Below are positions 1 to 64,000 of a stretch of 64,000 nucleotides of DNA, in pieces. Positions within the stretch are counted from its first letter, which is position 1, and each line of letters starts with the position of its first letter. Under the pieces are notes generated by a model that searched no databases, was not told the origin of the DNA, and was given only the letters and a program-made list of their open reading frames with translations. A program made the translations under genes and the position numbers. This stretch comes from an uncultured Actinomycetota bacterium. GTDB lineage: Bacteria > Actinomycetota > Actinomycetes > CAVWCF01. The stretch lies in the NCBI GenBank assembly GCA_963753435.1, contig CAVWCF010000001.1:480001-544000 (forward strand). The letters run 5' to 3'.

Positions 1-1175
1 CCGCGGCCGGCCTGGTTGCCCGCATCCCGCTATCGATGATTTCGATTGCTTTCGTGCTGTTGGTGGAGGACGCCCGCGACTCCTACACCCTCGCCGGGAT
101 CGTGTCGGCCACCGCCGCGGTCGCGGAGGGCCTGGCCCAGCCGGTCTTCGGGAGGTTGGTCGATCGTTTCGGCCAGTCCCGGGTGATCGGCCCGGAGGTG
201 TTGGCGCACACAGGGTTTCTGATCACGTTCGTGTGGGCGGTCAACTCCGACGCTTCGGTCTTGGTGTTGATCCTGCTCGCAGTTCTGTCCGGAGCCACGT
301 TCCCGCCGATCAGCACCCTGGTCCGCGCGCGCTGGAACGCGCTGCTGGAAGGCCAATCCCTGCGCACGGCGTACTCGTGGGAATCGGTGCTCGATGAGTT
401 GGTTTTCGTGGTGGGCCCGCCACTGGCCACCATCGTGGCCGTTCAGGTCAGTCCCACTGCGGCTGCCCTCGCGATGCTGCTGTTCCTGGTACCGGGAACG
501 ATCGCGCTACTGGCCCAGCGCCGCACGGAACCGGCAGTGCACGCCGAAGCCGGTCGCGGACCGGGGGCCATCAGGGCCCGGGGCGTGCCGGTCGTGTTCG
601 CGGTCATGCTGCTGCTGGGAGCGATGTTCGGCGCCGTGGAGGTGGCCACCATCGGCCTAGCCGACGAAGCTGGCACCCCAGGTACGGCCGGGGTCGTGCT
701 GGCCGTTTACGCCGCCGGGTCACTGCTCGGCGGCCTCGTGTTCGGGCAGTTGCAGTTGCCCTCCAGCACCCGCAGGCAATTGCTCGTCAGTCTCGCCGTA
801 TTGGCCGGGACCGCCGCGCTGGTGCCGCCGGCGGCCGGCCTGGGTCTGGCCTGGCTGGCTCTTGCGCTGCTGCTGGCGGGCGCGGCGGTGTCGCCGAGTC
901 TCATCAGCGGCTTCGGGATGGTGACCGAGTTGGTACCGCGTTCGGCGGTGACCGAAGGGCTGACCTGGGCGGGCTCGGGTCTCGTTCTGGGTTTCGCCGT
1001 GGGCACCGCGTCCTCCGGCGCCGGCGTGGACGGAGTGGGCGCCGAGGCGACGTTCTGGATCGTCGCGGTGGCGGCCGCACTCGCGCTGGCGATCGCGTTC
1101 CTCGGCCGAGCCAAACTGCAATCCCCGCGAACTTCACTGGACGCAGTCCGCCCCGGCGAGCCGCCGGGTGCGTAG
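1..1175 (+). CDS. MFS transporter, 5'-truncated at window edge
   Basis: About 11 hydrophobic segments; MFS motif A-like GRLVDRFGQ; frame is open from the window start. Confidence 0.85.
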   Translation, partial: AAGLVARIPLSMISIAFVLLVEDARDSYTLAGIVSATAAVAEGLAQPVFGRLVDRFGQSRVIGPEVLAHTGFLITFVWAVNSDASVLVLILLAVLSGATFPPISTLVRARWNALLEGQSLRTAYSWESVLDELVFVVGPPLATIVAVQVSPTAAALAMLLFLVPGTIALLAQRRTEPAVHAEAGRGPGAIRARGVPVVFAVMLLLGAMFGAVEVATIGLADEAGTPGTAGVVLAVYAAGSLLGGLVFGQLQLPSSTRRQLLVSLAVLAGTAALVPPAAGLGLAWLALALLLAGAAVSPSLISGFGMVTELVPRSAVTEGLTWAGSGLVLGFAVGTASSGAGVDGVGAEATFWIVAVAAALALAIAFLGRAKLQSPRTSLDAVRPGEPPGA

Positions 1176-1199
1176 GGTGACCGCTTAACGGGAGGACAG

Positions 1200-1943
1200 A
1201 TGCCGCAAGCGGGTCGGCACTGGCAGTTGGAGATCGCCATGGACGCGGAGTTATCGCCTCGGGACATCCAGTCCCGAGTTCGGCGCGGGGAAGATCCGCT
1301 GGACATCGCCGCGGCAGCGGGCGTCCCCGCCGAACGCGTCGAGCGCTACGCCCGGCCAATTCTGGGCGAGCGGGCGCACATCGTCGCCCTGGCGCGCGGC
1401 AGCGCCCTGGACCCCGGATCCCTGGACGGTGGCACGACCCTGGCGCACCGCGCCGACGAAGCGTTGGAGACCCTCGGTGCCGAGGACGTGGACTGGGACT
1501 CCCACCGAGACGACGACGGGCGCTGGAATGTGCACGTCACGTTCACCCGTGACGGCGCCGAGCGGGTAGCGAGTTGGTGGTTCGACCCGGCTACTCGGTC
1601 CCTAAGCGCCGCCGACGCCGAAGCCGTGGCCATCGAGGAACCCGGGGGCGACGTCCTGCCGCTGACGCGCAGGCGACCCGCGACCGCCAAGCCCAAGGCG
1701 GCGGAGGCGGAGGCCGCACCTGCGCCCATGCTGCCGGAACCAGAGGAACTACCCGAGCCGGACAAGGACGACGCCGCGGGCCAAGTTGGTGGAGTGGACG
1801 AATCCGCCGCCAGCGGGGATTCGGACGCTGACGCACCGGCTGAGGACTCCCCCGCTGCGGAATCGGGCCGCCGGGGTCGACGCAAGCGGGCCAGCGTCCC
1901 CAGCTGGGACGACATCGTCTTCGGCGCCCGTAAGGACGACTGA
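1200..1943 (+). CDS. sepH: Septation protein SepH (DUF3071)
   Basis: LSPRDIQSRVRRG HTH, VERYARPILGER, acidic low-complexity linker, conserved C-terminal RASVPSWDDIVFG; GGGAGG upstream. Confidence 0.85.
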   Translation: MPQAGRHWQLEIAMDAELSPRDIQSRVRRGEDPLDIAAAAGVPAERVERYARPILGERAHIVALARGSALDPGSLDGGTTLAHRADEALETLGAEDVDWDSHRDDDGRWNVHVTFTRDGAERVASWWFDPATRSLSAADAEAVAIEEPGGDVLPLTRRRPATAKPKAAEAEAAPAPMLPEPEELPEPDKDDAAGQVGGVDESAASGDSDADAPAEDSPAAESGRRGRRKRASVPSWDDIVFGARKDD

Positions 1944-1951
1944 CTCCCGGC

Positions 1952-2620
1952 GTGGCCGAACTCGTCTTCTACTCCGGGACGATGGATTCCGGAAAGTCCA
2001 CGCTGGCGCTGCAGACCAACCACAACCACGCCAGCCGCGGGCGTCGCGGCCTGCTTCTCACCAGTCGCGACCGGGCGGGTTCGGGGATCCTGTCGAGCCG
2101 GTTGGGTCTGTCCGTACCCGCGATCGAGGTTTCCACCGAAACCGACCTATGGGCGCTCGTGGCGGACGCGCTTCAAGCCGGCAGCCCTGTCGACTACTTG
2201 ATCTGTGATGAAGCCCAGTTCCTGGCAACGGCTCAGGTCGAACAACTGGCCCGGGTCGCGGACGACCTGCACATCGACGTCTTCGCCTTTGGCATCCTGA
2301 CCGACTTCCGGACCAGCCTGTTCCCCGGCGCCGCCCGCCTGATCGAGTTGGCTGACCGCGTCATCCCGCTCCAGGTCGAGGCCTTGTGCTGGTGCGGTTC
2401 CCGCGCGACGCACAACGCCCGCACCCTGGGCGGCTTGATGGTTACGGAAGGAGAACAGGTAATGGTCGGCGACGTCGATCAGACCGACGAGGTCGGCTAC
2501 GAGGTCCTTTGCCGCCGCCACCATCGGCTGAAGATGACGGCCAAGTCATCCGGCGCCGGCTCGATCTCCTCCGACCCACTGCCCTTCGCATTCGATCAGA
2601 GATCCCCTGATCCCAACTAG
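1952..2620 (+). CDS. tdk: Thymidine kinase
   Basis: GTMDSGKS P-loop, DEAQF, TDFR, CWCG..THNAR, YEVLCRRHH zinc lasso. Confidence 0.93.
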   Translation: MAELVFYSGTMDSGKSTLALQTNHNHASRGRRGLLLTSRDRAGSGILSSRLGLSVPAIEVSTETDLWALVADALQAGSPVDYLICDEAQFLATAQVEQLARVADDLHIDVFAFGILTDFRTSLFPGAARLIELADRVIPLQVEALCWCGSRATHNARTLGGLMVTEGEQVMVGDVDQTDEVGYEVLCRRHHRLKMTAKSSGAGSISSDPLPFAFDQRSPDPN

Positions 2621-2654
2621 TTGGAATCTGGACGCACAGTTGGCCCGCATTGGG

Positions 2655-3758
2655 CTAGGCGGACAGCAGGGGGACTTGCTGTTCGGCTGTCGTCAGCGAT
2701 CCATGCATCCCGGCCAGATTGGTCTCGTTCGGTTCGGCTCGCGGCAAGCACAGCGCGTAGTTGCCCCGCGCGGCGGCCACAACATCCCCGATCCGCTCCG
2801 CTGCATCGTGGGTCACGTCAGCGCCGAACCAACCGGCCGAAATCGCCTCGGCCTTGGTCCGCACCCAGGCCCGACTACCCAGGACCTCGGCCCACACGTC
2901 GGCCACTGCCGGGGCGCGCTCGTCAGCGCAGTAGATGTGACGCGCGCGGGGTTCGCCGCCGATCAGTACAACGTCTTGGCCCAGTTGCGGCACGGCTTCC
3001 AGATCGACGCGGTCGCGCTCGCGGACATTGACCATGCCGTGATCACCAGTGACCAGGAGCACCGCACCGCGGGGCAGTCGCCTGGCCAACTCGGTTACCT
3101 CCGCCGCAACGTCGGCCAACGCCGAGCGCCAAGCCGGCGATCCGGGCCCGAACCCGTGACCGGCGTAGTCCAAGTCGCTGATGTAGTCGTACACAAGAGC
3201 GGGCCGACGGCCCAGGGCGGTGAGGGTCGCGGCAATCCGTTCAGCCGGCCGATCCGCACCCCGGAACACGCCGCCGCGCAACGCCGCCCGCGTCAGCCCG
3301 GACCCGGCGAATTGCGACTTGCTCACTGTCGTGACCGCCACCCCCGCAGCAACCGCACGCTCAAAGACCGTGGGGACGGGCTGCCAGGACTCCGGGTCGA
3401 CCGGTTGCGACCACCGCAGATGCTGATGGAGTCCGGACCGGTCCGGCAACGCCACCGTGTACCCGACGATCCCGTGCGCACCCGGGGGTGACCCGGTGCC
3501 AAGCGTGGCCAAGCTGACGGCGGTGGTGGCGGGGAACCCGGCGTCGATGCTTTCCCGCACCGGCGCCAGCGCCAGCAGCGGAGCGGCCTCCGGCTCGTTA
3601 AGCGCGTCCAGCCCCAAGCCATCGACTAAGAGCACGCAAACGGTTTCGGCCGGAGGTAGGCCGAGTGAGTTGTGGCCACCCGTGACCGCGGCCAGCGCGG
3701 CCGGCAACACCTGCGCCAGCGATGCGTCCTCGTACCGCGGCGGGGACGGTTCGTTCAC
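2655..3758 (-). CDS. Alkaline phosphatase superfamily nucleotide pyrophosphatase/phosphodiesterase
   Basis: LLVDGLG, FPATT, DYAGHGFG, TGDHGM, GMHGSLT; GTG start at 3758 overlaps the upstream stop (GTGA). Confidence 0.88.
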   Translation of the reverse strand: MNEPSPPRYEDASLAQVLPAALAAVTGGHNSLGLPPAETVCVLLVDGLGLDALNEPEAAPLLALAPVRESIDAGFPATTAVSLATLGTGSPPGAHGIVGYTVALPDRSGLHQHLRWSQPVDPESWQPVPTVFERAVAAGVAVTTVSKSQFAGSGLTRAALRGGVFRGADRPAERIAATLTALGRRPALVYDYISDLDYAGHGFGPGSPAWRSALADVAAEVTELARRLPRGAVLLVTGDHGMVNVRERDRVDLEAVPQLGQDVVLIGGEPRARHIYCADERAPAVADVWAEVLGSRAWVRTKAEAISAGWFGADVTHDAAERIGDVVAAARGNYALCLPRAEPNETNLAGMHGSLTTAEQQVPLLSA

Positions 3759-4324
3759 CGACTGGTGGCCGCCGACAGCGCCTGGGCGAACCCCAAGGCG
3801 TGATCGACGGTTTGCGGGCCGTCGGCCGCAGCACTGATACGAAGCGAGAAGTCGTCGTGGCCGAGACTGCCGGTGTACCCATGGTCGGCATCGCACTCGG
3901 GGTTGTCGCACGTGGCCGGGATCAGGTCCAGCCGAGCCACCGCGCCCCATCCGATCGTCAGGACGACCTCTTCGGGCCGGGCGCCGGGCAGGTGCGCGGC
4001 CGGGTCGGCCACGGTGCGAGTAATCACGACCGTGCGCACCTCGCGTAGCGGGATGGCCTCGGTGGAGGCAGTAGCAAGCGCGGGCACCCCGGACTCGGCG
4101 GGGTGTTCGTCAACGTGGCCGACAAGCAGCCGCGAGGGAGTCAGCACGAGAGTGGAGATGTGCCGCCGGACCTCCTCGGCGTCAAAGGTCGCCTCGTGGT
4201 GAACCAGGAACGAAAGCACCTGCTCATCGCCGAGCGCCGTAGCCATGGCGTCCGCCACCAGCGCCGGGTAGTAACCGGAACGCTCAATGGCGGCTTGCCA
4301 CTGGTTGGTGGCCGGGTCGGTCAT
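3755..4324 (-). CDS. DUF5998 family protein
   Basis: IERSGYYPALV, HHEATFD..EVRRH, CDNPECDADHGYTG; usual neighbour of the AP-family gene in actinobacteria. Confidence 0.85.
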   Translation of the reverse strand: MTDPATNQWQAAIERSGYYPALVADAMATALGDEQVLSFLVHHEATFDAEEVRRHISTLVLTPSRLLVGHVDEHPAESGVPALATASTEAIPLREVRTVVITRTVADPAAHLPGARPEEVVLTIGWGAVARLDLIPATCDNPECDADHGYTGSLGHDDFSLRISAAADGPQTVDHALGFAQALSAATSR

Positions 4325-4353
4325 GGCCTCATCCTGTCACTGCGACGAACCGG

Positions 4354-7014
4354 CTAGCCCTCCAGTCGGCGCACCTGCGGGTCGGTGCGGGCCTGCGCCG
4401 GCGCAACCCGCACCCGGGCCCCGAGCACGGCCAGGCCCCGTGGCGACACCACTACCGGGTCCAGCACCAACCGCGTCACTTCAGGCAGGTCGTCCTTGAG
4501 CGCCGATATCCGCAACACCAGGTCCTGAAGGGACGCAGCGTCAGTGGGTTCGGCGCCACCGTGGCCGAACAGCAACGGCGCTGCCTTGGGCGCACGAATC
4601 AGGTCGGCCGCGTCCAGGTCCGTCAACGGGGGGATCCGGTAGGCCCAGTCATCGGTCAGGTCGGCCGTTACCCCGCCGAGGGAGAATCCGACCACCGGCC
4701 CGAACAGCGGGTCCTCCACCGCGTGCAGCCGGCAGGCAACCCCCCGCCGGGCCATCCGCTGCACGACCAGGTTCTCGGTAACACCCGGACCCAGTTCGCG
4801 CACCATCTCCGCATACGCGAACCGAATCGCCGCCACGCTGGGTAGGTCCAGCCGTACCGCTCCCAGGTCGGTGCGGGCGCGCAGCGCCGGGGCCAGTGAC
4901 TTCAGCACCGCCGGCCACCCCAGTCGCTCAGCTGCCGAAATCGCCTCTGCCTCGGTGCGAACCGGGATGGTGGGCCAAACCTCCACGCCATAAGCCAAGA
5001 GCAACGAAGTCAGAGCGGGTCCATCCAGCAGGCCACCCTCGGGAGCGGCCGCCAACGCACCGGCGACTGCGCGCCGGCCCTGCCCGAGGTCGATGCCCGC
5101 AGGGCGCAGGTGGCGCCCGGGCGGCGTACGCCGCCAGCGCCCGTACCGCGTTGCGGCAGCCAATGCTCTGGCGGCTTCCTCCACAGACGGGTAGGTGGGC
5201 ACAGTCCCGAAACCAGGCCGCCCCGAGGAATTCCCCTGGCGCATCGCCTCCGCGGCTCCGGCAACCGCCAGGAACGTGGCCAGCACCGGCTTGGCGGCGC
5301 GGCTGGAGGCGTGCGCGAGGACTTCGGCGAACTCCAACCCCACCGACGTGACGGCCGGTACGTACACCGCCAACACCGCGTCCACCGCCGGATCGTCCAG
5401 GGCACCCGCTAGCGCCTGTTGGTAGTCGGCCGGGGTTGCGTGCGCCCCCAGGTTGACGGGTTCGGCTACCGGACGCAGACCATGAAAGGTCAACGCGTCT
5501 GACGCGAGTACGCCGAGCGCGTCGGAGTTGCCGATGACCGCCACCGAGTCCCCCTCGGGCAATGGCTGGAAACTCAGCAAGGCGGCAACGTCGAACATGT
5601 CCGGCAGCGAATCCACTTGGATCACGCCGGCCTGCTCGAACATCTCATCGACGGCCGCTGGCGGCAGTTCGCTGGATCGCACCGAGTACCCCAACGGGAT
5701 CCCTTGCGTGGACCTGCCAGTGCGGGTGGCAACGACCGGAGTGGTACGGGACAAGCGCCGGGCGATTCGGGTGAACTTCCGGGGGTTGCCAATCGACTCC
5801 AGGTAGAGCAGGACCAACTCCGTGGCAGTGTCTTCCTCCCAGTACTGCAACAGGTCATTGGCGGAAATGTCGGCCCGGTTCCCCGCCGAAACGAAGGTGG
5901 AGACCCCGAGCCCGCGGATGATCAGCGCCTCCAGCAGCGCTGCGCCCAGCGCACCGGACTGCGAGAAGAACCCGATTCGGCCGTGCCAGGGCATGACCGG
6001 CGAAAGCGAAGCGTTCAGTGACACCCCCGGGTCGGTATTGATGAGCCCCAGGCAGTTGGGGCCAAGCAGGCGCATACCCAAGGCGCGACTCAGGTGCACC
6101 AGGTCCCGTTGCCGCATCTGGCCGGTTGCACCCGCCTCCGCGAAACCCGCGGAGACAACCACCAGCCCGTGCACACCTTTGGCAGCGGCGGCGGTCACCA
6201 CGTCCGGGACGTCCGGCGCCGGCACGGCCACCAGAGCCAGGTCGAACTGCCCCGGCACCTCGTTCACCGATCGGTAGGTGGGGACACCGCAAACATCGTC
6301 GTCGCTGTGCCTGTTGATTGCGGCTACCCGGCCACCGAACCCGGAGTCCAACAGATTGCGCAGCAGCACCTGACCAACGGAGTCACTGCGACGGCTGGCT
6401 CCGACCACCAACACTGAGGACGGGGTCAGCAGCCGTTCGACCGATCTGGCCTCGGCCCGGTGCTCCCGCGACTCCATGACCACCTGGGCCGCCTCAGTCA
6501 CCCCCAGGTCCAGGGTGAGGTGGATGATGCCGTCCGAAACCGCCGTGCTCGGGACGTAACCGGCCTCTTCGAAGACCGACATCATGCGCGTGTTCTGCGG
6601 GAGCACGTCGGCGCGGAAGGTCCGGATGCCCCGCTCCCGTGCCGCCGCCATCAGGTGTTCCAGGAACACCGAACCGATCCCCCGGCTTTGGTGTGCATCG
6701 CTTACGACGAAGGCGATGTCCGCTTCATCCGGAGCGATCCGCTCGTAGCGGGCCACGCCAATGATCCGGCTGCCGACCAGGGCCAGCAGGGCGACGGAGT
6801 CGACGTGGTCGACGTTGGACATCCGATCGAAGTCCCGCTCCGACAGCGCCGGATTAGGGGAGAAGAACCGCAGGTAGACGGTCTCTTCGGACAACTCCGC
6901 AACGAATCGCCGCAGTTCCGCTGCATCGGTGGGCAGGATCGGGCGGATGTGACAGGTGGACCCGTCGCGCAGAACGACGTCGGCTTCCCAGTCGTGCGGA
7001 TAACCGTCGCTCAC
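4354..7014 (-). CDS. GNAT acetyltransferase fused to NDP-forming acyl-CoA synthetase-like domains (Pat-type protein lysine acetyltransferase)
   Basis: N-terminal YPHDWEADVVLRDG, YLRFF, QSRGIGS GNAT motif A; GASRR, GPNCLG, SQSGALG CoA-binding/ligase motifs; C-terminal ATP-grasp-like domain. Confidence 0.9.
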   Translation of the reverse strand: MSDGYPHDWEADVVLRDGSTCHIRPILPTDAAELRRFVAELSEETVYLRFFSPNPALSERDFDRMSNVDHVDSVALLALVGSRIIGVARYERIAPDEADIAFVVSDAHQSRGIGSVFLEHLMAAARERGIRTFRADVLPQNTRMMSVFEEAGYVPSTAVSDGIIHLTLDLGVTEAAQVVMESREHRAEARSVERLLTPSSVLVVGASRRSDSVGQVLLRNLLDSGFGGRVAAINRHSDDDVCGVPTYRSVNEVPGQFDLALVAVPAPDVPDVVTAAAAKGVHGLVVVSAGFAEAGATGQMRQRDLVHLSRALGMRLLGPNCLGLINTDPGVSLNASLSPVMPWHGRIGFFSQSGALGAALLEALIIRGLGVSTFVSAGNRADISANDLLQYWEEDTATELVLLYLESIGNPRKFTRIARRLSRTTPVVATRTGRSTQGIPLGYSVRSSELPPAAVDEMFEQAGVIQVDSLPDMFDVAALLSFQPLPEGDSVAVIGNSDALGVLASDALTFHGLRPVAEPVNLGAHATPADYQQALAGALDDPAVDAVLAVYVPAVTSVGLEFAEVLAHASSRAAKPVLATFLAVAGAAEAMRQGNSSGRPGFGTVPTYPSVEEAARALAAATRYGRWRRTPPGRHLRPAGIDLGQGRRAVAGALAAAPEGGLLDGPALTSLLLAYGVEVWPTIPVRTEAEAISAAERLGWPAVLKSLAPALRARTDLGAVRLDLPSVAAIRFAYAEMVRELGPGVTENLVVQRMARRGVACRLHAVEDPLFGPVVGFSLGGVTADLTDDWAYRIPPLTDLDAADLIRAPKAAPLLFGHGGAEPTDAASLQDLVLRISALKDDLPEVTRLVLDPVVVSPRGLAVLGARVRVAPAQARTDPQVRRLEG

Positions 7015-8402
7015 GCCCGAGAGCGTAGTGAGACGGCTGCCCGCGTGACTGCGGCGAGGGTGCGGTTCACGTCTTCATCGTCAGTGCGCCAGTTCGACAC
7101 CGAAGTCCGCATCACCACTCGGCCGTTCCAGACCGCTCGATTCACGACCGCCTCTCCGGACTCCACGACTGCGCGGACCACGGCTTCGGTCGTCTCATCG
7201 TCGGCGAAGGCGACGAGCACCTGGTTCAAAGCCACCTCGTTGACCACCTGCGCGCCAGGGACCTGGCGGTAGCGGTCGGCGAACGCCCGCGCGGCGGCAC
7301 AGGTTCGTTCCACCAGTTCCACCACACCGGCGCGACCCAACTCCGCGATCGCGGCCCAGACCGGCACCGCGCGAGCCCGCTGGGAGAACTCCGGCACGAG
7401 CTCCAACGGGTCCGGGTAGCCAGCGGAATGGATCAGGTAACTGCTCGGCGTACTGAAGGAGGACCGATGCGCCTCGGGGTCGGCGACCATCACGATTCCG
7501 CAGTCGTAAGGGACGTTGAGCCACTTGTGCGCGTCAGTCGCCCAAGAATCGGCGCCCTCCACCCCGGCCAACTGCGCCGACACGGTTGGAGCTACCCGAC
7601 CCCACAGGCCGAACGCGCCGTCAACGTGGACCCAGGCGCGGTGGCGGTGCGCCAGCGGAATCGCGCGCGCGAAGTCGTCGCAGGATCCGCTGTTGACATT
7701 GCCGGCCGCCAAAGCGACCAGAGTGGGGCCATCACCTGCGGCCAACGCGCCACCAAGGGCATCGACGTCGATACGGCCCTGCGCGTCCGTGGCCACCTCG
7801 AGAATCGAGTCAGTGCCCAGCCCCAGGTACCGCAGCGCCAGGTTGATCGTTTCGTGTCGCTGTGCGGAAGCGATCACGCGCACCGTCGGTGCGCCCTGCA
7901 AGCCGCGTTTCTCGACGTCCCAACCATGCTCAGCCAGTACCCGATGCCGCCCGGCAGCCAGCCCCGTGAAGTTGGCCATGCACCCACCGGTGACGAACCC
8001 GACGGTGCACTTGTCCGGCAGCCCCAGAAGGTCCAGAACCCATTCCCCCGCCTGCCTGCTGATCGCGGCGGTCGCAGGTGTCACGGCATTCATGCCGTTG
8101 TTCTGGTCCCAGGCGGTGACCAGCCAGTCCGCAGCGCGAGCCGCTGCCACCGAACCACCAATGACCCAGCCGAAGAAACGGCCGGAGTCCATGACGCTGA
8201 GCCCCGGCGCCGCCCGCCGGGCCAGGTCGTCGATCACCGTTGCCGCGGGGGTGGGCCCCTCCGGCGGGGGCCCGGCGAAATCTGCGCGCATTTGGTCGTA
8301 CCCGGCCGGCGCGAACAAGCCACGCCGCTCCCCTTCGGCCAGCCAGGCTTCGGCGTGGACCGCGGCGCGGCGTAGCGCGTTGATCTCATCAAGTGTGGCC
8401 AC
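7011..8402 (-). CDS. PLP-dependent decarboxylase (group II)
   Basis: RFFGWVIGG, WDQN, HVDGAFG, DAHKWLNVPYDCG (PLP lysine); start taken at GTG 8402. Confidence 0.9.
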   Translation of the reverse strand: MATLDEINALRRAAVHAEAWLAEGERRGLFAPAGYDQMRADFAGPPPEGPTPAATVIDDLARRAAPGLSVMDSGRFFGWVIGGSVAAARAADWLVTAWDQNNGMNAVTPATAAISRQAGEWVLDLLGLPDKCTVGFVTGGCMANFTGLAAGRHRVLAEHGWDVEKRGLQGAPTVRVIASAQRHETINLALRYLGLGTDSILEVATDAQGRIDVDALGGALAAGDGPTLVALAAGNVNSGSCDDFARAIPLAHRHRAWVHVDGAFGLWGRVAPTVSAQLAGVEGADSWATDAHKWLNVPYDCGIVMVADPEAHRSSFSTPSSYLIHSAGYPDPLELVPEFSQRARAVPVWAAIAELGRAGVVELVERTCAAARAFADRYRQVPGAQVVNEVALNQVLVAFADDETTEAVVRAVVESGEAVVNRAVWNGRVVMRTSVSNWRTDDEDVNRTLAAVTRAAVSLRSRA

Positions 8403-8448
8403 TGGCCCAGCGTGGCATCGCCGCGGACGCGACGGGGATACTCCGGAC

Positions 8449-9375
8449 ATGTCTTCGCGAGGATCTGGGGTGCGACTCGGCGCGGAAGTGGCCGACGCAC
8501 TGGCGGCCGGCCGCGGGGTCGTGGCCCTGGAATCCACAGTCATCGCACACGGTTTGCCGCGCCCGGACAACCTCGCCCTGGCTCGCGACCTGGAGCAGCA
8601 GGTCCGCACCGCCGGGGCGGTGCCGGCGACGGTCGCGGTGGTGGCCGGCCGGGTCACGGTCGGGCTGACCGACGCCGAGATCGTGGCCATCGCCGAGCGT
8701 GACGACGTCACGAAGGCATCGGTTCGGGACCTGGGCCCGGTGGTGGTGCGCGGCGGGTGGGGCGCAACGACGGTCGCGTCCACCGCCCACGTAGCCGCGC
8801 TCGTGGGCATCCAGGTATTCGCCACCGGCGGCCTCGGCGGGGTGCACCGGGGGGCGCAGGACTCCTACGACGAGTCGGCGGACCTGACCACGCTGGGACG
8901 AGTTCCGCTGGCCGTCGTCTGCTCGGGCGTGAAGTCGATCCTCGACATCCCAGCCACGCTTGAGCGGCTGGAGACACTCAACGTGCCGGTCGTCGGCTAC
9001 GGCAGCGACACCTTCCCCGGCTTCTACCTGACCGACTCCGGCCAACCGGTCCCGCATCGCGTCGACACCCCTGGCGAGGTTGCGGCGATGCTGTCGGCGC
9101 GCAGCCAACTCGACTTGCGCGAGGCCGTGGTGGTCGCGCAGCCGGTCCCTGCGGACGAAGCCATGGACCCAGGCCAGCACCAGGAAGTCCTGGCCGAGGG
9201 GCTGCGACTGGCGGCGGAGTCGAACATCAGCGGCAAAGCGGTAACGCCGTTCCTGCTTTCGCACTTCCACGAAGCCACCGGCGGGGAATCGCTGCGCATC
9301 AACACCCGTCTACTGCGCCACAACGCGCACCTGGCCGGGCAGATCGCCGTGGCCGTGACCGAAGGCGAGCAGTGA
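8449..9375 (+). CDS. psuG: Pseudouridine-5'-phosphate glycosidase
   Basis: VALESTVIAHGLP, GATTVAST, FATGGLGGVHRG, DESADL, KSILDI, GKAVTPFLL. Confidence 0.93.
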   Translation: MSSRGSGVRLGAEVADALAAGRGVVALESTVIAHGLPRPDNLALARDLEQQVRTAGAVPATVAVVAGRVTVGLTDAEIVAIAERDDVTKASVRDLGPVVVRGGWGATTVASTAHVAALVGIQVFATGGLGGVHRGAQDSYDESADLTTLGRVPLAVVCSGVKSILDIPATLERLETLNVPVVGYGSDTFPGFYLTDSGQPVPHRVDTPGEVAAMLSARSQLDLREAVVVAQPVPADEAMDPGQHQEVLAEGLRLAAESNISGKAVTPFLLSHFHEATGGESLRINTRLLRHNAHLAGQIAVAVTEGEQ

Positions 9376-10280
9376 GTAATCCTCCGGGGCAAGCGGCTGC
9401 CTGGGTCTTCGGTGATCTGATGACCGACGTAGTGGCCAGCATCCATTCGCCCGTGGCCTGGGACAGCGACACCCCGGCCCGGATTCAGACATTCGGAGGG
9501 GGCTCGGCGGCCAATGTGGCGGCGTGGCTGGCCGCCACCGGCGCACATGTGGTCTTTGTGGCCCGCCGCGGCGATGACCCCCTTGGCCGGACGGCCGAGG
9601 CGGACTTGAGCGATGCCGGGGTGCGCTGTCGCTTCGTCGTCGATCCCGACCGACCTACCGGCACCTGCGTGGTGGTGTCCGACGGTTCGGCGCGCAGCAT
9701 GTTCCCTGACCGCGGCGCGAATGCCGGCTGGCGAACAACCGACATCCCCGCCGACATCGACGCGACCATCACGCACGTCAGCGGCTACCCGCTGTTGTCC
9801 GACGAGTGGCGTCCGCTGGCGGCGGCCTTAGGTGCGGCCCGGGCAAAGGGCAGCGCGGTATCGGTGGACCCATCGTCGGCGGCCTTGATCGACCAGATCG
9901 GTCCCGCGGAGTTCTTCCGCCGTACTGGTCAACTCGACCTGCTCAAGCCCAACCGCGACGAGGCGCGGGCGCTTACCGGCCTGGACGACCCCGAGGCGGC
10001 CGGAAAGCAGCTGCTGGGCGTCGCGAGCAAGGTGGTGGTGACGCTGGATCGCGACGGCGCCCTGTTGCTGGACCGATCCGGAACCCGAATGCACGCCCCC
10101 GCCCCGCAGGTGGATGTGGTGGACACGACTGGCGCCGGGGACGCGTTCACCGCCGGGTTGCTCAGCGCCTGGCTGCACGGCGACGGGCCCGAACGGCTGC
10201 TGGACGAGGCCACTCGCACCGCCGCGGCGTGCCTGGGCGTGGTCGGAGCCCGACCGTCGGTGAGAATCGGTACCGACTGA
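9372..10280 (+). CDS. PfkB family carbohydrate kinase, probable pseudouridine kinase
   Basis: GGSAANVA, DTTGAGDAF, NRDEA; 4-bp overlap with psuG; substrate inferred from context. Confidence 0.85.
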   Translation: MSNPPGQAAAWVFGDLMTDVVASIHSPVAWDSDTPARIQTFGGGSAANVAAWLAATGAHVVFVARRGDDPLGRTAEADLSDAGVRCRFVVDPDRPTGTCVVVSDGSARSMFPDRGANAGWRTTDIPADIDATITHVSGYPLLSDEWRPLAAALGAARAKGSAVSVDPSSAALIDQIGPAEFFRRTGQLDLLKPNRDEARALTGLDDPEAAGKQLLGVASKVVVTLDRDGALLLDRSGTRMHAPAPQVDVVDTTGAGDAFTAGLLSAWLHGDGPERLLDEATRTAAACLGVVGARPSVRIGTD

Positions 10281-10293
10281 ACGAGAGGGACCC

Positions 10294-12729
10294 ATGGCCC
10301 GCCGAACCGCCACGCCGCCGCCACCAGCCACCGAACGCATCATCGATGTCGACGTCTCCGCCGAGATGGAGACGTCCTTCCTGGAGTACGCCTACTCCGT
10401 CATCTACGCACGTGCGCTGCCCGATGCCAGGGACGGGCTGAAGCCGGTACAGCGCCGAATCCTCTTCCAAATGGCCGAGATGGGGCTCCGTCCGGATCGC
10501 GGCCATGTCAAGAGCGCTCGCGTCGTCGGCGAGGTGATGGGACGCCTGCACCCGCACGGGGACTCCGCGATCTACGACGCCCTGGTGCGGATGGCCCAGC
10601 CGTTCAGCATGCGCGTGCCCATGGTCGACGGGCACGGGAACTTCGGGTCGCTGGGCAACGACGATCCGCCGGCGGCAATGCGCTACACGGAGTGTCGGCT
10701 GACGTCGGCCGCGCTGGCCATGACCGAGTCGCTGGACGAGGACGTGGTGGCCTTCGTCCCCAACTACGACGGCCAGGAGATGCAGCCGGAGGTCCTGCCC
10801 GCAGCGGTGCCCGGCCTCCTCGTCAACGGTGCCAGTGGGATCGCGGTCGGCATGTCCACCAGCCTCCCGCCGCACAATCTGGTTGAGGTCGTGGCCGCGG
10901 CCAAGCACCTGCTCGCCACGCCGAACGCGACCACCGCAGACCTAATGCGCTTCGTGCCCGGGCCGGACCTGCCGACGGGCGGGACCATCGCCGGGCTGGA
11001 CGGTATCCGCGAGGCCTACGAGACAGGCAAGGGCTCGTTCCGCATCCGGGCCCGAACCCGGGTTGAGAACGTGACCCCGCGGCGTCGCGGCATCGTGGTG
11101 ACCGAACTGCCCTATGGAGTCGGCCCGGAACGAGTGATCGCCCGCATCTCCGAGTTGGTGCGTGCCAAGAAGTTGGTTGGCATCTCCGACATCACCGATC
11201 TGACTGACGGAGAGCGTGGCCTAAGGCTGGTCATCGAGCTCAAGAGCGGGATCAACCCCGAGCCGCTGCTGGAGCAATTGTTCCGGATGACCCCGCTGGA
11301 GGAGACGTTCTCCGTGAACGCCGTCGCGCTAGTGGACGGGCAACCCCGCACCTTGGGGCTGAAGGAACTGCTCCGCGTTTACCTGGACCACCGGATCGAG
11401 GTCGTCCGGCGGCGCAGCGAGTTCCGCCGCCGCCGGGCCCAGGATCGCCTGCACCTGGTCGAAGGCTTGTTGACGGCCATCCTGGACATCGACGAGGTCA
11501 TCCAGGTGATCCGTACCAGCGACGATGCTGGGGCTGCCAGGCAGCGTCTGATCGAGATCTTCGAGCTCTCCGAAATTCAGGCGTCCCACATCTTGGAGAT
11601 GCCGCTGCGCCGACTCACCAAGTTCTCCCGGCTCGAGCTCGATAAGGAGTCCGAGGATCTGCAGCGAACCATCGCCGAATTGACTGAACTCCTCGACGAC
11701 GAAGCACGGCTGCGGGACGCCGTGGCCGCGGAGTTGTCCGCGGTCGCTGAGAGCCACGGCACCCCGCGGCGGACGGTGTTGTTGGAGGCGGCCGCAGTTC
11801 CTTCGGGCGCGGTCACGCCACTTGAGGTCACCGACGACCCGTGCTGGGTCCTGCTGGGTTCAACGGGCCTGCTGGCCCGGACCGCCGACGATTCACCGCT
11901 GGGTAGCGGTGGGGCGCGCGCCAAGCACGACGTCATCCTTTCCGTGGTCGCGACGACCGCGCGCGGCGACGTTGGGCTGCTCACGTCCAAGGGCCGGGTG
12001 CTGCGGCTGCACGCAGTCGACCTACCCGCGTTGCCGCCGACGGCAGATGCGCCCTCCCTTGCCGGTGGTGCCCCGATCGGGGAGTTCGTGGACCTGCAGC
12101 CGGACGAACGCGTACTGGCCCTGACCTCGCTCGCCCCGGACTCCCTTGGGCTTGCGCTGGGGACGGCGAACGGAACCGTCAAGCGGGTGCAACCGGACCA
12201 TCCGAGCCGCGACTCGTGGGAAGTGATCACGCTGAAACCCGGCGACGAAGTCGTCGGCGCGCTGGAGTTGCAGGACGCGACCCAGAACCTGGTACTGATC
12301 TCCAGCGACGGGCAGTTGCTCACCTTCGGCGCCGACGCCGTGCGCCCGCAGGGCCGCGCCGCCGGCGGTGTAGCCGGCATGAGAGTTGCCGACGGTGCCC
12401 GATTGGTCTTCTTCGGCGTCGCCGGCAACGACGGCGAGGTCGTGACCATCGCCGGATCGTCGGCGGCCCTACCCGGCACCCAACCGGGCGCAGCCAAGGT
12501 GACGCCGCTGGCGGAGTACCCCGCCAAGGGCCGGGGCACCGGTGGAGTCCGTTGTCACCGGTTCCGCAAAGGCGAGGACACCCTCCTCATCGCCTGGGCC
12601 GGTAGCGGTCCGGCGCGCGCCGCGGCGGCCTCCGGTGCACCGGTTCCGCTGCCGGAGGCCGACCCTCGCCGCGACGGCGCAGGCATTGGTTTGGAGCAGC
12701 CGATCGCTGCCATCGCCGGTTCGCTGTGA
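10294..12729 (+). CDS. parC: DNA topoisomerase IV subunit A (GyrA/ParC family)
   Basis: [28 protein letters not shown] catalytic Tyr, C-terminal pinwheel repeats; convergent with the B subunit, as for actinobacterial topo IV. Confidence 0.9.
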
Positions 12730-12754
12730 ACCACCGGTGACTACCGTGGCCGCC

Positions 12755-13249
12755 GTGACCGCTGACTTTGCCGACGTGCTGTCCGCTAACGCCGAGTACG
12801 CCGACACCTTCGAGTTGGCCGGGCTGCCCGCTCCGGCAGCCCGCGGTCTGGCGGTGGTCACGTGCATGGACTCCCGCATCGAACCGCTGCGCATGCTCGG
12901 TCTCGAGCCCGGCGACGCCAAGATCATGCGCAACGCCGGCGCCCGCGTCACCGACGACGTCCTGCGCACCCTGGTCGTGGCCACCCACTTCCTGAACGTC
13001 AGCAGGGTCATGGTCGTGCCGCACACCAACTGCAAGATGGCCCAGGTCACCGAGACCGATATCCATCGGGAGTTGGCCGGCGGCGGCATCGATACACGTT
13101 CGCTGCAGTTCGGCACGGTCGCGGACCAGGAAGCGGCGCTGCTTGCTGATGTGCAAGCCATTCGATCGTGGCCGTTCTTGCCGGACACCCTGGCCGTGGG
13201 CGGCTTCCGCTACGACGTGGACACCGGACTGCTTACCCAGGTCTGCTGA
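12755..13249 (+). CDS. Beta-class carbonic anhydrase
   Basis: CMDSR, RNAGARV, HTNC zinc ligands, YDVDTG; TACCGT -10-like hexamer 7 nt before the GTG. Confidence 0.9.
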   Translation: MTADFADVLSANAEYADTFELAGLPAPAARGLAVVTCMDSRIEPLRMLGLEPGDAKIMRNAGARVTDDVLRTLVVATHFLNVSRVMVVPHTNCKMAQVTETDIHRELAGGGIDTRSLQFGTVADQEAALLADVQAIRSWPFLPDTLAVGGFRYDVDTGLLTQVC

Positions 13250-13271
13250 TCCGACTCGCTTGCGTTCCGGC

Positions 13272-13562
13272 CTAGCGGTAGTCGGCCGAGCGCAGGCCGC
13301 CGGCGTAGGAGGCCACGTCCGCGAGGATCCCCAGGCCGACCATGAAGACGCCGAACCCGCTGACCCCGCCGATCGGCGCATAGACCAGCACGTACATGAG
13401 GGAGGTCCAGGGGGCGAACAGCAGTCCGAGCAGCGGCCACCAGAACAGGCCGTCGAATGGGTCGGCGGCAAACGCCACCGTGACTCGATCTCCGAAGATC
13501 CAGACGAGCAGGAAGACCAAACGGGGTCCAACGACTGCCGAACACGCCAGCAAGCAACACAT
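13272..13562 (-). CDS. Small membrane protein (3 TM)
   Basis: MCC..GPRL, PLLGLLFAPWTSLMY pattern typical of a conserved small membrane family. Confidence 0.75.
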   Translation of the reverse strand: MCCLLACSAVVGPRLVFLLVWIFGDRVTVAFAADPFDGLFWWPLLGLLFAPWTSLMYVLVYAPIGGVSGFGVFMVGLGILADVASYAGGLRSADYR

Positions 13563-13583
13563 GGCCGCAGGCTAGGGCAGAGG

Positions 13584-15672
13584 TCAGGCGTCGATCCGGC
13601 TTCGATCCAAATCGCCGGCCCCGGCCACGATGAAATCGCGACGAGGCGCAACGTCGGAGCCCATCAGCAGGTCGAACGAGGCCGCGGCCGCCTCCGCGTC
13701 GGCCGCGGTGATGCGACGCAGCGTCCGCCCGGGCCCCATCGTCGTCTCCCGAAGTTGGGCCGCGTCCATCTCACCAAGACCCTTGTAGCGCTGTACCGGT
13801 TGCCGCACCCGGACGTTTCGCTTGTCCAGGTCCTTCAGCGTGCGCGTCAGCTCGGCGTCGGAGTAGGTGTAGCGGACCTCGGTCTTGCGGCCGCTGACCA
13901 CCTCCAGTCGATGCAGCGGCGGGACCGCCGCGTACACGCGGCCATCGGCCAGCAGCGGCTGCATCGTCCGGTGGATGAGCGTCAGCAGCAGGCAGCGGAT
14001 GTGTGCGCCGTCAACATCGGCGTCGGTCATGATGATGATGCGGCCGTACCGGACCGAGTCCAGGTCGAAAGTGCGCCCGGAACCGCCCCCGATGACCTGG
14101 ATGATGGACGCGCACTCGGCGTTCTTGAGCATGTCCGCTGCTGAGGACTTCTGGACGTTCAGAATCTTGCCGCGGATGGGCAGCAACGCCTGGAACTCGC
14201 TGTTTCGAGCGAGTTTGGCCGTGCCCAGCGCCGAATCCCCCTCGACGATGAACAGTTCGCTCCGCTCCACATCGTCCGAACGGCAGTCCGCCAACTTGGC
14301 CGGCAGGGCCGAAGTCTCCAGGGCGTTCTTGCGTCGCTGCAGTTCGCGGTGCTGCCGCGCCGCCAACCTCGTGCGGGCGGCGGTCACAACCTTCTCCAGA
14401 ACCGCACGCGCTGCCGCCTTGTCCGCGCGTTTGGTGCTGCATCAGGAAGGCGTCCAGCTCCTTGCCCACAACCCTGGCGACGATTCGCGAGACGGCTGCT
14501 GTCCCAAGCACCTCTTTGGTCTGACCCTCGAACTGCGGTTCGGGGAATCGGACGGTGACGACTGCGGTCAATCCCTCCAGAACGTCGTCCTTGATGACGG
14601 CGGCATCCCCGCTCTTGAGCAGTCGGACCGCGCGCAGCCCGTCGTTGAGGCTCTTGACCAGGGCCCGCTCGAACCCAGCCAGGTGGGTGCCGCCCTTAGG
14701 CGTAGCGATGATGTTGACGAACGAACGGACCGTGCTGTCATAGCCCACTCCCCAGCGCAGGGCGACATCCACGTTCACCTCGCGTTCGACTTCTGTGGGC
14801 ACCATGTGCCCCTTGCCGTCGAGGACCGGAACGGTTTCGTGGAAGTGACCCAAGCCGGACAGACGGATCACGCGACTGACGGGTTCGTCTGGGCTGAGCA
14901 CCTCGCAGAACTCCTCGATGCCCCCGGAGTGATGGAAGGACTCCGCCACGACGTCCGTGCCCCGCTCGTCCCGGACGTGGATCGTGAGGTCAGGTACCAG
15001 GTACGACGTCTGCTGGGCCCGGCGCAGAATCTCGGCCAGGTCGACTTCCGCGTCCGGCAGGAACACCTGCCGGTCGGGCCACCAACGGATTCGGGTCCCG
15101 GTGCGCGACCGCGGGGCTTTGCCGGCTTCGCGCAGCCCCGGCCGCTCGACGAAGAGGTCATCCGGTCCGTCCCCGGCGTACTCCCCCGGCAACCCGCGGT
15201 GGAAACTCATCGTGTACGTCTTGGAGTTGCGCTGCACCCAAACGTCCAGTCGCTCCGACAGCGCGTTCACCACCGACGCGCCGACGCCGTGCAGTCCGCC
15301 GGAGGCGGCATACGACCCGTTACCGAATTTCCCGCCCGCGTGCAGACGGGTCATCACGAGCTCAACACCGGTCAGCCCGCTTCGGGACTCCACGTCGACC
15401 GGGATACCCCGGCCGTCGTCGGCGACCTCGATCGAGCCGTTGGGGTGCAGGGTGATGTCGATACGCGAGCAGTGGCCGTCGAGCGCCTCGTCGACGGAGT
15501 TGTCGATGATCTCCCACAGGCAGTGGGCCAGCCCCCGGGCGTCGGTGGAACCGATGTACATGCCCGGTCGCTTGCGGACCGCTTCCAGGCCCTCCAGCAC
15601 CGTCAGGTGTTCGGCCGTGTAGTCACCCTTGGCCGACTTGCTACGCCGCTTCTGAGCGGGCTGGGCAGTCAC
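13584..15672 (-). CDS. parE: DNA topoisomerase IV subunit B (GyrB/ParE family), split by one frameshift near 14440
   Basis: LEGLEAVRKRPGMYIG, EIIDNSVDE, GGLHGVG, FEGQTK in ORF 14011-15774; VEGDSA, PIRGKILN, DADVDG, RYKGLGEM in ORF 13584-14387; removing one base after ...GCC TTC CTG ATG joins the two. Confidence 0.88.
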
Positions 15673-15877
15673 GGCGGCTCCGACACGATGGCGTTGCGGG
15701 CGGCTTTCTGGGCGGTGGCCCCCTGCGTGGGGCCTTCGCGAGGGTACCCGCGGCTGCGGTAACGATCTCGTCACGGCGCGCGGTGCGCGTCAGCCCAGGG
15801 CGAACCGGCGCGTCCATTCGGCATACCAGGAGCGAACTGCTGGTTGACTATGCCAACTGGCCCTAAGGAGAGCGCCC

Positions 15878-16102
15878 GTGAACACCGTGCTGGCACAGAC
15901 GCCGCTCACCAACGCTGACCGCTGCGACCGTTGTGGTGCGCAGGCGTACGCGCGGGTGGTCCTCGCTGACGGCGAGTTGCTGTTCTGCGCCCACCACATG
16001 CGCAAGCACCGCAATCAACTTGAGGCCCTCGCCGTGCGGATCGATGACCAGTCCGAGCGGTTGAGCCAGACACCTGGTGTCGCTGCGCCCGACGAGCGCT
16101 GA
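15878..16102 (+). CDS. Small Zn-ribbon protein (DUF7455-like)
   Basis: DRCDRCGAQAY..LLFCAHH; AAGGAG RBS; conserved neighbour of parE. Confidence 0.85.
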   Translation: MNTVLAQTPLTNADRCDRCGAQAYARVVLADGELLFCAHHMRKHRNQLEALAVRIDDQSERLSQTPGVAAPDER

Positions 16103-16119
16103 GCAGTCTCCCCGTTTCG

Positions 16120-16920
16120 ATGAGCACGCCGCAGGTGCCGCCCGGCTGGTACCCGGATCCGGGCGACCCGGCTCGAACCCGGTGGTGGGACGGCTACGGC
16201 TGGACCGATCGAACGCAACCGCCGCCGTATGCCGGTACCTACGCCGCTCCCGGTGGTCCGGCAATGCCAGCCCAACCCAATCCGGCCGCGGCCGGGTACC
16301 CACCAGCTGCGGGCTACCCGCCGGCGCCCGGCTACGGGGGCGCTGCTCAGTGGCAGCAGCCCGGGCCGCTGGGCCCGACCGGCGTCCCGCTCGCCTCGTT
16401 CTGGCGCCGTCTCGGCGGCTACCTGATCGACCAGTTGATCCTGGCGGTGCCGACAACCCTGATCGCCATCCCAATCGTCCTTCCGACCATCGGCGACCTG
16501 GTCCGTGAGATCGACGCCAACTCAGATCGCCTGGACCCCAACAGCCCTGCCTACGACCCGGACTACCTGACCACGCTGTTCGACGGGCAGTTCTTCGCCA
16601 GCCTGGCGCTGATCGCTGTTGTGTCTTTGGCCATCAGCGCCGCCTACTGGATCATCGCCATCGGCCGATTCGGCCGCACCGTCGGCGGTCTGGCTGTCGG
16701 TGTGCGCGCCATCGACGTGAACGGAGCCCTACCCGGGTACGGCCGAGCAACGGTTCGCTGGGCGGTCCCGGCCAGCACCAACCTGCTGGGATTCATCCCG
16801 TTCGTCGGCTTCGTGGGCGCCCTGCTGCAACTGCTGATCTACCTGTGGATGCTGTGGGATCCGCAGCGGCAGGGACTGCATGACAAGGCGGCTGGGACCT
16901 ACGTAATCCTCGACCGCTAG
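16120..16920 (+). CDS. RDD family membrane protein with N-terminal DUF2510
   Basis: [17 protein letters not shown], Pro-rich linker, [26 protein letters not shown]. Confidence 0.9.
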
Positions 16921-17636
16921 GCACTCAGGCGATCGCGGTAGTCCAGCGCCAGTTCGATCATCTCGCTGAACGTCTCCTGACGTTCCGTGGCGGAGGTCTC
17001 TCCTCTGGTCAGCAGGTTGTCCGAGATGGTGCAGATGGACAGGGCCCGGACGCCGAACTGCGCCGCCAGCGTGAACAGCGCCGAGGCTCTCCATCTCCAC
17101 GGCCATGACGCCCCACTTGCCCAGGTACACGGTGGCATCGAAGTCACCGTAGAAGAGGTCGGTGCTGTAAACGCCCCCGACCTTGACGTCGATGTTCGCG
17201 CTCCTGGGCACTCCGGTAGGCAGCTCCAGGAGGCCGAAGTCGGACAGAGGCGGCATAGTCGATCAGGCCCAAATCGACGCCGGTTCGTACTGGAGTCGCT
17301 GCTGGCACCTTGCGCGATGACGACGTCGCGGACGTGGACGTCCGCAGCGGAACCCGCCGGCGGTCCCGACCCGGATCGCCGTCCGAACGCCGTACTCGGC
17401 GATCAGTTCCTGGACGTAGATCGAGATCGAGGGGATGCCCATGCCCGGTGCCCATGACGGACACCGGCACGCCTTCGTAGGTGCCGGTGAAGCCAAGCAT
17501 GTTGCGAACGTCGAGTTGAACTGAACGGGATCGGTGCAGGAAGTTGTCGGCGATCCATTGCGCACGCAGCGGATCACCGGCAAGGAGGATTCGCTCGGCG
17601 ATTTCTCCGTACTTCGCGCGCGATGTGAGTGCTCAT
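16917..17636 (-). pseudogene. deoD: Purine-nucleoside phosphorylase DeoD, multiply frameshifted (pseudogene or sequencing error)
   Basis: Fragments in different frames: [85 protein letters not shown]. Confidence 0.85.
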
Positions 17637-17650
17637 CTGCGGAGCCTACG

Positions 17651-18307
17651 TCAAGCGGTCTCGATCGGCGTCGAGGAAGCCGCGAACGCAGGATGCGTGA
17701 CGACCTCTTCGTCGGAAACCTGGGTGAAGTCCACGTAGAACCGCCCGATCGCGTCAAACGGCTGTGGCGTGTAGGCCGCCACCACCTCGTCCGCTTCTGC
17801 GCGCAGTTCCTCAAGCCCGTCACTTGGCGCCACCGGCACTGCCACGATCACCCTCGCCGCACCGTGCGCGCGGGCCACCCGAACCGCGGCCAGTGCAGTG
17901 GACCCCGTCGCCAGACCGTCGTCGACGATCAGCGCGACGCGGCCCGCGAGAGGTTCAACCGGCCGGACCGCCCGCAACAGGTCGGCCCGCAGGCTGATCA
18001 CCTCCTGCTGTTGGGCCGCTGCCGCAGCCACAACGGAATCGTCAAGACCCAATGACTGCAGGACGTAGCGGTTGGGCACGAAGACCCCGCCCTCACCGAC
18101 GGCGGCCATTGCCAACTCCGGCTGGGTGGGCACGCCTACTTTTCGCACGAGGATTACGTCCAGAGGGGCACCCAGGGCCTGCGCCACCGGCGCAGCCACC
18201 GGCACACCGCCCCGCGGCAGCGCCAGCACCACGACGTCCTCGCTGCGCAGCCCGCCCAGCAATTCCGCCAGCACTTGGCCGGCTTCGGTGCGATTGGCGA
18301 ACTGCAT
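17651..18307 (-). CDS. Phosphoribosyltransferase family protein
   Basis: [23 protein letters not shown] loop [12 protein letters not shown]. Confidence 0.9.
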
Positions 18308-18314
18308 GTTCGGC

Positions 18315-19178
18315 CTAGAAGACCCGGGTCAACGCGACCCGCGAAAAGGCGACGGCGCGACCGCCGCCGTCCACCACGCCACGGACCGGCGCCACATCGA
18401 AGTAGTCCCGACCGGTCCCGACGCGGACGTGCTGGGCCCCGACCGGACGACCGTTCGTCGGGTCCAGGTCAACCCAGTCGCCAAGCCAGGCCTGCACCCA
18501 GGCGTGGCTCTCCCCGATCACCGCCTCGCCGATCGCGGGTTCAGCCTGCGGGTGCAGGTAGCCGGACACGTAGCGGGCCGGGATGCCCAACTCCCGCAGC
18601 AGGGCCAGGCCCACGTGCGCGAAGTCCTGGCACACCCCCATCCCCGCCTTCAGCGCCTCCAGGCCCGTCGTGTGCACCTCGGTGACACCCGGTTCGTAGG
18701 CCAGTTCCTCGCGAATCCAGTCCGACGCCGCCTGCACTGCTTCCGCGGGCGCCAGTTCCCTCCGGAAACCTTCGGCAACTCCGGAAAGGCGGCCGTCCAC
18801 GGACGTGTACTTCGTCAGCGTCAGGTACTCCAGGAAGTTGCGACGCAGGTCTGGCTCGCTCAGGTCGGCCCAGTCGATCACCGCGCTCGGTCCGGGCCGA
18901 TCCGGGCTGGCCTCGACCAGCGCGGAGTTCGTGATCGTGAGCACCGTGTGCGGTGCGGTGATCTCGACCACGTGGACGGTAGAGCCGAAATAGTCGGTGT
19001 ACTCGCGGACCCATGCGACCGGATCGACGGTGAGCCGCGAATCCAGGACCGTCTGCCCGACACCGGCCTTGGGCGTCATCCGCAACTCGTTGTAGGAGGA
19101 GGAGACCTGCGACTCGTACTGGAACACCGTCTCGTGACGGATCGACAAACGACTGATGCCCGAGCCCACGTTGCTCAT
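18315..19178 (-). CDS. Transglutaminase-like protein
   Basis: SSYNELRMTP N-domain, GVCQDFAH, ARYVSGY, SHAW, DPTN, GRDYFDV. Confidence 0.92.
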   Translation of the reverse strand: MSNVGSGISRLSIRHETVFQYESQVSSSYNELRMTPKAGVGQTVLDSRLTVDPVAWVREYTDYFGSTVHVVEITAPHTVLTITNSALVEASPDRPGPSAVIDWADLSEPDLRRNFLEYLTLTKYTSVDGRLSGVAEGFRRELAPAEAVQAASDWIREELAYEPGVTEVHTTGLEALKAGMGVCQDFAHVGLALLRELGIPARYVSGYLHPQAEPAIGEAVIGESHAWVQAWLGDWVDLDPTNGRPVGAQHVRVGTGRDYFDVAPVRGVVDGGGRAVAFSRVALTRVF

Positions 19179-20107
19179 GCCTGTGCCTCCGCGGACCATC
19201 GCACCGGGGCGATCTGCCGGAAGAACCGGTTGGCGATTGCCTCGTGGGTGTCCCCCAGGGACTGCTGCAGTTCCTCAAGCACTTTCAGCACCGAACCGGC
19301 ACCCGGGGACAGCACCGAGTAGGCGATCCGCGCCCGGGCCGCACCCAGAACACGGCTCGCCTCGCCGCCCATGCCGATGCGGCTTTCGGCCGGCTCCAAC
19401 TCACTCAGCACCTCGCCGGCCCTGTCGACGGTGTGCAGTAGCGACCGCGGGAACAGGCGATCGGACATCAGGAACTCCGCCACCTCAGCGCTGTCCAGGT
19501 GCCCGCGGTAGGCACGCAAGTAGGCCTCGTGCCCGCCGCAGGAGCGCAGCAACAGCGCCAGATCGGTTCGCTGGCTCTGTTGGGCGGCGAGCAGCCTGGC
19601 GGTCATGTCCGCGCGTTCCAGGCTGCGGCCCAGTACCAGGAACCGCCAACCGTCGTCGCGGCTCATGGTCGCCTCGATGTGGCCGCCGACAAGTGCGCTG
19701 CGCGTACGGATGAAGGCGAGGAACGAGTCCGGGCCGCTCACTCGGGCCTGGGCGCGTTGGGAGGGCAGCCGCAGATGGGTCGCGTTGATGACCTCCCACA
19801 CTTCACCGGAGATCGCCTCGCGCACACCGCGGGCGTTGTCGCGCGCGTTCCTGGCACTGGCCATGATGGAACTCGGTTGAGTCTCGTCATATGCGAGCAG
19901 TTCGAGTACGTCAGCTGCCTGCAACTGCCGGGCGGGCACGTCCACGCCCATCACCTTGAGCAATCGACGGCTCGCGCGGTCCACGCCGCGCTGCCCGAGG
20001 CCGTAGAAGGACCCGTGCACGTGCGCGTCGAGGATCCGGGCGGTGCCATCAGCCCGCTCGACGTGGCGGCCGATCCAGTAGAGGGACTCCGCCATTCGGC
20101 TCAGCAT
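19175..20107 (-). CDS. Alpha-E domain protein (DUF403)
   Basis: MLSRMAESLYWIGRHVERA, GRSLERADMTARL, FPRS; two ER motifs. Confidence 0.92.
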   Translation of the reverse strand: MLSRMAESLYWIGRHVERADGTARILDAHVHGSFYGLGQRGVDRASRRLLKVMGVDVPARQLQAADVLELLAYDETQPSSIMASARNARDNARGVREAISGEVWEVINATHLRLPSQRAQARVSGPDSFLAFIRTRSALVGGHIEATMSRDDGWRFLVLGRSLERADMTARLLAAQQSQRTDLALLLRSCGGHEAYLRAYRGHLDSAEVAEFLMSDRLFPRSLLHTVDRAGEVLSELEPAESRIGMGGEASRVLGAARARIAYSVLSPGAGSVLKVLEELQQSLGDTHEAIANRFFRQIAPVRWSAEAQA

Positions 20108-21756
20108 GGGGACCACCCTGCTGGCCGGCCCTGCTGTTGCTGCATCTGCTGCTGCTGGGAGTCGGTGTTGTCGCTCGGTCCGGTGACCGGCGCCGGCCGG
20201 TAGTCGATGTCGTCCGCTGCCAGGAGCGCCGCATCGGCCGCTTCATCATCGACGTGACCTTCGGCGGCCGGCTCGACCGCCAGCGTCCAGGTGTCCTTGC
20301 TGCCGCCGCCTTGGCTGGAGTTGACGACCAGGGACCCCTCCCGCATGGCCACCCGGGTCAGCCCGCCGGGCAGCACCCAGATCTCGTGACCGTCGTTGAT
20401 CGCGAACGGGCGCAGATCGATGTGGCGAGGCGCCAGGTTGCCGTCGATGAGTGTCGGCGCCGTGGACAGCATGACGACCGGCTGCGCAATCCAGTCCCGT
20501 GGCGATTCGAGGATCTGCAGGCGCAGCCGGTCAAGTTCCTCCTTGGTCGCCGTCGTTCCGATGACCAACCCGTGACCACCGGAAGCACCGGTCGGCTTGA
20601 TGACAAGTTCATCCAGCCGGGACAGGGCCTCGGCCCGCTGGTCGGCCTCGGCCAACCGGTACGTCTGCACGTTGTCGAGGATCGGCTTCTCGCCGAGGTA
20701 GTACTCGATCAAGTCCGGGACGTAGGTGTAGATGAGCTTGTCGTCTGCCACGCCGTTGCCGACGGCATTGGCCAAGGTGACGCTGCCGAAACGCGCTGCA
20801 TTGAGCAGGCCCGGGACGCCGAGCATGGAGTCGGCATGAAACTGCATCGGGTCCAGGTAGGCGTCATCGACACGGCGGTAGATGGTGTCGACTCGCCGCT
20901 CCCCCTCGGTCGTGCGCATGTACACGTAGCCGCCGCGAACTCGCAGATCCCGCCCTTCGACCAGTTCCACGCCCATCGCCCGAGCCAACAGGGTGTGCTC
21001 GACGTAAGCGGAGTTGTGCACGCCCGGGGTCAGCACGACCACGTTCGGCTCGTCGACTGCCGGTGCAGTCGAACGCAGTGCCGCGAGCAGGCGGGCCGGG
21101 TACTCATCGACGGGCTGGAGGGGTAGATGGCCGACCAGTTCGGGGAAGGCACGCGCCATCGCTTGCCGGTTCTCGATGACGTAGGACACCCCCGAGGGCA
21201 CGCGCACGTTGTCCTCAAGGACCCGGAACCGTCCTTCCGCATCGCGGATCAGGTCCGGTCCGGCTACGTGGATGCGTGCACCCCGCACCGGCGCGATGCC
21301 GTGGGCGGCCCGGTGGAAGTGCGGACAACTGAGCACGGCGGACCGGGGAACGATCCCCTCCTTGAGGACCTCCCCCTCCCCGTAGACGTCCGATAGGAAC
21401 ATCTCCAAGGCCCGCACCCGTTGGGCCACGCCGGCTTCTACCTCTAGCCACTCCGCGGTGGACAGCACCCGCGGGACCGGATCCAGCGGGAACGGCCGCT
21501 CCTCACCGGACAGGGAGAAGGTCACCCCTCGGTCGTGATAGGCGCTGGCCAGTGACCGCGCGCGCCGGCGCACCTCCTCTTCGCTGAGGCTGGCCAAGGC
21601 CGCAAGGACACCCTCCACCGTGGGCCGCGCGGAGCCTTCGGCGTTGATCGCCTCATCCCACGGTCGGGTCGCCGCAGGCGCGCCCGGCACGGAGTAGGCC
21701 AGGGCGGCGCTGCGGTAGGCGTCGACGAGACCGAGGTCGGGACCGGATTCGGTCAC
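20101..21756 (-). CDS. Circularly permuted type 2 ATP-grasp protein
   Basis: VLEDNVRVPSGVSY, TPGVHNSAY.EH, GNGVADDK, PGGLTRVA..VVNSSQGGGSKDTW; GGGGAGG before GTG 21756. Confidence 0.92.
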   Translation of the reverse strand: MTESGPDLGLVDAYRSAALAYSVPGAPAATRPWDEAINAEGSARPTVEGVLAALASLSEEEVRRRARSLASAYHDRGVTFSLSGEERPFPLDPVPRVLSTAEWLEVEAGVAQRVRALEMFLSDVYGEGEVLKEGIVPRSAVLSCPHFHRAAHGIAPVRGARIHVAGPDLIRDAEGRFRVLEDNVRVPSGVSYVIENRQAMARAFPELVGHLPLQPVDEYPARLLAALRSTAPAVDEPNVVVLTPGVHNSAYVEHTLLARAMGVELVEGRDLRVRGGYVYMRTTEGERRVDTIYRRVDDAYLDPMQFHADSMLGVPGLLNAARFGSVTLANAVGNGVADDKLIYTYVPDLIEYYLGEKPILDNVQTYRLAEADQRAEALSRLDELVIKPTGASGGHGLVIGTTATKEELDRLRLQILESPRDWIAQPVVMLSTAPTLIDGNLAPRHIDLRPFAINDGHEIWVLPGGLTRVAMREGSLVVNSSQGGGSKDTWTLAVEPAAEGHVDDEAADAALLAADDIDYRPAPVTGPSDNTDSQQQQMQQQQGRPAGWSPC

Positions 21757-21859
21757 TCGCTGCCTCCCCGGCTGTCGGCTGATCAAGACGCTGAGCAGAT
21801 TAGCGGGGCAGAGGGGACGAAGGACTCCCGCGCGGGGCCGGGTCCGACGCAACGATGAG

Positions 21860-24800
21860 ATGGTGACCAGTGCCACGGTGGCGACCACCGTTCCCACAAC
21901 TGTCCCTCAAGAGCCCGGCTGGGCCGTCCTCGACGGCAACGAGGCGGCAGCGTCGGTTGCCTACGCGCTGTCAGACGTTGTTGCCATCTATCCGATAACG
22001 CCGGCTTCGCCCATGGGCGAGTTCGCCGACTCGTGGTCGGGCGCGGGAAAGCCGAATCTCTTCGGCGCGGTTCCCGACGTCATCGAGATGCAGTCCGAGG
22101 CAGGAGCTGCGGGTGCCTTGCACGGCGCTGCGACGACGGGCGCGTTGGCGACCACCTTCACCGCCTCCCAGGGCTTGCTGCTCATGCTGCCGAACATGTT
22201 CAAGTTGGCCGGCGAACTCACACCGGCAGTGATTCACGTCGCCGCGCGCACTGTGGCCACGCACGCCCTGAGCATCTTCGGCGATCACAGCGACGTGATG
22301 GCTGCCCGGACCACTGGTTGGACCATGCTGGCCTCCGGCAGCGTCCAGGAAGCGCAAGACTTCGCCGCCGTCGCACATGCGGTGAGCCTCAATTCGCGGC
22401 TGCCGGTCCTGCACTTCTTCGATGGTTTTCGCACCTCGCACGAGGTCGCCAAGATTCGCCGACTGGCTGCGGACGACCTGCGGGCGCTGGTTGACGCTGA
22501 CCGGGTCGCCGAGCATCGCGCCCGCGGCCTGACTCCGGACGCCCCGGTTCTGCGCGGCACGGCGCAGAACCCCGACGTCTTCTTCCAGGCCCGGGAGGCG
22601 GCGAACCGCTACCACGACGCCGTCCCCGATGCGGTTGCGTCGGCCTTCACGGCTTTGGCTGAGCGCACGGGGCGGACCTACCAACTGGTCGACTACCACG
22701 GGGCGCCGGACGCTGACCGCGTCATCGTGCTGATGGGCTCGGCGGCCGGGACGGTCGCCGAAGCGGTGGACGCGCTGGTGGCTGGTGGCGAGAAGGTCGG
22801 TGTGGCCACGGTTCGACTCTTCCGGCCCTTCCCCGCTGCGGCGCTGCTGAGCGCGCTGCCCGAAACTGTTCGCGCCGTGGCAGTCCTGGACCGCACCAAG
22901 GAACCGGGCGCCCCCGGTGAACCGCTGTTCCTGGATGTGGCCGCGACGCTGGGGCAAGCAGTGGCAACCGGTCAACGGAGCACGGCGCCGAGAGTCATTG
23001 GTGGCCGATACGGACTGTCCTCAAAGGAATTCACCCCAGCCATGGCAGCGTCCGTGTTCGAGCACGCCAGCGCCGTCCTGGCCGACGGCCTGGACGCCCC
23101 CGGAGCACCGCCGGCGCACGGCTTCACCGTCGGCATCGTCGACGACGTGACCCGCCTTTCGCTGCCCACACACGAACCGCTGCCCAACCTCGCCCCCGTA
23201 CGCACCGCGGTGTTCTACGGCCTCGGTAGCGACGGCACCGTCAGCGCCAACAAGGCCGCGGTGAAGATCCTCGGCGAGAACACCGACCTGCACACGCAGG
23301 GCTACTTCGTTTACGACTCCAAGAAGTCCGGTGCTGTCACCGTCAGCCACCTGCGGATGTCCGAGGACCCGATCCGTTCGGCCTACCTGGTTTCCGGGGC
23401 GGATTTCGTCGCCTGCCATCAGTTCTCCCTGCTGGAGCGAATGGACGTACTCGGCCTGGCGCACCCAGGGGCGACGTTCCTGCTCAACAGCCAGTACGGC
23501 CCGGACGAGGTTTGGGACCACCTGCCAGTTGAGGTGCAACAGGCGATCGTGGACAAGGGGCTGCGGCTGTTCGTGATCGATGCCTACGGCGTATCGGCCG
23601 CCGCCGGACTGCGCCAGCGCATCAACTCCGTGATGATGCCGGCGTTCTTCGCGCTATCAGGAGTGCTGCCCGCGGACGAGGCCCTCGGTCACATCCGGCG
23701 GCACTTCGAGAAGACTTACGCACGCCGCGGCCGCACCGTGGTGGAGCAGAACTTGGCCGCGATCGATGCCGCGCTACAGGCGCTGCACGAGGTCGAAGTG
23801 CCCGGGACGGTCACCTCGCAGATCCGCCGCAGGCGCCCAGTGCCCGAGGACGCACCGGACTTCGTCCAACGCGTCACCGCCCGGATGATCGCCGGTGAGG
23901 GCGACCTGCTGCCGGTCAGCGCGCTGCCCGTGGACGGGTCGTTCCCGACTGCCACCGCGCAATACGAGAAGCGCACGCTGGCGCTGGAGATCCCGATCTG
24001 GGATCCCAGCATCTGCATCGACTGCAACAAGTGCGCCATGGTCTGCCCGCACACCGCTATTCGCGCCAAGGTCGCCGAGCCCGCCGCATTCGACATGCTC
24101 GGGACCGATCTGCCGCGCAAGGACTTCCGGTCCCGCGAACTGCCCGACCGCGCATTGGTGATCCAAGTCGCCCCCGACGATTGCACCGGCTGCGGCATCT
24201 GTGTCGACGTCTGCCCGGCCCGCAGCAAGTCCGAGGCCAAGCACAAGGCGATCAACATGGAGCCGATCGGGGAGCACCTGGACGTGGAACGCGAACGGTT
24301 CGCCGCGTTCCTGGACCTGCCCGAGGCTCCCCGCGACCTGGTCCCGCACGGGACGATCAAGGGCTCCCAATTGCTGCAGCCGCTGTTTGAGTTCTCCGGC
24401 GCCTGCTCCGGATGCGGTGAGACGCCGTATCTGCGGCTGGTCTCGCAGCTGTTCGGCGATCGCGCGATCATCGCCAACGCGACCGGCTGCTCGTCGATCT
24501 ATGGCGGGAACCTGCCGACCACCCCCTGGTCGGTGAACGCCGACGGGCGCGGTCCGGCCTGGTCCAACTCCCTGTTTGAGGACAATGCCGAGTTCGGCCT
24601 GGGGATGCGGCTGGCGCTGGATCAGGCGCAGGCGCTCGCGATCGAGTTGCTGCGGCAGTTGGCTCCCCGCATCGGCGACGACACGGTGACAGCACTGATC
24701 AGCGGCATCGGCGCCCGCGATGACGTCGGGATCGCCGATCAACGAACCCGAGTGGCGGCGCTGAAGCAGCAACTCGGCGCAGTGGACGACAGCGGTCCCG

Positions 24801-25525
24801 ACCACCTGGCCGCACGCACCTTGCTGACCGTGGCTGACGACTTGGTCCACCGCAGCGTGTGGATCGTCGGCGGGGACGGCTGGGCCTACGACATCGGCTT
24901 CTCCGGCCTGGACCACACCTTGGCCGCCGGACGTGACGTCAACCTGCTGGTCCTGGACACGGAGGTCTACTCCAACACCGGGGGCCAGGCGAGCAAGTCC
25001 ACGCCCCGCGCAGCAGTGGCGAAGTTCGCCACCGGCGGCAAGCCAACACCGAAGAAGGACCTCGGGATGATCGCGATGGCCTACGGCACTGCGTATGTCG
25101 CCCAGATCGCATTGGGCGCCAACGACGTGCAGACCTTGCGCTCCCTGCAGGAGGCCGAAGCCTTCCCCGGACCCTCGCTGGTCATCGCGTACTCGACGTG
25201 CATCGCACACGGCATCGACATGAAGACGTCCATGACGCACCAGAAGGACGCCGTGGCAAGCGGCTACTGGCCACTGTTCCGATTCCGGCCGGGTAGCGAC
25301 GAGCACGAACACCCGTTCAGCCTGGACTCCAAGGAGCCGTCGATCCCGTTCAAAGACTTCGCCAAGTCCGAGGCACGGTTCGCAATGCTCGCTCGCACTC
25401 ACCCGGAGGCGGCCGAACACCTTGGCCGCGCCGCCCAGGCCGACATCGACGAACGCTGGCGCTACTACAGCCAACTGGCCGGACTGGAACGCTCGGTTGC
25501 GGCGGATGCGGAGGAAACGGAATGA
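21860..25525 (+). CDS. nifJ: Pyruvate:ferredoxin/flavodoxin oxidoreductase, single-chain PFOR
   Basis: DGNEA, YPITP, QSEAGAAG, YDSKKSG, two CxxCxxCxxxCP Fe-S motifs, EFSGACSGCGET, GGDGWAYDIG, YSNTGGQ. Confidence 0.96.
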   Translation: MVTSATVATTVPTTVPQEPGWAVLDGNEAAASVAYALSDVVAIYPITPASPMGEFADSWSGAGKPNLFGAVPDVIEMQSEAGAAGALHGAATTGALATTFTASQGLLLMLPNMFKLAGELTPAVIHVAARTVATHALSIFGDHSDVMAARTTGWTMLASGSVQEAQDFAAVAHAVSLNSRLPVLHFFDGFRTSHEVAKIRRLAADDLRALVDADRVAEHRARGLTPDAPVLRGTAQNPDVFFQAREAANRYHDAVPDAVASAFTALAERTGRTYQLVDYHGAPDADRVIVLMGSAAGTVAEAVDALVAGGEKVGVATVRLFRPFPAAALLSALPETVRAVAVLDRTKEPGAPGEPLFLDVAATLGQAVATGQRSTAPRVIGGRYGLSSKEFTPAMAASVFEHASAVLADGLDAPGAPPAHGFTVGIVDDVTRLSLPTHEPLPNLAPVRTAVFYGLGSDGTVSANKAAVKILGENTDLHTQGYFVYDSKKSGAVTVSHLRMSEDPIRSAYLVSGADFVACHQFSLLERMDVLGLAHPGATFLLNSQYGPDEVWDHLPVEVQQAIVDKGLRLFVIDAYGVSAAAGLRQRINSVMMPAFFALSGVLPADEALGHIRRHFEKTYARRGRTVVEQNLAAIDAALQALHEVEVPGTVTSQIRRRRPVPEDAPDFVQRVTARMIAGEGDLLPVSALPVDGSFPTATAQYEKRTLALEIPIWDPSICIDCNKCAMVCPHTAIRAKVAEPAAFDMLGTDLPRKDFRSRELPDRALVIQVAPDDCTGCGICVDVCPARSKSEAKHKAINMEPIGEHLDVERERFAAFLDLPEAPRDLVPHGTIKGSQLLQPLFEFSGACSGCGETPYLRLVSQLFGDRAIIANATGCSSIYGGNLPTTPWSVNADGRGPAWSNSLFEDNAEFGLGMRLALDQAQALAIELLRQLAPRIGDDTVTALISGIGARDDVGIADQRTRVAALKQQLGAVDDSGPDHLAARTLLTVADDLVHRSVWIVGGDGWAYDIGFSGLDHTLAAGRDVNLLVLDTEVYSNTGGQASKSTPRAAVAKFATGGKPTPKKDLGMIAMAYGTAYVAQIALGANDVQTLRSLQEAEAFPGPSLVIAYSTCIAHGIDMKTSMTHQKDAVASGYWPLFRFRPGSDEHEHPFSLDSKEPSIPFKDFAKSEARFAMLARTHPEAAEHLGRAAQADIDERWRYYSQLAGLERSVAADAEETE

Positions 25526-26517
25526 GCGTCGACCTGACCGTCACCTACCTGGGGATGCAACTGCATTCCCCGCTCGTCGCCTCGGCCGGTCCGCACACCC
25601 GCAGCCTGGACAACCTGCGGCGCCTGGAGGACGCCGGCATCGGGGCCGTGGTGCTGCCCTCCCTCTTCGAGGAGCAACTGATCGCGGAGTCGACACAGGT
25701 CGACGCACTGGTGGGCGACTTGGGTGCCGGCTTCGCGGAGACCAGTGGCTTCTACTCCGAGGATGTCGCGTTCGCGACGGGACCAGATGAGTACTTGGAG
25801 TTGTTGGCCGGCGCCAAGGCGGCCTTGAGCGTCCCCGTGGTCGCCAGTCTCAACGGCATCAGCGCTTCCGGGTGGACTCACTACGCCTCGCTGCTGCAGG
25901 AGGCCGGAGCCGACGCGCTGGAACTCAACGAGTACCGAATTGCGGCGGACCCGGACCGCTCCGCCGCCGACGTGGAGGCGGAGGTGCTCGACGTGATCGA
26001 GCAGGTCCGACAGGCCGTGAGCATTCCGATCGCGGTCAAACTGGGCCCCTACTTCACGTCCCTGCCGCATCTGGTGCGCCGCATCGAGAAGTCCGGGGCC
26101 AGTGGGCTGGTGCTGTTCAACCGCTTCTACCAGCCCGATTTGGATTTGGAGTCACTGCGCGCGACACCGGCCCTGGTGTTGTCCACCTCGGCTGATCTGC
26201 GCCTGCCACTGCGCTGGATCGGGCTGCTGCGCCACCTCACCGACCTGAGCCTGGCGTTGTCATCCGGAGTGCACACGGCCGAGGACGCGATCAAGTCGAT
26301 CCTGGTCGGCGCAGACGCGGTGATGATGACGTCGGCCTTGCTGCACCACGGCGCCGAGCACGTCACAACCGTGCAGGCAGGCATGCAGGCCTGGTTCGAC
26401 GAGCACGAGTACGAGTCGGTTGACCAGGCCCGCGGTTCGGCCGCTTGGGCGACCGGGCCGGACCCCACCGCCTTCGAAAGAGCCAACTACCTGACCGTCC
26501 TGACCAGCTACGTGTGA
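25522..26517 (+). CDS. Dihydroorotate dehydrogenase-like flavoprotein (PFOR-associated type)
   Basis: YLGMQLHSPLVASA, PSLFEEQ, ALELN, KLGPYF, LFNRFYQPD, FERANY; ATGA overlap with PFOR. Confidence 0.9.
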   Translation: MSVDLTVTYLGMQLHSPLVASAGPHTRSLDNLRRLEDAGIGAVVLPSLFEEQLIAESTQVDALVGDLGAGFAETSGFYSEDVAFATGPDEYLELLAGAKAALSVPVVASLNGISASGWTHYASLLQEAGADALELNEYRIAADPDRSAADVEAEVLDVIEQVRQAVSIPIAVKLGPYFTSLPHLVRRIEKSGASGLVLFNRFYQPDLDLESLRATPALVLSTSADLRLPLRWIGLLRHLTDLSLALSSGVHTAEDAIKSILVGADAVMMTSALLHHGAEHVTTVQAGMQAWFDEHEYESVDQARGSAAWATGPDPTAFERANYLTVLTSYV

Positions 26518-26529
26518 TCGGAGGAGCCG

Positions 26530-27414
26530 ATGAGCCGACTGAATGAAGTTAGGGAGCCGCTGGAGCGGTTCCGTAGCGCCTTCGCAGAGCACCTTCCGGC
26601 CGCGGACCGATTGGACTTCAACGTCGACCGGCTGACTCCCGAGGGGCGGACCTATCTGCGTGCGGAGACCTACGCAACGCCCACCTTGTCCCGGCTGGTT
26701 ATGGAGGAGTACCTGATCGGTAGCCGCATGCACGGCACGGTGATCATGGCCTTCGGCCAGCCGACCAGCGAGCAGCCGATCTTCTTCTACCAGCTCGGCG
26801 GGGTGGGCGACCGTTCGATCGCAGTGCTGGACATCAGCCCCGTCACTGCCGACCTTGATCTGTCCGCACTCGCGCCGGTGCACGCGCACTACGCCGAAGC
26901 GCTGGGCCTGACCGAGACCGCAACCGGATGGCTGCAAACCATCTGCTCGCCGTACTTGCTGCACTGCAACTACGCGGAGTTGGACGAGGAACTGTTCATC
27001 GAGGCCATGGCGGCCTACTTGGACGTCTGGATGACGCATTTTCACGGCGCGGAACTGCCCACAGGCTCCGATGCCCGCACCGAGCAGGTGACCAACGCGC
27101 TGTACAAGTTCAAGTTCCAGCTGCACCACCACGACCCGGCGTACGGGTTCTTCGCCAGGGCCTGGGGCAAGCCCGCCGCGGACGCATTCATCGACATCGA
27201 ATGCGGGGACCATCCCGCCTACCTGCCGCCGGTTTCCCTCGACGAGCATGTGAAGGTCTGGCACAACGACGAACTCAACGTCGTGTGGACCGAGGCCGCC
27301 CAGCAGGTGGTCGAAGCGGCGCCGGATGCCGACGCACGCCGGGAGCAGGTGGAGGCCGCTGCTGCTGAGGCTGGCTTCGGCATCGTCACCGCCGAACTGC
27401 TGGATCGCTTCTGA
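26530..27414 (+). CDS. Ferredoxin-dependent bilin reductase (PcyA/PebA/RCCR)-fold protein with C-terminal PCP_red-like domain
   Basis: YATP..E, QPIF, AVLDISP, W..ICSPY and HDP..FFARAWG..AADAFI follow the motif order of PcyA (recalled sequence); C-terminal WTEAA..P..R..E..A.EAG..VTAELL; GGAGGAG RBS. Confidence 0.78.
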   Translation: MSRLNEVREPLERFRSAFAEHLPAADRLDFNVDRLTPEGRTYLRAETYATPTLSRLVMEEYLIGSRMHGTVIMAFGQPTSEQPIFFYQLGGVGDRSIAVLDISPVTADLDLSALAPVHAHYAEALGLTETATGWLQTICSPYLLHCNYAELDEELFIEAMAAYLDVWMTHFHGAELPTGSDARTEQVTNALYKFKFQLHHHDPAYGFFARAWGKPAADAFIDIECGDHPAYLPPVSLDEHVKVWHNDELNVVWTEAAQQVVEAAPDADARREQVEAAAAEAGFGIVTAELLDRF

Positions 27415-27433
27415 GCCCGGGCGGGCAACCTGG

Positions 27434-28081
27434 TCAGTTGTTCGATCCGACCAGCACAGCGGGAACGTCAATTCCCAACTCCCCCGCCGCCTCAACTACT
27501 GCCGGCGGCAACGGATCGAAACGGGCGCCTTTGGTCTTCGCGGTCATGGCCGCATGGATAGCGGCACGGATCGAATCCTCAACCAATCCGCGAGTCCGTT
27601 CGGCTTCAGCCGGTCCGGCCCAGGTTTCGATCCGCCAACGTTCCACCGCCCGCAATGCAATCGACGCCGCCAGCGTCCCCGCGTAGCAGAGCTGAAACGC
27701 CACCAGCCGCGCGAGGCGATGCGCGGCTTCAGCGGAGTCTCGGTCGATCTCCAGGTCGCCGCTACCGGTAACCCAGCCGAGCAACTGGCGAGCGTCGAGT
27801 CGGGTGCCGTCCGGCAGCCGCACAGTTTCCCCTTCCGGGGGGATGAGCATGGCGACGGGCGGCTCACCCAGGACGTCTGCGACTGCGGCCCACTCATCCA
27901 GCGAGAGCCGACGACGCCCCTGTTCGATGTTCGTCACCGCGGTGGCGTTCAGCCCGTAGCCGGCGGCCTCCAGCCGATCCCCCAACTCCCGCGCCGACCA
28001 GCCGCGGGCGCCACGGTGCACCCGCATCCATCTGACGACGGTCTCGCCCAGGTCTGTGCCGGTCTTGGCCTTTGTCGTCAT
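27434..28081 (-). CDS. XRE-family HTH transcriptional regulator
   Basis: RGWSARELGDRL..TAVTNIEQGRRRLSLDEWAAVADVLG. Confidence 0.85.
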   Translation of the reverse strand: MTTKAKTGTDLGETVVRWMRVHRGARGWSARELGDRLEAAGYGLNATAVTNIEQGRRRLSLDEWAAVADVLGEPPVAMLIPPEGETVRLPDGTRLDARQLLGWVTGSGDLEIDRDSAEAAHRLARLVAFQLCYAGTLAASIALRAVERWRIETWAGPAEAERTRGLVEDSIRAAIHAAMTAKTKGARFDPLPPAVVEAAGELGIDVPAVLVGSNN

Positions 28082-28182
28082 GCACCAAACCTATGGCCTC
28101 AAGGGAAGCCATCTCACCGGATCAGCTTTACGCCAGAAGAGTCGCCGCAAGGTCGCCTCAGTCCCGCATGCACATGCGCCAC

Positions 28183-28374
28183 TCAGCCGTAGAACAGCTG
28201 AAACAACTCATAAACGGCGATGGCCGGCCAGACGATCGCCTTGGGGATGGCCAGGACGTAGTCCCAGAAGCGGCTTGCCTCGACGAAGAAGTAGATGCCC
28301 GCGCCGATCAAACCGAGTCCGTAGACCGCGTTGCCACCTGCACTGGTGCCAGCAGAACTGTTCGATGAACCCAT
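28183..28374 (-). CDS. Small 2-TM membrane protein
   Basis: GNAVYGLGLIGAGIYF..FWDYVLAIPKAIVWPA; GGAGGGAGG RBS before ATG 28374. Confidence 0.8.
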   Translation of the reverse strand: MGSSNSSAGTSAGGNAVYGLGLIGAGIYFFVEASRFWDYVLAIPKAIVWPAIAVYELFQLFYG

Positions 28375-28507
28375 TTCGCCTCCCTCCGATTGCCGATCCC
28401 AGGCTAGGGGTTGACCGCGCCGGCGATCAGGACTGAAGGCCCTGCGCTGCGGGGCTGTCCTGCGGCAGGCTTCGCGGTAGCCGACAGGGGATGCGGCGTG
28501 GAGGTGT

Positions 28508-28891
28508 GTGGTGGCCAAAGTGCAGAAGGCGACCGCTGCGACGGGTTCGGCCGGGAAGGTTCAGCCCGCCTCAGTGGACCAGGAGTCACCGAAGCCCGGC
28601 ATCGTGCTGCGCAGCTACCGGTTCAGCCTCAAATCGGTGGAGAAGACCAGCGTCTTCGTCGGCGGCAACGCCATCGGGGCGCTACGCGTCATCGGCCTAC
28701 CCAAAGGCGCCACATCCAAGTTGCGCAACGGCCAGGCAGCATCACTGCGTGGTGTCACCCAGTGGTCTGACGACGTCGGCACCAAGGTCGCCCACGGCAT
28801 CGGCAAGGGCAAGGTGCTGGCCAAGCAGGGAGCCAAAGACGGGGCCCGCGCCTGGGCGCGCGGCATGAAGTTCTTCATCACGCTGCGCTGA
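28508..28891 (+). CDS. Hypothetical basic protein
   Basis: GGAGG upstream, GC3-rich codons, Lys-rich sequence. Confidence 0.6.
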   Translation: MVAKVQKATAATGSAGKVQPASVDQESPKPGIVLRSYRFSLKSVEKTSVFVGGNAIGALRVIGLPKGATSKLRNGQAASLRGVTQWSDDVGTKVAHGIGKGKVLAKQGAKDGARAWARGMKFFITLR

Positions 28892-28982
28892 CCCGCCGCC
28901 TGACCCCCGGTGTGGCGAGACGTCGGCAGGTCCGGACCGCGTCGCCCACGTTGGCTAGCGTTGCGTCGTGATCGGCGTAGGG

Positions 28983-29120
28983 ATGCGTGCGGCCACGTTT
29001 GCACTGATGCGTGGCCTTGCGGACATGGTGACCTGGGCGCTGTTGGGCGTGGTGCTGCCCCTGCTGGGAGCGTGGATGGCAGTCCAGACCCTCGGGTTCT
29101 ACCTCTGGCTGCGGCCCTAG
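28983..29120 (+). CDS. Small membrane peptide (45 aa), below the ORF-track cut-off
   Basis: MRAATFALMRGLADMVTWALLGVVLPLLGAWMAVQTLGFYLWLRP, translated by hand. Confidence 0.5.
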   Translation: MRAATFALMRGLADMVTWALLGVVLPLLGAWMAVQTLGFYLWLRP

Positions 29121-29158
29121 CCGGACTACCCCCCGGAACCGGCCCTCGTTGAACGAGC

Positions 29159-29822
29159 TCAGTCGAGGCTGAACGGCGGGTACTTGTCAGTCAGCAACAG
29201 CGTTGCGTAGGCAAGGACTCGAAGCGTCCAGCGCCCGACCCCGACCACGTAGTCGAACAGGCCCTGCGGGTAGCGGCCGGTGAACAGAATCGCGAACCAG
29301 GCGATGATCACGGCGAAGACCGCGCCGATGTACAAGAAGAACAGCACCACGTAGTGCGGGATCGCGAGGAACCACTTGACGAGGGGCAACCAGCGGTTCA
29401 GGTCCTGCGGTACATCGGGATAGTCGAGATCCAGGTGCACCGCCTGCTCGTCCTCGGTCGACGGGTACGCGTCCGTCAGCAACGCAAAATACGCGCCAAT
29501 ACGGGCACCGAAGCGGTTGAGCTCCAGTGCGAAGTTGAACCACCACCGCGGGTACCGCTGCCTGAAGATGATCAGCAGCGCGGTCACCACCGCCAGGCTC
29601 GTCGCGATGCTGCCCGAGCTCCAACTCGCGCTGGAGACAACATCACCGGCCTCATCGATCAGAGTGACGGTGCTCTCCGAACTCGTACTCAGGATTGAGA
29701 AGACAATTGCGATCGGGATGATCCAAAGGATCCGGACAGAACGTGGTGAAGCGGTCCAACTGCTCCGGGTAGTCGACCTCTAGGCGCGCTGCGTAACGGC
29801 TATCTGAACTGCTCGTAGTCAT
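29159..29822 (-). CDS. DUF4389 membrane protein, frameshifted around 29640-29740
   Basis: LEVDYPEQLDRFTT in one frame; YPRWWF, LNRWLPLVKWFLAIPHY, ILFTGRYP, TDKYPPFSLD in another. Confidence 0.82.
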
Positions 29823-29945
29823 GCCTCCATCTTGCAGGCTTTGGGTCACGACCGTGATCAGATTTGGGATTCGGACGGGCGCCAGACCTGGTCACCGTTG
29901 CCGATCGGAATCGACACCGGAGGCCGTTCCGGCCAGGCTTGGGTG

Positions 29946-30599
29946 ATGGGCGCATTGCTACGAGGCGCGACAGTTGCGGCGGCGGCGGGAGCCGTCTACG
30001 CGCTGCGGCTACGCCAGATCCAGCTGCACTGGGGCGCGACGCCGAGCGAGTTGGGCGCAGAGTTGCCCGGGGACTCCATCCTCGAGGAGGCCGACCTGGT
30101 CGCTACCAGAGCCGTCGGTATCGATGCCCCGGTGGCGGCCGTCTGGCCATGGCTGGCCCAGATGGGCCAAGGGCGCGGCGGTCTGTACTCCTATGACTGG
30201 CTGGAGAACCTCGTCGGCTGTCAGATTCACAGCGCGGATCGAATCGTGGCGCAGTGGCAAGGGGTGAGCGAGGGAGACGAGTTCCGACTGCACCCGGATG
30301 TCGCACTGCGGGTGGAGCTGGTAGACCCGCCGAACGCCTTGGTGGTGCGCGGTGGCGTACCGGCGTCTGGAGCCGTTGGTGAGGACGAAGCCCCCTATGA
30401 CTTCACCTGGGCTTTCGTGCTCCAGCCGTCCGGAAGCGACCGGTCGCGACTCGTTGTCCGGGAGCGGTACCGCTACCTGACCAAGTGGGCTCCGCTGCTA
30501 GTCGAGCCGGTCGCCGCCGTCAGCTTCGTCATGACCCGCAGAATGCTTGTCGGCATTCGCGAGCGCGCCGAGGCACTGCCAACGCACTCCCCTAGCTGA
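29946..30599 (+). CDS. SRPBCC-like family protein
   Basis: WGAT..LPGD, ATRAVGIDAP..VWPWLAQMGQGRGGLYSYDWLEN, MTRRMLVGIRERAE. Confidence 0.85.
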   Translation: MGALLRGATVAAAAGAVYALRLRQIQLHWGATPSELGAELPGDSILEEADLVATRAVGIDAPVAAVWPWLAQMGQGRGGLYSYDWLENLVGCQIHSADRIVAQWQGVSEGDEFRLHPDVALRVELVDPPNALVVRGGVPASGAVGEDEAPYDFTWAFVLQPSGSDRSRLVVRERYRYLTKWAPLLVEPVAAVSFVMTRRMLVGIRERAEALPTHSPS

Positions 30600-30615
30600 C
30601 GCCTAGGATCGCGAT

Positions 30616-30915
30616 GTGGACAACGTTGAGCGCTTCGAGGCATTCACCGAATTGGTGACCTCCTCGTTGGAGAACGCGATGGGAACGATGCAACGAGTCC
30701 ATCAGGGTTCGGTTGACCTATCCGTGGAGTTGTTCCAACAACTCGGCTTCTGGCAGGAGCCGGCGGAGCGATACCGCAAGGCTCACGACGCTGCAATCTC
30801 CAACGTGTACGGGCGCATCGTCGAGGTGAACAACGACTTCGGCGCCATGCTGGTTCAGCAGGCCCACAATCTGGACCGGTTCCTGCGCTCAGTTGTGCCC
30901 GACGAGAAGGCCTAG
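30616..30915 (+). CDS. Hypothetical all-alpha protein
   Basis: 99-aa ORF with natural composition; TAGGAT -10-like hexamer just upstream. Confidence 0.7.
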   Translation: MDNVERFEAFTELVTSSLENAMGTMQRVHQGSVDLSVELFQQLGFWQEPAERYRKAHDAAISNVYGRIVEVNNDFGAMLVQQAHNLDRFLRSVVPDEKA

Positions 30916-30926
30916 CGCCAGCCAGC

Positions 30927-31406
30927 TCACCCGGCGGCTGCCGCCTCCAGCGCAGCGATGTCGATCTTGCGCATCTGCAGCATTGCTTCGAACACCCGCC
31001 GAGCTCGTTCGGCATCGTCGCTTGTCGTCATCTCCAGCAGGAACCGAGGCGTTATCTGCCAGGAGAACCCCCAACGGTCCTTGCACCAGCCGCAGGCGCT
31101 CTCGGAACCACCGGTGTCCACGATCGCGTTCCAGTAGCGGTCGGTCTCGTCCTGGTCCTCCGTGATCACCATGAAACTCACTGATTCGTTCGGCGTGAAG
31201 TTTGGTCCGCCGTTCAGGCCCACGAATTTGCGACCCAACAGCGTGAACTCGACGGTCAACGCGTCACCGGCCCGCCCGCCGGGATAGTCACTCGCTGCCG
31301 CGTTGACCCGGCCGACCTGGCTGTCCGGGAACGTCTTTGCATAGAACTCCGCGGCCGGAAGGGCCTGCTCGTGGTCGAACCAGACACACGTGATCATTTC
31401 TGTCAT
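30927..31406 (-). CDS. VOC family protein (3-demethylubiquinone-9 3-methyltransferase-like, PhnB)
   Basis: LNGGP.F, SFMV..EDQDETDRYWNA, CGWCKDRWGFSWQITP. Confidence 0.92.
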   Translation of the reverse strand: MTEMITCVWFDHEQALPAAEFYAKTFPDSQVGRVNAAASDYPGGRAGDALTVEFTLLGRKFVGLNGGPNFTPNESVSFMVITEDQDETDRYWNAIVDTGGSESACGWCKDRWGFSWQITPRFLLEMTTSDDAERARRVFEAMLQMRKIDIAALEAAAAG

Positions 31407-31704
31407 CGTCGGCTCCCTGTGATGGCCCGGGCGAGTTGCCCAGCAAAGCGTCAAATGGTCTCGGTCATCGTCGCCTGCTGCGCTGCAGTTGCCAGCAGCA
31501 ACTCACCTTGCCACGAACGCGCGCGCTCCGGAGATATTGGATCTCCTCGCCGTCGTTGCAGAGCGCAGGGGGCGACCAACGCTGCGCCGTCTCGACTCGG
31601 ACCTATAGGCCAATGGTCACTACAGGTGGCACCGCAGGCCACCTAGCGTCACAAATGCGCTGGCCGGGCAGGCCTTGCCACGGCCAGGAATGGAGGTGGC
31701 GGTG

Positions 31705-31998
31705 ATGTACGGCACGGTGATGGTCGCGCAACTGAAGGAACCCACCACAGCGGAAGAACTACGCGAATCGATGGAGAAGTGGCGGGCATCACGCCCGGGC
31801 CGGCCCGGTCTGGTGGATGCCCAGATGCTGCTGACCGACGATGGCGGCCGGGTCGTCTCCGCGGTGCGTTTCGCCTCAAGAGAGGACTACTGGGCGATCG
31901 CGGACGACGTCGCACACGACGAGTGGTTCCAAACCAGGATTGCGCCGCTGCTGGAGGGGGAACCGACCTGGATGGACGGCAACTGGATCGAGGACTGA
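31705..31998 (+). CDS. Dimeric alpha-beta barrel (ABM-like) hypothetical protein
   Basis: MYGTV..VRFASREDYWAIADD..LLEGEPTWMDG; GGAGG RBS. Confidence 0.72.
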   Translation: MYGTVMVAQLKEPTTAEELRESMEKWRASRPGRPGLVDAQMLLTDDGGRVVSAVRFASREDYWAIADDVAHDEWFQTRIAPLLEGEPTWMDGNWIED

Positions 31999-32019
31999 CC
32001 TACCGGCAGTTCAGCCCGG

Positions 32020-32355
32020 CTACTCCTCCTGCTTGCGCAGTTCCGCCTCGAACCGGGACTCAATGGCGGAGACCTCGAATCCGAGAGCACGGGCGATGTT
32101 GCCGCTGGCCGAAACGGCCCGCGCGCTTCCGGCGATCGGCGCGACCGCGATCAGCACGCCCTCAACGTCCTCCAGGGTGATCCCCACATCCCTGGCTGTT
32201 TCGGCGTTGGCCAGGTAGGACACCGGAGCCGCACCAATGGCGGCCAGCGCGGCGATCCGGACAAGCATCAACTCACGAGGCGGCAGTTCGCACGCCTTCA
32301 GCGATGACCAAGTCATCGAGGCCAGCACATCCAACAGCGGTGTCTCGTCTGCCAT
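32020..32355 (-). CDS. Carboxymuconolactone decarboxylase/AhpD-like protein
   Basis: RELMLVRIAALAA..SYLAN, VLIAVAPIAGSAR. Confidence 0.82.
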   Translation of the reverse strand: MADETPLLDVLASMTWSSLKACELPPRELMLVRIAALAAIGAAPVSYLANAETARDVGITLEDVEGVLIAVAPIAGSARAVSASGNIARALGFEVSAIESRFEAELRKQEE

Positions 32356-32518
32356 CGGCACTCCTAGGTCGCGGAAAGGCACCGGGGGGATCCGGCACGG
32401 CCGAGCCTAGGGCGAACGAGGCGAATCGTGATGCAGCGCGGCGTCGGCGTCGGGATCTGGGAATGCCGTTGACGCCGGTAGTTGCCAAGAGGAGAGTGAA
32501 CATTCGCAACATCTACGG

Positions 32519-32890
32519 ATGGAGAACGTTGTGGCTTCCCTGGCAAAGCAGAACATGGCGGATCCGAACGAAACCCGGCCCTTCGCGGCCAACGGCAAAG
32601 TGGACGTAGTCACCCTCGGCGACTTCACTCTCGGCAAAGGGGTCTTCGAGGCTGGGTGGCGATGGTCAACGGATGTGAAGCCAATCGCCGGTACCGACAG
32701 TTGCATGGCCGAGCACAGCGGCATCTGCGTTTCCGGCAGCATGACCGTCCGAATGGACGACGGCACTGAAGCGACGGTGTCGGCCGGAGACGTTTTCACC
32801 ATTCCCGGCGGGCACGACGCCTGGACGGTCGGCGACGAGGCCTGCGTGCTCTACGACACCGGCGTCGCCCGCTACGCCAAACCGAGCTGA
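32519..32890 (+). CDS. Cupin domain protein
   Basis: GWRWSTDVKPIAGTDSC..H.G, IPGGHDAWTVGDE. Confidence 0.88.
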   Translation: MENVVASLAKQNMADPNETRPFAANGKVDVVTLGDFTLGKGVFEAGWRWSTDVKPIAGTDSCMAEHSGICVSGSMTVRMDDGTEATVSAGDVFTIPGGHDAWTVGDEACVLYDTGVARYAKPS

Positions 32891-32925
32891 GCTCCAGGCC
32901 GCGTCCGCCGAACTAGCGTGCAGCT

Positions 32926-33114
32926 ATGAAAGAAGGCTCAAGGGCTTGGTATGCGCTCGTGTTCGTGCTGTCCGCGGCCGCCGGGTTCCTCTTCTACTGG
33001 CTCGTTGACGGTTTCGAGTTCAAGTGGGAGCAGTTGCTTGCTGCCCTGGTCTGGGGCGTGATCGGCTTGATCACCGCCGGCTACTTCCTCAGGAAGAACC
33101 GCCCCAGGGGATAG
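32926..33114 (+). CDS. Small 2-TM membrane protein
   Basis: 62 aa with two hydrophobic helices; TAGCGT -10 hexamer 6 nt before the ATG. Confidence 0.7.
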   Translation: MKEGSRAWYALVFVLSAAAGFLFYWLVDGFEFKWEQLLAALVWGVIGLITAGYFLRKNRPRG

Positions 33115-33132
33115 CACCCGGGAGCGTGCCAA

Positions 33133-34152
33133 TCACCTCGACTCGATGGTGGACCCGCCGGATGCGTCAGCGGTGACGTCGGTGGGGTTGCCGCCGTATC
33201 GGATCTTCGACGCCCCTGACGCTGTGGCGTCCAATGACGTTGTTGCGGTGACGTCCATCGTGCTGGCCCCATCGGCGCTGGCCATGACTGCCGACGCGTT
33301 GAAGCCAGCTAGGGAAACGGTCGAAGCCCCGCTCACCTCAGCATCCACAACATCCCCTGCGCCGGTTACCTCGATGGTGCTGGCACCGGAGGCGTCCACA
33401 GTGAGATTGTTGCTGTCCAGACGGAGGACGACCCGGCTGGCGCCACTGGCCTCGACAACGAACACGTCCGAGGCGAGTTGACCCTGACTAACCACGGTGG
33501 CGGCTCCGGAAGTGCTGATCGCCGACAAGGCCGAGTTGGGGACGGTGACTGTCGCTTCGAGGGTGACGTCGCGGTAGTTCCCCCGCAGACTCAGAGTGAG
33601 CGTTTCCCCGCTGACGGACGCCTGCACGGCATCGAGGAGGTTGTCGTCCGTGCGAACCACCACCCCAAACGCCTCCCCCGTCCTGATCTCCACGTCGAAG
33701 GAGGAATCGGCAGTAAGCCGACTGAACTCATTCACACTTGGCGTCACCGATTCGATCCGGCCTGAGCCGGCTTCCCAACCACCCACGGCATCCAACGTCG
33801 TCGAGACGAGAGATCCGAATGTCACTGCGAGCAGCAGGATGGCGGCTGGGATCAGTCCCAGAAAGCCAATGACTATGCCGGCGAGGGCGAACCCGTCGCC
33901 CGACTCCCTGGACGTGCGAATCTGAGACCGCGCCCGGAAACCAAAGATGATCGCAAGCACGCTCCCAACGCCAAGTGCCCAGAACACACTTAGTACGAAG
34001 GAGGCAATAGCCAGGCCGTTGGTCCCCGTCGCGGCAGCGATCTGGGGGTTTGCGTGCGCTCGCTGATCCGTCCAAGCGTTTCCATCCCAATACCGCTGGA
34101 CGCCCACCTGCTCGGGATCCGGGTACCAACCCGGAGGAATCAACTCAGACAT
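33133..34152 (-). CDS. Membrane protein with DUF2510, DUF4190 and GIN (DUF2807) beta-helix domains
   Basis: [17 protein letters not shown]; TNGLAIASFVLS..G.GFALAGIVIG; DDNLL and repeated ASGAS units; GAAGGAGG RBS. Confidence 0.85.
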   Translation of the reverse strand: MSELIPPGWYPDPEQVGVQRYWDGNAWTDQRAHANPQIAAATGTNGLAIASFVLSVFWALGVGSVLAIIFGFRARSQIRTSRESGDGFALAGIVIGFLGLIPAAILLLAVTFGSLVSTTLDAVGGWEAGSGRIESVTPSVNEFSRLTADSSFDVEIRTGEAFGVVVRTDDNLLDAVQASVSGETLTLSLRGNYRDVTLEATVTVPNSALSAISTSGAATVVSQGQLASDVFVVEASGASRVVLRLDSNNLTVDASGASTIEVTGAGDVVDAEVSGASTVSLAGFNASAVMASADGASTMDVTATTSLDATASGASKIRYGGNPTDVTADASGGSTIESR

Positions 34153-34417
34153 GAAACCTCCTTCGGCGACAGACAGCCGTCGCGTCTGGAGCACGCAAAC
34201 GAACTCCTGCGCCCTGGTTTCAGCATCGCCGGCGCGACCGACCGCACAAGGGAAGGAGGTCCCTTCCCACGTTTGTGCGGTCATGCATACGCGAACACGG
34301 CACTGCCAATACCACTTCTGTCCGCTTCCTTCGGGCGAAACCGGTCGAGGCCGCCTTACGCCTCACCGATGGGACTGTGCTTGTCGCTTGGGGCGTCAGA
34401 GGGCCCGGGGTCCGCCG

Positions 34418-35458
34418 TCAAATGTCGTCCACGACAACATTGTTTCCGAGGATCCGGGTGGCCGACCAGCCGTGCCCGACCTGGGTGTACCCGGAGTAGA
34501 ACAGGCCGTATCCATTGCCGCGATACAACAGCAAAGCCCCCGACTGGGTACGTGCGATCACATCGGTGCGGCCGTCTCCGCTGAAGTCCCCGACTCCAAC
34601 TACTGCCGTCAACGCATCCCAGCTGTGCCCGATGAACTGCGGCCCCTCTGGGGCGAAGCCCCCGTCCCCATCTCCTGGGTACAGGCGCAGCCACCCGTCC
34701 CAGTAGGAGAGGTATGTCAGATCATTTGCCCCGTCGCCGTTGAAGTCGCCGACGCCGGCCAAGCCAGTGAAAGCACGCCAGCCGTAGCCGATCTGACGTG
34801 CCGAAAGCAGGCGACCTCGGCCGTTACCGGGCCAAAGCCAAAGAGTGTCGTCGGAAGCGCGTAGCCCCAAGAGGTCGTCATGACCGTCGCCAGTCCAGTC
34901 ACCTGGGGCGACGATCAGGCGGTAGGCATCCCATCCGGGACCCATTTGAATGCCACTCTTGACCCGCCCGGTTCCGTCCCCTTCGTAGGCCCACATGACA
35001 CCGCTCTTGATGGCCACTATGTCTAGGCCGCCGTTGGCGTCGACATCGCCAAACTGGGTGATCTTGTCGAAGCCGGACCAGCCGTGGCCGATCTTCTTCG
35101 AGGAGGTGAATCCCCCGTAACCGGTACCTGGATAGAGGTAGAGGCCACCGTCGGCGGCCACTCCCAGCACATCGTTGTTTCGATCACCGTTCCAGTCACG
35201 GGAGTACTGAGCCACGATCTGTGACGAGTCGGCTGCCAGCCAACTGGACTGGGTCACGCTCATCTTGAGCGCCGCAGGTCCAGCCTGACCGGTGTCCCCG
35301 ACCCAGACGTTTCCGTAAGCGGCCAGGCACAGCGCTAGAAGCACTAGAGCCAATGTCCGTCTTGATCTCGCCCCGTCGCCAGCATCTTGGCCTCGGGGCG
35401 ATGCCAGCGCTGTCATCAAGGCGCCAGCGACCAGGAGGAAGAGCGCAACGAGCAGCAT
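34418..35458 (-). CDS. Membrane-anchored/secreted FG-GAP (VCBS) repeat protein
   Basis: Five D-x-x-G-D-G-x-x-D-type repeats, each followed by L.LYPG.G.G..IG.GW; N-terminal hydrophobic segments; AGGAGG RBS. Confidence 0.85.
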   Translation of the reverse strand: MLLVALFLLVAGALMTALASPRGQDAGDGARSRRTLALVLLALCLAAYGNVWVGDTGQAGPAALKMSVTQSSWLAADSSQIVAQYSRDWNGDRNNDVLGVAADGGLYLYPGTGYGGFTSSKKIGHGWSGFDKITQFGDVDANGGLDIVAIKSGVMWAYEGDGTGRVKSGIQMGPGWDAYRLIVAPGDWTGDGHDDLLGLRASDDTLWLWPGNGRGRLLSARQIGYGWRAFTGLAGVGDFNGDGANDLTYLSYWDGWLRLYPGDGDGGFAPEGPQFIGHSWDALTAVVGVGDFSGDGRTDVIARTQSGALLLYRGNGYGLFYSGYTQVGHGWSATRILGNNVVVDDI

Positions 35459-35602
35459 CTAGCCACCTCCTTGAGAGGCAGTTTCAGTGTGATGTGAGGC
35501 ACGTTGGAGTTGCAGGGTCGAAGGTCCAACACCAAACACGCGAAGTCGGCCGGCCAAGGCTGCGAGGCACCCTGAGGAGCTGTGCAGTTTGTTCCTGGCA
35601 GA

Positions 35603-35866
35603 TCAGGTTCGAGACATCCTCCAGGCAACCCAAGTGGCCAACCAGGCGGCAATCGCTAGGACGCTGAGGAAGCCCAGGATCAAGAGCACCGCAACGGACT
35701 CGCCGCCCACATACGACGACCACTGCTGTATCGCCGCCACCGCATTGATCCCGAGGACAACCGTTAGACCCGTGGCGATCACACCCAGGAGCCACATGAA
35801 CACCCGAGCCAGCCTGTGCTCCTTGGGGTGGTCACCCTCATGGTGAACCGGAGAATCAGTGGTCAT
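35603..35866 (-). CDS. Small 2-TM membrane protein
   Basis: GGAGG RBS, two hydrophobic helices. Confidence 0.7.
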   Translation of the reverse strand: MTTDSPVHHEGDHPKEHRLARVFMWLLGVIATGLTVVLGINAVAAIQQWSSYVGGESVAVLLILGFLSVLAIAAWLATWVAWRMSRT

Positions 35867-35896
35867 ATCAACCACCTCCGCCCACCACATTCCTCG

Positions 35897-35995
35897 CAAT
35901 TCAGGCTGAGTCAAGCGACCTTCGTCAGCCCATTCCAAATGGGAGCACGGTGAGCGCTGTCCAACGATCTACGTCGAATTGACGTCCGGCTACCC
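35897..35995. repeat. Imperfect-palindrome element D, homologous to element C
   Basis: GTGAGCGCTGTCCAACGATCTACGTCGAATTGACGTC matches 37085-37121 at 27/37 positions; CAATTC (35897) is complementary to GAATTG (35976). Confidence 0.6.
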
Positions 35996-36033
35996 GGCTC
36001 GACGCTGCCGAGCAATCCCCCGGCCAACTCTGA

Positions 36034-36420
36034 TCAGTCGATCAGCAGGCCAAGCAGCCACGGGCCGTAGTTGAGAAGCACGAACACCGCTGCACCGACG
36101 GCCCCCAACAGCATGGGGACCCGCCCCTGGGAATCGCCCGCCTGAACTGCCTTCCGGCCGAAGATGAAGCCAATGACGGGTGCGATCAATGTGATGGCAA
36201 CGGCCACGGACCCGGCTAGCAGGGCGACTCCCGCAGGCAGCCCCTCCAGGTTGTTCGGGTCATAACCTTGCGAGTCGATGATCCAACTCGACGCGAAGAT
36301 CCCAAGCGGGAGTGTCAAGGCTGTGCATACGAGCGCAACCCACGCCCAGCGTGTGTAACGGGAACCCAATGTCCCTTGGTCTGACGTGTGGATGGCCTCA
36401 CCTGGCGTCTTCTGCTTCAT
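36034..36420 (-). CDS. 3-TM membrane protein
   Basis: GGAGGAGG RBS, three hydrophobic helices. Confidence 0.78.
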   Translation of the reverse strand: MKQKTPGEAIHTSDQGTLGSRYTRWAWVALVCTALTLPLGIFASSWIIDSQGYDPNNLEGLPAGVALLAGSVAVAITLIAPVIGFIFGRKAVQAGDSQGRVPMLLGAVGAAVFVLLNYGPWLLGLLID

Positions 36421-36436
36421 CAGACACCTCCTCCGA

Positions 36437-36804
36437 CTAGAGCTGGTTCAGCGTCGTGACCACTATCAGCAGCCACAGGCTGGCGACGACGAGACCGTTG
36501 AGGGCGTGGCAACTACGGCAAGACCACCTTCACCCAGTCGGACCGCCTTCAGGCCGAACCACACGCCGAGATAGTTGGGCAGCGGAGCAACCAGGAGGCT
36601 GAGCACTACAACGAGCCAACCGATCAGCCCCTGCTCCGACATCGGTTCGGATCCTTCAAGGTCAGACAGTCCCAAGAGGACCACTGACAGCGCGAACGTG
36701 GCCACGAAACTGACCACGACCAACGGGAGCATTACCCACGACCAACGGGACCAGCGGGAACTCGACACCCTCGTCCCATCCAAAGTGTCCTGCGAAGTGT
36801 TCAT
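36437..36804 (-). CDS. 3-TM membrane protein, frameshift near 36505
   Basis: AAGGAGG RBS; adding one base restores ..ALNGLVVASLWLLIVVTTLNQL* ending at 36437; layout resembles 36034-36420. Confidence 0.7.
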
Positions 36805-36919
36805 TGGGCACCTCCTTACGAGCCCAATGTCTGTCGCAGGCGGATCCAGAACCAGAGGCGAAAGCCCACCCCGGCCTGACCTAGTTCGGTGACGTCGACG
36901 CGACTAGACCTTGCCCGCG

Positions 36920-37134
36920 CTACCTTGGACTGAGCGCTGTGCGACCTAGCCGGTCGCCCCATCCGAGGATTCAAGACCCCCTGACCTGGGCCTTTGCCGG
37001 CAGGGTCGTGGCGACCTAGTCCAAATAGTCGCGCAGCAGGACCCCGCTGAGCGCTGTGCGTGAGCCCTTCTGAACGGGGATCCCGTGAGCGCTGTGCATG
37101 GATCTATCTTGGACTGAGATCAGCTCCTGGCTAC
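36920..37134. repeat. att-like junction: duplicated sigA 3' end (37016-37042) flanked by TGAGCGCTGT direct repeats and inverted core-like copies
   Basis: Minus strand reads GTC CTG CTG CGC GAC TAT TTG GAC TAG; TGAGCGCTGT at 36931, 37048, 37086; CTAYCTTGGACTGAG at 36920 and 37104. Confidence 0.72.
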
Positions 37135-37182
37135 CGCCTACTGACCGTCGCCCACCAACCCTTGCCGTGGTCCAGGCGTGCC

Positions 37183-37835
37183 TCAGCCGAAACGCAGCGC
37201 AGCGATCAGGACCCGAGGGTCTGGGTAGTCCTCGCAGTACTGGTAGCGGTAGGCCAATCGCACGACGCCGTCCTGGCCGACTACGAATTCCCCAGGCATC
37301 TGCCAAGGCGAGTCGACGGATGCTCTATCGGTGCCGTGCCGCTCAGCTGCCAAGGACTGACCAGCTTCCAGCTCACAGGCGAGGAACTCGTCCGGGGCAT
37401 CGAACAGCACCTGAGCCGTCGATCCCTCCAGCAGATCGAAAGCTTCGTACGAGACGCGCTCCGGGTCACAAAGGATCGGGCAGGGAAGCCCGTGCAGAGA
37501 CCGGTAGCGCTCGGCCCGGACCGGTTCCCCCATCCCGACACGACGACACTTGCACCGGCTGCAACGTATCCGGGGAACTCCTCCCTCAACCGGGCGGCAC
37601 GATCAATACCGCAGGAGCAGCCAGCGTGCCGCCAGAACAACAGCAGGGCAGGACCGTCGGCCCAGAAGTCAGAGAGCCGACGCAAAGTCCCCGACTCATC
37701 CGGGAGTTCCGCGTCTGGGGCCAAGTCACCACGCTGCAGCGGGACCCGCTCCCACCGAGTCCGAACAGGTCCGGCCGCCCACGCCTCCAACCACTCAGCC
37801 TCAGCCGACGCAGTCAGGGCATCAAGCTCATGCAT
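37183..37835 (-). CDS. Peroxiredoxin-like (AhpC/TSA) protein, frameshift near 37533
   Basis: GDLAPDAELPD, FWRHAGCSCG in one frame; CDPERVSYEAF, WQMPGEFVV, YRYQYCEDYP in the next. Confidence 0.8.
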
Positions 37836-37904
37836 CCAGCCTCCCAACAATCGAGACCTCAACAACTCCAGACCACGATGTCAGGTCGGGCCGCGACACG
37901 GCCG

Positions 37905-38153
37905 CTAGGCCTTCAACCGTGCTCGGAGTTTCGAGCCGAGCCAGACCATCAGAAGGGCGATCCCGACGATGACTACCTGCACCGGCACGTAAGCCCAGTC
38001 TTCCGGCGGAGTTCGCTCGTCTTCAAGAACGAACACTGTTTGCACCAAGATGACTACCAACCAAATCGGTGCAAGCACGACCAAGGCCTTCTTGGTGAAC
38101 CCGAAGAACCAGCCGACGAGTAGGCCACCAAGGACCGCGGTGATCAGCGTCAT
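37905..38153 (-). CDS. Small 3-TM membrane protein
   Basis: Starts 2 nt after the upstream stop, with a GAGG RBS; hydrophobic. Confidence 0.72.
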   Translation of the reverse strand: MTLITAVLGGLLVGWFFGFTKKALVVLAPIWLVVILVQTVFVLEDERTPPEDWAYVPVQVVIVGIALLMVWLGSKLRARLKA

Positions 38154-38155
38154 GA

Positions 38156-38776
38156 TCAGACCACCTCGGCGGAACCATCTCGGGTGAACATGACCACGGC
38201 CAAGATCAGTTGCAGAATGAAGGTCAGCCCGACCCCAAGGATGAACAACGGACCCGACACACACAAAACCCCAACGAGGATGGAGATCCAGGCAATCCAC
38301 CCCGGCAACTTTTTGGTCCGGATCGAGGCGGTGCCCAGCGAAATGAAGTACACCGCTCCCGCAACGGCCAAAGGAACAGGGCTGAAGCTATCCAGGATGT
38401 TGAGGGCTTCAGCAGCGCTAGCGAAGCCGCTGTCGGATGCCGACAGCACGGCCACGTGGACGGTGACGGCTGAAGTCGTAGCCACCGCGAACAGCACACC
38501 GCCACCGAACACACCGTTGGCGAAGGCACGATCAGCCTCAGTAGAGCCGGTCAGGAGTTCACGCAAACGGCCGGCGAACAGCAGCCACAGCACGCCCGCA
38601 ACGGCCACCATGATCGTGGTGACGACCTGTTCGGTCTGGTTGGACTCGTAATACGCCACGACGTCGACACCTGGGGCGTCGGGCAGCGGAGAGTCGGAAC
38701 CAAAACCAAACACCGCGATCACAATCAGAACCGGCGCAAGAGCCCCACCCAAGTCCAACCACCGACGAGCATTCAC
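38156..38776 (-). CDS. Multi-pass membrane protein (DUF4386-like)
   Basis: Six hydrophobic helices; VVAYY, LFAGRLRELL, LPGWIAWISI. Confidence 0.75.
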   Translation of the reverse strand: MNARRWLDLGGALAPVLIVIAVFGFGSDSPLPDAPGVDVVAYYESNQTEQVVTTIMVAVAGVLWLLFAGRLRELLTGSTEADRAFANGVFGGGVLFAVATTSAVTVHVAVLSASDSGFASAAEALNILDSFSPVPLAVAGAVYFISLGTASIRTKKLPGWIAWISILVGVLCVSGPLFILGVGLTFILQLILAVVMFTRDGSAEVV

Positions 38777-38984
38777 GGCTGCTGTCCATCCCCTCGTAGG
38801 CCATCCAGACGAGGGCAGCGTAGGGACGTGAACCCTTGGCCGCAGTCGAATCGGAAGACACCGTCAACGGGCTGGGGGCGTAGCGCCCGCCAGTGGCAAC
38901 CACCTAAGCCTGCAAGCGCTGTCCTTAGGCTGGCTCTAGGCCGATGATTCGCTGGACTGCAGAAACGCCGAGACTTTCTGTCAC

Positions 38985-40505
<1,521 letters not shown>

Positions 40506-40619
40506 GGGCTGCCCTTCGGTCTCACGTTCGGGGACGCTGCCTTCGCCGGTCCTCGCGGGGACCGTCTGCAGCGGGAGGATGACATTGTAATCCGTACCCA
40601 GTGCTCCGCGGCGACCCGA

Positions 40620-41846
40620 TCAGTTGCGACGCACGGCCACGACCGTGGCGTCGTCGTTCGTCTGGGCGCCGGCCAGCGTGGTGCCCACCAATTCGTCCAG
40701 ATTCCCGTGGGCGGCGGCGACGATCCGCTCGACCACAGCGATGAGCTCTGGATCCGACGCCGTTGGCACGGTCTGGCCGGGCTGTTCGACGACCCCGTCG
40801 GTTACCGCCAGCAGCAGGTCCCCGGGGTGCAGGGGCACCTCGTAGGTCTCATAGGCCGGGGCCGGGACGCCGATGGGCGGGCCCACCGGGATGGGCAGGA
40901 TCTCCCACTGCCCGTTGTCCCGAACCAACAGCGGCGGCAGGTGGCCGGCCGAAGCGATCAGCGCCGATCCTTCGCCGGCCGGCACCAGGAGCAACAGCAG
41001 CGTGGCGAACCGGTCCAACGAGTCGGTGCCGAAGTGCAACTGGTCCAGCCGACCCAGCAATGTGCCCGGGTCGCGTTCGGTCAGCGCCAACGCCCGCAAC
41101 CCGATTCGCAACTGGCCCATGTCCGACGCCGCTCCCGGACCGTGACCCATGACGTCGCCGACAACCAGCAGGGCGCCGTCGGCGCCCAGTTCGATCGCGT
41201 CGAACCAGTCTCCGCCGACGTGCGCCGCACCACCGAATGCCGGTCGCGTCTGCGCGGCAATGTCCCAGCCGGGGATCTCCGGCAACGCCTTGGAACGCAG
41301 ACCCCGCTCCAGCGCCAGCAACGCCGACTCGTGCGCGTGGAAACGCTCACTGCGGCTGAGACTGATCGCACACTCCTCGGCCAGATCGAACACAAACTCC
41401 CGTTCGGGATCGGAGAGGGTCCGCGGCGCGTTGAACGCAAACCGCAGCACGCCAATCACTTCGACCTCACTGCGAACCGGCACGGCCGCCCACGCGGCCT
41501 CATCGCCACCGAGGATGCGGTCTGCCAGGACTGGGAACCGCTCCCGCAGACTGTCCGGGTCGCTCAGGAAGACCGCCTCCCCCACTGCTGCCGCGGTGGT
41601 GGGCCCGTCCTCGTCCAATCCCAGCTTCGGCGGGATGGTGGCGCCTTCGGGGCCCACCGTGACCACGCGCAACTCATGTCGCTGCTCGGGCGGGTCCCAC
41701 ATTGCGACGCCGGCCCAGGCCGCACCGAGAACTTGCCGCCCGACTCGGGCCACAACCTCGGCGATCTCGTCTGCGGTCAAGGTTGGCCGCAGTAGCCGAA
41801 CTGCCTCCAGCAAGGCCTTGGAGTTGGGGCCGTCTGCGTTGGCCAC
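40620..41846 (-). CDS. GAF plus PP2C/SpoIIE phosphatase
   Basis: VGGDWFD, VGDVMGHG, SAGHLPP, TDGVVE, DDATVV. Confidence 0.92.
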   Translation of the reverse strand: MANADGPNSKALLEAVRLLRPTLTADEIAEVVARVGRQVLGAAWAGVAMWDPPEQRHELRVVTVGPEGATIPPKLGLDEDGPTTAAAVGEAVFLSDPDSLRERFPVLADRILGGDEAAWAAVPVRSEVEVIGVLRFAFNAPRTLSDPEREFVFDLAEECAISLSRSERFHAHESALLALERGLRSKALPEIPGWDIAAQTRPAFGGAAHVGGDWFDAIELGADGALLVVGDVMGHGPGAASDMGQLRIGLRALALTERDPGTLLGRLDQLHFGTDSLDRFATLLLLLVPAGEGSALIASAGHLPPLLVRDNGQWEILPIPVGPPIGVPAPAYETYEVPLHPGDLLLAVTDGVVEQPGQTVPTASDPELIAVVERIVAAAHGNLDELVGTTLAGAQTNDDATVVAVRRN

Positions 41847-41850
41847 CGGG

Positions 41851-42441
41851 CTACTTGCCGTCCTTGGCCGCCTGCTTCATCTTCTGCTTGAACGCGCGCA
41901 CCTTGGCCAACGACTCGGGGCCGGTCACATCCGCGATGCTGCGGTGCGAGCCGGCCTTGCCATAGTCACCGGTGGCCGCGCGCCATCCCGTGGGCTGCAC
42001 GTTGAGCTGCTTGCCCAGCAGTGCGGCAAAGATCTTGGCCTTCTGTGCGCCGAAGCCGGGCAGTGCTTGCAGCCTGGCCACCAGCGTCTTGCCGTCGGGT
42101 ACGTCCGCCCAGATCGCCGCCGCGTCGCCGTCGTACTCCGCTGCGATCACAGTCGCCAGCGCCTGGACCCGCTTTCCCATGGAACCGGGGAATCGGTGCA
42201 CCGCCGGGGGTCCGCTCATCACCTTGCCGAATTCATCCGGATCGGTTTCGGCGATGAGGCGGGCGTCCAGCCGCTTCGGCGTTCCCATGCGTTGGGCGAT
42301 TACCGCCGGCCCGCCGAAGGCACGCTCCATTGGGATCTGCTGATCCAGCAGCATGCCGACCAACAGCGCGAACGGGTCCCGCGACAGCAGCGCGTCGGCG
42401 GATTCGTCCAGCGCTAGGTGCAGCGCCGGCTTGCTCGGCAT
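41851..42441 (-). CDS. HhH-GPD-type base-excision repair protein (actinobacterial family)
   Basis: LLVGMLLDQQIPMERAF, HRFPGSM, LPGFGAQKAKIF, RSIADV. Confidence 0.9.
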   Translation of the reverse strand: MPSKPALHLALDESADALLSRDPFALLVGMLLDQQIPMERAFGGPAVIAQRMGTPKRLDARLIAETDPDEFGKVMSGPPAVHRFPGSMGKRVQALATVIAAEYDGDAAAIWADVPDGKTLVARLQALPGFGAQKAKIFAALLGKQLNVQPTGWRAATGDYGKAGSHRSIADVTGPESLAKVRAFKQKMKQAAKDGK

Positions 42442-42445
42442 CTAG

Positions 42446-42844
42446 TCAGACCTTGACGGCCAGCACCGGGCACGGTGCGTCCAGCAGGATCTGCACCGCG
42501 TTGCTGCCCATGATCAGCTTGCCGACCGGAGACCGACGGCGTAGGCCGATAACGATCATGTCGGCCTCGGCCTGAGTTGCGATATCGATCAGGTCTTCGG
42601 CCGGCTCGTTGCCGCGAACCAGGTTTCGCACCTCGTAGGGCACCCCGGAGGCATCCAACTGCTTGCGCACGGCCGCAAGTTCGCCGCGCAACTCAGTGGC
42701 CGCCTCCGCGTCCAGGTTGGCACCGCCCTTGCTGGAAGTAACGACGATCAAGGGGACGTCGCGCAGCTTGACCTCTTCAATGGCCCGCCGCAGCGCGGCC
42801 TCGCCTTCTGCGGTCGCGACGTACCCCAACACCACTGCACCCAT
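42446..42844 (-). CDS. Universal stress protein
   Basis: VIGLRRRSPVGKLIMGSNA..LLDAPCPVLAVK; GGAGGAGG RBS. Confidence 0.92.
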   Translation of the reverse strand: MGAVVLGYVATAEGEAALRRAIEEVKLRDVPLIVVTSSKGGANLDAEAATELRGELAAVRKQLDASGVPYEVRNLVRGNEPAEDLIDIATQAEADMIVIGLRRRSPVGKLIMGSNAVQILLDAPCPVLAVKV

Positions 42845-42956
42845 TCGGCCTCCTCCAGTTGCCGGGCTGACGCTAGCGGAACCCCTGCCCTGCGCGTGGC
42901 TAGTCCGGCAGCCAGTGCGAGGATGCCGCCGCAGCCGACGATGGAGGAATACGAAC

Positions 42957-43580
42957 GTGCGCGTTCTGGTGATGGGGGCGGCGGGACAGACCGGACGCCT
43001 GGCCGTGGACGAACTGGTGGCCCTGGGGCACGAGGTGCGCGGGATGGTTCGGTCAACTGAACAGTTCGACGCCGTCACCGCCGCCGGGGCGGCACCGGTT
43101 CAGGGGGACCTGATGGGCGACTACGCCGAAGCCCTGGCCGGGGTGGACGCGGTGGTGTTCTGTGCCGGGGCGCCGCTTGGTGGCGACCCCGAGGTCATCG
43201 ACCGGGACGCGTGCATCGCCGCCCAGGCCAGCGCGCAGGCAGCCGGCGTGAAGCGCTGGGTGCAGTTGTCCTCGCTGATGGCCGACCGACCGGAGCAGGG
43301 GCCGCCGTTCCTCCTGAAGTTCCTGCAGGCCAAGGGGGCGTCGGATGCGGCCCTAGCCGACTCCGAACTGGACTGGACTGTGGTCCGACCCGGTGGGCTG
43401 CAGGATGCGCCGACGACCGGGCTGGTGAGCGTTGGAACCGGGCTGCCTTCGGGTGGGTTGCCACGCGGTGATGTTGCTGCCGTCCTGGCTGCCACCGTGG
43501 CCGCGGACAACACCATCGGCAAGGCGTTCGACCTGATGGGCGGGCATACGCCGGTAGCTGAGGCAGTCGCCTCGATCTGA
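42957..43580 (+). CDS. NAD(P)H-binding atypical SDR
   Basis: GAAGQTG, AVVFCAGA, DWTVVRPGGL, RGDVA; GGAGG RBS. Confidence 0.9.
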   Translation: MRVLVMGAAGQTGRLAVDELVALGHEVRGMVRSTEQFDAVTAAGAAPVQGDLMGDYAEALAGVDAVVFCAGAPLGGDPEVIDRDACIAAQASAQAAGVKRWVQLSSLMADRPEQGPPFLLKFLQAKGASDAALADSELDWTVVRPGGLQDAPTTGLVSVGTGLPSGGLPRGDVAAVLAATVAADNTIGKAFDLMGGHTPVAEAVASI

Positions 43581-43605
43581 GCGCAGTTTGCGGGCCTTGC
43601 GACGC

Positions 43606-44431
43606 CTAGTCCCGGCCGGAGACGAGTCGCGCCCGGGCTTCGCGCACCGGAACGGTGACGCTGCTCGACTGGGTCACCGGTCCCCCGGCGACCGGGTAGG
43701 GGCCGAAGCCGTCGACCGTGAACTCCCCCAACCAGCGCGTGGTGAGTTCGACCTGGCGTTGCCCCGTCTGCGTGAAGGTGTGACTGACCGAGTCGTCGGG
43801 CCAGGCTCCGCCTGGTTGTGCTGTCTGCAGCATCTCGCCATCGGCGAAGTCCCAGATGAAGTCGGCAGTCGCGGTCACCCGCACGTCGAACGGGCCCAGG
43901 GAGACATCGGCGGGACCGAACCGAGCCGGCTGACCGGCGGCGAACAGCGTGGCCACGTTCACAAGCCCACCGGCCGCCGGCTGGAAGCTGATCGCCTGCC
44001 GCGGCAGCAACTCCTCGAAGTCGTCCACCAGCAGCGCGGACAGTTGCGCAGGAGTACGCGGGGTCCCCGGGCCCAGGCAAACCGAACCGACGCGTTCGAA
44101 GGCAGTGTCTGTGGGCCGTAGCAGGCGGATCTCGAACCTGTTCTGGCCACGCGGGCAGGTGGCGACCGAGCCCAGACAGTTGGAGTCGATCGCGTCGCGG
44201 CAGTCCGGAAGTAGCTCCCAGACGCACCCAGGACAGTCCGACGCGGCCTTGCGCGCGCCAGCCTCGCCCCGGAACGTGGCCGCCGGAATCAACAGGTCAC
44301 CCCGGATCGAATCCGCGGTGTCATCGCCCGAGACATCGCAGCGGTATCTCAGCGCAGCGCATGAGCAGGTCGCAGGCCACCGGACGAAGGTCGCGAGGAC
44401 GACGGATCAGCGCCAGCAGAGTCCGTTTCAC
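43606..44431 (-). CDS. Secreted Cys-containing protein with PKD-like C-terminus; 5' part frameshifted
   Basis: GLVNVATLF, WDFADG, PGGAWPD..VSHTF, VPVREARARL; signal-like start at GTG 44431 lies in another frame. Confidence 0.65.
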
Positions 44432-44968
44432 AGTTCGTCGACGTCCGCGACACGCCAGTGACCTGAGACCTCGGCCGTGAGCAGAACGCATGAATCGAAT
44501 TTGGAGGCGGACCATCGAGTCCATGACTTCACCGTCGACACCGAGCACGCGGAGGCGGCTCTGCCATGAGCGAGCTGATTGCCGTCGCACGACTTCCGGA
44601 GTCGTCGGCGACTTCGATACTCGGTGATCGTCCACCGCGCCATCAGGAGTGGAGTCTCCCGCGCGTAGCGGCCTTCGATCGCTGTCGGCGAATGCGAGGC
44701 AAGTGCATTCGGGAGTGACCGCTTGGCGGAACCGCGTGGTGTCCCCGGTGCTCATCGCGACGTTCGCAGCAGCGACGTACTCGCGGACCGCGGCTTCCAC
44801 TGGGTCCGCTTCGGGGTCCGCATTCTCGGTTGCATCGACCCCGGACGCCGGCGAGCCCTCGGCGGGCGCGGGCAGCGGCACCTCTGAGTTCAGCGCCGCC
44901 GGCTGCGAACCAGCAGAGCAGGCGGCAACCGTCAACGGCAGCAGCACGGCCAGGGCGAGTCGCAACAC
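44428..44968 (-). CDS. Putative lipoprotein (DUF6318-like), frameshifted
   Basis: Lipobox VAAC, YVAAANVAMSTGDT, CTC; C-terminal HWRVADVDEL* in another frame. Confidence 0.6.
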
Positions 44969-45037
44969 GACCGCGGAAGGTACGTGGGCGCACGCCAGCC
45001 GAGAAACCAGCGGACCTGACCTGTGGAAAAGGTCCGC

Positions 45038-45829
45038 CTACCAGCGGCGGGCCCGCAACCCGCTCGGCGTCGAGGGGACTTGCAGCCCCATGCGCTTCAT
45101 GCCTTCCTCGATCGCCTTCACCGTGTGCTCCAACACGAATACCCGGCCGTAGCGCTTGCTCTCCGCCGGGACCACGAACCAAGGCGCCCGTTCGTGCTCG
45201 GTGCGATTGAGCATGTCCTCAACCGCCTCTTCGTACTCAATGCGGCGCTCGCGGTTGCGCCAGTCCTCGTCGGTCAGCTTCCACTGCTTCAGGGGGTCCT
45301 TGGCACGTCGGTGGAACCGCTTCAACTGCTCGTCCTCGGAAATGTGCATCCAGAACTTGATCAGGATCATGCCCTCGTCCACGAGGGTGGTCTCGAAGTC
45401 GACGATCTCGCCGAATGCGCGCTTCCACTGATCCCTGGTCGCGAAGCCTTCCACCCGCTCGACCAGCACCCGCCCGTACCAGGAACGGTCCATGATGCTC
45501 ATCCCGCCCCAGCCGGGTAGCGCCGCCCAGAACCGGGCCAGGAAGTGGTGGCGCTTCTCGTCGTAGGTGGGCGCTGCGAACTGTGCGACTCGCACGTGCC
45601 TGGGGTCCAGCGGGGCCACGATGCGGCGGATCGAGCCGCCCTTGCCGGACGCGTCCCAACCCTCGAACACGACACACACCGGCGGGCCGATCACCTCGCC
45701 GGCCTTGGCCATCTGACCGCCCAGCACCAGACGCAGGAACAGCAGGCGCGTCTGGGCCGCGGCCAGTCGCTCGTCCTCCTCCTCGCGGGACAGCGACAGT
45801 GACAGGTCTACCTCGCTCAACCGACTCAT
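45038..45829 (-). CDS. ppk2: Polyphosphate kinase 2 family protein
   Basis: FEGWDASGKGGSI, DRSWYGRVLVERVEG, KFWMHIS, WKLTDEDWRNR. Confidence 0.93.
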   Translation of the reverse strand: MSRLSEVDLSLSLSREEEDERLAAAQTRLLFLRLVLGGQMAKAGEVIGPPVCVVFEGWDASGKGGSIRRIVAPLDPRHVRVAQFAAPTYDEKRHHFLARFWAALPGWGGMSIMDRSWYGRVLVERVEGFATRDQWKRAFGEIVDFETTLVDEGMILIKFWMHISEDEQLKRFHRRAKDPLKQWKLTDEDWRNRERRIEYEEAVEDMLNRTEHERAPWFVVPAESKRYGRVFVLEHTVKAIEEGMKRMGLQVPSTPSGLRARRW

Positions 45830-45879
45830 GGGCCCGAATGTTGCCGCATGCCACAACCGGGCGGTGACAGGATCACCGT

Positions 45880-46710
45880 ATGAGCACCGCGTTCGTCCTC
45901 GGCGGCGGCGGACACCTCGGCGCCCACGAGGTGGGCATGTTGCGCGCGCTGCTGGAACGCGGCATCACTCCCGACATCGTGATCGGCACCTCAGTTGGCG
46001 CCATCAACGGCGTGGTGGTGGCCGCCGAGCCGGACCTTCGAGCCGTGGACGAGTTGGCGGACCTGTGGGCCGGCATATCCGCCTCGGACATCTTCGGCGG
46101 CTCCATGTTCAACCGGATCCGCACGCTGGCGCAGTCCCGGACCCACGTTCACAGCAACACAGCGCTGCGCCGGATGCTCGCGGAGAAGCTGCCCGTGCAG
46201 AGGTTTGAGGACCTCGCAGTCCCGTTTCAGGCGGTAGCGGCCAGCATCGAGCGGGCCGCGCCCACCTACTTCACCTCCGGTCCGCTGATCCCCGCGATCC
46301 TGGCTTCCAGTGCGGTGCCCGGGCTGCTGCCGCCGGTCCAGATCGACGGCGAGCACTACATCGACGGTGGCATCGTCGATTCGATCCCGCTCGGTCGCGC
46401 CATCACGCTTGGCGCCAAGACCATCTTCGTGCTCCAGGTCGGCCGCATCGAAACACCGCTCACGGTGCCGAAGAAGCCGTGGGAAGTGGCGCTGGTGGCC
46501 TTCGAGATCTCCCGACGCCACCGCTTCGCCGGGGACCTGGAGGACGTGCCCGAAGACGTGAGCGTGCACGTGCTGCCGACCGGGGCCCCGACGCGATATG
46601 ACGACCCCGGTCAACTTCGTTACCGCTCGTTCGGGCGGACCGAGGCCCGGATCGCTCGCTCCCACGAAGCGGCGAGTGAGTACCTCGACCAGATCGGCTT
46701 GACCTCGTGA
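45880..46710 (+). CDS. Patatin-like phospholipase
   Basis: GGGGHLG, GTSVG, DGG. Confidence 0.93.
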   Translation: MSTAFVLGGGGHLGAHEVGMLRALLERGITPDIVIGTSVGAINGVVVAAEPDLRAVDELADLWAGISASDIFGGSMFNRIRTLAQSRTHVHSNTALRRMLAEKLPVQRFEDLAVPFQAVAASIERAAPTYFTSGPLIPAILASSAVPGLLPPVQIDGEHYIDGGIVDSIPLGRAITLGAKTIFVLQVGRIETPLTVPKKPWEVALVAFEISRRHRFAGDLEDVPEDVSVHVLPTGAPTRYDDPGQLRYRSFGRTEARIARSHEAASEYLDQIGLTS

Positions 46711-47735
46711 ACCTGCCGGTGCCGCCGTACTGGGTTCGGCGCCTGGTGCTGGTCCCACTCGTGTTCGCCTTTGCGACGGTGGTGCTGTTCGGCATCCCGC
46801 TGACCCTGGCCGCCCTCCTGTTGTTGTCCTTCCTGGTCCCCGGCAAGTGGCGGCCCCTGCGTCTGGCCGGCTTCACCTTGGTCTACCTGGCGATGGAGTG
46901 GGCCGGGCTGATCGCAGCGTTCGTCCTGTGGGTGATGTCGGGCTTCGGCCTGTTCCTGAAGCGGCACTGGTTCCAGCAACGCCACTACGGGCTGCTGCGA
47001 ACGATGCTGGCGGGTCTGGTCTGGGTGGCCGAGCGGATGTTCCGACTGTCCATCGCCACCGAGGGAGACGAGCCCGAAGCAGCCGACGTCAGCGCCGACC
47101 GGCCGGCGCTGGTGCTGTCCCGCCACGCCGGACCCGGCGACTCGTTCCTGATCGTCGATCGCCTCCTGCGGGTGCGGCGGCGACAGCCCCGGATCGTCTT
47201 GAAGGCGACCCTGCAATTGGACCCGCTCATCGACGTCGTGCTCAATCGGCTGCCTTGCCGGTTCATCGACGCAGCCCCCGGCGCGGGGGCGCAAACCGTC
47301 CAGGCGATAGGTGAACTCGCCGCCGACATGCAGGCGCAAGACGCCCTGGTCATCTTCCCCGAAGGCGGCAACTTCACTCCCGGTCGCCGCGTCCGGGCCA
47401 TCGAAAGGTTGCGCGCGTCCGGTCGAGACGATGCTGCGGATCGGGCCGAACGGTTGCGGCACACCTTGCCGCCGCGGCCGGCCGGGGTCTTCGCGGCGCG
47501 AACTTCCGCACCCGATGCCGGCGTCGCGGTGGTGGCGCACACGGGACTGGACCGGATGAACACGCTTCGGGACATCTGGCGGGAACTGCCGCAGGAGAAG
47601 ACTCTGCTGGTGACCTGGCGGTGGTTCGCCGCCACGGACGTTCCGGAGGACCTACCGGGGCTTGCGGACTGGCTCAATGCAGTCTGGTCCGGCGTCGACG
47701 GCTGGATCGCGGCCAATCAGCCCCCAGCGGCGTGA
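46707..47735 (+). CDS. 1-acyl-sn-glycerol-3-phosphate acyltransferase family protein
   Basis: RHAGPGDS (HX4D), IFPEGG, LPPRP; overlaps the patatin stop. Confidence 0.9.
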   Translation: MNLPVPPYWVRRLVLVPLVFAFATVVLFGIPLTLAALLLLSFLVPGKWRPLRLAGFTLVYLAMEWAGLIAAFVLWVMSGFGLFLKRHWFQQRHYGLLRTMLAGLVWVAERMFRLSIATEGDEPEAADVSADRPALVLSRHAGPGDSFLIVDRLLRVRRRQPRIVLKATLQLDPLIDVVLNRLPCRFIDAAPGAGAQTVQAIGELAADMQAQDALVIFPEGGNFTPGRRVRAIERLRASGRDDAADRAERLRHTLPPRPAGVFAARTSAPDAGVAVVAHTGLDRMNTLRDIWRELPQEKTLLVTWRWFAATDVPEDLPGLADWLNAVWSGVDGWIAANQPPAA

Positions 47736-47736
47736 C

Positions 47737-48717
47737 TCAGGAGGCCGCCTGCGAAGCACCAGATCCCACGGCCGCAGCAGACCGACAGATGGCCGCGATC
47801 TCCGCCGGCGGCAGCCCGGCCGCCAGCCCGCAGTCGAGCAGTTGTGCCAGCCGATACTCCGGATCTGCGGACAACGCCAACTCCAGCAGTTGGGCCGCGC
47901 GGGCGCCGTCCCCGCGCAGCCAGGCCGGCAACGCGGTGAGGGTCAGCACGGGCGCCGCCGCCGACGTTGGGCACCCAGACACCAACCAGGCCAGCAACGG
48001 CTCAACGCCGGTGGGGTCCGCCGCAATCACACCCATCAACGCGTCGCGAACCCGAACATCACGAAGCGCGGTCAGGAGTTGGGCGCTGCGAAGAGCCGTC
48101 GGCATGGGGGCACCCGTCGCGCTCGCCGCGATGCCTTCCAGCCAGCGCTGCAGATGGACGGCCGTGACATCTGGTTGGCCTGCGGCGAGTTCGTCCAGAT
48201 GCTGCCGCACCTCGGCCTGCCGCTCGGCGTCCGCGGCCACGTCAGCGATGAGAGCGGCTCGGTCGCTGCGCGCGACGCGGCCAGCGGCCACCAATTGGGC
48301 CACCACCGGCAACTGGTCCGCATCCGGTAGTGCGTTGCCACTCGGCGGGCAGCACGCCGCCGACTCGCACAGCAGCGATCGCCATCGGCCATCCAGCACT
48401 GAAAGCACGTCCAACACCACCAACTGACCGCAGCGAATGCCGTCAGCGACGGCGGTCAACGCGGCGGTGGCCGTTGGGCCGTAGCCGACGAGGATCAACC
48501 CCTCGGCTCCGGCTCGTTGCAGGTGCGCGGTGAGCAACCGCGCCAGGGCATCCGGCTGCGTCCCGGCCTCGGCGTCCACCCGTAGATGCAGGACCGGTGA
48601 GTCCGCGGCCAGACCGCAGGCAACGAAACAGTCGGACGGATGAAAGCCGATCAGATACGGGATCGCGGCTATCAGTTCGGCGGGGTCACGCAGCTTGATG
48701 ATGTCGGTGTCGGGCAT
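47737..48717 (-). CDS. DUF4192 family protein
   Basis: LIAAIPYLIGFHP, RSLLCESAACCP, VRDALM, AWLRGDGARA, YRLAQLL. Confidence 0.88.
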   Translation of the reverse strand: MPDTDIIKLRDPAELIAAIPYLIGFHPSDCFVACGLAADSPVLHLRVDAEAGTQPDALARLLTAHLQRAGAEGLILVGYGPTATAALTAVADGIRCGQLVVLDVLSVLDGRWRSLLCESAACCPPSGNALPDADQLPVVAQLVAAGRVARSDRAALIADVAADAERQAEVRQHLDELAAGQPDVTAVHLQRWLEGIAASATGAPMPTALRSAQLLTALRDVRVRDALMGVIAADPTGVEPLLAWLVSGCPTSAAAPVLTLTALPAWLRGDGARAAQLLELALSADPEYRLAQLLDCGLAAGLPPAEIAAICRSAAAVGSGASQAAS

Positions 48718-48823
48718 GGGCGAACACTGGGTGCCCACACGGCCGCTCCAATCCAGGTAACCGCGGCTGTGGAATGGCATTGACCGCCATGGCCTGTGGA
48801 AGGAGGCCCAAGGCGGGGCCCGG

Positions 48824-51049
48824 CTAGCGGACCGCGGGGTCGACGGAGCCGAACCGGCGCAGTCGAAGGGAGTTGGCCACCACGCAAACGCTGGAGGCCG
48901 CCATCGCCGCAGCGGCGATCATCGGGTTGAGCAGCCCCGCCATCGCAACGGGGATCGCGACAACGTTGTAGATGAACGCCCAGAACAGGTTCTGCTTGAT
49001 TGTGCGCAGCGTGGCCCGGGACAAGCGAATCGCATCCACGGCCGCCAACAGGTCCTCGCGGACCAAGGTCAACGCCGAGGCCTCGATCGCGGCATCAGTG
49101 CCGGACCCCATGGACAGGCCCAGGTCGGCGGTGGCCAACGCAGCGGCATCGTTGACACCGTCCCCAACCATCGCGACCACATGCCCGTCGGCGGCCAGCC
49201 GCTTAACCACTTCCACCTTTTCCTCAGGGCTGACGGCGGAAAGCACGGCCGGAACACCGATCGTGGCGGCGACGGCGTTGGCGGTCTCGGCGTGATCACC
49301 GGTCACCAGCATCGGCGTCAAACCCAGTTCGCGTAGGCGACTCACCGCCGCCGCGCTGCTGGGTCGCACCTGGTCGGCCACGCCGAGGAGTCCGTACGCG
49401 TGACCGTCCACTGCAACAGCAACGACGATCTGGCCGTCGCCGCGATGGACTGCTCCCAGGACGTCGAGGTCTGCCGACAGGACCGCTCCGGAGGAGTTCT
49501 CCACCCACTCCGGTTGGCCGACCCAAACCGTGTGACCGTCGACCTCACCGCGGGCCCCACGGCCGGGCACGGCCGCAAAGTTCTCGACGGTGGGCAGCCG
49601 GTCGAAACGCGCGATGGCGGCGTCGGCTACGGCCCGGGCGATCGGGTGCTCGCTGGCGTCCTCAACCGCGCCGGCCCACCGGAGCAGGTCGACCTCGTCG
49701 ACGTCGGCGGCCGGCACTACCGAGACCAGGCTCATCCGCCCGGTCGTGACGGTGCCGGTCTTGTCCAGCACGATCGTGTCGGCGCGCCGAGTGTCCTCCA
49801 GCACCTCCGGGCCGCGGATCAGCACGCCCAGCTCTGCGCCACGACCGGTGCCGACGAGCAAGGCCGTCGGGGTGGCCAGTCCCAGCGCACAGGGACAAGC
49901 GATAACCAGCACCGCAACGGCTGCGGTGATGGCTTGCTCGGCCGTGCCGCCACCAATCACCCAACCGACGGCGGTGACCACCGACAGGACGATGACGATG
50001 GGAACGAACACAGCCGCGACACGGTCGGCCAACCGCTGCACCGGGGCCCGACCGGACTGTGCGTCCCGGACCAGCCGCCGAATCTGCGCCAGTCGGGTCT
50101 GTTCGCCAACCCCGGTGGCCTCCACCTCAAGCCGCCCGCCGACGTTGATGGTGGCGCCGACCACGACGTCGCCGACCCCGACCTCAGCTGGCATGGACTC
50201 ACCGGTGAGCATTGAGGAGTCCACGGCGGAGCGGCCGGTGAGGATCACCCCGTCGGCAGCGAATCGCTCCCCCGGGCGCACCAGGAACCGATCGCCGACG
50301 CGCAGGTCGCCCGCCGGCACCCGTACTTCGACCCCGTCACGCAGCAGGGACGCCTCATCCGGGGCCAGGTGCAGCAGCGCCCGCACCGCCGATCCCGATT
50401 CGTGCTTGGCGCGCGCTTCCAGCCACCGCCCCAGCAGCAGGAAGACCGTGATGGCGACCCCGACCTCCACGTACAGGTCCAAGCGCGGCCAGGCCGCAAC
50501 GGCAACAACGCTCCAGGCGAAGGACACGGTCACGCCAAGCGAGATCAGCGTGTCCATGGTGAGCAGGCCGTGCCGCGCGTTGGCCCAAGCGGCCCGGTGG
50601 AACGGCCAAGCCCCCCAAGTGACTACGGGTGTGGCCAGGGCCACCGTCACCCACTGGTACCCGTCGAAGCGCAGCGCGGGAACCATCGACAGCAACACCA
50701 CGGGAACGCCGAGAACCAGCGACCAACGCAGCCGTCGGCGCAGGTTCGCGACGACTCGGAGCTGCTCGTCCTCGACGGTGGAGGACTCCGCCTGACCGGG
50801 TTCGGGGGCGGCAGTTGCCCCGTAACCAACGGCCTCCACCGCTGCCACCAGGTCATCGACTGCAACGGCGTCGGGCACCTGCGCGGTCGCCTGCGCGGTG
50901 GCGTAGTTGACCGAAGCGGATACCCCGTCGAACTGGTTCAGTCGCCGCTCAATATTGGCAGCGCAACTGGCACAACTCATTCCGGTTACGTCAAGCCGCA
51001 CCGTCCTGGTGGACTGCTCAGGAGTGCTGGAGAGGTCCTGTGCACTCAT
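48824..51049 (-). CDS. copA: Heavy-metal (Cu+) translocating P1B-type ATPase
   Basis: [43 protein letters not shown]. Confidence 0.93.
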
Positions 51050-51105
51050 GTGCGCCTCCCATGCTCACTGAAGACCCATTGTGGCACTGCCCGGGTCCGA
51101 CACCC

Positions 51106-52071
51106 TCAGGCGATGCGGTCGACCGGGATCTGCCCGAAGCGACCCTTCTGGAAGTCCTCCAACGCGGTCAGCACCTCGGCCTTGGTGTTCATCACGAACG
51201 GCCCGTAGTGGGCGATCGGCTCGCGGATCGGCTGCCCACCCAGCAGGAGCACTTCCAGACCCGGCGACCGACTGTCGCCCCGGTCCGCGGCAACCAGCGT
51301 CATGTGCCCGCCAGCGCCGAACTGGACCAGTTGCCCTTCGCCGAACGGCGCCCGCTCCTCGCCAGCGAAGCCCTTGCCGGAGAGTGCGTAGGCAAGTGCG
51401 TTGAAACCCGGTTCCCAGGGGATCTCCAGGCGCGCCCCGGCCGGTACCGAAGCGTGCAGGTAGCTGATGGGTGTGTGCGTGCTACCCGGGCCCTCGTATC
51501 CGGCCAACGTGCCCGCGATCAAACGCAGGAGGCTGCCGCCGTCATCACTGGCCAAAAGCTTGACCGCGGACGCCTCAATGTCCTGGTAGCGGGGTGCGGT
51601 CATCTTGTCCGAGGCCGGGAGGTTCACCCACAACTGCACGCCGTGGAACAGGCCGCCGGATGCGACCAGCCACTCCGGCGGGGTCTCGATGTGCAAGATG
51701 CCTTCGCCGGCTGTCATCCACTGGGTGGCGCCATCGGCGATCAGCCCGCCGCCACCAGTGGAGTCCTGGTGCTGGAAGGCGCCGTCCACGATGTAGGTGA
51801 CCGTCTCGAAGCCGCGGTGCGGGTGCCACGGCGTGCCCTTCGGTTCACCGGGCCCGTACTCCACCGCGCCCATGTGGTCCAACAGCAGGAACGGGTCGGC
51901 TTCGTGTAGTCCCATGCGGCCGGGGAACGGTCGCCGGACCGGAAAGCCCTCACCTTCGAAAGTGGCCAGACCTTCGACGACACGAGCCACGGGGCGCGAT
52001 GTAGACGTTGCCTGGTCCGGGCGCGGGACCCGAGGCAGAACAAGCAGATCGGGGGCGGTTACTGCGGGCAT
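51106..52071 (-). CDS. Pirin family protein
   Basis: DPFLLLDH, WHPHRGFETVTY, WMTAGEGILHIE, QLWVNLP, YGPFVMN. Confidence 0.94.
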   Translation of the reverse strand: MPAVTAPDLLVLPRVPRPDQATSTSRPVARVVEGLATFEGEGFPVRRPFPGRMGLHEADPFLLLDHMGAVEYGPGEPKGTPWHPHRGFETVTYIVDGAFQHQDSTGGGGLIADGATQWMTAGEGILHIETPPEWLVASGGLFHGVQLWVNLPASDKMTAPRYQDIEASAVKLLASDDGGSLLRLIAGTLAGYEGPGSTHTPISYLHASVPAGARLEIPWEPGFNALAYALSGKGFAGEERAPFGEGQLVQFGAGGHMTLVAADRGDSRSPGLEVLLLGGQPIREPIAHYGPFVMNTKAEVLTALEDFQKGRFGQIPVDRIA

Positions 52072-52206
52072 CGGGACCTCCTGGCTTCGGGAGAAGAGTA
52101 CTTCAATCCTCAACTATCTGCTACACGTGAATATTCCGACCACTGATCCGCACACGCGTCGGGGGGTGGTGTTCGAAGCGAAAAGGGGCAGGGGGATGAT
52201 CAGGCC

Positions 52207-52848
52207 ATGCGGCTGGACCACGTCTCCTATGCGACATCGTCGGAGCACCTCGCAGACACCGTTCAGCGAATCGGGGCTGCGCTGGGCGCAGCGTTCGTTG
52301 ACGGCGGATGTCACCCGGCGTTCGGCACACGCAACTTCGTTCTGCCGCTTGCCGGCAACACGTACCTGGAAGTCGTCTCCGCACTGGAGCACCCTGCCGC
52401 CGACCGCATGACGTTCGGCAAAGCGGTCAAGGCGCGCGCTGAGGCCGGCGGCGGCTGGCTCACCTGGGTGGTGGAGGTCGACGACATGGCCGCCGTGGAG
52501 GCGCGCGTTGGGCGCGCTTGCCTGGCCGGGCATCGGCGCCGTCCGGACGGGTTCGACCTGCGCTGGCGGCAACTGGGTCTGCTGGACGTCCTCGAGGACC
52601 CGTCACTGCCGTACTTCATCCAGTGGGATGTCCCCGAGGAGGAGCACCCGAGCCGCAGCGCACCCGCCACGGTTGCCGTGGAGTCCTGCGAACTCGCCGG
52701 CGACCAGGACAAGATCCGCCAATTCCTGGGCGGCCCGCTGGAGTCCCCCTTGCAGAGCAGCGCCATCGAGTGGGTCGACGGCGACGAGCCGGGCCTGGTC
52801 TCGGTTACGTTCCGCACCGCCTCCGGCGACATCGTCCGTATCGACTGA
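52207..52848 (+). CDS. VOC (glyoxalase_3-like) family protein
   Basis: MRLDHVSYA, GGCHPAFGTRN, YLEVV, LPYFIQW. Confidence 0.9.
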   Translation: MRLDHVSYATSSEHLADTVQRIGAALGAAFVDGGCHPAFGTRNFVLPLAGNTYLEVVSALEHPAADRMTFGKAVKARAEAGGGWLTWVVEVDDMAAVEARVGRACLAGHRRRPDGFDLRWRQLGLLDVLEDPSLPYFIQWDVPEEEHPSRSAPATVAVESCELAGDQDKIRQFLGGPLESPLQSSAIEWVDGDEPGLVSVTFRTASGDIVRID

Positions 52849-52898
52849 TCTGCGCGCCCATCGCGCGCCAACCCCTTCCTGCCGCCTAGCGTGCAGTC

Positions 52899-53672
52899 AT
52901 GATCACCGAGGCCGAGCAAGAAGTCCGGTTCCAGCGGCTGCGCCGCTACAACTTCGGTATGGGCCTACTGCACTTGGCTCAGGCGATCGCCGTGGTTGTG
53001 CTCGCCAACGAATTCACCCTTCCGGTCACGGCCGACTACCTGGCCGGCCCACCTGGCAGCGAGGCCCCGCCGCCGACGCTCCTGTTCGACTCACCCATCG
53101 GCTTCTGGGTGGCGGCCTTCCTCTTCCTGTCGGCGCTGGCCCACCTCGTGCTGGTGCTACCCGGCGTCTTCACCTGGTACGTCGACAACCTCAAGCGTGA
53201 GCGCAACTACGCCCGCTGGGTTGAGTACTCCGTTTCCAGTTCGATCATGATCGTCCTGATCGCGCAACTGACCGGCATTTCCGACATCACCGCCCTGTTG
53301 GCGATCTTCGCGGTGAACGCCACCATGATCGGATTCGGACTGCTCCAGGAGCACTACCACTCCCCCGGCGACGGGCACTGGCTGCCGTTCTGGCTCGGTT
53401 GCGTGGCCGGAACCGTCCCGTGGGTGGCGATCCTCATCTACGTGTTCGCGCCCGGCGCCGACACCGCAACAGCCATTCCCGGCTTCGTTGTGGTGATCTT
53501 CCTTTCGCTCTTCCTCCTCTTCAACACGTTCGCCGTGAACATGTACCTGCAGTACCGCCAGGTCGGCCGGTGGCGGGACTACCTCTTCGGCGAGTCCGTC
53601 TACGTGCTGTTGAGCCTCTTCGCCAAGTCGCTGCTGGCCTGGCAGATCTTCGGCAGCACTCTGGCCGGCTGA
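52899..53672 (+). CDS. heR: Heliorhodopsin
   Basis: 7 TM; LRRYN..LH..Q, GPPG, His in TM2, RWVEYS counterion motif, LSLFAKS retinal-binding Lys motif. Confidence 0.95.
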
Positions 53673-54691
53673 TGATCGACCTTCGTTCCGACACCGTCAC
53701 CCTGCCCGATGCGGGCATGCGGGCGGCAATGGCGGCGGCGCCGGTCGGCGACGACCAGTTCGGCGAGGACCCGAGCGTCAATGCGCTGCAGGAGCAGTTG
53801 GCCGACCTGTTGGGGCATGAGGCCGCACTGTGGCTACCCACGGGGACCATGGCCAATCAGGTGGCCCTGCGGGTGCTGACCCAACCCGGTGACGACGTCG
53901 TCGTCGCGCCGGAGTCGCACTCCGTATGGCATGAGACCGGAGCGTCGGCGGCCAACGCCGGTGTTCAGTTCACGGTCGCCGGCTCCGCCGGCCGGTTCAC
54001 CGCCGATGACCTGCAAGCGGCAACCAAGCCCACCGGCCACATGATCCTGCCGCCGACCACGCTGGTGCAGATCGAGAACACGCATAACCGGGCGGGCGGG
54101 GTGGCGTGGTCCGCCGCCGAAGTGCGGCCGGTGCTCGCCAAGGCGAAGGAGCTCGGCTTGGCCGCCTACTGCGACGGCGCCCGCCTCTGGAACGCCGCCG
54201 TGGCGACCGGTACGCCCGAATCGGAGTTGGCCGACGGGTTTGACCTGGTTGCTGTCGCCTTCTCCAAGGGCCTGGGGGCACCTGCCGGATCGGCCCTGGC
54301 TGGATCAGCGGACCTGATCCGCCGCGCCTTGCGATATCGGCGCATGTTCGGCGGCGCCATGCGGCAGGCGGGGATCTTGGCCGCTGCCGCGTCGTACGCC
54401 TTGGCCAACCGAGAGCGACTCCACGAGGATCACGCCAACGCGGCGACCCTGGCCGAAACACTGCAGCCGGTGGCCGGTGTTTCGGTGCGTCCGCATGACA
54501 GCAACATCGTGGTGTTCGACCTGGACGACGCCGGCCCGGACGCTGCCACCGTGGTCCAGCGCGCTGCGGCCGAGGGCGTGGCGGTACTGGCGTTCGCACC
54601 GCGCACCGTGCGCGCCGTCACGCACCTGGGGGTAACCGCCAGCGACTGCCAAGCGGCAGCTCAGGTGCTGGCCGCCGCCAGCGCCGGCTGA
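53672..54691 (+). CDS. ltaE: Low-specificity L-threonine aldolase family PLP enzyme
   Basis: [51 protein letters not shown]; TGATG overlap with heliorhodopsin. Confidence 0.92.
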
Positions 54692-55125
54692 GCGCCGGCG
54701 CGCGTCCGCACCGCGTAGACGGTGTCCAGCAAGAGCAGGAAGCCACCCTGGACGAGGATTCCCGCGCCATCGCCACGAACGGTTTCGGCGTCCGCGCGCG
54801 CAAAACGATCAGCGATCTGCCCGGAACGGGACAGCATCAGCAACCCGCCGGCGAGGTAGCCGAAATCGGCGCCAGCATTGATGAGCAGGATTCGATGCAG
54901 TTTCCGCAGATCCTCCGGCGATTGCTCACCTCGGCCTCGATAGGCACCGATCCCCGCGATGACCAGATCCACCGCACCCCAGCCGACTTGCTGCCTCGCG
55001 AACCCCTTGCGCCAGTTCTGTTGCGTGGCGTCCGCGGAGCGTGCCAGGACCTGACCCGCCACAACACTGGCCGCACCCCAAGCACCCAGCAATGAGGTCA
55101 GTTGCCGGTCCAGTCGTGCCGCCAT
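54661..55125 (-). CDS. Membrane protein (DUF6992-like)
   Basis: [34 protein letters not shown]. Confidence 0.8.
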
Positions 55126-55181
55126 CCCCCAATCCTGTCGTAGCCGGGCGCAGCTCGGGACGGCCTGGCCACAATGTCGAG

Positions 55182-55856
55182 ATGACCACAGCAGAGATCT
55201 GGCATGAAGTTGACGAGTTCATCGAGGAACGACTCCTAGCTGGAGCCCCCGGCCCTCGGTCGGCCGCCGAACGTGCCGAGGCGGCCGGGCTGCCGCACAT
55301 CGCGGTGTCACCCCCGTTGGGAGCGCTGCTTGCCCTGTTGGCACAGGCGATCGGGGCGCGCCGGGTACTCGAAGTGGGCACCCTCGGTGGCTACAGCACC
55401 CTTTGGCTGGCCCAGGCGCTGCCGGCCGACGGCGAGGTGATCACCTTGGAGATCGACGCGACTCACGCCGCCGTCGCCATGGAGTCGATTCGACTGGCCC
55501 AACCTGAGGCCCGGGTCGAGGTCAGACTGGGCCCGGCCCTGGATGCCCTCGACACGCTGATCGAGGAGGCCGGGCCCGAGTTCGACCTGGCCTTCATCGA
55601 CGCGGACAAGACCAACAACGCTCAGTACGTCGAGCGGGCGCTGCGCCTCTGCCGGCCCGGGGCACTCATCATCGTGGACAACGTGGTGCGCGACGGCCGC
55701 GTGCTCGACGCGGACTCGACCGATGATTCCGTCCGCGGGACCCGCGCCCTCTACGAGTTCGTGGCCGCCGAACCCCGGCTGGAGGCCACCGCCATCCAGA
55801 CCGTGGGCAGCAAGGGCTACGACGGCTTCCTGCTGGCCCGGGTTCGTGCCGACTAG
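55182..55856 (+). CDS. SAM-dependent O-methyltransferase (caffeoyl-CoA OMT-like)
   Basis: LEVGTLGGYS, FIDADK, DNVVR, QTVGSKGYDGF. Confidence 0.93.
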   Translation: MTTAEIWHEVDEFIEERLLAGAPGPRSAAERAEAAGLPHIAVSPPLGALLALLAQAIGARRVLEVGTLGGYSTLWLAQALPADGEVITLEIDATHAAVAMESIRLAQPEARVEVRLGPALDALDTLIEEAGPEFDLAFIDADKTNNAQYVERALRLCRPGALIIVDNVVRDGRVLDADSTDDSVRGTRALYEFVAAEPRLEATAIQTVGSKGYDGFLLARVRAD

Positions 55857-55865
55857 CGTCCGAGC

Positions 55866-56078
55866 ATGTGTCGAAGCATCAAGACTTTGCGACCCCCATA
55901 CACCGATGCCGTAACCGACGCGGACGTCCGGGCCGCAGCGCTGCAGTACGTCCGCAAGGTGTCCGGGTTCCGCAGCCCGGCGGCGCACAATGCCGAGGAG
56001 TTCGACCGGGCAGTCGATGACATCACGATCGCGACGCAGCGACTCCTCGATGGCCTAACGGTTCGGGGCCGCACCTGA
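55866..56078 (+). CDS. DUF2277 family protein
   Basis: MCRSIKTL, AALQYVRKVSG. Confidence 0.9.
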   Translation: MCRSIKTLRPPYTDAVTDADVRAAALQYVRKVSGFRSPAAHNAEEFDRAVDDITIATQRLLDGLTVRGRT

Positions 56079-56094
56079 GGTGCGGCCCCGAACC
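56060..56094. terminator. Perfect inverted repeat, probable bidirectional terminator
   Basis: GGTTCGGGGCCGCACCT-G-AGGTGCGGCCCCGAACC between the convergent DUF2277 gene and nrdJ. Confidence 0.7.
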
Positions 56095-56144
56095 AAGACC
56101 GGTTGCCCGGCCAGAATCTGGCAGTAGGGCGGTCTCCCGGCGGA

Positions 56145-58991
56145 TCAGCTGCAACCGCTGGTGCTGCCACACCCTTCGCAGACGTAGCAGGAACCCGACG
56201 GCCGCATCTTGACGCCGCAGGTCATGCACATCGGCGCATCCGCGGCAGCCCCGGTCAGCTGCTCCAGCAACTCCATCGACGAGTGCGTTCCCGCCGGAGC
56301 CGGGCCGGAGATACCGATCGGATGCGCAGCCGGCTCAGCCGCTACTGGCTCGTCCGACCCGGGCACCTCCTCATCAATACCCAGCTCGTCCTGCTCCTCG
56401 TAGCTTCCCGTCTCAACAGCCCGGGCACGTTCCTCGGCCGTGTAGATGCCGAGTTGCGACCGTGTCTCGAACGGCAGGTGGTCCAGCGCCAGCCGCCTGA
56501 AGATGTAGTCCATCACCGACTGCGACATCCGGATGTCCGGGTCATCGGTCATGCCCGCCGGGTCGAATCGCATGTTGATGAACTTCGAGACGTAGGCCTC
56601 CAACGGGACGCCGTACTGCAGCCCGATCGAGATCGCGATCGAGAAGGCGTCCATGACACCGGCCAGGGTTGATCCCTGCTTGCTCATCTTGATGAACAAC
56701 TCGCCCAGGCCGTTGTCCGGGTAGGAACCGGCGGTCAGATAACCCTCGGCGCCGGCAACGGAGAACGAAACGGTCGTGCTCGGCCGCGACTTGGGCAGCC
56801 GCTTGCGGACCGGCCGGTACTCGACCTCGACCTGCTTGGCCGCATCTCCCTCGGTCTTGGCTCGCGCATCCGACAACGGCTGGCCGACCTTGCAGTTGTC
56901 CCGGTAGACGGCCAGCGCCTTCAGACCGAGTTTCCAGCCCTGCAGATAGACGTCCTCGATCTCCCCCACCGACGCCGTCTCGGGCAGGTTGACCGTCTTG
57001 GAAATAGCACCGGAGATGAACGGCTGGACCGCAGCCATCATGCGAACGTGCCCCATCGGCTTGATCGACCGTTCGCCCATTGCGCAGTCGAACACCGAGT
57101 AGTGCTCCGGCTTGAGGCCTGGTGCGTCAACCACGTTTCCGTGCGCGGAGATGTGCTCGACGATCGCCTCGATCGTCTCCTCGGTGTAGCCAAGCTTGTG
57201 CAGCGCTCGCGGCACCGTCTGGTTGACGATCTGCATGGAGCCGCCACCGACGAGCTTCTTGAACTTGACCAGCGCCAGGTCCGGTTCGATGCCGGTCGTG
57301 TCGCAGTCCATCATCAGGCCGATCGTGCCCGTGGGCGCCAGCACCGATGCCTGGGAGTTACGCCAACCGTTCGATCCACCGACCGCCAAGCACTTCTCCC
57401 ACTCCGCCGTGGCCGCGCCGTGGACGGTGCGGTCCAACTCGGAGTAGGTGCGGACCGCGTCATTGGCGGCGGCGTGCTTGCGCATGACTCGCGTGTGCGC
57501 TTCCGCGTTGCGCGAGTAGCCGTCGTAGGTCCCGACGACTCCGGCCAGTTCAGCCGACCGCCGGTACGCGGTGCCGGTCATCAGCGAGGTGATCGCGGCC
57601 GCCAGCGCCCGACCGGCGTCGGAGTCGTACGCCAGACCGCTGGCCATCAGCAGCGCGCCCAGGTTCGCGTAGCCGATCCCCAACTGGCGAAACGCGCGGG
57701 TGGTGTCGCCGATCGCCTCAGTCGGGAAGTCCGCGAAGCAGATGGAGATGTCCATCGCCGTGATGACCAGCTCAACGGCCTTGGTGAATGTCGCGGCGTC
57801 GAAGGTGTCGTCCGAACGCAGGAACTTCAGCAGGTTCAGGCTGGCGAGGTTGCACGAGGAGTTGTCCAGGTGCATGTACTCGCTGCATGGGTTGGAGGCG
57901 GTGATCCGCCCCGACTCCGGGCAGGTGTGCCAGTCGTTGATGATGCCGTCGTACTGAATGCCGGGGTCGGCGCACTCCCAGGCTGCCTGCGCCATGCGGT
58001 GGAACAGATCGCGCGCGTCGACCTCCTCGATGACCTCCCCGGTGGCCCGGGCGCGCAGCCCGAACTGCCCACCTTCCTCGACTGCGCGCATGAAGTCGTC
58101 GGAGACCCGTACCGAGTTGTTGGCGTTCTGGTACTGCACCGAGACGATGTCGCGCCCGCCGAGGTCCATGTCGAAGCCGGCATCGCGCAGGGCGCGGATC
58201 TTGTCTTCCTCGCGGGCCTTGGTGTTGATGAACTCCTCGATGTCAGGGTGATCGACGTCGAGGACAACCATCTTGGCCGCCCGCCGCGTGGCCCCACCGG
58301 ACTTGATCGTTCCGGCGGATGCGTCCGCACCGCGCATGAAGGAAACCGGGCCGGAGGCCGTGCCCCCGGAGCTCAGCAGCTCCTTGCTGGAACGGATCCG
58401 CGAAAGGTTGAGGCCGGCGCCGGAGCCGCCCTTGAAGATGCGCCCTTCTTCCCGGTACCAGTTCAGGATCGAGTCCATCGTGTCGTCGACAGCCAGGATG
58501 AAGCAGGCCGAGACCTGCTGCGGTGCCGTGGTACCGACGTTGAACCACACCGGAGAGTTGAACGAGAAGACCTGGTGCAACAGCATCCAAGTCAGTTCGT
58601 GCTCGAAGACCTCGGCATCGGCGTCGGTCTCGAAGTAGCCGTGCTCGAGGCCGGCGGACGTGTACTTCTTGACCACCCGGTCAATGACCTGCCGCAGGCT
58701 CCACTCGCGACTGTCCGAGCCGACCGCGCCACGGAAGTACTTGGTGGTCACGATCGTGGAAGCGTTCACGGACCAGAAGTCCGGGTACTCCACGCCGCGC
58801 TGCTCGAAGACCACGTCGCCGGTCTTCCAGTTGGTCTGGACCACGTCGCGGCGTTCCCAGGTCACCTCGTCGTACGGATGCAGACCGGCCGTCGTGTAGA
58901 CGCGCTCGATCTTCAGCCCGTTGCGCTGAAGTTGCGGGCGCACATCGGTGGCCTGCTCGTGGGCCGGCGTGTTGCTCGCCGTCTCGGTCAT
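56145..58991 (-). CDS. nrdJ: Class II (adenosylcobalamin-dependent) ribonucleotide reductase
   Basis: [35 protein letters not shown]-terminal TSCPD and CxxC..CxxC domains. Confidence 0.96.
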
Positions 58992-59581
58992 GTGTGGGTC
59001 CCCTCGGCAGTGGTGTCAGTCCCGGTGTCCCGGGCGGATGCGGTCAGCTGTTGTTCTGGCGTTTGGGTTGTGCTCAGGTCGGACGGTTGCGATTCGGCCT
59101 CGGACAGGCCGGCTTCGTCGGCGATGTCGCCCAGTTCCTGCTCGGTACGCAGCAGGGCGATCTCCGACTCGAAGTCGTCAAGGGAGTCAAAGGAGCGGTA
59201 GACCGACGCGAAGCGCATGTAGGCGACCTCGTCCAGTTCCCGCAACGGCCCGAGGATCTCCAGGCCCACGTCGTGCGCGTCCACCTCGGCGACGCCGGCG
59301 GCGCGGACCGCTTCCTCGACCCGGTGCGCCAGCACCGCGAGGTCATCGTCACTGACTGGCCGCCCCTGGCAGGCCTTGCGCACGCCGGTGATGACCTTGT
59401 CGCGGCTGAACGGCTCGGTGGCGCCGGAGCGCTTGACGACCACCAGCGAGGCCTGCTCCACCGTGGTGAAGCGCCGGTTGCAGGTCAGACACTGGCGGCG
59501 GCGGCGAATGGCCAGGCCGTCGTCGGCGGTTCGGCTGTCAACCACGCGCGACTCGGCGTTTCGGCAGTAAGGGCAACGCAT
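58988..59581 (-). CDS. nrdR: Transcriptional repressor NrdR
   Basis: MRCPYC, VVDSR, IRRRRQC..C..RFTT.E, ATP-cone, [12 protein letters not shown]. Confidence 0.96.
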
Positions 59582-59677
59582 GGGACACCTCCCGTCCGGC
59601 GCTTTCGGGCCACCGATGGAAGCCACGTCCCTGGGGACAACCTGTGGGTGTCTTGGGGACAGGTTGTGGTCTGGAAA

Positions 59678-59725
59678 CCACAACCTGTGGATGACTTACA
59701 TTGGTGTAACCACTAGATGTTGGGG
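59678..59725. promoter_or_regulatory. Tandem NrdR boxes
   Basis: CCACAACCTGTGGATG (59678) and CCACTAGATGTTGGGG (59710), 32 bp apart, upstream of nrdR-nrdJ. Confidence 0.8.
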
Positions 59726-59820
59726 TAACCGTATGACTGTGACGTTGGTTACGCAAGACCCTGAATGCGCATCGGCGTGTCGCCACCGGTGGCGCGGCGT
59801 TGCCGCAGGTCAGAGCCGTT

Positions 59821-60177
59821 TCAGGCCGGCACGAGCAACGCCTGGCCGGCCACCACGGGTGCCGCGTCCAGGTTGTTGAGCTCCTCGATCTCAGCGATGA
59901 CCGCGCGCGGATCCCGCTGCGGGTCCACGGTCCGGGCGATACCCCAAAGGCTGTCCCCCGCTTGGACCACGACGGTTCGGGTGACTGGGCCGCTGGGCTC
60001 GGCCCAGGCAACGGCGCTACGCGTCACGCCCAGTAGCCCGATCAGCAAGACGGCCAGCAGCGCCAATAGCACCAACCTGCCTCGTCTCGTCAGGCGAATC
60101 CCCTGCGGAATCGCAGCCAGGGTTCCCGCGGCGGACGCGGCGGTGGGGCGCTGCGCGTGGGTGCGGATGGTCTTCAT
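59821..60177 (-). CDS. LysM membrane protein (ChiZ/YneA-like SOS division inhibitor)
   Basis: RLTRRGR, one TM helix, VQAGDSLWGIA..DPR..I.ELN; divergent from lexA. Confidence 0.88.
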   Translation of the reverse strand: MKTIRTHAQRPTAASAAGTLAAIPQGIRLTRRGRLVLLALLAVLLIGLLGVTRSAVAWAEPSGPVTRTVVVQAGDSLWGIARTVDPQRDPRAVIAEIEELNNLDAAPVVAGQALLVPA

Positions 60178-60199
60178 ACCGACCTCCCAGTCACTCTTG

Positions 60200-60296
60200 T
60201 CGAACACCTGTTCGTTCGAACACCTGTGCGATGTATAGCCAAATCACGAGGCAAAGTCCAGAAACACTCGAACATGTGTTTGAAACTCGTGTTCGA
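60200..60296. promoter_or_regulatory. Four LexA (SOS) boxes
   Basis: TCGAACACCTGTTCGT (60200), TCGAACACCTGTGCGA (60216), TCGAACATGTGTTTGA (60268), TGAAACTCGTGTTCGA (60281), versus consensus TCGAAC-N4-GTTCGA. Confidence 0.88.
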
Positions 60297-60322
60297 AGGG
60301 CCTACCTTTCGTTCCGTAGGGC

Positions 60323-60383
60323 AACCAGAACGCTGCAAACCGAGAACGCTGCAAACCAGAACACTGCAAACCAGAACGCTGCA
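60323..60383 (+). repeat. 4 x 15-bp tandem repeat AACCAGAACGCTGCA in the lexA leader
   Basis: Units at 60323, 60338 (one extra G), 60354 (one substitution) and 60369. Confidence 0.9.
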
Positions 60384-60459
60384 CCCGCATGCCGGACACT
60401 CTCGCGAGGGGGTCCGACACGGCTTGTGGGGCAGCCACCGCAGGTGAGGGAGGACCCCA

Positions 60460-61191
60460 GTGGATGGCGACGCGGAGATCAAGCAGTTCCCCGACCCAGT
60501 GGACGGCGTCGAGGGCCACTCACTGACGCCGCGACAGCGGCGCGTCCTGGAGGTCATCCGGTCCGCCGTCACCGAGCGGGGCTACCCGCCCAGCATGCGC
60601 GAGATAGGCGAGGCAGTGGGGCTGACGTCGCCATCTTCGGTCGCCCACCAATTGGCGGCACTTGAGCGCAAGGGCTACTTGCGTCGGGACCCACACCGCC
60701 CCCGCGCCATCGAGGTCCTGGAACCCGGCGCGGCGCCAGGTTCACCGCCCCCGCCGCTTGACGCGATCAAGGACGCGGCCTGGGTTGACGAGACCGACAG
60801 CGGCGACAGTGCGCCCACGCCGGCGTACGTGCCTGTCGTGGGACGCATTGCCGCCGGCGGTCCGATCCTGGCCGAAGAGGCAATTGAGGACGTGTTTCCG
60901 CTGCCCACCCAGCTTGTCGGCGACGGCACCCTCTTCCTGCTGAACGTTGTCGGCGACTCGATGATCGAAGCTGCCATCTGCGATGGGGACTGGGTCGTCG
61001 TCCGTCAGCAGAACGTTGCCGACAACGGTGACATCGTTGCGGCGATGATTGACGGTGAGGCGACGGTCAAGACCTTCAAGAGGCGAGACGGGCACGTCTG
61101 GCTGATGCCGCACAACCCCGCGTATGAGCCGATCAACGGCGACGAGGCCAGCGTCCTTGGTCGCGTAGTGGCGGTCCTTCGGCGGGTGTAG
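60460..61191 (+). CDS. lexA: SOS repressor LexA
   Basis: [10 protein letters not shown] wHTH, GRIAAG cleavage site, GDSM, ATVK. Confidence 0.96.
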
Positions 61192-61212
61192 CCAGCAGAG
61201 CGGGCAGTGGCG

Positions 61213-63168
61213 CTAACCGGCTGACGACTCCGCATCCAGTCGACGCAACGCCTCGCGGACTGCCGCCCCGTCGGTCGTCCGCCAGAACGGCGGCAGTGAC
61301 CTGAGCAAGAACCCGGAGTAGCCGGCGTTGGCCAGCCTGGAGTCCAGGACCGCGACCACTCCCCGATCACTGCCCCGCCGGATCAGCCGACCGGCCCCCT
61401 GCGCCAGCCGAAGTGCTGCCGTGGTGGCGCTGACCGCCATGAACCCGGCCGAACCGAGCAGTTCTTGGCGAGCCTGGACCAGGGGGTCATCGGGGCGTGG
61501 GAACGGGATTCGGTCGATAACGACGAGGTGGCAGGTCGCCCCCGGGACGTCCACGCCCTGCCACAGGGACAGGGTCCCGAACAGGCTGGTGGCGGGATCC
61601 TCGGCGAACTGCCGCACTAACGTCGCCGTCAGATCCTCCCCCTGGCACAAGACCCGCGCACCGGTTTCGGCGCGAACATGCTCAGCCGCTTCCTCTGCGG
61701 CTGCCTGCGAACTGAACAGGCCGAGGGTTCGGCCGCCGGCTGCGGTGAGCAGTTCGGTCAGCTCGACCAACGCGGCCGCACCGATCCCCCGGGCCGGCGG
61801 CGGCAGCGCTGCGGCAACGTAGAGAACCCCCTGGCTGGCGTAGTCGAACGGGGAGCCGACGTCGATACCGACCCAGCCCGGTTCTTCGTCCGGATCTGCC
61901 ACGTCGATGCCCAGGCGACCCGCGAGCGCGTTGAAGTCGCCGCCGACGGTGAGAGTCGCCGAGGTCAGGACCGCGGTGCGGTCCCGGAACAGGGCGGCGG
62001 CCAGGATCTCGGAAACGTCCAAAGGCGCAACGTGCAGGGCCTGGCCGCGCCGCGGCGATTCGGAGACCCAGACGACGTCGCCGGTGTCAAAGGACACCAA
62101 CCGACCGATGACGTCGCTGATCTCCTCCAGCCCGGAGCGGGCCTGCTTGCGCATCAAGGAGTCGGCCTCGCCACCGCCACCCAGTGTCCGGACTGCGGCT
62201 TGGGTCAAGTCCCGCAGCGCGACCAGCACATCGAACAGGCCGCCTGCGATTCGAACACGGCCCTCGGGGGTGTCCGACAGGGCCTCCTCAAGGCGCCGGC
62301 CGGCAACCGCCAAGGGCTCGGCGTCGGCGGAGTCCAGGAATCGGCCCGCCCGGGCGATCGCACGCTCCACCTGTGCCGGTAGCAGTTCGGCCGCCGCGGT
62401 CGAGGTGACCCGATCGGGCAGTTCGTGACCTTCGTCGACCACCACCGCACCGTGTTCGGGCAGCAGCGGGATGTCCTCCAGCGCATCGATGGCCAGCATT
62501 GCGTGGTTGGTCACGACTAGGTCGGCGTCGCGGGCCCGCTCCCGCGCCACTTCCGCGAAGCAGTCTGCCCCCTGCGGGCAATCAGTCGCCCCCAGGCACT
62601 CCCGACTCGTCACGCTGAACGCGCGCCAGACCCGGTCGGGCACGCCGGGCTGCAGTTCGTCACGGTCACCGGAGTCGGTCGCCGCCGCCCAGGATCGAAC
62701 CCGCGCCGCGTGGGCGGTCATGGACCCGCCAGCCGCCTCGAACAGCCCGGCCTGCTCGTCGTCGGCTTCCGGCCCACCTTCAAGCCGATTGCGGCACAAG
62801 TAGTTGGCGCGCCCCTTCAGCAGGGCGACCGAAACCGGCCGCGGCAGCAGTGGTTGCAGCGCCGCCGTCACGGCCGGGAGGTCCTTGTCCATCAGTTGCC
62901 GCTGCAGCGCCAGTGTTGCCGTGGCAACAACCACGCACTCGTCGTTGTCAACTGCGTACTGGACGGCTGCCACCAGGTAGGCCAGCGATTTGCCGGTGCC
63001 GGTGCCAGCCTGGACGAGTAGGTGCCTTTGGTCGGCGAAGGCCGCCGCTACCGCCTCGGCCATCTGGGCCTGCCCCGTGCGGCGCTGCCCGCCTACTGCT
63101 GCGACCGCGGCGTCCAGAAGGTCACTCAGATCACTGGACGCTGCTGTCACCGGGGCATCCTGCCCCAC
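61213..63168 (-). CDS. dinG: ATP-dependent DNA helicase DinG family
   Basis: QAGTGTGKS, KGRANYLC, Fe-S cysteines, VDEGH, TSATL, WQGVDVPG, QGAGRLIR. Confidence 0.93.
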   Translation of the reverse strand: MGQDAPVTAASSDLSDLLDAAVAAVGGQRRTGQAQMAEAVAAAFADQRHLLVQAGTGTGKSLAYLVAAVQYAVDNDECVVVATATLALQRQLMDKDLPAVTAALQPLLPRPVSVALLKGRANYLCRNRLEGGPEADDEQAGLFEAAGGSMTAHAARVRSWAAATDSGDRDELQPGVPDRVWRAFSVTSRECLGATDCPQGADCFAEVARERARDADLVVTNHAMLAIDALEDIPLLPEHGAVVVDEGHELPDRVTSTAAAELLPAQVERAIARAGRFLDSADAEPLAVAGRRLEEALSDTPEGRVRIAGGLFDVLVALRDLTQAAVRTLGGGGEADSLMRKQARSGLEEISDVIGRLVSFDTGDVVWVSESPRRGQALHVAPLDVSEILAAALFRDRTAVLTSATLTVGGDFNALAGRLGIDVADPDEEPGWVGIDVGSPFDYASQGVLYVAAALPPPARGIGAAALVELTELLTAAGGRTLGLFSSQAAAEEAAEHVRAETGARVLCQGEDLTATLVRQFAEDPATSLFGTLSLWQGVDVPGATCHLVVIDRIPFPRPDDPLVQARQELLGSAGFMAVSATTAALRLAQGAGRLIRRGSDRGVVAVLDSRLANAGYSGFLLRSLPPFWRTTDGAAVREALRRLDAESSAG

Positions 63169-63175
63169 TGCTGGG

Positions 63176-64000
63176 TCAGGCCGAACCCAAGCGCGATCCG
63201 GACGGCGCCAAGTGCGGCCGTCCGTCGATCTGGTTGTCCTCGAACATCTGCGTGATCGCGTCCGCCGGCATCGGACGAGCGAACACGAACCCCTGTCCCC
63301 GGTCGCACCCCATTGCCTTCAGCAATTGCACCTGCTCGGCGTTCTCCAGGCCCTCGGCCACGGTCCGCAACTGCAGGGTCCGGCCCAGTTCCACGATGGT
63401 TCGCGCCAGTTCGGCCTGATCGGACTCACACCCGACGTGCTCGATGAATGCTCGGTCGATCTTCAGCACGTCGACGGGGAACCGGGAGAGGTAGGACAGA
63501 GACGAGTAGCCGGTGCCGAAGTCGTCGACGGCGATACGCACGCCCAACGTCTTCAGCCGACTCATGATCTGCTCAACCTCTTCGGTGCGCTCCATGAACA
63601 CCGTCTCGGTGACCTCCAAGGTCAGCGTGCTCAAGGGGACGTGATTCTGCCCAGCCAGGTCGTGCAGTTTGCGCGGCAGGTCACGCTGCACCTGGTGTGC
63701 AGACAGGTTCACCGCTACCCGGAACGGCCGACCATCCGGGGAGAACCGCTGCCATAGCCCCGCCTGCTTCAGGCTCTCCGCCAAGGCGAAGTCACCCAGT
63801 TCGGTGACAAGGCCCTTGTCCTCGGCAAGCTCGATGAAGTTCGCCGGAAGCACCAGGCCGCGCTCGGGATGCTGCCACCGGAGCAGCGCCTCCACCCCGG
63901 TCACGGCGAAGGACTGCAGGTCGACCACGGGCTGGTAGTGCAGCACCAGCTGGTTGCCGCGCACCGCGTCCCGCAGGTCCTCCACGGTCTTGAGTTCGGC
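63176..64000 (-). CDS. EAL domain (c-di-GMP phosphodiesterase), C-terminal part of a gene running off the window
   Basis: HYQP, EALLRW, VNLS, DDFGTGYSSL, KIDRAF, AEGLE, QGF. Confidence 0.93.
   Translation of the reverse strand, partial: AELKTVEDLRDAVRGNQLVLHYQPVVDLQSFAVTGVEALLRWQHPERGLVLPANFIELAEDKGLVTELGDFALAESLKQAGLWQRFSPDGRPFRVAVNLSAHQVQRDLPRKLHDLAGQNHVPLSTLTLEVTETVFMERTEEVEQIMSRLKTLGVRIAVDDFGTGYSSLSYLSRFPVDVLKIDRAFIEHVGCESDQAELARTIVELGRTLQLRTVAEGLENAEQVQLLKAMGCDRGQGFVFARPMPADAITQMFEDNQIDGRPHLAPSGSRLGSA

What the first reader, a model, noticed from the sequence alone, without database searches (positions are those of the whole stretch)
21860..27414. PFOR - DHOD-like flavoprotein - bilin-reductase-fold operon: candidate pyruvate-driven tetrapyrrole reduction module
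Seen: PFOR overlaps the DHOD-like gene (ATGA), and the FDBR-like gene follows after 12 nt with a strong RBS; no heme oxygenase, phytochrome or bilin-binding globin is in the window. Known: PFOR yields reduced ferredoxin/flavodoxin under low O2; FDBRs need reduced ferredoxin and usually sit next to O2-dependent heme oxygenase; the PFOR+DHOD-like pair alone is common. Inference: a low-oxygen pathway that routes pyruvate electrons to an exogenous bilin, chlorophyll catabolite or other tetrapyrrole, as electron sink or catabolism rather than chromophore synthesis.
Basis: partly seen in the sequence, partly recalled or inferred. Interest (0 to 1): 0.8.

Follow-up and report, generated by a model that had tools for sequence, protein, structure and literature searches.

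The report
Orphan bilin-reductase-like gene behind PFOR
A sediment actinobacterium has an uncharacterised relative of the enzymes that make plant and cyanobacterial bilin pigments right behind a common pyruvate-oxidising gene pair; it likely serves a scattered pathway for breaking down chlorophyll- or bilin-type pigments rather than forming a conserved pyruvate-driven unit.

Summary
The three genes are real: PFOR, a catalogued DHOD-like protein (4-nt overlap), and 12 nt later a bilin-reductase (FDBR)-fold protein. The operon is not conserved. None of 45 homologue loci with at least 1 kb upstream has PFOR/DHOD upstream on the same strand, and two same-family genomes keep the genes apart. A looser link exists: a 2-oxoacid:ferredoxin oxidoreductase lies within 7 kb in 3 of 18 contexts (0.17 expected), once head-to-head with PFOR-DHOD. 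Stronger partners lie elsewhere: RCCR-like genes in 26 of 28 carrier genomes (27 of 118 order-level non-carriers) and no haem oxygenase (0 of 29). This genome holds seven FDBR/RCCR-fold genes and a Rieske-RCCR catabolic cluster. Best reading: a likely open-chain tetrapyrrole reductase of a dispersed pigment-breakdown system, locally appended to the PFOR operon; substrate untested. This scan has already noted RCCR clusters and the PFOR-DHOD pair on other DNA, but not this family. New variant of a known kind; interest 0.55.

The parts
21860..25525 (+). single-chain pyruvate:ferredoxin (flavodoxin) oxidoreductase, NifJ type
   Evidence: TIGR02176 1614 bits, cut-off 911; POR_N, POR, EKR and Fer4 domains
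25522..26517 (+). dihydroorotate-dehydrogenase-like protein of family PRK07565, function unknown, the usual downstream partner of PFOR
   Evidence: NF005741 409 bits, cut-off 303; ATGA overlap; reads ELNEY with no Cys, invariant E-L-N-x-Y in 15 aligned homologues
26518..26529 (+). 12-nt spacer with a Shine-Dalgarno-like GGAGGAG
   Evidence: sequence; bridged by contigs of a related strain in two RNA runs of one sample
26530..27414 (+). orphan FDBR/RCCR-fold protein, 294 aa, active-site positions E59/V71/Q88/D202
   Evidence: PF05996 E 8e-18; model and fold searches; residue mapping
27271..27411 (+). C-terminal PCP_red-like helical domain (residues 248-294) of the FDBR-fold protein
   Evidence: 2kru Z 6.7, rmsd 1.4 A over 47 residues; family profile hits Asr4154 2l09 at E 0.0013; distant relatives P0052/55/58/60 exceed the PF08369 cut-off
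27434..28081 (-). convergent XRE-type HTH gene 19 nt after the FDBR stop; it marks the end of the unit and begins the atypical-codon stretch
   Evidence: HTH_31; gap 19 nt; codon-usage percentile 10
30616..30915 (+). small helical-hairpin protein of an unnamed family ('c2') that recurs next to this FDBR family in Gammaproteobacteria
   Evidence: clusters with neighbours in 11 of 67 homologue loci; model is two long helices

Best explanation
The third gene encodes a bilin-reductase-fold protein that is likely a ferredoxin-dependent two-electron reductase of an opened (linear) chlorophyll- or bilin-type pigment, working in a pigment-breakdown system whose other genes lie elsewhere in the genome; in this lineage it sits behind the common PFOR-DHOD-like pair and would be co-expressed with a main source of reduced ferredoxin. 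Shown: the fold, the extra PCP_red-like domain, the invariant pocket residues, the gene order, co-occurrence with RCCR-like genes, and no haem oxygenase found. Inferred: (1) an outside pigment is opened by a Rieske oxygenase or arrives already open; (2) RCCR-like paralogues and this protein reduce successive double bonds, D202 and E59 being the predicted proton donors; (3) electrons come through the shared ferredoxin pool, filled by PFOR at low oxygen, with no dedicated relay needed; (4) amidase, CoA-transferase and lyase genes of the RCCR cluster feed ring fragments into central metabolism.
For: Fold: Z 20-23 to FDBRs and RCCR, 16.7 to coproporphyrinogen oxidase; all known members of this fold bind tetrapyrroles (PMC13193486, passage). 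Pocket: D202 is conserved in 109 of 109 family rows, E59 and Q88 in 108 of 109. D202 matches the Asp220/Asp256 position that matters for A-ring reduction; Arabidopsis HY2 has Asn at the Q88 position (PMC13446030 Table 2), and the E91Q pre-1 variant stays active. Co-occurrence: an RCCR-like gene in 26 of 28 carrier genomes (a separate gene), against 27 of 118 order-level non-carriers, 0 of 200 class-level others and 2 of 58 same-class relatives lacking the family. Haem oxygenase in 0 of 29. The own genome has 7 FDBR/RCCR-fold genes and a cluster of two RCCR-like genes, a Rieske oxygenase, an alpha/beta hydrolase, CN hydrolase, HMG-CoA-lyase-like and racemase-like genes; the RCCR-like and Rieske genes scored fall in the 99th-100th codon-usage percentile. 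A Rieske oxygenase is directly adjacent and co-oriented to the FDBR gene in 4 of 67 loci and about 3 kb away in 3 more, with an RCCR-like gene alongside in L047 and L053. An OFOR lies within 7 kb in 3 of 18 contexts, 0.17 expected.
Against: No substrate or activity is shown for any bacterial RCCR-like protein in what I read. The cluster's Rieske enzyme lacks the PaO domain (0 of 5 genomes) and is closest to saxitoxin hydroxylases and demethylases among solved structures. The PcyA residues H88 and D105 are replaced by V and Q. The most tightly linked genes of the window's own clade are an ATP-grasp ligase, a FabR-like regulator and amphipathic c2 proteins, which point as much to lipids as to pigments. 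The carrier genomes are mostly related gammaproteobacterial MAGs, so the 26-of-28 count overstates independence. No ferredoxin gene is in the operon; the genome also has KorAB and a flavin-reductase plus NAD-binding-RCCR pair as other possible donors. A Rieske ring-opening step needs O2, which sits awkwardly with PFOR.
Confidence: 0.45

Rival explanations
1. It is the same kind of pigment reductase, but its position behind PFOR-DHOD is an accident of gene shuffling; electrons come from any ferredoxin source or from the flavin-reductase/NAD-binding partners.
For: The gene occupies 18 different contexts in 67 loci, most without any redox neighbour. G001 and G002 keep it away from PFOR. All 29 genomes tested have some OFOR anyway.
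Against: OFOR adjacency recurs above my chance estimate (P about 7e-4). L030 places the gene head-to-head, 194 bp from a PFOR-DHOD pair only 57% and 42% identical to the window's. The 12-nt spacing is tight and is bridged in an RNA library of a related strain.
Confidence: 0.2
2. The protein acts on something other than a tetrapyrrole, or only binds a lipophilic ligand, as part of the ATP-grasp / FabR-like / c2 module, perhaps at lipid inclusions.
For: The ATP-grasp gene lies 2.1-3.7 kb from the FDBR gene in 6 of 67 loci. It was found in 6 of 30 carrier genomes, against 1 of 29 non-carriers; the five of those six with a row in the tree fall in the 17-row clade that holds the window protein (96/90). 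G001 has a second, interrupted copy directly behind an interrupted ATP-grasp gene. The regulator resembles FabR (137 bits, cut-off 151), and neighbours include PHA_gran_rgn and acyl-CoA dehydrogenase/ketosynthase genes. c2 helices are more amphipathic than their shuffles in most of 21 rows.
Against: Invariant acidic and polar pocket residues argue for catalysis. 24 of 30 carrier genomes lack the ATP-grasp gene, whereas 26 of 28 have an RCCR-like gene. No non-tetrapyrrole substrate is described for this fold in the papers read.
Confidence: 0.2
3. One reading: PFOR, the DHOD-like flavoprotein and the FDBR-fold protein form a dedicated module that routes pyruvate electrons to a tetrapyrrole as an electron sink.
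For: Translational coupling and the 12-nt gap; matching codon usage; the same three genes adjacent in L030; the Synechocystis nifJ-sll0744 operon is induced under microoxia (PMC11368403, passages).
Against: 0 of 45 loci with at least 1 kb upstream repeat the order, and a DHOD-like gene is in 1 of 67 loci. Only 11 of 28 carrier genomes have a DHOD-like gene at all, and none has it beside the FDBR gene. Of 10 of 61 relatives with the DHOD-like gene, only this genome has the FDBR gene behind it.
Confidence: 0.12
4. The gene is simply the first cargo gene of the lower-GC stretch that follows.
For: GC falls from about 0.67 to 0.60-0.65 over 28-40 kb; the family is patchy (0 of 400 other phylum genomes); a c2 gene lies in that stretch.
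Against: GC3 0.85 and the 75th codon-usage percentile match PFOR and DHOD, not the HTH, SRPBCC-like, DUF2807 or FG-GAP genes (percentiles 2-15). No tRNA and no integrase family was hit in the window.
Confidence: 0.03

Closest known systems
Ferredoxin-dependent bilin reductases (PcyA, PebA, PebB, PebS, HY2, PcyX; Pfam PF05996)
   Same: Same fold (Z 22.7-23.4 for PebB, PcyA, HY2 and PebA, tied), Pfam match above cut-off, Glu at the PcyA E76 position and Asp at the D220/D256 position.
   Different: 14-20% identity; Val and Gln at the H88 and D105 positions, a set not in Table 2 of PMC13446030; extra PCP_red-like domain; no haem oxygenase, phytochrome or phycobiliprotein found in the hosts tested.
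Pre-PcyA lineages pre-1/2/3 of heterotrophic bacteria (PMC10151467, PMC13446030)
   Same: FDBR-fold proteins in non-photosynthetic bacteria with altered active sites.
   Different: Pre-PcyA clusters hold haem oxygenase, Fe-S, V4R and globin genes or a B12/globin pair; none of these was found beside this family, and pre-PcyA proteins lack the E76 equivalent that is invariant here.
Plant red chlorophyll catabolite reductase (RCCR) with pheophorbide a oxygenase, and bacterial RCCR homologues (bioRxiv 10.64898/2026.03.19.712979)
   Same: Same fold (Z 20.4), a catabolic role downstream of a Rieske oxygenase, and a host genome with RCCR-like and Rieske genes; the preprint reports RCCR homologues mostly in Actinomycetota and Pseudomonadota.
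   Different: This protein hits PF05996, not PF06405; the host Rieske enzyme has no PaO domain; the parts of the preprint I read test only early dephytylation steps in Shewanella and do not treat this family.
PFOR (nifJ) plus PRK07565 DHOD-like pair (e.g. Synechocystis sll0741-sll0744, PMC11368403)
   Same: Identical arrangement and family membership; seen after PFOR in other genomes.
   Different: Only here is the pair followed by an FDBR-fold gene.

Membership tests
FDBR superfamily (PF05996) | alpha/beta/alpha sandwich fold of PcyA/PebA/HY2/RCCR | tested here: met
   Foldseek E 3e-10 to PcyA; Z 20-23 over about 220 residues
FDBR superfamily (PF05996) | profile score above the curated cut-off | tested here: met
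   65.4 bits, cut-off 31
FDBR superfamily (PF05996) | ferredoxin-dependent reduction of a bilin | not testable with these tools
   needs an enzyme assay
PcyA | Glu76/His88/Asp105 triad | tested here: not met
   E59/V71/Q88 by ungapped alignment to Synechocystis PcyA; NF002760 22.8 bits, cut-off 206
pre-PcyA (pre-1, pre-2, pre-3) | acidic residue at the Asp105 position and no Glu76 equivalent | tested here: not met
   Q88 in 108 of 109 and E59 in 108 of 109 rows against Table 2
pre-PcyA (pre-1, pre-3) | cluster with haem oxygenase and two V4R proteins | tested here: not met
   haem oxygenase 0 of 29 genomes; V4R 0 of 5
pre-PcyA (all) | associated bilin-binding globin (BBAG) | tested here: inconclusive
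   PF00502 0 of 5 genomes and no globin among 126 neighbour proteins scanned, but PF00502 may miss BBAGs
pre-PcyA or the uncharacterised clades of PMC13193486 | phylogenetic placement among reference FDBRs | not tested
   no reference sequences were in my trees; the papers' tree figures could not be seen
RCCR (PF06405) | profile match to RCC_reductase | tested here: not met
   no PF06405 hit at E up to 1 for this protein; other genes of the genome do hit
PCP_red domain (PF08369) | short helical domain like the BchB C-terminus | tested here: inconclusive
   structural match Z 6.7, rmsd 1.4 A; Pfam 15 bits, below cut-off, in this protein; above cut-off in distant relatives
PFOR (TIGR02176) | full-length score above cut-off | tested here: met
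   1614 bits against 911
PRK07565 DHOD-like (NF005741) | score above cut-off, downstream of PFOR | tested here: met
   409 bits against 303
class 1 dihydroorotate dehydrogenase | catalytic Cys in the N-x-S-C-P-N loop (motif recalled, from no call) | tested here: not met
   sequence reads ELNEYRI; pyrD models far below cut-off
pheophorbide a oxygenase (for the genome's Rieske enzyme) | PaO domain PF08417 | tested here: not met
   0 of 5 genomes; the protein has Rieske plus VanA_C domains

The most novel reading that the evidence does not exclude
Sediment heterotrophs run an undescribed pigment-eating pathway in which a new two-domain bilin reductase takes low-potential electrons from 2-oxoacid:ferredoxin oxidoreductases to reduce opened chlorophyll or phycobilin pigments at low oxygen. 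The PCP_red-like domain, also fused to a flavin reductase in this genome, serves as the shared docking module. This would be an FDBR working in catabolism with no haem oxygenase.
Probability: 0.2. Interest if true: 0.8.

Novelty: new variant of a known kind. Interest (0 to 1): 0.55.

Why it matters
How bacteria dispose of chlorophyll after ring opening is described as unexplored (bioRxiv 10.64898/2026.03.19.712979), and known FDBRs and RCCR act downstream of oxygen-dependent enzymes (PMC10151467). A small, soluble, well-modelled FDBR-fold protein with a new active-site set, hosted by genomes that have RCCR-like genes and no haem oxygenase, gives a concrete candidate to assay. The 2.2-Mb host devotes seven genes to this fold, so it may be a pigment specialist. 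The PFOR link itself is local and of modest weight.

Tried and rejected
Complex prediction of the DHOD-like protein with the FDBR-fold protein gave 'no answer' (score 0.00); not used as evidence. Cluster-member look-up could not be made, so database names for the homologues are unseen. A search for longer, fused homologues found none (weak). The c2 model matched helical hairpins non-specifically, phasin PhaP being one of many near-ties (Z 9.2), and the Atlas gave only unnamed clusters below 0.9. Profile comparison did not support calling the small protein c25 a PCP_red domain (probability 12%). The paralogue at C1:894719 was not supported pairwise but was found by a broader profile (E 2e-8). 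No sigma-70 promoter and no + strand terminator was found around the unit. A DosR-like box (motif recalled) upstream of PFOR has 2 mismatches, a level found 72 times per 100 kb: rejected. No HutW-type anaerobic haem-opening enzyme scored above cut-off in 5 genomes, and no DPOR/nitrogenase-like gene was found in the own genome. DNA contigs of four runs were too short to span the unit; none of the listed pieces bridged the DHOD-FDBR junction by 31 bases on both sides. Literature searches listed no paper on this family, on an FDBR-PCP_red fusion or on the function of PCP_red. The FDBR trees in the supplements of PMC10151467 and PMC13193486 could not be seen and may already include members as an uncharacterised clade. 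Trees leave the branching of the window and L029 proteins unresolved, so their PFOR links may be one old event or two.
Full report
1. Observation. PFOR (21860-25525) passes TIGR02176 and the second gene (25522-26517) passes NF005741, the catalogued 'dihydroorotate dehydrogenase-like protein'. They overlap by ATGA, and the third gene starts 12 nt later behind GGAGGAG. The third protein passes Pfam Fe_bilin_red. Its model (pLDDT 92.9) matches PebB, PcyA, HY2 and PebA about equally (Z 22.7-23.4), then RCCR (20.4) and coproporphyrinogen oxidase (16.7). A convergent HTH gene ends the unit 19 nt after the stop.

2. Host. The genome is 2.17 Mb and 98% complete; a genome of the same family is labelled Actinomycetota. 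The stretch is held mainly by sediment metagenomes, and near-identical pieces were laid from sediment runs of two studies, with a few also from a marine-sediment and a soil run.

3. Is it one transcript? Not shown. Codon usage of the FDBR gene (75th percentile) matches PFOR (73) and DHOD (83); of eight downstream genes scored, five fall at 2-15 and three at 34-64. This argues against island cargo. In two RNA runs of one estuary sample, contigs about 95% identical bridge the DHOD-FDBR junction (26414-26614). So the junction also exists in a related strain. The same runs also cover the flanking opposite-strand genes, and a contig shows no single transcript, so this is weak.

4. The family. It is small: 44 proteins at 41-93% identity, 18 representatives at E below 1e-30 among 1.84 billion, and 67 loci with flanks (28, 39). 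It is mostly gammaproteobacterial, and none of 400 other genomes of the host phylum had it. By an ungapped alignment to Synechocystis PcyA, positions E76/H88/D105 correspond to E59/V71/Q88, and D202 lies in the motif that aligns with PcyA D220. These residues are kept in 108, 109, 108 and 109 of 109 rows. None of the 11 enzymes in Table 2 of PMC13446030 has this set. An amide at the D105 position does not exclude activity: Arabidopsis HY2 has Asn there and E91Q pre-1 is active. The tryptophan that opens the PCP_red-like domain is present in 86 of 109 rows; the other 23 are short forms or cut contigs.

5. The PFOR link. Of 67 loci, 45 have at least 1 kb upstream, and none repeats the window's order. 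A DHOD-like gene occurs in one locus (L030), where PFOR-DHOD is on the other strand, head-to-head, 194 bp from the FDBR gene. An OFOR lies within 7 kb in 6 of 67 loci: L029/L030 divergent, L017/L028 a KorAB-type pair tail-to-tail, and L004/L042 a large PFOR-like gene 5.4-5.5 kb downstream. By my own grouping that is 3 of 18 contexts, against 0.17 expected from 51 POR_N matches in 29 genomes (Poisson P about 7e-4). The grouping is mine, metabolic genes cluster, and one close relative of L004 (L003) lacks the link. The trees do not resolve whether the window and L029 links are independent; L029 is the nearest named locus by path. In same-family genomes G001 and G002, PFOR-DHOD (71-87% identical) is on another contig and is followed by a different gene. 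Only 11 of 28 carrier genomes have a DHOD-like gene. The pair itself is ordinary: 10 of 61 relatives, and a microoxia-induced operon in Synechocystis (PMC11368403, passages).

6. What travels with the gene. No haem oxygenase was found in the own genome or in 28 carriers, and no PHY, V4R or phycobiliprotein family in 5 genomes tested. An RCCR-like gene was found in 26 of 28 carriers, as a separate gene. Controls: 0 of 200 other class-level genomes, 27 of 118 order-level non-carriers, with all 3 carriers of that sample positive, and 2 of 58 same-class relatives of the host. These genomes are related and incomplete, so the contrast overstates independence. A Rieske oxygenase is adjacent and co-oriented in 4 of 67 loci (two contexts) and about 3 kb away in 3 more; L047 and L053 also hold an RCCR-like gene. 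The own genome has seven FDBR/RCCR-fold genes (five were in the seed and score by construction). They include a Rieske-RCCR catabolic cluster and an NAD-binding-RCCR fusion beside a flavin reductase with a weak PCP_red match. A second tie is specific to the window's clade: an ATP-grasp / FabR-like / c2 module, found in 6 of 30 carriers and 1 of 29 non-carriers and physically linked in 6 of 67 loci. Its role is unexplained.

7. Mechanism. I commit, at 0.45, to a ferredoxin-dependent reductase of an opened tetrapyrrole within a dispersed pigment-breakdown system, locally placed behind PFOR so that it would be made together with a source of reduced ferredoxin. The fold, residues, gene order and co-occurrence are shown; the substrate, donor, co-transcription and downstream route are inferred. 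No ferredoxin gene is in the unit; two candidates lie elsewhere. The main objections are that the Rieske enzyme has no PaO domain, that its best solved relatives act on other compounds, and that the ATP-grasp module hints at lipids. Rivals: accidental placement 0.2, non-tetrapyrrole or binding role 0.2, dedicated three-protein module 0.12, island cargo 0.03.

8. Relation to what is known. It works like an FDBR/RCCR by fold but fails the tests for PcyA, pre-PcyA and RCCR. PMC13193486 mentions two uncharacterised clades whose content I could not see, so the lineage may already appear unnamed in a tree. A 2026 preprint reports bacterial RCCR homologues and partial chlorophyll breakdown in Shewanella. 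Earlier notes of this scan describe similar RCCR clusters and the PFOR-DHOD pair in other genomes. They are unchecked AI notes and not independent support; a look-up by this protein's sequence found nothing.

9. Papers seen. PMC10151467: parts 1-2 of 9 and passages, supplement unreadable. PMC13446030: passages and section 2.2. PMC13193486: passages and one supplementary text file. bioRxiv 10.64898/2026.03.19.712979: parts 1-4 of 5, no supplements. PMC11368403 and PMC13474568: passages. PMC7318184: abstract and outline only. The class 1 DHOD cysteine motif and the DosR box are recalled, from no call.

10. Verdict. Observation confirmed; interpretation partly supported. The operon is a local arrangement rather than a conserved module, while the protein is a distinct, untested variant of the bilin-reductase fold tied to RCCR-type genes. 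New variant of a known kind; interest 0.55.

Noticed in passing
L082:5865-20000 (G000 C1, about 1563900-1578000): Catabolic cluster with two RCCR-like genes, a Rieske/VanA_C oxygenase, an alpha/beta hydrolase, an unknown 323-aa protein, SDR, a membrane protein, a racemase-like protein, CN hydrolase, HMG-CoA-lyase-like protein, MFS and aldehyde dehydrogenase. It is conserved in G001, G010 and G054, the last two adding isochorismatase-like, CoA-transferase and methylisocitrate-lyase-like genes.
   Followed up: partly
L088:7621-12568 (G000 C1:890620-895570): Module of small protein c25, a membrane protein, two c2 proteins, an ATP-grasp ligase, a FabR-like regulator and a divergent FDBR-fold gene. 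The ATP-grasp and c25 proteins are 57-67% identical to gammaproteobacterial copies that flank the FDBR gene, which suggests cross-phylum transfer.
   Followed up: partly
L181:7702-10213 (G000 C1:1302701-1305212): NAD(P)-binding domain fused to an RCCR-like domain, followed by a flavin-reductase-like protein ending in a weak PCP_red match.
   Followed up: partly
L086:8493-10213 (G000 C1): A VanA_C oxygenase domain lacking a Rieske domain, coupled to another FDBR-fold gene.
   Followed up: partly
L087:6683-7923 (G000 C1:824685-825920): DUF169 gene, a small two-cluster ferredoxin and a second c25 copy in one run.
   Followed up: no
L082 about 13264 and L144 about 7495: An exact GGGAC-N4-GTCCC palindrome (like the DosR box, recalled) lies upstream of the RCCR cluster in both G000 and G001; the exact form occurs only twice in G000.
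   Followed up: partly
L163:10289-10975, L164:8218-8910, L165:7693-8409: A further FDBR-fold family in gammaproteobacterial carriers with Phe at the Asp105 position; in L163 it follows a molybdopterin oxidoreductase.
   Followed up: no
L162:6608-11185: Nitrogenase-like gene set (two Oxidored_nitro subunits, two NifH-like P-loop proteins) in G063, 21 kb from the FDBR paralogue.
   Followed up: no
L006-L012, L027 and related loci; L019-L025: In other lineages the family gene sits tail-to-tail with a cytochrome c / COX1-family (nitric-oxide-reductase-like) cluster, or among F420 biosynthesis genes.
   Followed up: no
window 52899-53672: Heliorhodopsin gene.
   Followed up: no
window 14011-15774: The topoisomerase IV B subunit ORF ends in sequence unlike the family after about residue 450, suggesting a frameshift or assembly error; a similar break appears in the nucleoside-phosphorylase-like ORFs near 16729-17500.
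   Followed up: no

Follow-up and report, generated by a model that had tools for sequence, protein, structure and literature searches.

Ferredoxin-dependent bilin reductases (FDBRs) of the PcyA, PebA, PebB, HY2, PebS and PcyX types (PF05996; PDB 2d1e, 2x9o, 6qwq, 6kme) have a common fold, with Glu at PcyA position 76 and Asp at the position of HY2 256 and PebS 206. PcyA carries the triad Glu76-His88-Asp105, and PebA, PebB, PebS and algal HY2 are marked by an acid at 105, plant HY2 by Asp at 88 together with Asn at 105 (PMC13446030; this paper, PMC10151467, PMC13193486 and bioRxiv 10.64898/2026.03.19.712979 are cited throughout from excerpts). Pre-1 to pre-3, collectively pre-PcyA, are FDBR-fold proteins of non-photosynthetic bacteria in which part of the PcyA triad is missing (PMC10151467, PMC13446030). 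They lack Glu76, have Glu (pre-1) or Asp (pre-2 and pre-3) at 105 and Thr or Asn at 88, and the genes of pre-1 and of pre-3 cluster with HO, BBAG and V4R genes. PMC10151467 describes, besides pre-PcyA, an outgroup of RCCR-related sequences. Further unplaced bacterial FDBR-like clades, also uncharacterised, lie between the FDBRs and RCCR (Ca. Schekmanbacteria in PMC10151467; 'Unknown' D6734_12105 and two entries of 'placement uncertain' in PMC13193486), and comparison with these is by their description only. PMC13446030 likewise mentions uncharacterised clades that have no placement.

A second system with which the present locus can be compared is that of plant RCCR/ACD2 (PF06405; PDB 2zxk, 3aga) and pheophorbide a oxygenase (PAO). 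In the literature examined, we know of no substrate demonstrated for a bacterial RCCR-like protein. Structural homologues of RCCR, PAO, CLH and PPH co-occur in Actinomycetota and Pseudomonadota according to bioRxiv 10.64898/2026.03.19.712979, which proposes that prokaryotes degrade chlorophyll and whose Shewanella experiment covers early steps only; in the excerpted main text the terms 'bilin reductase', 'FDBR', 'PcyA', 'operon' and 'synteny' do not occur. A literature search, with most subscription journals outside its coverage, found no paper on the protein family described here or on its link to RCCR-like genes, and the passages of PMC9306834 brought nothing further about bacteria.

Here we describe P0001, an FDBR-fold protein encoded by an uncultured member of the Actinomycetota. 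Its family's tie to RCCR-like and Rieske genes is new, and its combination of active-site residues is absent from the published table as excerpted from PMC13446030. With slightly better than even confidence, we read the sequence evidence as indicating that P0001 draws on ferredoxin to reduce an opened, phyllobilin-like tetrapyrrole of the chlorophyll type by two electrons, within a predicted bacterial PAO/RCCR-like catabolic route.

An FDBR-fold gene beside a PFOR gene

The window, meaning the whole 64,000-nucleotide stretch of DNA that was analysed, contains the following features around P0001.

21860..25525, + strand: pyruvate:ferredoxin (flavodoxin) oxidoreductase (PFOR) gene, nifJ type (TIGR02176, 1614 bits)
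25522..26517, + strand: dihydroorotate dehydrogenase (DHOD)-like flavoprotein gene, PRK07565 (NCBIfam NF005741, 409 bits against a cut-off of 303)
26520..26526, + strand: Shine-Dalgarno-like GGAGGAG, between the upstream stop codon (26515-26517) and the P0001 ATG (sequence)
26530..27414, + strand: gene for the FDBR-fold protein P0001, 294 aa (ORF call, Pfam, AlphaFold model, Foldseek, VIA-align)
26530..27225, + strand: FDBR alpha/beta/alpha domain, residues ~1-232 (Pfam PF05996 at 38-221; VIA-align model range 2-232)
26704..26706, + strand: Glu59, aligned with PcyA Glu76 and predicted to donate a proton (alignment; invariant in 122/122)
26740..26742, + strand: Val71, at the PcyA His88 position (alignment; invariant in 122/122)
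26791..26793, + strand: Gln88, at the PcyA Asp105 position (alignment; invariant in 122/122)
27133..27135, + strand: Asp202, at the position of PcyA Asp220, HY2 Asp256 and PebS Asp206, predicted proton donor (alignment and table 2 of PMC13446030, as excerpted; invariant in 122/122)
27271..27411, + strand: C-terminal PCP_red-like helical domain, residues 248-294 (VIA-align against 2kru; weak PF08369)

The P0001 ORF starts 12 bases past the stop codon of the DHOD-like gene, and the start of the DHOD-like gene overlaps the PFOR stop codon (ATGA). Because of this spacing, the three genes are likely to form one operon. A scan for promoters and terminators gave no signal above chance. The PFOR of the window is the sole full PFOR found in this genome (hereafter the own genome), and from its position beside P0001 it is the predicted source of reduced ferredoxin for this protein. 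The PFOR and DHOD-like pair is widespread, and its adjacency to P0001 may be incidental.

Pfam Fe_bilin_red (PF05996) matches P0001 with E 7.9e-18 and 65.4 bits against a cut-off of 31, so that, judged by this profile, homology to the FDBRs is beyond chance. The NCBIfam models of PcyA (22.8 bits, cut-off 206) and PebA (23 bits, cut-off 263) remain far below threshold, and identity to the known FDBRs is 13-20%. The AlphaFold model, built on a 45-sequence alignment, has a pLDDT of 93.5. Foldseek placed PcyA, PebB, PebA and HY2 at the top (E 3.5e-10 to 3e-8), followed by RCCR, PebS and coproporphyrinogen oxidase (CPO). VIA-align gave Z scores of 23.3 for PebB (6qwq; rmsd 2.7, 223 aligned), 23.1 for PcyA, 22.7 for HY2 and PebA and 20.4 for RCCR, with rmsd values of 2.7-3.4 over 219-238 aligned residues for the FDBRs. 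P0001 also matched FDBR and RCCR clusters of the ESM Atlas at 0.93-0.94, with no exact match there. By fold and by profile, then, P0001 belongs to the FDBR/RCCR superfamily (PF05996); the RCCR profile itself (PF06405) had no match on P0001 at E 0.1.

An extra C-terminal tail sets P0001 apart from the known FDBRs. It superimposes on the PCP_red domain of BchB (2kru) with Z 6.7 and rmsd 1.4 over 47 residues, and PCP_red (PF08369) is weakly matched at 253-293 (E 0.022; 1e-4 in two homologues). The tail is dispensable, since short forms of the protein lack it. A role as a docking module is speculative, and a literature search on PCP_red function found nothing. An 84-aa neighbour considered as a PCP_red protein was rejected when hhalign to A1 gave no match, and a 281-aa protein of the own genome (L126) likewise had no hhalign match to A1.

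Active site, family and phylogeny

The initial annotation had called P0001 a divergent FDBR with a non-canonical active site, and the Pfam and structure matches agree with this, as do the significant FDBR-fold hits from the AlphaFold and Foldseek comparison with PcyA, PebA, PebS and RCCR that it had proposed. Its right-hand end, 27220, was too early: the gene is there, and the ORF runs to 27414, so residues 232-294 had been cut off, and the C-terminal domain had been missed, as had the link to RCCR-like and Rieske genes. All six motif pairs that it had listed against Synechocystis PcyA appear in the HMMER alignment. The alignment is not gap-free, having several gaps of 1-3 residues, 17-19% identity and a single-sequence E of 0.005-0.055. 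The residue map survives for Glu59, Val71 and Gln88, which fall on Glu76, His88 and Asp105 at an offset of 17. The offset is not constant, since Asp202 pairs with Asp220 at 18. Asp202, itself in a DP motif, lines up with the DP aspartates of PebA and tomato HY2, so that its identification as the second acidic residue of PebA/PebS-type enzymes was correct.

P0001 thus has Glu59, Val71 and Gln88 in place of the PcyA triad, and Gln88 with Val71 also departs from the Peb/HY2 signature; the combination fits no FDBR tabulated in the excerpt of PMC13446030. It is the reverse of pre-PcyA, in that Glu76 is kept and Gln replaces the acid at 105, and this holds in 122/122 family members. A single-sequence search with P0001 found 44 homologues and a profile search 143, 120 of these among the matches listed; when 1.84 billion representatives were searched with the profile, 67 matched, including the sister group described below. 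In the alignment of 122 proteins (P0001-P0122), E59, Y61, G69, V71, Q88, G90, G91, D101, W134, K195, H199 and D202 are invariant. Conservation of these polar residues in 122/122 proteins rules out a decayed pseudo-enzyme family. Most members (94/122) exceed 270 aa, and the remainder are mostly short (~236 aa) and tail-less. Longer fused forms (558-2000 aa) were sought among 7994 candidates scored and none was found, a weak negative. A sister group with ~25% identity mostly retains E59, Q88, D202 and the tail.

Does the altered site still support catalysis? Loss of the acid at 105 does not imply inactivity, because Arabidopsis HY2 has Asn at this site and the pre-1 E91Q and pre-2 D91N variants are still active (PMC13446030). 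The initial annotation had offered two readings of the site, a different substrate or regiochemistry, or a non-catalytic binder. As a binder or carrier, P0001 would hold those intermediates of the same catabolic route that are phototoxic (pheophorbide, RCC, porphyrins). The replacement of His88 and Asp105 by Val and Gln is consistent with such a role, as is pre-3 D96N, which was mostly inactive and gained haem and protoporphyrin binding (PMC13446030). Phe, Met or Thr occupies the PcyA Gly103 position in most members and may reshape the pocket. The invariance of Glu59, Lys195, His199 and Asp202 in 122/122 proteins, the activity of the amide variants just described, and the recurrence of ferredoxin-reducing oxidoreductases near family genes argue against it, and we consider a binder unlikely. 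The other half of the claim, a different substrate, is favoured by the genome context described below, in keeping with the phyllobilin-type reductase that we prefer.

Two trees were built after near-duplicate and fragmentary rows had been removed, one from 60 of 80 aligned rows with a quick mixture model and one from 45 rows with a careful LG+G4 model. As references they contained two PebA from cyanobacteria, two PebB, a PEBB-like protein of eukaryotic origin and three proteins annotated as PcyA in plasmid and phage records; pre-PcyA, HY2, PebS, PcyX, PUBS and plant RCCR sequences were not among them. The P0001 family and its sister group occupy a single long branch (SH-aLRT 100; 100/100), and in both trees this clade is separate from PcyA, PebA/PebB, the bacterial RCCR-like proteins and the other paralogues. 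The family lies outside the bacterial RCCR-like clade (100/100) and, in the LG+G4 tree, outside a PebA+PebB clade with 99/94 support. AU tests under LG+G4 rejected a joint clade with the three PcyA rows (p-AU 0.029). Grouping with PebA/PebB (p-AU 0.072) was not rejected, nor was a sister position to the RCCR-like proteins (p-AU 0.059, in a tree that has no plant RCCR). The phylogeny check proposed in the initial annotation thus yielded a clade of its own for the family and sister group. Its suggestion of a group outside the known ones holds in the trees for PcyA and, less firmly, for Peb, and for pre-1 to pre-3 by the residue signature, as excerpted from PMC13446030; pre-PcyA and PcyX were absent from the trees. 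On these sequence comparisons, the P0001 family has its own place within the fold family of bilin reductases and RCCR, told from pre-PcyA by residues and context.

Family members are found in two phyla. The GC content of the window, the tmRNA tag and the nearest titled homologue suggest an actinobacterial origin. The GTDB genomes contain 28 loci, 27 in metagenome-assembled genomes (MAGs) of Gammaproteobacteria (Pseudomonadota) and one in an Actinomycetota MAG. Among 60 relatives of the own genome, matches occur only in two genomes of the same family, one with broken pieces only; broken copies lie in G001:C8 at ~790 kb and in G002:C9. Near-identical DNA was found in sediment and soil metagenomes from three studies (word share at least 0.2, lower rows being left out). 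Short contigs from RNA libraries also fall on the P0001 gene with 1-12 differences, and two of these libraries' contigs bridge its junction with the DHOD-like gene; such contigs cannot prove transcription.

Association with RCCR-like and Rieske genes

The own genome, which is 98% complete, gave no match in profile searches for heme oxygenase, the phytochrome PHY domain, a photosynthetic reaction centre, HemS or the PF00502 globin. Photo_RC is absent from 5/5 genomes tested, in line with the non-phototroph setting proposed earlier. None of 29 carriers (the own genome and 28 others) has a heme oxygenase (PF01126). This enzyme is already rare in the order of G063 (12/201 genomes), and its lack was therefore rejected as a depletion signal and counts as absence only. 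HemS was found in 0/5 genomes tested and PF00502 in 1/5, weakly, although PF00502 is possibly blind to BBAGs. In the annotated loci, no HO, BBAG or V4R gene was recognised near a family gene, a setting that differs from that of pre-1 and pre-3. Because the carriers have no heme oxygenase and the own genome has neither phytochrome nor phycobilisome-type globin, the usual logic of heme oxygenase, FDBR and biliprotein is missing here.

These absences bear on whether P0001 could be an ordinary biliverdin reductase, HY2- or pre-PcyA-like, that converts biliverdin, scavenged or of non-canonical origin, to a bilin of the phytochromobilin or phycoerythrobilin type. An amide at 105 combined with Asp at 256 is what land-plant HY2 has (PMC13446030), sequence and tree position are poor predictors of FDBR regiochemistry (PMC13193486), and the AU test left grouping with PebA/PebB standing. 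The missing heme oxygenase, HemS and phytochrome genes speak against a biliverdin substrate, as do the near-absence of PF00502 and of recognisable HO, BBAG and V4R neighbours, and we regard this function as quite improbable. Reduction of an opened chlorophyll-type tetrapyrrole, the reading that we prefer, agrees better with the genes that the carriers do possess.

RCC_reductase (PF06405) is present in 27/29 carriers, 26 of them above the cut-off, compared with 0/299 other Gammaproteobacteria and, among the remaining genomes of the own class, 12/198. In the order to which G063 belongs, it occurs in 10/10 carriers and 55/191 non-carriers (Fisher p 8e-6, overstated by kinship), and in 5/5 of the carriers first met there (Fisher p 0.002, likewise overstated by kinship). 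A second PF05996 match is found in 18/29 carriers, and any PF05996 match in only 1/299 other Gammaproteobacteria. In the own genome this second match is the RCCR-like gene itself (PF06405 E 2.9e-12; best PDB match Arabidopsis RCCR), whose product has Ala at the site equivalent to Asp105. The RCCR-like query had no match among plasmids.

The RCCR-like gene of the own genome belongs to an operon (G000:C1, ~1,563.9-1,571.1 kb) whose further genes encode a hydrolase (PF12740), a Rieske/VanA_C oxygenase, another protein of the RCCR fold, an SDR and nitrilase-family and Amdase-family proteins. The Rieske protein of this operon and those encoded beside gammaproteobacterial paralogues form one subfamily, A4. 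At E 1e-70, A4 is found in 29/29 carriers, with 3-21 copies in the 27 proteobacterial carriers, and in 1/299 other Gammaproteobacteria (at most six candidates scored per genome); the A4 profile was built partly from the carriers' own genes. The carriers represent about two related lineages, so the co-occurrence counts are not independent. The link between the P0001 family and the RCCR-like and Rieske genes holds in two phyla.

Four other actinobacterial genomes have the RCCR operon, kept in G001, G491 and G408 and rearranged in G010. The P0001 gene lies ~1.06 Mb from the RCCR operon of the own genome. RCCR operons occur without the P0001 family in G010 and G054, which makes the P0001-family gene accessory to them.

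A scan of metagenomes found 39 loci. For a comparison of direct neighbourhoods, 75 family genes were pooled at 85% identity, giving 32 groups; at least 5 kb of DNA was available in 23 of them. A Rieske gene lies within 6.5 kb of the family gene in 5/32 groups, on the same strand and within 500 bp in three (L134, L138 and L153/155/159). In one group an RCCR-like gene is within 1.8 kb, in the order RCCR-like, Rieske, family gene (L153/L159). The gene that follows in L137 shares 61% identity with a member of the actinobacterial RCCR operon. A 2-oxoacid:ferredoxin oxidoreductase is found within 6.5 kb in 4/32 groups, in four different arrangements: on the same strand in the window, in divergent orientation 171 bp away in L135/136, in convergent orientation 20 bp away in L017/028, and at a distance of 5.5 kb in L004/148. 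With 4/32 groups only, the PFOR link is not universal, and the variation of context between subgroups rules out a fixed operon for the family. About 22/32 groups have unrelated neighbours, namely NO reductase-like, F420, PHA-granule/TetR/ATP-grasp and acyl-CoA dehydrogenase/PKS genes; UbiD, CoA-transferase, amidohydrolase and nitrilase genes are also seen. L047 contains a divergent CPO-like gene.

The plant PAO/RCCR pair is therefore resembled in that carriers encode RCCR-like and Rieske proteins, sometimes next to the family gene. Unlike that pair, P0001 gives no match to the PF06405 profile and lies apart from the RCCR-like proteins of bacteria in the trees, and the Pfam PaO domain (PF08417) was not found in the Rieske partners. 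These match Rieske, VanA_C and, weakly, KshA_C/Aromatic_hydrox, and their best PDB matches, SxtT/SxtDIOX and NdmA, act on other substrates. The presence of up to 21 A4 copies suggests many substrates. The PF12740 hydrolase resembles PETase/cutinase structures, not chlorophyllase.

The same observations could fit a ferredoxin-dependent reductase of a non-tetrapyrrole (an N-heterocyclic, aromatic or lipid-like compound), with the Rieske/RCCR-like system degrading non-pigments. The multicopy Rieske subfamily, PaO-less and closest in the PDB to heterocycle-acting oxygenases, points that way, as do the UbiD, CoA-transferase, amidohydrolase, nitrilase, acyl-CoA dehydrogenase and PHA-granule neighbours. 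On the other side, all characterised members of the fold (FDBR, RCCR, CPO) handle tetrapyrroles (PMC13193486), and carriers hold several such folds each, through the second PF05996, RCCR-like and CPO-like genes counted above. A non-tetrapyrrole substrate is in our judgement improbable. The genomics instead tie the P0001 family to a candidate bacterial pigment-catabolic system and not to light sensing or harvesting.

Proposed function and significance

In the catabolic route that we favour, the PAO-like task of opening the macrocycle would fall to a Rieske oxygenase from the co-occurring subfamily A4, and the RCCR-like proteins, from their Pfam and PDB homology, would reduce the first product. 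P0001 would then bind the linear product in its FDBR pocket and accept electrons one at a time from ferredoxin, itself reduced by the PFOR encoded beside it. Glu59 and Asp202, which occupy the positions of PcyA Glu76 and Asp220, are predicted to protonate the substrate, taking over from the His88/Asp105 relay, which P0001 lacks. RCC and pFCC carry a comparable terminal vinyl group. This, together with the use of Glu76 for exo-vinyl reduction by PcyA (PMC13446030), leads us to guess that the site of reduction is a terminal vinyl. The reaction would be an accessory step. The catabolic reading is weakest in the substrates presumed for its Rieske and RCCR-like partners, given the missing PaO domain and the nearest structures SxtT and NdmA.

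A more specific proposal, which we put forward tentatively and think rather doubtful, is that the P0001 clade is a PFOR-coupled, ferredoxin-dependent reductase with a Glu/Asp-only site that works in bacterial chlorophyll/porphyrin mineralisation, on phyllobilins beyond the RCCR step. It would then mark, in two phyla, a guild that scavenges pigments in sediment and soil, with a single Rieske subfamily present in as many as 21 copies and with several distinct FDBR-, RCCR- and CPO-fold paralogues.

Chlorophyll is turned over at ~1.15 billion tonnes/year (as cited in bioRxiv 10.64898/2026.03.19.712979), and for its bacterial breakdown past the initial steps the P0001 family offers a small, soluble and confidently modelled candidate enzyme, with a defined mutant set (E59, Q88, D202) and named partners. 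A natural site that has Glu76 and neither His88 nor Asp105 also provides a test of how FDBR regiochemistry is set and of FDBR origins. If P0001 does prove to be a mineralisation enzyme, the light-harvesting branch of the FDBR-fold enzymes would have a large catabolic counterpart.

FDBR/RCCR-fold genes in actinobacterial genomes

A local profile matched seven FDBR/RCCR-fold genes altogether in G000, the genome that contains the window. Four of these seven are the following:

G000:C1 and C2 (contigs of this genome)
C2:126920-127783, second RCCR-like gene
C1:809421-810212, gene coupled to a second Rieske-subfamily gene
C1:1302668-1304341, gene with an N-terminal extension
C1:894719-895633, very divergent gene adjoining a TetR gene

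Gene annotation of locus L067 placed an RCCR-like operon in the same genome.

G000:C1 about 1,563,900-1,571,100 (L067:3362-10642), RCCR-like operon

The operon contains the RCCR-like gene, a PF12740 hydrolase, a Rieske/VanA_C oxygenase, a second RCCR-fold gene, a 323-aa protein, an SDR and an Amdase-family gene, and is kept in genomes G001, G491, G408 and G010. RCCR-like genes, 2-4 each, were present in all listed genomes of f9, a family of small (1.0-2.5 Mb) actinobacterial genomes (G010, G054, G411, G434, G457, G478, G498 and G518). Broken copies of the window's bilin-reductase family gene occur in two genomes from the same family as G000:

G001:C8 about 789,970-790,640, broken copy
G002:C9 about 157,440-157,690, broken copy

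Rieske genes and FDBR paralogues in other carriers

Genome-wide, a single Rieske subfamily reaches up to 21 copies in gammaproteobacterial MAGs of 2-3.7 Mb (carriers G061-G088), and is almost missing from the other Gammaproteobacteria sampled. The carriers also possess a second FDBR clade (loci L047-L062) with Met/Asn/Phe at positions 76/88/105 and Asp at 256. Neighbors of this second clade often include genes encoding a molybdopterin oxidoreductase, an esterase, a Rieske protein or an amidohydrolase. Loci L063-L065 carry a third clade, which has Glu at position 105. At L047, a coproporphyrinogen III oxidase-like gene lies next to an FDBR paralogue and to genes for UbiD and a Rieske protein; it is divergent, scoring 56 bits against a cut-off of 297.

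L050:7789-8478, second-clade FDBR
L051:7673-8371, second-clade FDBR
L047:1707-2711, coproporphyrinogen III oxidase-like gene

Many more unclassified FDBR-like proteins fall under every NCBIfam cut-off (P0153, P0155, P0158, P0159, P0161, P0163, P0164, P0180 and P0183), and P0161 has a ferredoxin fused at the N-terminus of its FDBR domain.

Surroundings of the family gene and a module common to two phyla

A gene trio runs divergently from the PFOR operon.

Window 18315-21897 (-), trio with a circularly permuted ATP-grasp gene; we take the other two to be alpha-E-like and transglutaminase-like

Directly after the family gene, starting with a helix-turn-helix gene, GC falls to 62-64% (window about 27400-40000, against 67-70%) and genes are small; this stretch is possibly an acquired region.

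Elsewhere in the genome, one run combines a DUF169 gene with a 4Fe-4S dicluster ferredoxin and another copy of an 84-aa protein, and offers a candidate electron carrier. The 84-aa protein is also part of a module whose other members are TetR, an ATP-grasp protein and small, phasin-like helical proteins.

G000:C1 about 824,680-825,920 (L125:9679-10922), DUF169/ferredoxin/84-aa run
G000:C1 about 890,600-894,400 (L126:6618-10403); L001, L003-L005, L144, L148; window 30616-30915, module

At the gammaproteobacterial loci (L001, L003-L005, L144, L148) the module flanks the family gene. Its identity between these loci and G000 is 51-67%; this cross-phylum sequence likeness suggests a shared transfer.
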